In this document: piece by piece, positions 1-64,000 of the stretch | Layout of the letters: every line of letters begins with the position of its first letter | Position numbering within the stretch: position 1 is the first letter of the stretch | The notes under the pieces: model-generated | What the model was told of the DNA's origin: nothing | What the model saw: only the letters and a program-made list of their open reading frames with translations | The model's database searches: none | Position numbers and translations under genes: made by a program | NCBI GenBank assembly: GCA_000934665.2 | Contig: JYFJ02009209.1 | Location: forward strand, 62,001-126,000 | DNA length: 64,000 nt | Source of the DNA: Catajapyx aquilonaris | Lineage: Eukaryota | Reading direction: 5' to 3'

Positions 1-1850
1 TTTAACTTCGGCGGTGTTGTCCACGTCTACATAGAAATCACTGGTTGCCTTATTCATACCTGTACCACAACTTAATGTGGACATAGCATTGTTGAACATG
101 CTCCTTATTTTAGAAGCGTTTGTCCTGATGCAAACAGCCAAACGGCAATCACAACTGGGAATGAACAGATCTCTAAAAGTCTCCCTGAATTCCTTGCTCA
201 TGGAGCAATAGAGGATGAAGTTGATGGCGCAGTTAATCAGGATGATCAGCTGCAGCAGCCTCTCCATGGACTGGTAGCAGTCGTCCCAGAAGAAGTCCAG
301 CATCCCAACCAGGAGAGCTAGTATCCCCTGGGGAAACTCGGAGGCCAAGAAGCAGAAGAGGACAGCCAGCAACATCCTGGTGGTACGATCCATGTTTCTC
401 TGCACCGTTTCTCCTCCTCCAGAGTTTCCCTGCTGTGAGGGCCTGCTCTTGTCTACAGAGCAGCTCCGATTGTTCATCAGATACTTCCTGACCTTCCCAG
501 CCTGGACCAAAGCCCAGACTAGCCTCAGACTCAGGATGGTCAAAGCCACGCAAGGAATCAGCTTGATGAACACTCCGAGTATCCAGAAGTCGAACTTGAA
601 CAGAGAAGTGTACTGAAGGGTGTCCGGATCGACGCCGTTTGAGTTGCGGAATATGTTGTAGCTGATGGCCACAGGGCCTTCGACCACCATTGGCATTACG
701 CTGTACAGCATGTACTCTGGTATGAACAGGATTGGGACGCTCACATAAGCGCTGACCGTTGCCCATCTGGCCCTCTTCTTTCCACACCATTCTTTCGCAC
801 GATGAGGCCAGCAGACCACAAGATAACGCCATACAGCCAAAGTCACCGTTAACCATATCGATACGGCATGAAACACCTGCAAATAATAATTAACAAAAAT
901 TAACTGAACATGCATCCAACAAGGTTGTTGCACTTTGCATGCACGTATAGTAATGGCTTGGGAATCCCACTAGTCCAGTTTGCTCGCGTGAGCAATTCAC
1001 TTTTTTTTTTACAAAACGTCCGGGGGGGAAAAAAAAATCCCTCAGGACCAGTTGAATATGCATATATATAGGGATGCTTCTGGGAAATCCTTGCAACAAT
1101 TAAGGGCAAGTCTAAAATTACCCATTTACGTAAACTGTCAGGTAAAAAGATTGTTATTTATTACCCTGTGCTATGCACTTTCCCTATAATGGCCTTGTGT
1201 ACAGCCCCAGCAGGAACTGGAATAAATGCTCATTATTTCACTAATGGTCTCCACACGCTTCCTGACAAAATTATGACTCTTGAAAAAAATAATTGCAAAA
1301 ATAATTCCTGATAAAATTATACGATAAAAATTTATTCCTGATAAAATTATGATAAAGACGATTCCTGCTGACAATTGAATTATTCCTGATAAAATTGTGA
1401 CTAAATTAATGCTTGTGTACTTTCTGGCCTACTCGATGATGATAATAATCCTTTTACCTTGTAGAATATCTGATGAAAGAGCCTGTAGGAAGTCCATGAG
1501 TAACTGTAGAGAGGTCCCCACTCCGGATTCCCTTTGAGGTTGGCTTCAGCTATCAGAATATTCCATATAGAATTGGGCATGTAGTCCAACATGAGAAGCA
1601 TGTCAGCCACTGCCAATCCGGTCAGGAGGATGTTGGTAGGGGACACCATGTGCTTCTGGTTCAGCACCACCATGTTGAGCACACTGGCCAGAGATCCAAC
1701 AGCACATACCGCCAGAGAGATGTACGGATGTATCACGTTGTATTCGTTCATCGACTGTCTGAAGTCTCTGGTGCAGTAACCCACCTCAACTGCTTCGCTT
1801 CCTGCATCAAAGTCATACTCGTAATCCTCTTCACTATAATTGCCTGACAT
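1..1850 (-). CDS. Rhodopsin-like neuropeptide GPCR, myosuppressin receptor/DMSR (Srw)-like, copy 1; 3' end runs off the window
   Basis: Exon 1 is 1850-1458 (MSGNYSEEDY...PTNILLTGLAVADMLLML...HQIFYK), followed by a GT-AG intron 1457-877. Exon 2 (876-1) is open to the edge: VFHAVSIWLTVTLAVWRY...IKLIPC...MDRTTRMLLAVLFCFLASEFPQGIL...INCAINFILYCSMSKEFRETF. WRY, DRTTRML, EFPQG and NFILYC are typical of this family. Confidence 0.9.
1258..1400. repeat. Degenerate tandem repeat (ATTCCTGATAAAATTAT-like unit) in the GPCR1 intron
   Basis: Five to six imperfect copies of ttcctga(t/c)aaaatt(a/g)t between about 1260 and 1398. Confidence 0.7.
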
Positions 1851-2108
1851 TTTTGCACTGGACACTACTGAGGAGTATGTTCGACTTATATGATAGTCGC
1901 TGCACAATTGAGAGTATGTAGCAGTGGAAGTACCGCAAACTGTTGATGTGAATACGTCAGGTGTACGTCATCCAATAAAAACTGTGGTGGGCTGAACTTG
2001 CTTGGCAGGATTGGCAAGAAAGTGTGCGTGATGTGCATGAAAATATGCGGAATGGTTTTCCCCCCCAACAATACCTGCACGCAAAAAAAAAACCAAAGGA
2101 TTGAACAT

Positions 2109-4606
2109 TCATTTATTGCAAACTATTCTGTTGCCCTTTTCGTCCAATCCGTACATTTTGGCCGTCTGTTCTCGCAGCTTGAACTTTTGAACTTTTCCAG
2201 ATGCAGTCATCGGATATTGCTCGGTGAACTCGACGTAACGAGGTATCTTGTAATGTGCAATCTTCTCTTTGCAAAAAGCTCGTATCTCGTCTCCAGTCAT
2301 TTTCTCACCGCTTCTTAAACGAATCCAGGCGCACACTTCTTCTCCCATACGATAGTCCGGGACTCCAATCACCTTTATTTAAAAATAACAATTAAAAAAA
2401 TTAGCATCCGGATAATTACAGCAAGTACTCACGTGTGCTTCCAATACTTTGGGATGCGTGTGCAGAAATTCCTCTACTTCTCTCGGATACACGTTCTCTC
2501 CTCCTCTGATGACCATGTCCTTTTTGCGACCCACGACCTGACCGTATCCGTTCCCGTCCATCACAAACAGATCACTGAAATGTCACAATAATTATTCACA
2601 CAAACTTTTTCCTGTCACAATTACCCTGTCCGAAGCCATCTATCGTCGCCCATAGTCTCAGCTGTCCTTTGTGGATCTCCCCAATAACCCAGCATGTTCA
2701 GGTAACCTCTGACCCATAGCTCTCCAGTGACTCCAATAGGTACAACCTTCCCGTCGTCGTCGACCACTTTTGCCTGAAAAACTGTAGTGTTAATGAACTT
2801 TTTTCAAGTAAGAGCTCTTCCACTATATACCTCGACGTGCTCCATAATGTATCCAACAGATTCGGCCATCTTTTCATCTGTGTCTGTTGCCAAGCTGGCG
2901 TAACTCACTGGACTTGTCTCGGTCATTCCAAAGGCAGACTGATGGAATGACATGAGATCAAACTTGGATAATATATTCTGCCATTAGTTTCTCACCGTAA
3001 TAGCTTTCGGCTTAAACTTTTTCTTCATGTCTCTCATTAGTTCAACGGGACATACAGAGGCGCCAACCAGGAGATGCTTCACACACGACAGATCGTACTT
3101 CTGGATGTCTGGTCTACTCAGGAGATCCACGTACATTGTGGGTACAGCCAGTACCACACTGCATCTAAAGTGTGAATAAAACAACGAAGAATAAATAGGT
3201 GCATTTTATACACAAATAAATCATAACTAACTTGTGATCTTGTATGACTTGTAAGGCCAAGTCAGGCTGGAATGTGGGTGAGGGAATGACGTTTGTGTGT
3301 CCCCGCTGCATTCCTCCAAGCAACAATGCGACGTTGGCAGCAGCGTGGAAAAGTGGTGCACACAACAATGCCTTATGCTGCGTGGGGGTAAAAAAATATT
3401 GAGTAAAATTGACCTCCCCCATTATGATGTCATACTAACATAGCCCTCCATGTTCATCCTCCTTGATAAGCAGATGACATTGTTGACCAAGTTGTGGTGA
3501 GACAATGTGGCTCCTTTTGGGCTGCCAGTAGTTCCCTTTCGAATTGACATATATAATTATTGGTTTAAAAAATTAGAGAGTGTAGACATCGTACTTACCG
3601 ATGTGTACTGGATGTTGGCTGGTTCGTCGCATTGAATCAGTCTCTGAATGTCTTTCACTCTGCTGATGGCCTCGCTGCTTACAGACAATGCCACATCCTG
3701 GAATCGTATGGCTCCCCTGCAACAATGAAGATTTCATGTCAAGTTCATGAGCCAATTGGGAATGCACACAAATTATTCTAATGGTCATTGACTGATTAAT
3801 TATTCAAATAATAAGGCTGACTGAACTGCAATTGCTCGTCAGTCACAACAATGAGTCTCTCCAGAGTCGGGACCTGGTCGCTTCCCATTCCTTTCTCGAT
3901 CCCAGGGGCCGCTTGAAGGGTCAGCTTGTAGTAATCCTGGGTCTTGAACTTGTGGTCGCAAACCACTGCTTTAACGCCAGCAGTGTTCAGGCAGTACCTG
4001 AACTCGGCCGCTTGATACGCAGGGTTTATTGGGACCTGCCCCACCAAAAAATACCTCAGTATAAGTTTGACAGTCTCATTGTTGGGTGTGTCAACCTGAC
4101 CAGTATGAGTCCTGCTCTGGCTGCTGCGAAGTATGTTATGCACCACTGGTACGTGTTGGGTCCCCAGACAACAATGCGGTCGCCTCTCTTCAGCCCCAGC
4201 TCCATTAGTCCTGCTGCCAGTTTGTCGGCCTGGCAACAATCAAAAAATGGTCACCTTTTTGAAACACTTTCACAATAATGCGTTGCACTCACCTCTTCCC
4301 TGATCTGCTGGAATGTCAGCCTCTTATCCCCTGGAACATCAACAATGCAGTCCACATCCGGATACTTCTCCGCGGTCAAGTCCAGCAGTTGACCTACAGT
4401 CATGTTGACCAGCGGGTGTTGGCCAGGATTGTGGACGTAGCTCATGCCATCATTATGGCCCACACTTGAACTCAATCTAAGTAAACACAATTATACACTG
4501 TCCTATAAATCCACAATCAAAATAACTACCTTCTCGGCAGTGGTCCGGTTCTCCACGAATTTCGTAAAAAATTCACCAAAATCTTTCTCGCAGACAGCGA
4601 AATCAT
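2109..4606 (-). CDS. ACSF2: ACSF2-like medium-chain acyl-CoA ligase, copy a, with predicted mitochondrial leader
   Basis: Multi-exon gene. N-terminus [30 protein letters not shown] is Arg/Ser-rich with no acidic residues. AMP-binding motifs: [73 protein letters not shown]. Confidence 0.9.
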
Positions 4607-5174
4607 GTCTGCGACTCTTGTGCATCTGATGATGATATCTGCAGCAACCTCGATATCCTCTTGGCTCTTATCCTGTTTGGACTTTGGCAACCACACAATT
4701 CAAGGGTAGCTTGTCTGCTTAAGCTCAGTTTACATTCCTCTTTTTGTCTTCCTTGATCCTTACATATATATATTATGCCTCGCTATCCAAGGTTAACATG
4801 AATATGACTCAATATTTGGTAACTTTTGGAAGAATTAATTCAGCTGGAATCCGGTTAAACATTTTCCTTTTTATCCGAGGTTTTACCGCCATTACTGATA
4901 GCAAGAGTCAAAAATTGATATGGTACTAGACATAACTGATAATGACTTATTTTAATGGGCTGTCTTTGTGGGTAGAATGACGCATAACGCAATAGTGTGT
5001 GACGACTCGTGACTAAGGAAAAAAAAAAGTTTGACGAATAAATAACTGCCGAGAAGTAATTAACCTGTGAGTGTTTATTTATGCATTTATCGTTTTCCCC
5101 ACACCATACGTATATTATTACATGACACAAAATTGCTTATGCGTCCTGCGCATATATATGCATTTATTTCCTTA

Positions 5175-7543
5175 TTAGCTTATTCGTATAATTATTTTCC
5201 CATTTTCGTCCAATCCGTACATTTTGGCCGTCTGTTCTCGCAGCTTGAACTTTTGAACTTTTCCAGATGCAGTCATCGGATATTGCTCGGTGAACTCGAC
5301 GTAACGAGGTATCTTGTAATGTGCGATCTTCTCTTTGCAAAAGGCTCGTATCTCGTCTCCAGTCATTTTCTCTCCGCTTCTTAAACGAATCCAGGCGCAC
5401 ACTTCTTCTCCCATACGATAGTCCGGGACTCCAATCACCTTTATTTAAAAATACCGTAACAATTAAAAAAATTAGCATCCGGATAATTACAGGCAGGTAC
5501 TCACGTGTGCTTCCAACACTTTGGGATGCGTGTGCAGAAATTCCTCTACTTCTCTCGGGTACACGTTCTCTCCCCCTCTGATGACCATGTCCTTCTTGCG
5601 ACCCACGACCTGACCGTATCCGTTCCCGTCCATCACAAACAGGTCACTAAAATGTCACAATAATGATTGGCATAAACTTTTTCGGTTGAACATTTGTCAC
5701 AATTACCCTGTCCGAAGCCATCTATCGTCAGCTGTGCTTTCAGGATCTCCCCAATAGCCCAGCATGTTCAGGTAACCTCTGACCCATAGCTCACCAGTGA
5801 CCCCGATAGGTACAACTCTCCCATCATCGTCGACCACTTTTGTCTGGAAAAGCCATTAAAGTCGTCTATTAGAGACAGGAATCGTGCAAGTAAGAGGGCC
5901 TTCCACTATATACCTCAACGTGCTCCATAATGTATCCAACAGATTCGGCCATCTTTTCATCTGTGTCTGTTGCCAAGCTGGCGTAACTCACTGGACTTGT
6001 CTCGGTCATTCCAAAGGCAGACTGATGGAATAATTATTGACATGAGCTACAATAACAACTTAATTGTCTCACACTCTTACCGTAATAGTTTTCGGCTTAA
6101 AGGTTTTCTTCATGCCTCTCATAAGTTCAATAGGACAAGCAGAGGCCCCCACAAAGAGGTGCTTCACATATGACATATCGTACTTGTTGATGTCTGATCT
6201 GCTCAGGAGATCCACAAACATTGTGGGTACAGCCATTACCACACTGCATCTACAGAGTGTGACAAACATCATGATAAACAACTTATTGGTGCACATTCCA
6301 AAGAGACACTAACTTGTGATCTTGCATGGCTTGTAAGGCCAAGTCCGGCTGGAATGTGGGTGAGGGAATGACGGTTGTGTGTCCCCGATACAATCCTCCA
6401 AGCAACACAATCCCGTTGCCACCAACGTGGAAAAGAGGTGTACACAACAATGCCTTATGCTGCGGAAAAATATTGGCACGAACAATTACTAATAATTACC
6501 ATAAATGAAAATATTATGCACTTACGTAACCCTCCATGTTCATCCTCCTTGATAAGCAGATGACATTGTTGATCAAATTGTGGTGAGACAATGTGGCTCC
6601 TTTTGGGCTGCCAGTAGTTCCCTTTCGAATTGACATAATTATTGTTTTAGAAAATTAGAGAGTATAGACACCGTACTTACCGATGTGTACTGGATGTTGG
6701 CTGGTTCGTCGCATTGAATCAGTCTCTGCATGTCTTTCACTCTGCCGATGGCCTCGCTGCTTACAGACAATGCCACATCCTGGAATCGTATGGCTCCCCT
6801 GCAACAATGAAGATTTCATGTCAAGTTCATGAGCCAATTGGGAATGCACACAAATTATTCTAATGGTCATTGACTGATTAATTATTCAAATAATAAGGCT
6901 GACTGAACTGCAATTGCTCGTCAGTCACAACAATGAGTCTCTCCAGAGTCGGGACCTGGTCGCTCCTCATTCCTTTGTCGATCCCAGGGGCCGCTTGAAG
7001 GGTCAGCTTGTAGTAATCCTGGGTCTTGAACTTGTGGTCGCAAACCACTGCTTTAACACCAGCAGTGTTCAGGCAGTACCTGAACTCGCCCGCTTGATAC
7101 GCAGGGTTTATTGGGACCTGTCAAAAAAAAAATACCTCAGTATAAGTATGACAGTCTCATTGTTGGGTCGTGTGTCAACCTGACCAGTATGAGTCCTGCT
7201 CTGGCTGCTGCGAAGTATGTTATGCACCACTGGTACGTGTTGGGTCCCCAGACAACAATGCGGTCGCCTCTCTTCAGCCCCAGGTCCATTAGTCCCGCTG
7301 CCAGTTTGTCGGCCTGGCAACAATCAAAAATGAGCAGCACCTTTTTGAAACACTTTCACAATAATGCGTTGCACTCACCTCTTCCCTGATCTGCTGGAAT
7401 GTCAGCCTCTTATCTCCAGGAACATCAACAATGCAGTCCACATCCGGATACTTCTCCGCAGTCAAGTCCAGCAGTTGACCTACAGTCATGTTGACCAGCG
7501 GGTGTTGGCCAGGATTGTGGACGTAGCTCCTCATTCTCAGCAT
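5175..7543 (-). CDS. ACSF2: ACSF2-like acyl-CoA ligase, copy b, leaderless (starts [12 protein letters not shown])
   Basis: Same exon structure and catalytic motifs as copy a. The ancestral ATG (7711) now opens a 10-codon ORF ending in TGA at 7681-7679. An in-frame TGA at 7567-7565 precedes ATG 7543. Confidence 0.8.
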
Positions 7544-8422
7544 AATTATGGTCCACACTTGCACTCAACCTATACAGAGTAATGCATTAAAATAATTTCA
7601 CTTGTCCTAAATCCACACCCAGAAGAAGTGTACCTTCCTGCTCCGGTTCTCCACGACGAATATCTCAGAGAATTCACCTCAACCTTTGTGCGCAGCAGGC
7701 TGCGAAATCATGCAGCTGCAACTCTTATGCAAATATGTTGCAATCTGAATCCGTGCATGTTTTCCATCATCTGCTTCCTTATCCTGTCGTTCCTGTAATA
7801 TGGAGGTGTGACAAGCATATATTAAATTGAAACTTTTTTATGGTCCTATATAGCTCAGTTTCAATATGCTTTTTTATTTCTCCAAGGTTAACATGTATGT
7901 AAATTATATTAGCTAATTTAAAAAAAAAAAAACTTTGAGTAAGTTCAGCTCGTTACTGAAGTTATCCAGAGCTTCGACAAGGTGCGATGAATGATCAACT
8001 CTTGAAACCATTGAGCTGCTCCTCGTATACTCATTACAATGCTACATGTTTCCTCCTAAATAACTCGTAATGACTTATTTGGGCTGATGTCTCTGTGGAC
8101 AAAATGAATGTGGGTTCAATAGTGTGTGACGACTCGTGCCGAAGGGAGTTGAATGAGAAGAAAACTCTTGAAGTAAATAAAAAGGCAGATGAGCAGTAGT
8201 AAATTGGCATGCTGAGAGTGTTTATTCACACACTTCTTATTCTCCTGGTATGCGCATGTCACAAAACAGGTATTGCTCGTTTTCCTCATGCGCAATATTG
8301 CAGAGTTTATTGTCCAGACTATGCGCAAAGACAAATACGCAGAACTGGCACATACTTCGGTGTGTAAAACACGTGTGTGAGAACACATTAATCTAATTTT
8401 TGCTGTACATTAATCAGTAGAG

Positions 8423-9856
8423 TTATTCCGTACTATTGGGATGGTATTTGACACTGTTGCTTTGAACTATTATCTCAACAGGTTGCTCAGCATCATGGTC
8501 CATTTCCGCTGCATCCCCCTCATCTGAATTCCTGTCCACTTTATCTTGGTTCGGACTTACTACATCGCTAGGTGCGATTGTCTCGGACATCTCGAGTGCG
8601 CTGGCTTGCGTGGTGTTGCTTGCAATATTCTCCGCATCGCTGTCGGTGTCTTGCCCCCTGCACGCTCTGGGAATGAACATCTGCCTGAAAGTGCGTCGGA
8701 ATTCCCTGCTTATGGAGCAGTACAGGATGAAGTTGATGGCGCAGTTTATCAGAATAAGAAGCTCCAGTAGTCTTTCCATGAATTTGTAGCAGTCATCTGA
8801 GAAGTAGGGCAACGTGCCGACCAAAAGGGCTAGTATACCCTGCGGAAATTCAGTGATCAGAAAGCAGAAAAGGACAGCCAGAAGCATCCAAGTTGTGCGA
8901 TCCATGTTGCGCTCCACTTTGTCGTCAACCTTTGGTTGTACACGCCCTTTGACAACCATCGAGCAGCCTCTGTTACTCATGATGTACTGTCGCAATTTTT
9001 TAGCTCTCCACAGAGCAAACACCAGCCGCAGACTCAAAATTGTTAGCAGAGCGCAAGGGATCAGCTTGATAACAACGCCAAAGATCCAAAAATTTGCATT
9101 GTAAAGACTGGTGTACTGTGCGGACTCCGGGTCCACAGCCAGTGAACTAGGAAACACATCGTAGGTTAGAGTCACATTGTTGTCAATCACTAAGTAACTG
9201 ATTTTGTACATCATGTACTCCGGCACGAATAATATCGGAACAGTCACGTATGCGGCAACCACTGCCCATCTAGCGCTCCGTTTGTTGCACCAGTCTCTGG
9301 CTCTCTGGGGCCAGCAGACCACCACATAGCGCCAGACAGCCATAGTCACCGTTAGCCATATTGACACTGCATGGAGCACCTGGAAAAAAATTTATCGGCA
9401 TCATCGTTTACGGCGTTTATTCCCAAAACTTTATAACGTGTATAAAGCCATGTCCTTCATAATTACGCATACCTTGTAAAAAGTCTGATGGAATAGCCGG
9501 TAGCATGTCCACGAGTAATTATACAACGGCCCAAGCTGATGATTTAGATGGTCTTGTATAATTAGCACATGCCATATGGAGTAAGGTATGTAATCAAGCA
9601 TAACGCACAAGTCCGCCATGGCCAGTCCTACAAGGATGGTGTTGGTGGACGACACCATGTTTTTCTGGCTCAGCACCGCAATGTTCAGCACGCTCAACAC
9701 TGATCCGACGGAACACACCACTAGAGACAGGTACGGATGGATGCTGTTGTATAGGCCCATAGACGCACGGAAGTCAATGCTGCAGTGGTCCACATGCTCA
9801 CTTATGATCTGATCACTCGGGTCGTAGTTGTAGTCATCACTGTAGTAGTCCTCCAT
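8423..9856 (-). CDS. Myosuppressin receptor/DMSR-like GPCR, copy 2
   Basis: Exon 1 is 9856-9473, intron 9472-9380 sits at the same FYK|V position as in copy 1, and exon 2 is 9379-8423. Contains WRY, MDRTTWMLLAVL, TEFPQG and INFILYCS, with an acidic C-tail. Confidence 0.92.
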
Positions 9857-10565
9857 TGTTCAACAGTTCCGTAGCTACTGTCCTGCTAAAAAAAGTCACA
9901 TGTTCATTCGATCATCCAGCCTCAAAGGTACAAGAAATTGACAAGAGTCGCTCAGGCATGTCGTTTTTCCTTATACGTCAGCAGCTTGTGACGATGTACG
10001 ACCTGCTGCACCCCAAGTGTGCTTTGAATGAACGCAGAAGGTGTAGAAGCACGAGTGTAATTTAATTATTTGCATAACTGGTTTTGCTGTATGTGGTGCA
10101 GGAAAGTTCTGAAGGGCAAGCTAAGAAGGCGCTATAAAAAAAAATTAACCTTGAAGCTTCCCCATCATTAAATATCATTGTTCATGAAAGAAATCCCATA
10201 AATTACTTCATTACTCATAAATGGTTCTTAACGAGACGTAACTCATTAGTAAGTCATTACATTGTATTTACACAAGACCAAGCTGTGTCCAGCGCATTAG
10301 ATAATGATTTATCTCACACGATTAAAACCAACTTTATCGCAAAAAATTATCAACGTAAACCATGTATTGGTGTAGGTCAGATTATTTTTTAAATCACATG
10401 AAAATATTACGTAATTGAATGATCCGATCTAATCTTTAGATTTAAATGCCAAGGCTGCTTCACCTTTTCACCTCTCAAGTTCATCACATTTTAGTGTACG
10501 ACGTCCTTTAACGTACTTAGAACTCACAATCGATCCAGCTTGGCCAGACGGAGAGGGAAAGAAAA

Positions 10566-11943
10566 ATGGACAATCTGAGCTTAGTTTTGCATGCTAAACA
10601 AGACATTCGTTTGGAAAACAGAAGCATCCCGGAGCCAAAAGATGACGGTAAATGTGTTTTTGGTTTAACAGTCATTCGGGTTTGCTATGAAAAAAATCTG
10701 ACGTTAGCACGATCAGGAATTCTAATAACTGTTGCACCTTTCTTTCCGATAATAATGGCAGAGGTGTTGATCCGCATCAATTCGGTTGGCATATGCGGAT
10801 CGGATGTACACGTATGGCAGCATGGTGCGATTGGTCCTTTCGTGCTGAAGGATCCGATGGTTTTGGGCCATGAGGCCAGCGGGACTGTGGCCAAGTGCGG
10901 CAAGCGTGTCCGCCATCTGAAGCCTGGTGACCGAGTGGCGATAGAGCCAGCCGTGCCGTGTCGGTACTGCCATTTCTGCAAGGAAGGTAGATACAACTTA
11001 TGCCCAGAAGTGATTGGATGTGCAGCCCCGCCACATCACGGGAACCTCTGCCATTACTACGCCCATGCCGCTGATTTTTGCCACAAGTACGTTCAATATA
11101 TGCGTACTGGCATACATTGAACCTCTGCGGTTTCAGATTACCTGACAATGTGAGTATGGAGGAAGGTGCGCTCCTGGAGCCGCTTTCCGTGGCAGTCCAT
11201 GCCTGCAGGAGAGGCCGGGTCACCGCAGGTCAACGAGTGATGATCACCGGATCAGGCGCAATAGGGCTGGTCAATTTAGTGACAGCAAAGGCATTCGGCG
11301 CCAGTCAAGTCCTGCTCACAGGTGATTCTGTAACGTAACAATTGCGCATGTAGAAATAACCGAGCTAATCCGCAGATATAAACGACAAGCGACTGGAGTT
11401 AGCCAAAAGCATGGGAGCTGATTTTGTGCTGAACACCAAGGGCAAACTTGAGGCTCATCTCGTCAAGGAGGTGGAGAACATGATGGGTGGAATGCCTGAC
11501 GTCACGCTGGAGTGCTCCGGATCAGAAGCTGCCACTCGCTTGGCTCTCTCTGTAAACTAAACGTAAAATATTAGTAGGTTCATACTGTTAAGACAATTCC
11601 TCTTTAGGGCACCAAATCAGGCGGAACGGTCGTGATGGTCGGATTGGGCGCTCCGGAAATTACACTTCCGTTGGTCATGGCCACCATACGAGAAGTGGAC
11701 ATCAGGGGAATATTCAGATACCTCAATTGGTAAGTAACTTGCGCATCTTGCATTCTGGTCTGTAACCATGTGAATTTCCGCAGCTATCCGATCGCTTTGG
11801 CAATGGTCGCTTCAGGCAAGGTGGACGTCAAGCCTTTAGTGTCCCACCGATTTCAACTTCAGGAGAGTCTGAAGGCTTACGAGATGGCCAAGCAAGGAGA
11901 AGGGATCAAGATAATGATCAAGTGTGGCGACAACGACAAGTGA
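10566..11943 (+). CDS. SORD: Sorbitol dehydrogenase-like Zn-dependent polyol dehydrogenase (6 exons)
   Basis: [22 protein letters not shown], structural Zn site [43 protein letters not shown]; stop TGA at 11941-11943. Confidence 0.9.
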
Positions 11944-12032
11944 AATGTCACTTTGAAAAGAGGCAAATGTAGGCCACAACATAGAACTTGGAATACGTTT
12001 TATTTATTTTTTAAATTTCGACTGTACAGTGT

Positions 12033-13691
<1,659 letters not shown>

Positions 13692-13985
13692 AATTGCTGC
13701 TAATTAATTAATTAGACAGAAAATCAATTGGATTTGGACCACATGGCGGCGGCCATCTTTGAATCAAATGGCCGTGACGTCATATTCACACATTCACGCG
13801 CACACTGATAAAGCGCATGCGCTGTAGCATCCACTGTGCTGTTGCAAATAATAGAACGTCTTAATTTTTAGAACCATTTGTTAGCTTTAACTGCCTGTTA
13901 ATTACTAATTAATTCCATGTTAATTACGTGGTTAATTGCCACCAATTCCCAGCTGATTGATGACGCAATTTCATCCAGTGCCAAA
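13692..13985. promoter_or_regulatory. Bidirectional promoter between RIOK2 and the F-box/LRR gene
   Basis: Head-to-head ATGs about 295 bp apart. Contains opposed YY1-type sites CATGGCGGCGGCCATCTT (13742-13759), a CRE TGACGTCA (13775-13782) and an NRF1/Ewg palindrome GCGCATGCGC (13813-13822). Confidence 0.7.
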
Positions 13986-15617
13986 ATGGCGAGAAAGAAT
14001 CCAACCCATCCTCCGCCTCCGCTTCGAAGGTCGAGTCGAACCCATAAGAGGACCCAGGGGCCGCCCCAGGGCGAACCCGGAAAGGTCAGGAAGGGCCAGG
14101 CCTTCCCCCAGCCCCAGGTGGTACTGGAGAAGCTCTCTCCAGTAAGTTTAACATATTATAGAGAAAAAAAAGGGGGTTTGACCTTGTGGCCCAGAATATT
14201 ATGCAATGTTTTGGGTGGGAACCAGATGAAAAAGGTTGTAATGAAGTTGTGCCAATTTTCCAGGAGGTGTTGAGCAAACATGGTCAAGGGCCGTCGACGT
14301 CGGCTGGTACGTCGCATGAACGGAAGAGAAAGCGGGCGGGGAAGCAAGCGACGGCTCCGAAGCGGGCCAGGGTGGCACCTCCGCCTGAACCGGTGAGTTT
14401 CCGATCCTCCAGATGGTTCTAGCTGAATCCTACATGTTCCGCCTGTTTTCCAGGATCAGGGAGCTGGATTTCACAGCCTTCCGTATGAGATGAAGCTGTA
14501 CCTGTTCTCCAAGTTCTTCACCAATGATGTCATGTCCAGTGTTCCGTTAGTGAACCATCAGTGGCGTGATTTGACACGTGCGCCGTATGTGTGGAAGAAT
14601 CTGTGCTTCGAAGGGAGCAAGATATCCACGAAGCAGATTTGCAGTAGGGTTCCTATGATCGCTGTTAAGACATTGGTTTTGAAGAAGCGGGTCGATATGA
14701 ACCGAGTACTGAGCAGGATTATAAAGCGGTGCTCGCAGTTGGAGGCTCTCGAAATCAGCCGTTGCCGCGGGTTCGTCGAGAGCTTCTTGGACAACCTGGC
14801 AAAGTGTAAAAAGCTGAAGCGGCTGACTGTCAACCGAACGTGTTTGGTCGGTGTGAATGTGTTGATAAAGCTGTCTAAGTTGCGTTTGCAGAGTTTGGTC
14901 CTCAATGGTGCTGTGCTGGATTATCCGACACCCCAGGCATATATTCCCGAGTCCGGATTTGCCCAACTGACCGAACTGACGCTGACCAAGATGCGGTGGC
15001 TTACGGATCTGAATGTCCAAAATTTGTTGTCCAAACTGCCTCAGTTGACCAGCCTAACACTGGAGGGGTACAATCGTCTCAACGAATCCAGTTACGTCGC
15101 TTTGGGTAATTGCACTCGGCTCAGGAAGTTGGAACTGCATAACGCAAACAGGATGGCCAACTCGGGCTTCACTGAGGGTCTGACCCGTTTGATTCACCTG
15201 CAGGAACTCCGAATTGATTCTGCTGTTGCAGTGGAAGCTAAGGTCATGCAGGATTACTTCAAGTCGGGAGCTGCTAAAGAGATGCGGGTCCTGAACCTCT
15301 CAGGTTGCTGCAATGTGGACGATGGTTGCATTGCGGCCATTGCGGAGAGATGCCCTAAACTTACACGTCTGACTCTTGTAAGCTGCTGGAAAGTGACAGA
15401 TCAGGGCCTGAAGGCATTGGCCGAAGCTCACTTGGAACTCACCCACCTGAACCTGCGACGATGTTGGAAGGTGACTGACAAAGGAATCGAGCAAGTTGTG
15501 ACTGCAATCAAAAAGTTGTCGCATCTCAATACCATCGGGATAGCAGGGGTGACGAGCAAGAGCTCCAACTTCATTAAGCTGCACCGCCCGTACTTGAATT
15601 TTTTCCGGGTGGAATAG
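13986..15617 (+). CDS. F-box/leucine-rich repeat protein (3 exons)
   Basis: Exons at about 13986-14141, 14264-14392 and 14454-15617. F-box FHSLPYEMKLYLFSKF...VPLVNHQWRDLTRAPYVW. Cys-containing LRRs LNLSGCCNVDD, LTLVSCWKVTDQGL, LNLRRCWKVTDKGI. Basic NLS-like N-terminus. Confidence 0.87.
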
Positions 15618-18344
15618 TGCGCAATGATGTATTTTCTGCTGCAGCAATTAAGCAATCAAAGGTGTGTGGCAAATATTAATTTGCGTTAAAAGTGGGTGGA
15701 AATTTTACATATCCTTTTGGGTCACGTTGGGTCTTCGATTAGAGACAAGGAGATGCACTTGTCTTTACCCAGCAACTTGACCCGGAAGTGTTGGAAAAAT
15801 TTCCACAGATGCAATTATAGTAATATGTATTTGGTTACACATGATGTATCCATGTGGTAGTTGTTAAGAACGGCTTGGAAAAACGTTTCAAGCATGTGAA
15901 AAATCACCTGCTAAACTTCAGAAGTTTGTATTTTGCGATTCATGTCAAGTCCACTACGCAGTATTTTTTACTGCCAGCACAGATTGTTGTGATTTTCTTT
16001 TGGGTACAAAACGCTAGTGTATGTGACAAAAAAGTGTTCAGGTGTTAAATGTACCTCATCCTGTAATTAACGATAGTTCGTTAGATGTGTTGCTCCTTTT
16101 TTTTTTTGTCACTATCTATAATTCTGCCAATTTCAATTGGCTGGTGATGGCAGCTGCATTTTGCTTTGTGTAATCATGGCACATGCCATTCATTCATCTC
16201 ATTGTATTTGGAAACATACTATGCTAGTTGATTCACTTGTCCCCGGGGGGGGGGGGAAAAAATGTGCCATTGACTAAATAATCTCATTGTCAAGTGATAA
16301 TGGAAATATTTGGTCAATAGTTTTCTCCATTGGGCAGCACAGCAGCGATCATTTACTCATGCTGGCAGTGCCAATTTAGCATTTCTGCCAGATAAGTACT
16401 TATGCAATGGATCATCTACACTAGATCATATACGATAAATAAATTTTTGTAATGATAACAATTGTGGTCATTTTCCAGATTTCCCCCCAATAATTTTTGA
16501 CCTCAACAGTGTTTAACCCGCAGTGAATTTTCTGCTGCGACGATTACAATTATTGTGATGCTCTTTAGTGTTACTGTAGGTTGTTGCATATGGAACATTT
16601 CACGTGTACAGTGCTATGTAGACAGATGTCAATTGTCCACATTTTTCACAAGTGAACCGGACACTTGTTAATATCCTGGTTAGATGACCATCTAATGAAA
16701 ACCCCCCAACTTGTCCATTGTTAAGGCACCACCGCATAATACAGTTCGATTCAAGCTGCCAATTGTGTAATGCGGTTAACATACAAGAATATTTTTTGTA
16801 TGTTATGAACTGATGTAGTTTGTCATGCATTACGGACAGGTTTTACTGTACCTTGCACCATGCGGAACCATGCGGCTTGTGACATCTCTTTGCACAACTT
16901 CAGGTTGGCCTTGACTGCACAATGCTCATTTTGGAGATAGCATGTGCAATTCGAGGTGACCCCAACTTTAGCGAACGTCATCTGTTCCATGATGAAGGGC
17001 AATAAAAAAAGCAAAGAGTTACGATGGAGAAGCATGTGGCAGTGGGACCCCCCTCCAAAAACCCCCCCTTTTATGTATTATTGGCAACAACTTCCTGACA
17101 AGCCAACAGAGGGTGAACGGTCATATCACCAGAGGAATAAAGTTGCACTGGGAGCCTGTATGTCGTCACCTGATTGTCGCATGTGACCTTGCAGCATTTT
17201 ATTTGACCATGAGCGAGGTCATGTTACAAGGAAGTTTCCCAAGCTGGACAAACACAGAGAAGAAAAAAAAATTGCAAACTGACAGTATGTCGCAGTACAT
17301 TGCAAATTTAGCTCTTTGTGAAAACGGAAAAACTCCTTTGAGAAAACCGAACATTATAAGCTAATATTTCTATATAGTATATATAAAAAAGTGAACTTAT
17401 TGAGAAGAAATGACATCTAAGAGACTTAAATATTTCCAAGTATGGAATTTTTGTTGTTGTTGTTGTTGCAAACATTGCTTTTACGGATTTGCGCCGTGGT
17501 CTTATGAGCCAGTAATAGTTCGCGTGTGCAGGTTACTTTTCCTTTGCAATTTTGTTTGTAAGTATAGGATACTAGCTTTGTTGCAAATTTCGGTCATACT
17601 CATGGTCAAGGGTTTTATCATTACACAACTTATACACACTGAGAGCCGGAAATAATATATGTAATAAACAAACCATGGCATTCAAAGATGTGTCAATGCT
17701 AATAATCACAATAATTTATTAGCAGTTGGCCTGCAATGTGTCACCTGGTCTCTGTACGTACTAATCCACGTACACATCCTGGAGTTATTTCTAGGAACTT
17801 TCGTACCTATTGCCAGTTCACCCTGCATGATGTACCCCGAATAGTACTTGGGTTAGTTGTACTTAGGAATAAATCAATCAGGATTTCGCTTCCTGGTCCT
17901 GTCTATATGGGCAATGGAAAAGTCATTTGGTTGTAGATTGCGCTTATGTCACTGCCATAATTAATATAGTACAGTGCAATAAATTCGCGAGATTTGATAG
18001 GCCAACTGTATGTTAGTGACAGCAAGATTTAGTCTCATGATATACAATGCAATTGGCGTGACTCATAATGAGACGTCGTTTTACTATTCTAGGTACAGAC
18101 TATGAAAGAGATAGTCGCGTGTCTCATGTACTTGGTGGTGACGCTCGGGACGCAATCTTTTCGCCAATTTTTTTATTATTCGCGATGTTCACCGCTCCTC
18201 GGCGCTGCTGCAGCTTCTCTGACTATACATGATGGTTCTATGGCCTCCCGCGTCCCCCCCACCATTCATTCAAAAGCTGATGGATCGGACTCAGTTATGG
18301 TCACTCTCACAGTGTGGAAGGCCACGTGCAATCGCATTTTGGAC

Positions 18345-25303
<6,959 letters not shown>

Positions 25304-26589
25304 CTGGATATTAATTTATTGGCCTGACTGGAAATATTGTACAAATAATAAATTAAGCCTAACCCCTTTATACCCGGTTGTGACATTGTTGGTCATGTAC
25401 TGCTTAGATATATTCTGAGAAGAGTATGTTGCAAAAAATGAACAATAGTGTGCTGATACTTAACGACCCATATCTACTTCGAATCAGCATTTATTTATAA
25501 CTTAACCCCCCATATTTTGTATTGTATTCATGTGTATTGCATATCCAACTCGTTGTGTATTTTATATAAGTTTTAAGAGGTGCTTTTTTGTAATAGTGAA
25601 TGAGCATACAGTATTATTGACACCTCTCTGTTGAGTTTTTATTGTCACTTATTACCAGGCATTGTTGGACGATAATATTATCATGTGACCAGCAGGTTAC
25701 CTCTCAAACGGCCTTCAAGTACAGTTGCGCAATGTGATTTTTTTTATTTATTTCAAATTGTGAGAACATACCGTAATTGCAAGACCTTGACTGCTAGCAA
25801 AACTGCAATGCGTGTTGCCGCACTTGCAGAGTATTGTAAACTTCCATCACATACTGTAGGCTACTTCCTAAAAAAATCATTTTAAAAATAATCACATGCC
25901 CACAAACACCAGCCATAAACATCACAATAATGCCTTTCAATAATGTAGCAATGGAAATGGCATCTCGTATTGATTCTGGCCCAGTTGCCACAGGATATAG
26001 TGTGTAGTAACAATGGTCCTGGTCACCTATCAACAGTCAAGTGTCAACAACCCGATCAGGGTGGTTGGCCTTCGACTGTGCTCAACGGAAAAGCGATTTT
26101 TTTTTTTGTACATCCGAAGCACGTCAACGACTATAATCATTTACTGTGGTCACACATGTAAGCCATACATATTTAATTCCTTTTAAAAAAATAAGGCCCT
26201 CTAGACTATAGATTAGATAGAATTGGCGGGTATGTGATCATGTTCTAATATTGTTTTATTGTAGCTCACAACACAACAATGAAAATCATTACTCAAGATT
26301 TTAGTCAATTAAATACCTTTTTTGCCATGTATTTTGCAGTTGTTTTTTGCTGTGTACTTTACAGTTGTTTTGTGCAGTCTTTTCAATGCTTTTGTTACGC
26401 ATAACTTCAACAGCACATAAGCCATCATATAGCATAATGTTGCTAGGCATTAATGACAATGTCTGTAAACAAGGCAGTTTTAAGTAATGTTCCGTACCTG
26501 AATTCACATGTGAGCATTTAAAAAACAACAACAACAATTCAATTGGCATTGTCTGATAAATATTGTTTGCCTCATCAGAGAAAGCAAAG

Positions 26590-43538
<16,949 letters not shown>

Positions 43539-44118
43539 ACAAGAAAAAGAAGAAAAATAAGGCCCTCCTACTCCGGTAGCAGACAATAAAAGCAGGATTT
43601 TTGGACACTTGCAATTTGTCTCATTACGCAGTACTTTCTTGTTGAGTACGGATATGTCATATTTTGATTGCGACGACATTATTAGTGTCTTATTATTTCA
43701 GTTTGAAAATATTAATTACCTTTTTTTTTAGTCATGCATAAATCATGATTGTTGACGTCACACGGGTTTGCATCCTCCTATTGTTGATTCTTCCGGAGTG
43801 ACCTGTCCGCGGCGATTGTTGCCGGAAAAGTTATGAGGATTTATTGTTGCGACTGATAGAACCAGGCTCAATAGTTACGTAACGATGCGTTATCTTGAGT
43901 TAATACTGTGCATCGATATATGGACGGTATTGCCTTGATGATAGTTGGGAGGATAAGGCTGTGCACTCAACTATGTTTGCATGAGATACAGTACCATTTA
44001 TCTAAAAATAGTGATGGGATACTATCGGATAAGATACACCTTTGCACCTTACAGTCGCGATACCACCAAGTTAGTTGCACGTAGCCCACACAATTTTACT
44101 GCAGAATATTAGTTAACG

Positions 44119-45626
44119 ATGGTGTTAACGAGGTTTGACATAGTTTACGACCGTTCTGTGTCCGTCTTCTTCCCTGGAGAGACGGTGAGCGGTAAGGTGA
44201 TTGCTGTCCTGGACGCCCCCAAGTCAACCACCGGTAAGTGCACTGCTATAGTAACGTTGCAATGGGTACATGTTGCCATATACTGCAGGGATACGTCTGC
44301 GGCTGAAGGGCATCGGTACCGTGTTCTGGCAGGTAGTGAAAGACGAAATGGTGGACTCGAACGACAGGGACGTACCGGAGGTCATCGACTACTACGCCGA
44401 GGAGACATACTGTTCTGAGGAAACGTGGCTGTACGGCGGGCCGGGTACGTACCGCGGTACATAAGGACCAGAGAGATAAAGTAACGCTGGTTTTTTTTTC
44501 AGATGGAAAAACCGTGACGCTTACACCAGGAGAGCACACGTACGAGTTCCATATGAGGCTTCCGGCTGTGCTTCCATCGTCGTTCGAAGGGTCGTACGGC
44601 AGCGTGCGGTACACCCTGACCGCCACCATCGCCAGATCCTGGCGGTTCGACCACAACATCAGAAGAGCGCTGACAGTCAACGCCATTGTTGACCTCAACA
44701 ATGATGCAGAAGCCAGGGTATGACTGTCATGCATGAGTTGGTTCCGTACAATTAATAACTCCACCAAAAAAGATAGCGCCACACAACGAGAACACGAAGA
44801 CGTTCGGATTCTGCTGCTGCCAATCTGGACCACTCAGCATGAAGTTCCATCTGGACAAAGGAGGGTACGTGCCGGGACAAGAAGTTCTAGTCACTGGTAC
44901 TGTCAACAACGGAAGCGACAAGGTCATCAAGAAGGTCACGGCCAGGCTGCATCAGGTCTGTTTCACACGGGGCATAATTGAGCCCCGACTGATGAAGATG
45001 ACTGTTGCAGGTCATAAAATACATCACCATAAAAGGTACGAAGCTGGAGCAGCGTACCCTGTCCCACGTGGAAAGAGAGGCTGTCCCGCCTGGAGGTGAA
45101 CAGACCTGGTCAAATCAGGTGGTCCACCTGCCTCCTATTCCCCCAACAAATCTTGGCTCCGGATGCAACATCATGAATGTCACATACGAACTACAGGTGC
45201 GTACAGAGTTTATCTAAATATTAAATATGAAAAAAATATTAATTTTATATTGTTGTATATAGCTCGACGCCAGCCCGTCAGGCATGGGGTTTGACCTGCT
45301 GGTCACGTTGCCCCTACTAATAGGCAACATTATGCTGAAGCAAGGGGTGTGGCATCCGCCCCCGGGCGGATACGCCCCGGGGCCGACAGTCCCTTTTCCA
45401 ACGCAAGATTATCCTGACCTTCGTAAGCGTATACCGTTTGACAATTGCGCTTCAGCACTCTTGCAAGGTTTTTTTTACAATTACAATTTATGCATTTCCA
45501 GCATCGCCGAGCTATTCTCAGTGCACGTTCGGTCCGAAGAGCATATGTGAAAAGGACGAGAACGAACACTTCGGTGGAGACAAAGAGTACGCGCCGCTCT
45601 ATCCGGTGTTTTCAACCTCACCTTAA
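44119..45626 (+). CDS. Alpha-arrestin (arrestin domain-containing) A1
   Basis: VFFPGETVSG, GEHTYEF..LPAVLPSSFEGSYGSVRY, FGFCCCQSGPL, GGYVPGQ, PPIPPT, LPLLIGN; tail LPSPSY...APLYPVF*. Confidence 0.9.
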
Positions 45627-45741
45627 CATTGTTGCAATAAATATTGTTCATTTGTATACCCATGAATAATAAAGGAAGTTGTTCCTTACTGAATAATAAT
45701 TAAAGGCACGGTTTTATTGCATTGTTTCTACGCGCGTCTTA

Positions 45742-47219
45742 TTACACCATGGCCAATGTAGGGTACATGGGTGTGTACTCCTTGTCGCCTCCGAGGTACT
45801 CAGAGTCACCTTCTTCCCTGATATTTCGAGCACCGAACATGCACTTGGTGTAGTGCAAAGGAGCTGTGAACAAAAGATGCAACGTTACAACAAAGGAAAC
45901 AGACAATAATTATTGACTTACGGAGGTTTGGATGCATGCTGACCGGATGTGTAGGTGCTGATGGCTCTTGAAATGGAGGAACGCTGTCTTGTATCGGTAT
46001 GTTTCCAATGAGAATAGGCATCTTGGATTTCAGGTCAATTGCAAATCCTGATGGAGTCGCGTCAATCTGTGGAAAAAGCTGCAACATGTATTTTTTCTCT
46101 TTTTAATGTTTCGGACAAACGTACCTCCAGCTCGTAAAAGACGCATATGATGCTGCAGCCTCTTCCAAGGTTGGTTGGAGGAATGGCAGGGACAGGCAGT
46201 GGCCAGTTTGACCACACTTGTTCCTGTCCTGGTCTGACGTCTTCAGATCTGCCAGTCTCTGACACTGTCCGAACCTCTCTGTTTGTACCGGTATGCGTTT
46301 GGTACTGGATACACTAAAAAGTACATCAAAAATGTATCGAGAGAGAGAAAAAAATAGGCTGGCATATATGCATTACCTGGTGCAACTTCGCAACAACTCT
46401 ACTGAGATGTTTTCGGCTATGATTGTTGACCACACCGCTGATCAGTATGGTCTCTCCAGGTACGAACCCTCCTTTGTTCAAACTGAACTTGATCGAAAGG
46501 GGACCAGACTTGCAGCACATGCAACCGAACACTTTGCTGTTCTCGCAGCTCGGCACCAACTGAAAGAAGAAAGAACATGGTAAATGTTCAAAAATGGTCA
46601 GTGAACGACAATGACGTACCAGTGCTTGAGGATTAATGTTGAGATCCACTATTGAGTTGATGGTAAATCCCACTTTGACATCATGGTCGAACCGCCATGA
46701 TCTGACTATCTTGGCACCCGCAATGTACCGGACATACCCGTAAATGCCTTCGAAGGAAGACGGAAGCACCTGAGGCAGCTGGAAGGAGTACGGGTACCGG
46801 TGTTCTCCAGCAGGTATGGTCAGTTTGGCACCTGCGAGTTTGGGCAAAAATGCAGTTAGTTTAATTGAGCAACCGGGTCAAAATGGTGCGTACCTGAGTC
46901 ATGTATGAGACAACATTCGAGTGTGAAGTAGTGTTCGGATGCACTGTGGTGGTGGTGATTCTGATAGGTATGGCTGCCCATACGTCGGTTCCTCTCTCTA
47001 GTTGTCCAGGCCACGTAACCACTGCCCTTCAATTGTATCCACACACCTACAGTAAGTACACTGTGTAAGTGCATGTTACGGGTCCATATTAGACAAAAAT
47101 GTACCGGTAGTTTGTTTGGGACTGTCCACTTCAACCAAGACATGACCTGTGATCACTTCTCCTGGGAAGTAAACGGCCACTGGTCGGTCAAACTCTATAG
47201 AAAATTTCTTCAGGCCCAT
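45742..47219 (-). CDS. Alpha-arrestin A2
   Basis: MGLKKFSIEFDRPVAVYFPGEVITG, LPSSFEGIYGYVRY, FGCMCCKSGPL, GGFVPGE; tail LPPLHY...TPMYPTLAMV*. Confidence 0.9.
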
Positions 47220-47913
47220 TGTTGAATCCCGACACTTCTCTGCAACAATGGAAATTGGCGTTATATAGTCAGTCGGACAACTATTGCGCCGTGAGGTCAA
47301 GGTCAACCAGTATATTTGTCAGTTTTCCAAGTGCTGGCAGCTATAATAGTTTTCCGATGTTTGGAGGACTATAGCGATATACCCAACGTCTGACCTACTT
47401 CATGGCCATCACACGCGTCTAAATTTAGATTCGCACGCAAAAAATTAAGTACTGCAAAATTCCGTGTTTTTTTTTGCTTGTAAAATTAATATGAATAATT
47501 ACAGACGTTAGGCAATTTATTCTATTATTGCAGTGGGTAAGGTGAACATACCCAAGCGACTCTGCCTGATAGCAACCAGATTGCAAACACTAGGCAACGA
47601 CTATAAAAATAGGATCGTAAACCCCTATAAAATTGGCGCAAAAAAACTCACTTGCTAATCCTGAGGAGGTCACTTCTTAACAGCAACACAATATCATGCA
47701 CTTGAGAATTTTGCATCAGTGTTGTCAGTCCTGTGTACGTACTTAAGAGTGTGGCCTTGAGTGGCAGAGGGCGTCGCTTGTATTTTTTTTTGCACAACTA
47801 CATATGAGTTTGCGGGCTTCAGAAGACCTCTAGCGAGAAGATGCAGAACCATTTTTGTTCATATTCGCACGTGAAGGTTTGAAACATATGTTTGGATATA
47901 TTTTTATTTGCTT

Positions 47914-49330
47914 TTATTGAAACATGTCGTATCCGTTATGCAACTTGTGTCCGTTCACTTCCGCAACCCTGGGTCCCGATGGCTGCATCCCAATATTGCC
48001 TATGACCACCGGAAGGACCAGCCTAAAATCTGAGGATCCCGTAGCAGTTGGAGAGGCGTCGAACTGCAGCGGAAATTTGCACAAAAAATAAAATTATTTG
48101 CAATCTAAAACTCTTGTAGTGACCGCCCGCACTGACCTCAAGTTCGTAGTAGACGTTGATTATGTTGCATCCGATACCCAGGTTGGTCGGAGGCACGTCC
48201 GGCACGTACATGGGCACGTCTGGCCACACCTGGTCCTGACCCGGGTTGACCTGACCTTTACCCGTCTCGACTAGTGTCCTCACTTCCAGTTTAGTCTTGG
48301 ATTGCGCCTGGTACCAAACGCACTGAAACGCAACAATTATTCTGTACCATCTGCCGTACGTATATAGATTGAAGAGACTGACCTGATACAACTTGGCCAC
48401 GACCTTCTTGATGACCTTGTTGCTTTGGTTGTCGATCACAGCATGTATGAAAATGTTCTCTCCTGGCACGAACCCTCCCCGATTCAGATTGACCTTGACC
48501 GATATGTGTCCAGAGGTGCACCAAACGCATCCAGTGGTCTTGGTCACTTCGTTCTGGGGAGCCAACTGCAAGGTCGTCAGCATTGTCTTTGTGGATGGAA
48601 CAATGTACGTGAACACAACTCACCCGAGCCTGCCCGTTGATGTTGAGGTCAACAATGGAGTGTACAGTGAACGGTTCCTTGCAGTCGTGGTTGTGCCTCC
48701 AGGTCCGTACTATCATTGCGTTTGCGGTGTACCTGACGTACCCGTGGGTACCCTCGAATGACGACGGTAGTATGGGAGGAAGGGCGAAGGTGAAAGGGTA
48801 GTAGTGAGTGCCCGAAGGTATCACAAACTTGCCTCCGACACCTGCAAAGAAATTATCGTCCAAAAAAATATCCGCAGTAACGACACTCAGAAACGTACCA
48901 AACCCTCCAAACAGACAGTTTTCGTAATGAAAGTAAGTCTCCTGCGCCGAGTAATGCCTGGTATGACTTTTTCCAGCATGACTAGATTTCTTGCTCAGAT
49001 GCTCTTCAGTCCAAGCCACGTGACCAGTTCCCTTCAGCTGAATCCAAACGCCTGAAATTATTTCAAATTATACTGTACAGTACAACAAAAATTGTGCACA
49101 GCATACCTACATGAACTTGGTGCAATGTTGCCAATACTTGTCAAGCAGGAACTACAGTTATAATTGTACAACCCCCTTAGGGAAAGATTGGTCCTTGAAA
49201 GAATTAGGTACGCACCGTTTGTCTCTTCCGGACTGCTGACCACAACCACCACGTGCCCTGTGACCATCTCTCCTGGCAGAAAGACGGCCGAGGTCTGATC
49301 GAACTTGATCGCGAACTTCACCAATCCCAT
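47914..49330 (-). CDS. Alpha-arrestin A3 (no PY tail)
   Basis: MGLVKFAIKFDQTSAVFLPGEMVTG, LPSSFEGTHGYVRY, GCVWCTSG, GGFVPGE; ends LPVVIGNIGMQ...NGYDMFQ*. Confidence 0.88.
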
Positions 49331-49813
49331 GCTAATCAAACCAGAACTAAATTAAATAACCAGCAGCTAATTAGCACAACTTACATTGATTAGAGTCGAA
49401 CCATTCCGGCGGTGAGGGCCAACAGTGTTGTTGTTATGACCTGTTTGTTCTGCTGTTGTGGACTCAACCAAATGCTAGAGGGAGACATAGGTGCAGACTA
49501 AGTCACACTACGCCTTTTTTTCAAGGCTGATTGCGAATTGAGCTGGGAGGGGAAGGGGAGAAAAGAAGGGCAGGTTTTTGCCCATGCTGACCTTGGAGGA
49601 AGGCAAAGAAAGGCGTAATTTTCCCACCGGTTGTCAACGGGTGTCCACCTCAATCTGGAATGTGCCCCCGTGCATATGTGTAGCAAAAAAAAAAAAAAAA
49701 AAAATCAATGCCAATTCTTTTGCCAATTTCTTGCACGAAGTTCAAATTTTGTTAGAGAGTGTATATTGATGTAAATATAATTGGGCAGCATATGTTACAC
49801 CTGACGCAAACTA

Positions 49814-51060
49814 TTAATTGCTGTCTACTTTCGGCGGTTCAGGAGCCGGCTGTTGTCCAAACACATGACACAAAGGAACCAACTCTTTTCTTCCCCGGAC
49901 ATGATCACCGTCACTTTCTTCTCGTATGTTCCTCTGTCCGACCTTACCCTGGGCGTAAGTCGGCGGGGCTGGATATTAATTGTGCAGAAAATTAGGATGA
50001 TTAACAAGCGGGAGGCGTAATTAACCTCCTGAGACCCGGAGTACAGTATACTGTACCTTTGTGGTTTTTACGCGTTTTAGTTAGTCAGAAAGGTACAGTA
50101 TACTGTACCAGGGGTCTCAGGAGGTTAAGACATGACTTACCTTGGTATTGCTGACCTGAAATCGGTGGTGCAGTCGGAGGAGGTGGCTGTAAAGGTGCAT
50201 TATAAGGGACGTAAGGTGCCGGAACAGGGACGTAGCCAGGTGTATGGACAGGGGAGTAGCCAGATTCAGGTGCAGGCTGTTGCTGTGGTACCACCATAAA
50301 TGGTACGTTGCCAATAATGACCGGAAGATTCAACTTCAGGTCGAGGGCTGCACCTGACGGAACTGCTACGATCTGTCATCGAGACACACTTTGTACTACA
50401 TCCAGCCTAACAATTGCCGGGATTTGTCGCACTTACCTCGAGGTCATAGAACACGTGGATGATGCCGGTAGACTGTATCCCCAGGTTAGTCGGTGGGATT
50501 GGAGGGACACGCAGGGTCACTCGATTGGGACTCTGTAGGTCCGACCCGGCCTCTATCGGATTTTGCAACTGTCTTAGCCTCACTCTTGGTTCCGTCGCGG
50601 GCTATGTATCGGATATTCTGTGTATATAGGACACACCGAATATACATGAGATCACTTTAACTCATCCGGATTAATCAGTGTGTTTACCTGTTCCAGCTTT
50701 GCTTCGACACGAGCTATTTCGCGGTTACTCTGGTTCTGAACTACTCCTGTGATCAGGATGCTCTCTCCAGGAGCGTACCCTCCTTTGTCCAGGCCGAACT
50801 GGATGGACAGAGGTGCGGACTCGCAACAGCAGCAACCAAAAGTCTTATCGGTCTCACTATGAGGCGCCAACTAATAAGAAATGGACAGTGGAAAATCTGT
50901 TTTTTACCATGATTTCCAACTGAAACCGGTATACTGTCTGGACTTTTCTGACTGTTATTATGACAATGGATTTACCCGAGCTTGAGGATTGTAGTTGAGG
51001 TCAGAAATGGCGTTGACGGTGAAGAGCTTCTCTTGGTTGTGGTCGGAGAGCCAGGAGCGT
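49814..51060 (-). pseudogene. Alpha-arrestin A4: 5'-truncated and frameshifted
   Basis: Starts abruptly mid-exon (RSWLSDHNQEKLFTVNAISDLN) with no N-terminal exons. An ~8-nt deletion near 50525 (the QVWDRV segment of paralogs) gives a premature TAA. A MITE sits in the last intron. Confidence 0.85.
50021..50128. mobile_element. piggyBac-type MITE (100 bp) with TTAA target-site duplication
   Basis: TTAA(50021-50024) CCTCCTGAGACCC...GGGTCTCAGGAGG TTAA(50125-50128). TIRs are 36 bp with 3 mismatches. The element is absent from the homologous A6 intron. Confidence 0.88.
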
Positions 51061-51165
51061 AATTATCATGACTTACGGATGCCTTTGGTATTGTTGACCC
51101 GGAAATGGTGGAGCCATAGGCGGAGGAGGGGCAGGGGGTAGACAAGGGGCGTATCCAGCGGCGTA

Positions 51166-52540
51166 CTATTGCTGTGACATTGCCATTATTGGTACGTTAC
51201 CAATAATGACCGGGAGGTTCATCTTCAGGTGGGAAGCTATTAGATCATTAGACCTGATTGCTCTGATCTGTCGAGACACACCGAGTTAAGCTGTGTTCAC
51301 ACATATAGGGTTACACGTACCTCGAGGTCATAGGTGAAGTTGATGATCCTGCATGATATCCCCAAGGTGGTTGGAGGGATTGCTGGAGGGACAGGCAGGG
51401 GCACACGATCCCAGACTTGCTCTTCTGTAGCTTTGATTGGTCCTTTTTCGGTTTTTGCCAATGTCCACTCCTCAGTCTTGGTTTCATCACTACAGCATTG
51501 GTCTGGGACTCGGTACCGGAGACGCTGACATACGGAGGTATCGTATGAGGTCACTTTAACTCAACAGGATAAAAATATGAGGCCATTACCTGATTCAGCT
51601 TTACTCTGACCCGAAATATTTCGCGGTTACTCTCGTTCTGAACCACTCCGCTGATCAGGATGTTCTCTCCAGGTACGTACCCTCCTTTGTCCAGGCTGAA
51701 CCTGATGGACAGAGGTCTGGACTGGCAGCAGCACCAACCAAAAGTCTTTTTGTTCTCACAATGAGGAGCCAACTATACAGTAATAAGAAATGATGAATGT
51801 CCAGCCAGCAGCAATGAAGAAAGCATTTTTGCAATAATTGTTAATCAGTTGGGCTACACTTCACTTGAAGTCAGAGAGGAACTGAACGAGTAGCCCTCCT
51901 TTCTGGACTATTCTGACTACGCTATTATCACAATGGGTTTTACCCGGGCTATCGGATCGGCGTTGAGGTCAACAAGAGCGTTGACGGTGATGTTCCGCTT
52001 GACGTGGTGGTCCAAAAGAAAGCACCGGACAATCCAGGCTTTGGCATTGTACCGGATGTAACCTCTGGAGCCTTCGAACGAAGACGGAATCCCCGGAGGA
52101 AGGACGAAGGAGAACTGGTACTGATGCTCTCCTGGAGGTATGGTGTGCCTTTCGTCCTGGCTACCCATCAGCCAAGTGTTCATGGAGCAGTAAGTCTCAT
52201 CCGCAGAGTAGTGCACTGTGATAGTTTTTATTATTATCGCAATCTTCGAGGCTTCTTTAGCCCACCCGCCCCCAAAATTAGCGGAGGGTAAACTTACCCT
52301 TTCCGGTGGACCAGTGGACGTGACCATATCCTTCCAACCGGAATTGCACACCTACGGGGTGTCATATAATCATGCTTATCGATTTGCACTCCTTGATCAG
52401 GAAACAGCGAAGAATTTTGACTCACCGCAGGCATCCTTTGGACTATCGACCCTGACGATGACCCTTCCAGTGACCATTTCTCCGGGGAAGAAAACGGGTA
52501 CTTGGCGGTCAAACTCGATCGCGAATCTGGTCAAAACCAT
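51166..52540 (-). CDS. Alpha-arrestin A5 (extra intron; premature stop before the Pro-rich tail)
   Basis: MVLTRFAIEFDRQVPVFFPGEMVTG, IPSSFEGSRGYIRY, FGWCCCQSRPL. The frame requires splicing of 52297-52216. Ends LPVIIGNVPIMAMSQQ* (TAG at 51168-51166). Confidence 0.75.
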
Positions 52541-52876
52541 CGCATTACCTGACATGAAAGTATAATTAAAGGAAAAAGCAAAATGTTGTGTTCAACAGGT
52601 GGAAACCCTATTACGAACATACATATTGTAGCAATGTGAGGAGGGTTGCCAGGAGAACAGTGTTGGAAGGCAACATACTAAGCAACTGTCGAATGATATA
52701 TTAAGGAAAAAAGTTCTCAGTGGACAATAATTTACCTTCAGTGGTGCAAGCTGAAGAACGCCCAGTAAATCAGAATTTCTGCAGTTCTTACGGTAATTTA
52801 TTTATTCAAATTCAACATTGATGGAGACAGATGGATTCGTGCCTAATTGCAACATATTTCACCGGATAGCAAACAT

Positions 52877-54482
52877 TTAATTAATAGCTCCCTTTGGTGG
52901 TGCCGGAGCCGGCTGTTGAAACACAGGGTACAAAGGAGCGAACTCTTGGTTTCCCCGGACATGTTCACCGTCGCCTTCTTCACGTATGTTCCTCTGCCCG
53001 AACATGCACTCGGCGTAACTCGGCGGGGCTGTGCAGAAAAATTGCGATTAGCATGATTAGCATCGAGAGGCATTATTAGACATGACTTACGGAGGTCTTG
53101 GTATTGTTGACCTGGAAATGGAGGAGCAGTCGCAGGAGCGGCTGCTGGAGCCTGTAAATGGACAGGGGCGTAGCCAGATGGTTGTGCAGGGGGGTAGCCA
53201 GAGCTAGGGGCAGGGGGGTAGCCATGTGCTTGGGCAGGGGCGTAGCTAGTTGCAGGGACAGGAGCATACTGTTGTTGCGGTACGGCCATTATTGGTATGT
53301 TGCCAATAATGACAGGAAGTGTCAGCTTCAGGTCAAAGGCTATACCTGAAGGAGTTGCGTCGATCTGTGGAGACACACCTATAGTTAAGTTGATTCCACA
53401 CTGAGGCTTTGGTTACGTGTATACCTCCAGGTCGTAGGTCACGCTGATGATGCTGCATAATATCCCCAAGTTACTTGGAGGGATCGGAGGGACACGCAGA
53501 GCCACGTGTTCCCAAACTTGTTCTTCTGTAGCTTTGACCAGCCCTCTCTCGGTTTGTGCCACTGTCCTCTCCTCAGTCTTGGTACCGTTACGAGCTTGGT
53601 ACCGAATACGCTGTCGGGGCATACGCAGGTCACTACAAATCGATCTAGATTAATCAGTGTCATTACCTGATTCAGCTTTGCTTTGACCCTCACTATTTCG
53701 CGGTCACTCTCGTTCTGAACCAATCCGCTGATCAGGATATTTTCACCCGGGACGAACCCTCCTTTGTCCAGACCGAACTTGATGGACAGAGGTCTGGACT
53801 CGCAGCAGCAGCAACCAAAAGTCTTCATGTTCTCACAATGAGGAGCCAACTAATAACAAACAGTGGAGATGACATTTTGCACAGCATTGCTGCACTTATC
53901 AAACGGACTTACCCGAGCTTGCGGATTGGCGTTGAGGTCAGCAATGGCGTTGACAGTGAGTGCCTGCTTGACGTGGTGGTCGAATCGCCAGGACCGGACA
54001 ATACTGGCCGTAGCAGTGTACCGGACATACCCATGTGAGCCTTCGAACGAAGAAGGAAGCACCGAAGGAAGGACGAAGGAGAACGGGTACTGATGTTCTC
54101 CAGGAGGAATGGTGTACCTTCCGCCCTGGTTGCCCATCACCCATGTTTCCAGTGAGCAGTACGTTTCATCCGCCGTGAAATGCTCCGTATGAGTGTGGTG
54201 ATGGTCACGACGACCGTGATCGTGATGGCGATCGTGATGGCGTTCGTGACGCTGACGTGTTTCGGTCCAGTGCACGCGACCAGATCCTTCCAACCGGAAT
54301 CGCACACCTATACAGGATCGTGTTTAATTGATCGCTACTTCTTGATCAGGCAACAAGATTGACTCACCGCAGGCATCCTTAGGCCTATCCACGCTGACGA
54401 TGACCCTTCCAGTGACCATTTCTCCAGGGAAGAAAACGGTCACTTGGCGGTCATACACGACCGTGAATCTGGTCAGACCCAT
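52877..54482 (-). CDS. Alpha-arrestin A6 (His-rich loop, intact PPSY tail)
   Basis: MGLTRFTVVYDRQVTVFFPGEMVTG, RQRHERHHDRHHDHGRRDHHHTHTEH, LPSSFEGSHGYVRY, FGCCCCES, GYPPA-type repeats, DLPPPSYAECMFG...APLYPVF. Confidence 0.92.
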
Positions 54483-55521
54483 TGCCAGCACCTGAAGTGA
54501 AAAACTCCTGTAAATGTCACCCACTTATCATAGGCGATAAGAACGCGATAACCGGTTCCTCTAACATCATTTACAGCACCCTCGCACGCCCAACCAAGTT
54601 TCAATGCCACAGGTTTCCTGGTAAAGCCATGCACTCTTCAAGGTCCCCAGTTCGCGGGGGAAAACCAAGGGGGGGAAATGAGGATAGGTTTTGAATATTG
54701 CTCACTCCAGCAACCTATTAGGCACCAATCCCAACTGGGTTTATTCAGGCTGCTAGGGTGAACAATCACATTCAAATGAAGCGCGTGACCTTGGCTGGTG
54801 CACAATCCTGAGAATAATAGCAAAGCTGCCAGAGTGAACAACAGTCGCATTTCCGATGATATATTCGTAATTATGGGCAACAGCACACATATTGCAATCA
54901 TTTAAATTATGAGACTATAGTTACCGTACCTGGGAATAATTCTCGTGTGACAGCGATTCCACCGAGTCGGCTGCTGGGTATCCCGATTGCCATTGAGCTC
55001 TCGGTCTTAATAACACTGACTGTTGCGTGCGATTAGATAACGGTATCGTGTGATTCACTGAGAAGCTAGCCATAGGCTGGATGTGTACGTACGTATAGTG
55101 AAACGTAACATCCGCCGTTTGCACATGACTCGGGATTATGGCAAAAAAGTGACGACTCATTATCCGGTGTTCAGTTTCGAGTGGCTCGTGTTGGATGACT
55201 GTGTCAGCATCTCCCAATATTCGCCAATGATGCTATATAAAATAAAAGCACAATCATCTGAGTAACACTCTACCAAGTAATAATTATCCTCTCATATAAT
55301 GTATCAAAATACACATGTACCGGTATACAGAATGCCTCAACATTTTTATTGAATAAAAATCATTGAAATGGGGAGAGATAGATTTTCTTTGAGTATGCCT
55401 ATGTGCAGCAAGTACAACAATTAATTATTATTAGTTTCATGTTTAGGGTGATGGATCTAGCCACTTCCTTAGGAGTGTCCAAACGAGGTCCGTTACTAAA
55501 ATTGTGTTCGTCAGTCAGTCG

Positions 55522-56744
55522 TCAGTCGAAGTTACCAATGATGAGCGGGAAAGTCACCATCAAGTGGTAACCTGCACCTGGTGGAGTTGCGTCGATCTGT
55601 CGATACAAAAGTTGTTGAATTCAGCACAACTCCCCGTGTGACTCTACATAACGAGTGTACTCACCTCCAATTCATATGCCACCTTTACAATGCTCTGGTG
55701 TATCCCAAGGTGTGACGGAGGCACGACCGGTACATCCAGAAGCACGTCGTTCCAAACTTGCTGGCATTTAGCTGGAACCATCCCTCTATGGATGCGAACC
55801 AAGGTTTTCTCTTCTAACTTGACACCGTTCAGGGCTTTGTATCGTACACACTGTATACATACGCCCAAATAAAAAGGTCATGCACAAGGGGGGGTCGGAG
55901 CAGCTAATTACGTACCTGCTTAAACCTTGCTTTGACCTTCTTTATTGGTCGTCTGGTGTCGTTCTGGACCGTCCCGTTGATGCAGATGCTGTCTCCTGGC
56001 ACGTACCCACTTCTGTTGATTCTGAACTTCATGGACACTGCCTTTGTTTTCCAGCAGCAGATTCCGAACTCTTTTGCGTTCTCCCTGTCCACGAACCCCT
56101 ACAAATTGTCATATCCGTGAAATGTACAAGAAAAACACTAAGGATCATCCATTTACCGCAGATTGCAGATAATATGAATGCTTGACAATCGCCTCGACTC
56201 TGAATGGATGCATGACGTGGCTGTCGGACTGATTCGACGGTCGCACGATGCTGGCCGTAGACATGTACCGGACATACCCATGCGACCCTTCGAACGACGA
56301 TGGAAGTACCTGAGGGAGTTTGAATGAGAAACGGTACGCTCCATGTCCTTCCGGCAACGTGACCTGTCCGCCTTCGTTTCCCAAAAGCCATTTTTCCATC
56401 GCTAAATAATGTTCCTCCCCCGAGAACACCTCATCTTGGGAATCCTCCTCACAAATGTCACTTTTGGGGTACGGAATAATCTGATTGATACTGGTGATGG
56501 GCACGGTGATTTTGGGCATCATGGGTTGCGTCCATTCGACTCGAGCTTTTCCTTGAATCCGAATTCGCACACCTGCTGGGGTCATCATGATTATAATATA
56601 CATAACTGTCCAAAAAAAAAGTAACTCACCGCAAGCTTCCTCAGGACTGTCGAGGGAGACGATGACCTCGCCTTTGATCCAATCATCAGGATAAAACTCT
56701 TTTCCTTCCCTATCGAACAAGATTTTGAAACTCAACAGACCCAT
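55522..56744 (-). CDS. Alpha-arrestin A7 (no tail)
   Basis: MGLLSFKILFDREGKEFYPDDWIKG, LPSSFEGSHGYVRY, FGICCWK, GYVPGD; ends FPLIIGNFD*. Confidence 0.88.
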
Positions 56745-57148
56745 TCAAAGTCAACCATCACACCAGCCAATTGTTAATAAAAATATGAATGATTAGACCA
56801 CATAGACGCCTATCTCCAGGTAACAGCACATTCGCAGTCACTGCAGGATAACTCCCCCCAAAAAAATAAAGCCAAGGGAGGCGCCTCCAGTTTATTACAG
56901 GAGACTGACAGCTCCAATAAAATTTTTTGCCAAAATCCAGTTGTTGAGAGTGAACCTTGCAACAATCGGACAGAAGTATATAACAGAAGCCAAGATGTCC
57001 CAATATATTTCATCTACTACATCTGAGCCAGTTGCTTGTCTCCATCCCAATATTCTACGGATTTTTCTGTCGGACTGAACATGATGTAGGATGGTTGGCC
57101 TGGAAATGTACGAAATTATTTTGTTTATTTATTTACTATTGAATATTA

Positions 57149-58552
57149 TCACAAACACGCGGATGTGTCCAACCCACCTGAGTGAGGTGCTGGGTCCTGA
57201 TGACCTCCTGGTTCAAATAGTGCTGGGTCAGTGGCCTGTACAGATGGGGAATGCGGTTCGGACGCTATACACGGTGGGGTCAAAGGTCGTCTGCCAGCTG
57301 CCGAGTCATCATTGAGACGTTCGGTGCCTACGAGGACAGGAATCTGTAGCTCGGCTTTATCTTCGAAGCCGTCAGGTGTGGCCTGAATCTGTTCAGAAAA
57401 AAATAAAGTTACTCAAGAAATTACTGTCCGTAGTTATTAACAGTGTAAATTACCTGCAGCTCGTATCTGACTCCGATAATGCTTTCGGGTATGCCCAGAT
57501 CGGTCGGAGGAAGCGGAGGAACACGTATGGCCACGTTGCTCCAGACCTGTTCGCTTCTAGCTTCAATCCGACCTCTCTCCCCTTGATACACGGTCCTCTG
57601 GGTCTTCATCGTCGTGTTGTTCCCAGCTCGGTACCGTAAAAACTACAACCGTTCAACTGTGTGGTACACATTGCCTATAGATATACTAACCTGTACAAGC
57701 ATCATTGTTATCCGATGAATTACAATGTCGCTCCTGTTATGAACCACCCCGTTGATCAGTATGTTCTCTCCAGGCACGTACCCACCTTTGTTCAATCGCA
57801 GGTTGAAGAGGAGTGCTTCAGAGCTGCACCAGCACCATCCCAACTCGGCCATTTCGTCGAAGTGAGGCACCAGCTGAGCATACACGATTCATGTCAACTT
57901 ATTGGACTCGTATACTGTATGTATAAATTACCTTGGCTTCCACATACGTGTTGAGGTCGACCGTGGCGTTGACCGTGAATGGCTTGTCGGCAGTCAGGGC
58001 CTTCGGGTCATTCCGCAAGGATCGGACCAGTATCGCCTTGGCCGTGTACCGAACGTATCCGTACGCGCCTTCGAACGAGGACGGCAAAGCGACAGGCAAC
58101 GTGATCGCAAAAGGGTAGCAGTGGTCAGCAGGCGTTTCCGTGAAGGTCATCGTTCCGGGAAAGAACTGTACTCCCCGCATTATCCTGTACTTGGCTCCTA
58201 GTGTACGCACAGTGAGATGACGAATCAGGTGCACAATTATTGCCCCGCTTAATTTACCTGGACTGCCTATTATCCAGTCTTCGATGTAGCAGAACATTTC
58301 GTCTTGACTGTGCTTCTCCTCCTTAGTGTCGGTCCACTCCACGTGTCCTGTTCCTTTCAATTGGATTTGAATACCTGCGAAGTATAGTTTCAAGTTTGGG
58401 TAATGATGGCACCTTCTGTTGACTATGAACTTACCACAAACTTCGTCCCCATATTTGTCGACTCCAAGTATGACTCTTCCTCGCACCTCTTTCCCAGGTG
58501 AGAATGTGGCCACAGGTCGGTCGTACTCTATCCTGAATTTGGTCACGCCCAT
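57149..58552 (-). CDS. Alpha-arrestin A8
   Basis: MGVTKFRIEYDRPVATFSPGKEVRG, LPSSFEGAYGYVRY, LGWCWCSS, GGYVPGE, IPVLVGT. Tail has no PPxY; the 3' end is uncertain. Confidence 0.85.
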
Positions 58553-58660
58553 TGCCGCGTATGTGTTTAAAAAAAAAAGTATCCGCACTATATGACAGAT
58601 TCTCACAAGAAATTTTGAAGTACGAACAAAAGAAAGTGTGTTGCCAGGCAAAAAGACCCG

Positions 58661-60392
58661 TCAATCGTCAAGTGGCGCAACAAAGAGTGGACTCCTTGGT
58701 CGCTGTCTACGTTCCTGAACCATCGAAACAAGATCGCGTCTGGAAATTTCGGAACTAGCCAACATCAGCTCGTCCCTGGCTTCGCGAAGGCAGTCGGAGT
58801 AACTTGGATGAGCTGGAAATAATTTAAGAAAAAAAAATGGCCGCGTCACCGTTGCAACAATGAGTGGACATGATTGTTATCTACGTACCCTGCTGCTGCA
58901 GCTGTTGGAGGTGATGCAGCAGCGAAGCAACTGAGCGTCTGAATGTTTCTACGGGTGTCTCTCTCAGTCCTTCCTCGCTCTCGGAGTCACTTGGAGTAGC
59001 TGCGGAAACGAAGAAGACAATGACGTTTAACAAACACATGCTGCGTGATTGGGAAGTGTGTATACGCATATTACTCTCAGGGCGCTTCTTCTGTTTCCTG
59101 CTGGATGTTGTGGAGTGACCGGTTGTAATAGACGGGACTGTGGCAGAATGGACAGAAGCTGTGGCAGGATTCAGCGGAGTGATGTTCCGGGCCTCTCTCA
59201 GTGGGATGGTGCCAATGATGACAGGAAGACGGGCGATTAATCTGGTCCACCTGTAGGCAGGCTTCGCCTTAATCTATACTCAAAAAAAGATCCGAAAATT
59301 AGTATAAGAAATGTCTGTTACATTTTTTTTAAAACCTTCAGCTGGTATCTGACTCCGATGATGCCTCCGGACATCCCGAGATCGGTCGGAGGAACAGGAG
59401 GGACAAGGAGGGCCACGTCTGTCCAAATCTGCTCACTTCGAGGTTCAATCCATCCTATGTCTTCCTCTATGAGAGTCTTGCGCTCTTCCACCGACTCCTT
59501 GGACCCGAATTTCTGGTTGTACATAATAACCTAAAAACACGACAACTGCATGACACCATTATTAAGCAACGTTGTCCAACTAACCTGCTGTAGAGACACG
59601 ATGACTCGTTGTATCTCTCTGTTGCTCCGGTTCTTGGCTATTCCGCTGAGCATGATCGTTTCTCCTGGCACGTAACCTCCTTTGCTCAAGCGCATGTTTA
59701 CCAATAGGGGACCAAAATTACACCAATCAAGCAGCTTTAATTCAAAACATTCTGGCGCCAGCTGAAAAGTGTTGGTCACATGCTGTTTCATCGACTAAAA
59801 AATACACACACGAATTTTGGCATATCAGTGTTACCCTGGCTTCCACGTTGGTGTTGAGGTCACATTTGGCCTCGACCTTGAAGGACTTCTCTGCCGTATT
59901 TTCTGGGTTCGACAAACAGAAGATTGTGGCTTTGGCAGTGTATCGAACGTGTCCATACGGACCTTGGTACGACGAAGGAAGCACCGACGGTAACACGATC
60001 GCAAACGGATATGTTATTTCACCTGATGGTATTGCACCTGAAAGACGTTTTATTTACATTCAATTTGTGTGAGGCACCTTTTTTATCAATATTACCTTGA
60101 ACCTCCAACCATGTTTCGATATTGCAATACACTTCGTCATTCCTGCACCTTTTCTTGATGCCGAACTTTGAGTATGACCTCTCCACTTGTCCGGATCCTC
60201 TAAGAAGCAATTGCAAGCCTGAAATAATGAGATCAGATTCAGATATTTCTCGAACACTTGTATTGCGTTTAACTTACCGCTCACTTCCTTGGTGCTGTCG
60301 ACGCTCAACACGACTTTTCCGCTGATTTCTTCACCCGGGTAGAACACTGCCCCGGGGCGGTCAAACTCGACGGAGAATTCTTCATTATCCAT
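58661..60392 (-). CDS. Alpha-arrestin A9 (two homologous terminal exons)
   Basis: MDNEEFSVEFDRPGAVFYPGEEISG, LPSSYQGPYGHVRY, GGYVPGE, LPVIIGTIPL; tail exons TTPSDSES... and AHPSYSDC... Confidence 0.82.
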
Positions 60393-60792
60393 GTCAGGAC
60401 ACAATCTTGTGCCCATGTCCTCAGTAAAACGATTTGTGGGAATCCTTACGCAATCCTCTTCGTAAAAAAAAACAAGAGGGTCGGAATTTCGAATGTCTCA
60501 CCAGCTACTCCAAAATGTAAACAAAGTGTAGCCAAAGCTATTGCTTCTATGACCTTAGCTCACTGAATATTAGACATTTTCTCCTGTGCCATACGATTAT
60601 TTCATCCTTATCATGCTGACATTACAGTGGAATTGCTCTAAAGTGTATCAGCAGCTTAGTCGTGTATAACTTACCACAAGCTTCGTTACGTACATGGTCG
60701 AAGGTAATGTGTGCACTCTGACAGATTCACTTATGGTATTAAAAAAAAGACGTAAAACCAAGTTTGGTGTACTTATTATTTTGCTATGTACA

Positions 60793-62290
60793 TTACTGCT
60801 GTAGCAACAGCTCCTGATGCAGCGAAGCAATAGTTCGTCTGAATGTTGAGTACGTTGACTCCCTCATTCCCATAGTGCTCTCGGAGTAACTTGGCGGAGC
60901 TGGAAATGAAAACGCCAACAATATAGAGTGCTTGGGAAGTTGCTCTTTGTGTCTCTTTAATCTTGCAAGGGACACTTACAGTCTGATAGCCAGGCCTCAC
61001 TCCTGATGGGTGCTGTGGAGTCACCGGCTGGAGCAGGTGCTGGTTGGTCAGAAGGGACAGAAGCTGTGACAGGAGTCAGCTGACTGGTGGTGTTCCTGGC
61101 TTCTCTCAACGGGATGGTGCCAATGGTGATAGGAAGACAGGCAATTAATTTGGTAAACCTGTAGGCAGGCTTCACCTTAATCTATACTCAGAAGATAAGG
61201 TAATTATTAAGTGTGGATCCTGCTGGTACATTTGTTGCATTTTCACCTTCAGCTGGTATCTGACTCCGATGATGCCTCCGGACATCCCAAGATCGGTGGG
61301 AGGAACAGGAGGGACAAGGAGGGCCACGTTTGTCCAAATCTGCTCACTTCGAGGTTCAATCCGGCCTAGGTCTTCCTGCAAGAGAGTCTTTCGCTCCTCT
61401 ATGGCTGTCTTGACTCCGGATTTCTGGTTGTACCGGAAAACCTGATGGGGACAAATAGGTGACACTTTGCACGTTGTTCAACTAACCTGCTGCAGAGTCA
61501 CTGTGACTCGCTGTATCGCTTTGAAGCTGCTGTTCCTGGCTATTCCGCTGAGCTTGATCATTTCTCCTGGCACGTAACCCCCTTTGTTCAACCGCATGTT
61601 CACCAATAGGGGTCCGAAACAACAACAATCAAGAAGCATTAATTCCAGACATTCTGGCGCCAGCTGAAAGTGTCACCTGCTGCTTCTGTGATCAAACTAG
61701 ATGATAGGAATATCAGTATATAGTTATACCCTGGCTTCCACGTTGGTGTTGAGGTCACATTTGGCCTCGACCTTGAATGCCCTCTCTGCGATACGATCGG
61801 GATTCGACAAACAGAAGATGGTGGCTTTGGCAGTGTATCGAATGTGTCCTTGCCAACCTTCGAACGACGAAGGTAGCATCGACGGTAATGTGATTGCAAA
61901 CGGATACGTTGTTATTTCATCTGATGGTATCGTGTGAACCTGATAGTCTGCAAGAGGGTTTACTTTATACTCAACTTTCATATATATTTTACTCATTACC
62001 TTCAACCTTCAACCAGGTTTCGACATTGCAATACACTTCGTCCCTCGTGCACTTGTGCTCGGTCCCGAACTTTGTGTTGGACCACTCGACTTGTCCGGAT
62101 CCTCTCAGCAGCAATTGCAAACCTATGTACAATAATAATGCTCAGGTGTATTTCTGGAGGCTGCGTAGTACTTACCGCTCACGTTCTTAGTCCTGTGTAC
62201 GCTAACCATAATTTTTCCACTGACTATTTCTCCGGGGAAGTACATTCCCCCGGGGCTGTCAAACTCGATGGAGAACCTCTCATAAACCAT
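60793..62290 (-). CDS. Alpha-arrestin A10 (PPSY retained)
   Basis: MVYERFSIEFDSPGGMYFPGEIVSG, LPSSFEGWQGHIRY, LDCCCFGP, LPITIGTIPL; last exon SPPSYSES...LLLQQ*. Confidence 0.88.
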
Positions 62291-62545
62291 GTCAGGAACC
62301 ACCTCTGTTCCTAAGTAGTCCAGGAAAATATTCATAAAGGATAACGGGGGGAATGCCTGTGTGCGCAAGAAGCAATTTAGAATTTATCAGTATAGCTACA
62401 CCGAGGTGTAAACAAAGTATAGCCAATCATGCTGATGCGCACCGGATCTTCATGTGACACATATTCGCGGATTTAGGAGCTGGAAATGAAAACGACAACA
62501 ATGCCAAACAAATTTTTTTTTAATATGATTTTTTTTTGTGTACGA

Positions 62546-62642
62546 GCGCAACCGAGTGCGCACACACACTCGCTCAAGTCCATCATGGGATAGTGTATAG
62601 GAAACCATTTGCGCAGAGTGTATGCTGCGCACTCGGTTGCGC
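62546..62642. repeat. Inverted repeat (17-bp perfect arms, imperfect inward extension)
   Basis: GCGCAACCGAGTGCGCA (62546-62562) and TGCGCACTCGGTTGCGC (62626-62642). Confidence 0.85.
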
Positions 62643-62707
62643 ATCCCGCGATTTTATAGTCTCCCGGGGGGACGACTAGCGCTTTCTTTTCGCCGTCTAT
62701 TAAACTC

Positions 62708-62780
62708 GTCCCTGTGGCGCAGTGGATAGCGCGTTGGACTTCTAATCCAAAGGTCCCGGGTTCGAATCCCGGTAGGGATG
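62708..62780 (+). tRNA. tRNA-Arg, anticodon TCT, intronless
   Basis: GTCCCTG/TAGGGAT acceptor stem, A box TGGCGCAGTGG, anticodon arm TTGGA-CTTCTAA-TCCAA, T arm CCGGG-TTCGAAT-CCCGG, and a downstream T-run terminator. Confidence 0.96.
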
Positions 62781-62973
62781 CGTCCATTTTTCTTTTTAAA
62801 CGTCTCATAATAATTATTCGTAACGGAGGGATTGGCTACACTTTGCTTATGGAACTTTGGAGTGACTGTTCTGGGGAAATTCTGTTGCTTTTTCCGCAGA
62901 GGATTGCGCGTAAGGATTCCTGTTCTTATATACGTTTGCATTGAGTAAGCATTGCGTATGGTTCGTTCCTGAC

Positions 62974-64000
62974 ATGATGGATTATAAGAGGTTCTCGATC
63001 GAGTTTGATCGCCCCGGGGCAGTGTTCTACCCGGGACAAGTAGTCAGTGGAAAGATTATGCTGAGCGTCAAGAGAACTAAGAAAGTGGACGGTAAGTTAA
63101 ATATACGATTATCGCCTGCAGATATACATGAACTAGATTATTGCAGGCTTGCTATTGCTGTTAAAAGGATCCGGACAAGTCGTGTGGTATAGCAAAAAGT
63201 TTGGGACCAAGCATCAGATGTGCATGAAGGACGAAGTGTATTGCAATATCGAAACCTGGTTGAAGGTTGCAGGTATATGTATAATGGTTGCCAGTGAGAA
63301 TGACGATCGAAATAATTTGAATAAATGAAACCTATTGCAGGTCAAGTGCACACATTACCATCAGGTGTAATAACAACATATCCGTTTGCGATCGTGTTAC
63401 CGTCAGTGCTTCCTTCGTCATTCGAAGGACAGCAAGGACGCGTTCGATACACGGCCAAGGCTACGATCTTCCGTTTGTCGAAGCCCGACCATACCACAGA
63501 AAAGGATTTCAATGTCGAGGCCAAATGTGACCTCAACACCAACGTGGAAGCTAGGGTAACTATAGCACTGATATATGCCACATTTTTCATTTATTTTTGG
63601 TGACCAACACTTTTCAGCTGGCTCCAGAATGTATGGAATTAAGGATGCTTGATTGTTGTTGGTTCGGCCCCCTATTGGTGAACATGCGGTTGAACAAAGG
63701 GGGTTACGTGCCAGGAGAAACGATCTTGCTCAGCGGAATAGCCAAGAACCGCAGCAACAAAGCGATACAACGAGTCACAGTGACTCTGCAGCAGGTTAGT
63801 TGGACAACGTTGCTAAATGGCAGCGGTGTCATGCACTTGTCGCGTTTTAGGTCATCCGGTACAACCAGAAATCCGGCGGCAAGGTGTCGTCAGAGAGACG
63901 CAAAACTCTCTTACAGAAAGACCTAGGCCGGATTGAACCTCGAAGTGAGCAGACTTGGACAGACGTGGCCCTCCTTGTCCCTCCTGTTCCTCAGACCGAT
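62974..64000 (+). CDS. Alpha-arrestin A11, inverted paralog of A9/A10; runs off the window
   Basis: MMDYKRFSIEFDRPGAVFYPGQVVSG, LPSSFEGQQGRVRY, LDCCWFGP, GGYVPGE, LLVPPVP; exons stay in frame to the edge. Confidence 0.9.

Follow-up and report, generated by a model that had tools for sequence, protein, structure and literature searches.

Repeated loss of the canonical PPxY motif in a tandem alpha-arrestin array of Catajapyx aquilonaris

Alpha-arrestins are the main adaptors that point Nedd4-type ligases to membrane proteins for removal, and their PPxY motif normally recruits the ubiquitin ligases. A 64,000-nt stretch of Catajapyx aquilonaris DNA, referred to here as the window, contains 11 tandem alpha-arrestin genes (A1 to A11), most of which lack this motif. 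We asked how often the motif had been lost in the array, and whether the copies without it are still working genes. An earlier note on this DNA had described the losses as several and independent, and had proposed that the PY-less copies act as decoys.

Spliced models were built for each copy by three-frame reading combined with an in-house protein-to-genome aligner, which reproduced a hand-made A6 model exactly. Eight copies (A1, A2, A3, A6, A7, A8, A9 and A10) yielded models without an internal stop, with GT-AG introns of 40-171 nt. Arrestin_N and/or Arrestin_C scored above the Pfam cut-offs in all 10 arrestin ORFs tested, which came from eight copies; the ORFs that exceeded the gathering score for Arrestin_N came from A1, A2, A3, A5, A6, A7, A8 and A9, and those for Arrestin_C from A1, A2 and A3. 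All 11 copies were alignable over both lobes, which identifies the two-lobed alpha-arrestin (ARRDC/ART) fold, and a missing PY motif does not bar a protein from the family because known members such as human ARRDC5 lack one. The final copy, A11 (62974-64000, plus strand), is cut by the window end after its first 263 codons and lies head to head with A10, their starts being 684 nt apart. Three proposals of the aligner were discarded: double frameshifts placed in a loop of A7, where the frame is open; mini-exons 3' of A3, A7 and A8, judged spurious by eye; and a 40-nt intron in A9, in place of which the homologous 58-nt intron was modelled.

The motif was read where the last coding exon begins, split codon included, with [LP]PxY taken as canonical. 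Over the whole predicted proteins, it occurs only in A6 (52877-54482, minus strand; intact, six exons, 434 aa), which reads PPPSY across the intron preceding its tail exon (53028-52877), and in A10 (60793-62290, minus strand; intact, seven exons, 378 aa), whose tail exon (60899-60793) begins SPPSY. The broken A4 (49829-51062, minus strand) retains APPTY in its tail exon (49968-49829). At the sequence level, a C-terminal [LP]PxY is absent from A1, A2, A3, A5, A7, A8 and A9. In A1 (44119-45626, plus strand; intact, seven exons, 379 aa), the tail exon (45502-45626) begins PSPSY, the first core proline having become serine, and the remaining family tail module is kept, including APLYPVF. In A2 (45742-47219, minus strand; intact, seven exons, 372 aa), the tail exon (45863-45742) begins PPLHY, with leucine for the second core proline and an otherwise conserved tail module. 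A9 (58661-60392, minus strand; intact) has an exon 6 (58999-58889) that is orthologous to the PY exon of A10 and begins PTPSD, with threonine for the first proline and aspartate for the tyrosine, and a possible further in-phase exon 7 (58812-58661), predicted to begin AHPSY, which over its first 27 nt, with the acceptor, matches the beginning of the A10 PY exon at 92.6% identity. A8 (57017-58552, minus strand; intact) has a candidate tail exon (57099-57017) with a phase-1 donor GTGGGT and an acceptor TTTCCAG; it begins QPSY and would give a protein of 379 aa, while without this splice the protein ends nine residues later, at 361 aa. Neither reading contains a PPxY, and an AATAAA in the last A8 intron does not settle the choice between them because 8 of the 54 modelled introns carry such a signal.

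The two remaining intact copies have no tail exon at all. A3 (47914-49330, minus strand; six exons, 334 aa) stops 26 residues past the closing IGN motif of the fold, with an AATAAA 6 nt beyond the stop, and A7 (55522-56744, minus strand; five exons, 324 aa) ends in IIGNFD-stop, two residues past IGN, with an AATAAA 172 nt downstream. A three-frame scan of the gene strand across the array recovered [LP]PxY at the tail exons of A10, A6 and A4 and at two out-of-frame chance sites, and revealed no hidden PPxY exon. A tblastn search with the tail peptides found nothing beyond the eight known tail exons. At E <= 5, no tail-exon relic rose above background noise 3' of A3, A5 or A7, including the 695 nt between A3 and A2 and the 1040 nt between A7 and A6. 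The intergenic ORFs 3' of A7 (54921-55232 and 54638-54901) and three others gave no Pfam match. A PPRY at 45788-45799 on the plus strand falls within the A2 tail exon in antisense orientation and was rejected as a chance occurrence. These results bear out the earlier note in placing the canonical motif only in A6, A10 and pseudogene A4, in reading SPSY in A1, PLHY in A2 and TPSD/HPSY in A9, and in ending A3 and A7 soon after the fold; the unseen PPxY exon that it had named as a possible refutation was not found on the gene strand. It was also right that A8 is PY-less, but its account of that tail overlooked the candidate exon beginning QPSY.

Two copies are disabled by more than their tails. 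A4 lacks exon 1 entirely and exon 2 for the most part, and a frameshifting deletion interrupts its exon 4. In A5 (51166-52540, minus strand), a TAG in exon 5 ends the frame after 322 codons, nine codons past the closing IGN motif, and comparison with A6 shows that the old frame stays open beyond the TAG (remnant at 51055-51165, minus strand) as far as a normal GTAAGT donor at about 51076. Approximately 20 nt past this donor, within what was intron 5, the sequence passes straight into the middle of A4 exon 2, indicating that one deletion removed both the PY exon of A5 and the 5' end of A4. In addition, A5 exon 2 requires an unusually short predicted intron of 43 nt (52297-52255) or is otherwise frameshifted. 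The dN/dS of A4 (0.81) and that of A5 since its split from A4 (1.07; 171 codons) are not different from 1, and the value of 0.46-0.47 for A5 over a longer branch indicates that its death was recent. Given these neutral-looking rates and disabling lesions, A4 is an unprocessed pseudogene and A5 probably another. Thus the TAG that the earlier note had seen before the A5 tail is accompanied by a deletion, and A5, which it had listed among the PY-less copies, behaves as a pseudogene rather than a decoy. Its claim that the folds stay open holds cleanly for the eight intact copies but not for A4 or, given the state of its exon 2, for A5.

To which family the array belongs is indicated by the A6 exon-2 ORF, whose best matches are insect 'arrestin domain-containing protein 17-like' and nematode ARRD-17/CNP-1-type proteins (E 1e-20 to 1e-41, 40-50% identity), which have the same two-lobed fold; word-indexed homologue searches with this ORF (longer proteins) and with the A8 exon-1/2 ORF (near lengths) returned no matches. 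A functional paper on ARRD-17 (Jee et al. 2012) is cited in PMC3517545. The relatives also have the same tail plan, in which PPxY is succeeded by C.FG, by an acidic stretch and by an end motif containing xPxY. Among 70 homologues of 300-480 aa, a set that includes some truncated database models, the tail module after PPxY is found in 48; here it is present in A6, A1 and A2 and degenerate in A4. The relatives' name and the common tail module together place the array in the ARRD-17-like subfamily. A8-A10 have different tails after the motif, and the type that follows SPPSY in A10 is found in A9 and A10 only. An [LP]PxY within the last 130 residues occurs in 46/70 homologues versus 2/8 intact copies here (Fisher p = 0.049), and in 39/48 homologues with the conserved end module versus 2/6 here (p = 0.025), suggesting a modest PPxY deficit against the family background. 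Because the tail module is family-wide and PPxY is present in these 46 homologues, we regard PPxY as the ancestral state.

In the tree, the 11 copies group together to the exclusion of all 22 outgroup homologues (100/99). A8-A11 group together (100/99), with PY-positive A10 nested beside PY-less A9, and A5 groups with A4 (96/86). This topology agrees with the distribution of an additional exon-2 intron, which A1-A3 and A8-A11 share and A5-A7 lack. Loss-only counting on the tree gives six PPxY losses, a figure that assumes no regain of PPxY at the exact site; unpolarised parsimony among the window copies gives only three state changes. The lesions differ, as the earlier note had stated: the first proline has become S, Q, T or H, the second L, and the tyrosine D, while two copies lack the exon and one combines a stop with a deletion. 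Since they lie on different branches of a well-supported tree, its claim of several independent losses is upheld. Collectively, these findings support the loss of the canonical PPxY on at least five or six separate occasions, through point changes or loss of the whole tail exon.

We then turn to whether the folds without the motif are still constrained. The dN/dS values were estimated by star-tree codon likelihood on triplets, using in-house code that was checked against Biopython on pairs only. For A1, the fold gave 0.16 (p = 3e-10 against 1); for A3, 0.09 (p = 1e-8); for A7, 0.42-0.44 (p = 0.0025 and 7e-6); and for A8, 0.23-0.26 (p = 3e-4 and 1e-12). All four rejected omega = 1 in every tested triplet, and A2 and A9 did so in most: A2 gave 0.24-0.35 (p from 4e-14 to 0.17), its terminal branch in the A2/A3/A6 triplet being not significantly below 1 (p = 0.17), and A9 gave 0.48 (p = 0.013), or 0.35 (p = 0.15) with A8 as the third taxon. 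PY-positive A10 gave 0.48, or 0.91 (p = 0.93) with A8 as the third taxon. Synonymous sites are saturated in most deep comparisons (dS > 1; branch lengths up to 6), which makes the omega values of those comparisons rough. For the unsaturated pairs, the Biopython NG86 and ML estimates agree (A5-A6, 0.45; A9-A10, 0.47-0.52). The purifying selection that the earlier note had asked about is thus seen in the PY-less copies A1, A2, A3, A7, A8 and A9 (0.09-0.48, below 1 in most triplets), supporting a retained function of their arrestin folds.

The same folds have moved away from that of A6. With an end branch of 0.078 protein substitutions per site, compared with 0.15-1.08 for the other copies, A6 is the slowest-evolving copy; the PY-less folds diverged much faster (Tajima tests), and A7 has the most divergent fold. 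The faster evolution is not tied to loss of the motif, since A10 with its PPxY changes at the same pace as A9 without one.

We consider that the array probably arose by lineage-specific tandem expansion of one 'arrestin domain-containing protein 17-like' alpha-arrestin gene. In the model that we favour, A6 would have stayed near the ancestor, with a full tail comprising a PPxY site for Nedd4-type WW-domain ubiquitin ligases, the acidic stretch and the xPxY-containing end motif. The other copies would have evolved faster, A4 and A5, joined by one deletion, having died, and six intact copies (A1, A2, A3, A7, A8 and A9) would have lost the canonical PPxY under continued constraint on the fold. 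These PY-less copies are likely working adaptors, and their link to WW-domain ligases may be cut in A3 and A7 and weakened in A1, A8 and A9 with their xPSY variants. They would act with little or no ligase, on sets of cargo that have moved away from the A6 set. Their much faster divergence is more consistent with new specificities than with the copies mimicking one and the same cargo site. Shielding of cargo against a PY-positive sibling may be a sub-case, most plausibly in the young A9/A10 pair, whose folds are 74% identical, so that cargo could still be shared.

A possible, though unlikely, alternative to adaptors uncoupled from the ligase is that the array tunes ligase affinity, such that PSPSY, QPSY, AHPSY and a second, conserved end motif of xPxY type retain WW-domain binding of lower strength or higher selectivity, and the copies are graded ligase adaptors. 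Seven of the eight tail exons retain the tyrosine, and seven the second proline. The first proline has been altered by four different single-base changes (to S, Q, T and H). There are five point-variant motif forms in four genes, alongside two clean tail deletions, and four of the six changes at the key P, P and Y positions, counted by hand, strike the first proline alone, leaving xPSY, so WW binding may be weakened rather than abolished. Outside the four PY codons, the A1/A2/A6 tail exon has an omega far below 1 (likelihood-ratio p ~1e-7, 32 codons), indicating that the remainder of the A1 and A2 tails is strongly constrained, and first-position variants also occur in family members P0044 (QPNY), P0119 (EPSY) and P0125 (SPYY). 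A precedent is described for the yeast alpha-arrestin Rim8/Art9, which Rsp5 binds by way of a PxY motif of reduced form (PMC3439951). The xPSY forms in A1, A8 and A9 look similar at the sequence level; Rim8/Art9 is a fungal pH-pathway adaptor with no orthology to the window genes. Against such tuning, A3 and A7 have no tail exon to tune, and A9 exon 6 has lost the tyrosine as well. Moreover, Nedd4-family WW domains are described as recognising PY motifs of the form PPxY or LPxY (PMC8509885, PMC2824488), and in the fly and human interactome as described, WW-domain partners are enriched for PPxY-bearing alpha-arrestins only and for no PPxY-less one (PMC10945707).

More doubtful is a reading of the array as a built-in antagonist system. 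In it, selection would maintain PY-less paralogues that engage cargo or ligase-independent partners and thereby fix the threshold for ubiquitin-dependent removal triggered by A6 or A10, and recurrent mutants of the first proline alone would serve as graded weak-binding intermediates. If this were true, nature would have provided an allelic series of ligase coupling on a single scaffold.

Birth-and-death decay, in which the PY-less copies are young duplicates on the way to becoming pseudogenes, with frames that stay open through recency and not through function, appears improbable. Two of the 10 scored copies (A4 and A5) are demonstrably dead, the recent copies show only moderate constraint (omega about 0.45-0.5), and the tail exon of A9 compared with that of A10 has a dN/dS of 0.80 over 26 codons. 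However, the rejection of omega = 1 described above, the uninterrupted frames and intact splice sites of eight copies despite end branches of 0.15-1.08, and the conservation of the A1 and A2 tails outside the motif all speak against it. Least probable of all is the decoy or shield proposal as the earlier note made it for the array, in which PY-less copies bind the cargo of a PY-positive sibling and block its ubiquitination: PY-less copies under selection do coexist with PY-positive ones, as in A9 and A10, but identity to A6 is only 46-58% in the older PY-less folds, whose evolution is significantly faster, a divergence that points to changed rather than shared binding surfaces and weakly suggests that cargo is not shared, and gene order shows no pairing, the PY state from A1 to A10 being -, -, -, + (dead), - (dead), +, -, -, -, +.

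Alpha-arrestins of this kind have precedents. The fly genes CG18744-CG18748 are presumably neighbours. They belong to the 12 Drosophila alpha-arrestins, of which eight are described as PPxY-bearing and four as PPxY-less (PMC10945707), so that one insect genome holds the same mixture as found here. In contrast to Drosophila, the mixture in Catajapyx aquilonaris lies within a single young tandem clade that includes a recognisable ancestral-type copy, and each loss can therefore be read at the nucleotide level. Human ARRDC5 is described as an alpha-arrestin of divergent sequence and testis-predominant expression that lacks a PY motif (PMC3517545) and has V-ATPase partners (PMC10945707). It is PY-less like most copies here and still functional; it differs in being a single old paralogue outside any array, not closely related to the window genes.

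In summary, PPxY-less alpha-arrestins are already known, and the array is a solid further example rather than a new mechanism. It offers close copies with differing natural changes of the docking motif on a common scaffold, with the conserved A6 as a reference alongside. This makes it a convenient natural series for weighing each position of the motif, and for asking whether PY-less adaptors oppose their PY-positive kin or act apart from them.

Stop-to-stop ORFs matching Arrestin_N and Arrestin_C above the curated Pfam cut-offs were found at 45.7-62.3 kb (minus strand) and at 44.1-45.6 and 63-64 kb (plus strand). In a six-frame motif scan, a set of five exon signatures recurred eleven times in register, corresponding to the tandem alpha-arrestin copies A1-A10 and an eleventh, A11, which extends past the window end; the same scan of the window gave no arrestin signature upstream of 44 kb. 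The A6 model was read by hand, and our own phased-intron protein-to-genome aligner then gave an identical one. The aligner was next run on every copy, guided first by A6 and then by A1, and we curated every tail (the part after the arrestin fold) and doubtful boundary in three-frame prints. The modelled introns measure 40-171 nt, mostly 45-90 nt, and are of GT-AG type, a uniformity that is partly built in, since the aligner permits only GT/GC donors and AG acceptors; the splice sites as printed resemble ordinary consensus sites. Uninterrupted proteins are predicted for A1 (379 aa), A2 (372 aa), A3 (334 aa), A6 (434 aa), A7 (324 aa), A8 (379 aa, or 361 aa without splicing of the last exon), A9 (427 aa) and A10 (378 aa). 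The earlier note had described all folds as open, which holds for these eight copies; A4 is frameshifted, and A5 is doubtful in exon 2, where a 43-nt intron is required to avoid a frameshift.

A1 (plus) and A2 (minus) lie tail to tail with 115 nt between stop codons. A10 (minus) and A11 (plus) lie head to head; 684 nt separate their start codons (62290-62974), and they may therefore share a bidirectional promoter. In A6 exon 2 (54170-54260, minus), the variable loop of the N-lobe is His-rich: of 32 residues separating the conserved W from ETY, about 14 are H; A2 has a short HHHH run near 46930-46960, and the loops of the remaining copies are unrelated and differ in length. Upstream of the array are two rhodopsin-family/Srw-type seven-transmembrane receptor ORFs with domain matches (1-969 and 8423-9391, minus), which look like a duplicated gene pair, an F-box and leucine-rich-repeat protein ORF (14427-15617, plus), an ABC-transporter ATPase exon (22274-23050, plus) and very long open frames encoding dynein heavy chain motor domains (AAA_6, AAA_7, AAA_8 and the microtubule-binding stalk; 34443-39821, plus). 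The dynein gene probably spans about 30 to 44 kb; this region adjoins the array, has 53-56% G+C and contains the only N of the window, at 39766.

The PY motif, defined as PPxY or LPxY (PMC8509885 and PMC2824488), opens the last coding exon in this family, with the codon of its first residue split by a phase-1 intron. With the split codon included, it reads PPPSY in A6, SPPSY in A10, APPTY in A4, PSPSY in A1, PPLHY in A2 and PTPSD in exon 6 of A9, while a possible in-phase exon 7 of A9 reads AHPSY. After the IGN motif that closes the fold, A7 stops after 2 residues, A5 has a TAG nine codons on, and A3 stops after 26 residues, with an AATAAA 6 nt further. These spliced models agree with the motifs transcribed in the earlier note and with its placing of the A5 stop before the tail. 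Among whole predicted proteins, canonical [LP]PxY is confined to A6 and A10; on the gene strand, a three-frame scan of the array found it only in the tail exons of A10, A6 and A4 and at two out-of-frame chance sites. Searching with all eight tail peptides by tblastn matched no sequence other than their own eight exons, with no match downstream of A3, A5 or A7, so that splicing to an unseen PPxY exon has no candidate inside the window.

Three copies required amendment. The tail of A8 does lack PPxY, as noted before, but the earlier account missed a candidate exon: a phase-1 GT donor at 57177 is followed 78 nt downstream by an acceptor whose context (TTTCCAG) recurs at the PY exons of A1, A9 and A10, opening a 26-codon exon that starts QPSY. 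We consider this exon only a probable tail exon because its similarity to other tails is weak, with no significant tblastn match; an AATAAA within the last intron leaves room for an unspliced ending, although this signal is found in 8 of the 54 modelled introns. Past its TAG, the old frame of A5 stays open across a proline-rich stretch as far as the usual GTAAGT donor; comparison with A6 shows that, about 20 nt inside the intron, the sequence turns into the middle of A4 exon 2. A single deletion thus removed the A5 PY exon, the spacer, A4 exon 1 and most of A4 exon 2; A4 exon 4 carries an additional frameshifting deletion. Intron 5 of A4 (50030-50130, minus) contains the palindromic 18-mer GGTACAGTATACTGTACC twice, about 60 nt apart in inverted flanks, possibly a small inverted-repeat insertion that would have lengthened the intron to 163 nt. 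In A9, exon 7 opens with 27 nt that, taken with the acceptor, match the beginning of the A10 PY exon at 92.6% identity, and exon 6, the true orthologue of that exon, is 75% identical to it over 95 nt, which points to exon 7 as a partial duplication of an exon start. Across the eight tail exons, six changes fall on the three key positions: the first proline is replaced four times (by S, Q, T or H), the second once (by L) and the tyrosine once (by D). A single ancestral base change could underlie both the Q in A8 and the H in exon 7 of A9.

We built a maximum-likelihood tree from the fold without the tails (33 rows by 303 columns). It placed the 11 window copies in one clade (support 100/99). 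A2 grouped with A3 (87/54), and A1 was the next branch (98/89 for the nine copies other than A2 and A3). The remaining copies fell into a weak group of A6, A7 and (A5, A4) (82/24; A5 with A4, 96/86) and a group of A8 with (A11, (A9, A10)) (100/99; A9 with A10 and A11, 100/100). A1-A3 and A8-A11 have an extra phase-1 intron in exon 2 (e.g. 44444/44503 in A1, 58258/58170 in A8) that A5-A7 lack; its single loss marks the A4-A7 subgroup, backing the weak tree group. Unpolarised parsimony is satisfied by 3 state changes among window copies. Because outgroups carry PPxY at the same exon start, we counted losses only, which gives six (A2/A3, A1, A7, A5, A8 and A9). The lesions differ in every case, in agreement with this count, and the independence of the losses claimed earlier is supported.

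Pairwise dN/dS was below 1 in every pair with a defined estimate. Synonymous sites were saturated (dS >1) apart from A5-A6 (dN 0.158, dS 0.347) and the pairs within A9/A10/A11 (dS about 0.3, omega 0.41-0.47), and for this reason we used our own code to fit a codon model to three-taxon stars, giving each branch a separate omega and testing it against omega = 1. Constraint was evident in the PY-less folds of A1 (omega 0.16, p = 3e-10), A3 (0.09, p = 1e-8), A7 (0.42-0.44, p = 0.0025 and 7e-6) and A8 (0.23-0.26, p = 3e-4 and 1e-12), and in most triplets for A2 (0.24-0.35, p = 4e-14, 3e-7, 0.044 and 0.17) and A9 (0.48, p = 0.013). A10 and A11 gave 0.48 (p = 0.03) and 0.51 (p = 0.054), and one omega fitted the A9/A10/A11 triplet no worse than three (on an earlier codon alignment). 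With saturated A8 as third taxon, A9 shifted to 0.35 (p = 0.15) and A10 to 0.91 (p = 0.93), which leaves the young copies only loosely resolved. In the A4/A5/A6 star of 171 shared codons, A6 was constrained (0.15, p = 2e-6), whereas neither A5 (1.07) nor A4 (0.81) differed from 1; over a deeper branch A5 gave 0.46-0.47, and both copies thus died recently. In Tajima tests, A6 evolved more slowly than A1, A7, A8, A9 and A10 (p = 6e-4 to 1e-10 with outgroup A2, 0.038 to 1e-7 with A3), and more slowly than A5 with one of two outgroups only; A10 (PY-positive) and A9 (PY-less) evolve at like rates.

Used as query in a full HMMER search, the A6 exon-2 ORF matched 2044 proteins at E <= 0.001, the best named matches being insect 'arrestin domain-containing protein 17-like' and uncharacterised Caenorhabditis arrestin-domain proteins, at <=50% identity. 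The 70 matches of 300-480 aa share a tail plan in which PPxY is followed by C.FG, an acidic stretch and an end motif that contains xPxY; A6 has the whole plan, and A1 and A2 have all of it save canonical PPxY. Past the PY core, omega = 1 was rejected over 32 codons of the A1/A2/A6 tail exon (p ~1e-7; the estimate itself is saturated), and A9 versus A10 gave dN/dS 0.80 over 26 codons. A constrained tail module in which the PPxY core alone is altered speaks for a change specific to ligase coupling in A1/A2, rather than general decay. Among these 70 HMMER matches, some of them truncated database models, a script found [LP]PxY within the last 130 residues in 46, against 2/8 intact window copies (Fisher p = 0.049); for those with the end module, the comparison is 39/48 against 2/6 tail-bearing window copies (p = 0.025). 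The excess of PY loss over the family background is modest. Nine family members retain the end module without canonical PY, several with first-position changes like those of the array (QPNY, EPSY, SPYY). One homologue, P0103, ends '...YPDLRK...' followed by unrelated residues, a phase-1 donor read-through as would arise here were the last intron unspliced; some 'PY-less' database members are thus annotation errors.

Collectively, the pattern described in the earlier note is real, and independent loss with continued selection is supported. The PY-less copies may work ligase-free, or may bind WW domains weakly. Rsp5 binds Rim8/Art9 via a PxY motif (PMC3439951), and WW-domain partners are enriched solely with PPxY-bearing alpha-arrestins (PMC10945707). 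The earlier proposal that PY-less copies are decoys shielding cargo is a hypothesis for which A9/A10 (74% identical) form the best candidate pair for antagonism; the older folds are strongly diverged, and their 46-58% identity to A6 would favour new specificities over mimicry. PY mutants are perhaps not fully dominant-negative, according to PMC3517545.

PMC10945707 gives PPxY in 8/12 Drosophila alpha-arrestins and its absence from 4/12 and from human ARRDC5. A limited search of open-access text found no report of repeated PPxY loss within one tandem alpha-arrestin array; PPxY-less beside PPxY-bearing alpha-arrestins are already known, and the array adds a good new example to a known type, not a system of a new kind. 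Our results fit birth-and-death evolution, in which a young tandem family would evolve around one conservative parental copy, with two copies dead and six live copies whose link to the canonical docking site for the ligase may be cut, wholly or in part.

Follow-up and report, generated by a model that had tools for sequence, protein, structure and literature searches.

Alpha-arrestins are adaptors by which membrane proteins are marked for internalisation, and in the fly CG18744-CG18748 lie in tandem. As described in the parts of the published reports available to us, Trichoplax sp. H2 has 23 alpha-arrestins, 17 of them in one tight cluster, for which defence through endocytosis was proposed (Kamm et al. 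2019, PMC6321704), and lineage-specific expansion is likewise described for the sets of Drosophila (12 members, 8/12 with PPxY) and C. elegans (29 members) (PMC10945707, PMC5657022, PMC2515105, PMC3971589). Within the same limits, ligase binding is reported to be PY-dependent, PY mutants being retained at the plasma membrane and more abundant (PMC3517545), WW-proteins to be enriched only with PPxY-bearing fly and human proteins (PMC10945707), and the Cys-rich loop of C. elegans ARRD-6 to act as a membrane anchor (PMC9605866). Since PY-less members also occur in the family (PMC10945707, in the part available), PY-less copies belong to the alpha-arrestins, the designation NEDD4 adaptor not being established for them.

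Here we describe an array of alpha-arrestin genes in Catajapyx aquilonaris, which we regard, with a probability of roughly 70%, as an ordinary lineage-specific expansion of trafficking adaptors that local unequal recombination generated and deletions trimmed. Spliced models from position 44119 to the end of the window, i.e. the whole analysed stretch of 64,000 nucleotides, reveal 11 alpha-arrestin loci, nine of them clean, one doubtful (A5) and one a pseudogene (A4), with A1 and A11 on the plus strand and the other nine on the minus strand (Table 1). The earlier note had counted ten codable copies and one pseudogene in 20 kb on both strands; the loci, the pseudogene and the strands stand, A5 being doubtful rather than clean. 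It had also suggested that the array continues past the edge. This is the case to a larger extent than stated: the array comprises 24 loci within 65 kb, together with an orphan tail exon, and reaches contig position 171286, and A11, which exits the window by 537 nt, is complete in the contig. Genome-wide we modelled at least 41 full-length copies.

Table 1. Features of the alpha-arrestin array in the window.
Feature	Position	Strand	Product	Tail and remarks
A1 alpha-arrestin	44119..45626	+	379 aa, 7 exons	tail exon retained, with degenerate first PY site (SPSY) and preserved second PY-like motif YAPLYP
A2 alpha-arrestin	45742..47219	-	372 aa, 7 exons	tail retained, with degenerate first PY site (PLHY) and preserved YTPMYP
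A3 alpha-arrestin	47914..49330	-	334 aa, 6 exons	tail exon absent; stop overlapped by AATAAA
A4 pseudogene	49814..51062	-		5' half deleted, frameshift near 50521; tail retains PPTY
A5 doubtful copy	51166..52540	-	309 aa	early stop codon in tail; last exon lost in A5/A4 deletion
A6 alpha-arrestin	52877..54482	-	434 aa, 6 exons	tail Pro/Tyr-rich; strict PPSY and FAPLYP
A7 alpha-arrestin	55522..56744	-	324 aa, 5 exons	no tail; terminates directly after C domain
A8 alpha-arrestin	57017..58552	-	388 aa, 7 exons	degenerate tail exon (QPSY)
A9 alpha-arrestin	58881..60392	-	379 aa, 7 exons	loss of PY site (TPSD); last acceptor placed to within a few bases
14-nt upstream element of A9	60522..60535	-
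A10 alpha-arrestin	60793..62290	-	378 aa, 7 exons	strict PPSY
14-nt upstream element of A10	62413..62426
tRNA-Arg(TCT)	62708..62781	+		between divergent A10 and A11
14-nt upstream element of A11	62832..62845
A11 inverted copy	62977..64000, on to contig position 126537	+	389 aa	strict PPSY

The introns of the ten codable window copies are without exception GT..AG (55/55; median 60 nt, range 45-171). A Pfam domain search, proposed as a check beforehand, bore out the family assignment, Arrestin_N or Arrestin_C being scored in six of the seven array exon ORFs scanned and the miss being a Pro-rich tail exon; exon scans and spliced models together place Arrestin_N ahead of Arrestin_C in the array copies. 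In A5 the two domains remain intact only if an 82-nt intron is assumed that no other copy has and that the frame requires, and A4 starts inside the N-domain exon, 14-17 nt past the last donor of A5. Two introns proposed in one aligner run, one of 43 nt in A5 and a GC-AG intron of 90 nt in A6, were discarded as artefactual or less probable. Assembly or allelic duplication is ruled out by A6, for which the genome contains no further near-identical copy (best other match 67%), and by the dS of 0.25-0.48 in the closest window pairs.

All 41 copies form one clade (support 95/93) with the sampled insect and springtail proteins as sister, and within it A1-A12 are monophyletic (100/99), their grouping with insect proteins being rejected (p-AU 0.0018). 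As far as the sampling shows the expansion is lineage-specific, as the earlier note had supposed; as close relatives lie outside the sample, lineage-specific may here equal an old, order-wide expansion. The copies group with ARRDC3/17-like proteins in the tree, and exon 2 of A6 matches ARRDC3 (E 1.3e-10) rather than beta-arrestin (E 0.62) among PDB chains, placing it closer to alpha- than to visual/beta-arrestins. The subgroups recognised before, A4-A6 (88 SH-aLRT / 0.99 aBayes) and A9-A11 (100/99), are both recovered. Turnover by birth and death, as had been proposed, is evident from deletion relics, an inversion and pseudogenes: next to young as well as old duplicates within a lineage-specific clade, the array contains the pseudogene A4, the A5/A4 deletion, the orphan tail exon and the half-gene A17. 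The idea of a combinatorial system found no support, each copy having its own full exon set, on both strands, with no constant exons shared and no alternative cassettes seen across the copies. A 14-nt element common to A9, A10, A11 and A12, about 105-146 nt ahead of the ATG, is a candidate promoter element.

Purifying selection acts on the arrestin core, in relaxed form. Using custom code validated by simulation only, we obtained a core omega of 0.28 overall and about 0.5 in young pairs (M0 omega 0.284 for 11 copies); 21 of 25 pairs lie significantly below 1, and tail regions are near neutral. The pairs A2-A3 and A1-A6 were left out as saturated (dS about 25), as was the likelihood ratio test on the A9-A11 tail (47, optimiser failure). 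For a conserved family, an omega of about 0.3-0.55 is high, and in this sense the description of the array as rapidly evolving has something to it, though the values are below 1. Site models (M8 vs M8a), run on 227 retained codons with indel-rich loops excluded, yielded positive selection in none of six array sets and no site class above 1, A8-A12 (p 0.066) and A9-A11 (p 0.060) being borderline; in simulations covering the 11-copy set only, power was 10/10 and 10/10 with 0/10 false positives. The only significant signal comes from D8-D10, a clade on another contig (p 0.0016).

These results bear on a defence or stress repertoire, in which the copies would diversify to recognise and remove pathogen-exploited or stress-related membrane proteins. 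The size of the array, the omega of young pairs and the D8-D10 signal would be in line with it, as would the His-rich loops of A2, with a His run in its N-crest loop, and of A6, whose 30-residue N-crest loop is His-rich and whose C-edge loop carries CCCC. The same idea was put forward for the Trichoplax cluster, there without a functional test in the part of the report available (PMC6321704). With loops assigned by sequence alignment to PDB chains, the Cys-rich C-edge membrane loop is the only unusually variable one (identity 0.35, compared to 0.51-0.53 for outside proteins), which also favours such a repertoire. Against it, no array set is significant in the site models despite the power for 11 copies, and the N-domain crest loop, although the most variable part, is equally variable among other animals' alpha-arrestins (0.22 vs 0.22), so that the varied cargo-facing loops proposed earlier find weak support. 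Furthermore, the lifespan of C. elegans changed little on knockdown of 24 of its 29 members, which the available part of that study reads as possible redundancy (PMC5657022). An omega near 0.5 in young pairs could equally mean copies drifting to death. We consider a diversifying repertoire of this kind unlikely and a defence role unsupported.

In line with the earlier expectation of varied ligase coupling, the PY tails vary. The strict PY ligase-docking motif is present in 3/10 window copies (A6, A10, A11) and 11/41 overall, and also in the A4 pseudogene; a (P/L)PxY motif is absent from A1, A2, A8 and A9, where the site is degenerate, and from A3, A5 and A7, which have no tail. No hidden PY exon was found for the PY-less window copies in a search within 600-nt introns that recovered strict-PY controls in 10/10 cases, and the sole exception among the tail-less copies searched was L5, which is PY-positive on a corrected model. 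The motif was lost repeatedly, with at least eight changes of PY state on the tree. Tail-less copies show no extra relaxation (terminal-branch omega 0.34 vs 0.28, p 0.25), and the lower omega of copies without the strict motif (0.29 vs 0.51, p 0.01) is confounded by branch age. A7 sits on a long branch with an omega of 0.52. HECT-domain genes are present in the genome.

It is conceivable, with a probability that we consider low, that most alpha-arrestins of this lineage are ligase-uncoupled and selected as membrane-anchored decoys or stabilisers, which would compete for cargo with PY-bearing copies and shield it, the ratio of tailed to tail-less copies and the differing Cys-rich loops setting the surface lifetime of transporters and receptors. 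If true, one tandem array would constitute an activator/inhibitor repertoire. The repeated PY changes agree with this idea, as does the absence of the strict motif from 30/41 full-length copies vs 75/183 outside proteins, counts that are not independent, many of the outside proteins being partial. Purifying selection persists in tail-less copies (terminal-branch omega 0.14 for A3; pairwise omega 0.26 for L1-L2 and 0.23 for D1-D2), and the membrane retention of PY mutants (PMC3517545, in part) fits as well. However, PY-less fly proteins (4/12) and human ARRDC5 are described with other partners rather than as decoys in the part of PMC10945707 available, the tails may have been lost recently, on long branches, and WW domains may still bind degenerate motifs.

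Mostly neutral turnover, with one or two working copies and the remainder redundant and decaying, is very improbable: pseudogenes, relics, near-neutral tails and the pairs with omega not below 1 (A4-A5 (0.82), D3-D5, D8-D10, D8-D9) speak for it, but frames are open and splice sites canonical although copies of different subgroups are only 30-59% identical, the 14-nt element is preserved exactly between A9-A11 and A12 at dS about 1, and the 21 pairs with omega significantly below 1 indicate maintenance by purifying selection, which speaks against the possibility raised beforehand that most copies evolve neutrally.

The data support a model according to which the array is an ordinary expansion of trafficking adaptors, the copies most likely being kept by splitting tissues, stages or cargo under relaxed constraint and not by an arms race. 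Judging from what is known of the family, each protein would be a cytosolic adaptor that uses its Cys-rich C-edge loop to dock at the membrane and grips membrane cargo. The PY-tailed copies (A6, A10, A11) would recruit a NEDD4-family ligase, resulting in ubiquitination and internalisation of the cargo, and A1, A2 and A8 perhaps do likewise through degenerate or second motifs. The tail-less copies (A3, A7, A12) would, by the same analogy, still bind membrane or cargo without direct ligase recruitment and may be more stable scaffolds or modulators. The natural series of tailed, degenerate and tail-less copies (A9 vs A10/A11; A5 vs A6; A3 vs A2) offers a way to probe the role of PY-less alpha-arrestins.

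We found no published account of the Catajapyx cluster in the literature searched; the word arrestin is absent from the main text of two genome papers on early hexapods (PMC6938034, PMC4987106), whose supplementary family-expansion tables could bear on novelty. Invertebrate alpha-arrestin clusters being already known, the array adds an example and, on present evidence, no new system. With ARRDC3/TXNIP-type and insect 'ARRDC17-like' proteins it shares Arrestin_N, Arrestin_C and the PSSFEG motif region, ARRDC3 being the best PDB match and insect proteins the sister group; it differs in that the best outside protein for the window copies reaches only 35-46% identity and in that many Catajapyx tails are shortened or lost. 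The Cys-rich C-edge loop of A6 aligns with that of C. elegans ARRD-6 (PDB 7USY), whose likely orthologue, a distinct gene on contig C1172 (E 1.7e-16 over 60 aa), stands outside the expansion. As far as the available parts of the reports allow a comparison, the Drosophila and C. elegans sets resemble the Catajapyx family in their lineage-specific expansion and mixture of PPxY-bearing and PPxY-less members, and differ from it in its PY-less majority (30/41) and lack of one-to-one orthology to sampled insect proteins. The Trichoplax sp. H2 cluster, as far as described in the available part of the report (PMC6321704), is likewise tight and lineage-specific, yet belongs to another phylum and arose independently, Catajapyx having about twice as many copies; selection and PY motifs are not treated in that part. 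With at least 41 full-length copies compared to 12 in the fly, Catajapyx represents an unusually large arthropod case of a known invertebrate pattern of alpha-arrestin expansion.

All 41 full-length alpha-arrestin copies modelled genome-wide (plus three broken copies and several fragments; a match on contig C9 is left out of the count) fall into one clade in IQ-TREE (95/93), in agreement with the lineage-specific monophyly for which a gene-tree check had been proposed, on an outside sampling that is thin (two springtail rows, three crustacean rows, no close relative). FastTree (228 rows, 45 own and 183 outside proteins of 290-600 aa) places 0 outside proteins among the expanded copies (support 0.83). 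IQ-TREE, with 79 rows and leaving out pseudogenes and two near-duplicate locust rows, puts the window arrestins on a sister branch to insect and springtail proteins and supports A1-A12 (100/99), A8-A12 (100/100) and A9-A11 (100/99); a topology that forces A1-A12 together with the 12 insect-clade rows fails the AU test (p-AU 0.0018). The array's 22 full-length copies form no clade of their own, other clusters being intermixed. Divergent genes on contigs C4463, C1334 and C1172, the last a match to worm ARRD-6, gave partial models, two of which were placed in the trees, both outside the expansion.

The array starts ~580 nt past the stop of the dynein heavy chain gene and ends before an FBPase gene. 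As expected earlier, it continues past the window edge, reaching contig position 171286 with 24 loci, including the half-gene A17 and not counting an orphan tail exon; beyond A12 it is broken up by unrelated genes (table). We built the models with a self-written spliced profile aligner, seeded with 8/9 homologue matches and rerun iteratively on copies from this genome, and curated the boundaries by hand; exon edges are uncertain in A19, A21 and D8-D10, and A11 was completed from contig sequence outside the window. The earlier note's ten codable copies plus one pseudogene hold for the eleven loci A1-A11 with A4 broken (5' half absent, frameshift), but A5 is flawed: it has an early stop in the tail, requires a private 82-nt intron and has lost its last exon through a deletion that fused A5's last donor to mid-A4. 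Nine loci (A1-A3, A6-A11) keep clean reading frames that encode 324-434 aa, every one of the 55 introns in the ten codable copies has GT..AG ends, and core identity among copies ranges from 30% to 77%. A family search of the 286-Mb assembly gave at least 48 Arrestin_N and at least 46 Arrestin_C exon matches, covered by 29 fetched stretches; additional clusters occur on the array's contig (5 loci) and on C2003 (10), C2771 (2) and C1475, with singles elsewhere. A near-copy of D9 on a short contig may be allelic and not a separate locus, and the orphan PY-bearing tail exon downstream of E1 may be a relic or an alternative last exon. A multi-kb segment in two inverted copies of 90-97% identity, containing a 2.1-kb inverted repeat, is probably a mobile element or a recent duplication, and could drive array rearrangement. 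In the window's remainder, named matches of the RIO2 exon among the best 120 listed are insect proteins of 66-73% identity, none close; GC3 is 0.87-0.88 in the dynein heavy chain gene versus 0.51-0.70 in the arrestins.

Pairwise and site dN/dS come from codon models of our own (F3x4). In the core, omega is 0.52-0.55 for A9-A11 pairs, 0.44 for A5-A6 and 0.32-0.43 for A13-A15; it is significantly below 1 in 21/25 pairs, all but A4-A5 and three pairs from C2003; tail omega in A9-A11 is 0.73-1.17. For the 11 copies of A1-A12, over 227 codons clear of gaps, M0 gives omega 0.284 and M8 versus M8a a 2dl of ~0. The diversifying repertoire proposed earlier finds no support in the site models, M8 versus M8a being significant in 0/6 array sets (nine sets in all; lowest array p 0.060 and 0.066). 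In simulations on the A1-A12 tree, selection was detected in 10/10 runs when 5% of sites had omega 3 and in 10/10 when 10% had omega 2, with 0/10 false positives. The null result at this power therefore shows that the aligned array core, a scope excluding indel-rich loops and episodic selection, is under relaxed purifying selection without recurrent positive selection. M8 versus M8a is significant in two overlapping sets containing D8-D10 of C2003 (p 0.0016, 0.002), a cluster whose young pairs show omega of about 1 or above (1.36, 1.16, 0.81). The cause is positive selection or else neutral decay combined with model error. As a candidate for diversifying selection, C2003 is better than the window array.

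Loops were assigned by alignment with ARRD-6 and the loop description in the available part of PMC9605866, in which the C-edge loop is a membrane anchor, possibly palmitoylated. On this basis the putative crest loops correspond to variable segments of exons 2 and 4-5, and the Cys cluster at the C-domain start is the predicted C-edge loop and membrane anchor, possibly palmitoylated. The varied cargo-facing loops claimed earlier gain weak support: the N-crest loop of A1-A12 (10-33 residues) has a mean identity of only 0.22, and 47 proteins of the hexapod-containing clade show the same 0.22 (10-44 residues). Only the C-edge loop is clearly more variable in the array (identity 0.35 versus 0.53 and 0.51); two or more Cys occur there in 9/11 of A1-A12, 5/11 of A13-A24 and 45/47 outside hexapod-clade proteins. 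A13-A15 have the entire Cys-rich loop deleted with frames open, and two of them keep a strict PY motif. The N-crest loop of A6 is His-rich and possibly metal-binding; A2 and A3 contain shorter runs of His, and thrips protein P0034 has a similar His-rich loop.

The strict ligase-docking motif (P/L)PxY is present in 3/10 codable window copies and 11/41 overall (L5 corrected to PY-positive), and by the identical rule in 108/183 outside proteins; with eight state changes on the tree (before the L5 correction), varied ligase coupling is borne out as PY state. A second motif resembling (Y/F)APxYP, a sequence noted in the portion of PMC2515105 at hand, is kept in A1, A2, A6, A16, A18, A24, E1 and E2. 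From the family (PMC3517545, PMC10945707, both in part), PY tails would recruit NEDD4-family ligases. The array combines duplication, deletion, inversion, core constraint and tail erosion, and we explain it by relaxed subfunctionalisation of trafficking adaptors (probability roughly 0.7). The defence role suggested earlier is unlikely, and that tail-less copies act as decoys is improbable to the same degree; PY mutants accumulate and remain at the membrane in the excerpted PMC3517545. Decay of the copies is very improbable. Tail-less terminal branches show no more relaxation than others (omega 0.34 versus 0.28, p 0.25; A3 0.14, A12 0.43, A5 0.47, A7 0.52).

The sequence itself also offers possible signs that copies are in use. 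A 14-nt element upstream of A9-A12 has three exact matches in the window (chance figure for up to 2 mismatches, 7/100 shuffles) and is common to A11 and A12 although their dS is ~1.06. It merges in A9 and A10 into TGTTTAC, a putative forkhead/FOXO site. In 8/11 copies (not A5, A9, A10) an AATAAA occurs no more than 200 nt from the stop, a count without chance control.

Coordinates of features in the window, its contig (G000:C6324) and other stretches of the genome assembly (G000)
Feature	Position	Remark
Window	G000:C6324:62001-126000	
Rest of window	1401-43540	7TM GPCR (Srw-like), GroES-like dehydrogenase, RIO2, F-box/LRR gene, ABC transporter, dynein heavy chain
A6 exon 2	window 54197-54280 (-)	His-rich N-crest loop
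14-nt element upstream of A9, A10, A11	window 60522-60535, 62413-62426, 62832-62845	exact matches
14-nt element upstream of A12	L001 ~4105-4120	
Orphan PY-bearing tail exon before A12	L001 4170-4290 (-)	without upstream exons
Ionotropic-receptor-like gene	L001 5202-6734	inside array, outside window
Ecdysteroid-kinase-like (EcKL) gene	L001 8378-9410	inside array, outside window
LRR gene	L002 7796-9422	inside array, outside window
A13-A15	G000:C6324:134098-146574	C-edge loop deleted
Duplicated inverted segment	G000:C6324:138099-144442, 151787-154756	
Inverted repeat in duplicated segment	G000:C6324:138993-141134	
C2003 cluster, high-omega young pairs	G000:C2003:23061-29674; 4826-12802	D8-D10 (L016); D3, D5
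Orphan PY-bearing tail exon downstream of E1	G000:C2771:19581-19799	
Near-copy of D9	G000:C13145:5-982	L027

Near-consecutive accessions on one contig in mussel, tunicate and cockroach, together with double-length alpha-arrestin models in mayfly, beetle and two nematodes, suggest from accession order that tandem alpha-arrestin copies are common. According to the available parts of PMC3971589 and PMC2515105, alpha-arrestins have undergone lineage-specific expansion in C. elegans, Drosophila and Trichoplax, and the accessible text of PMC6321704 describes a tight 17-gene Trichoplax cluster with a defence hypothesis. Tight clustering is shared with our array, which has 24 loci. As far as these partial sources go, clustered lineage-specific expansion is thus already known, and particular to Catajapyx are the size of the expansion and its PY-less majority.
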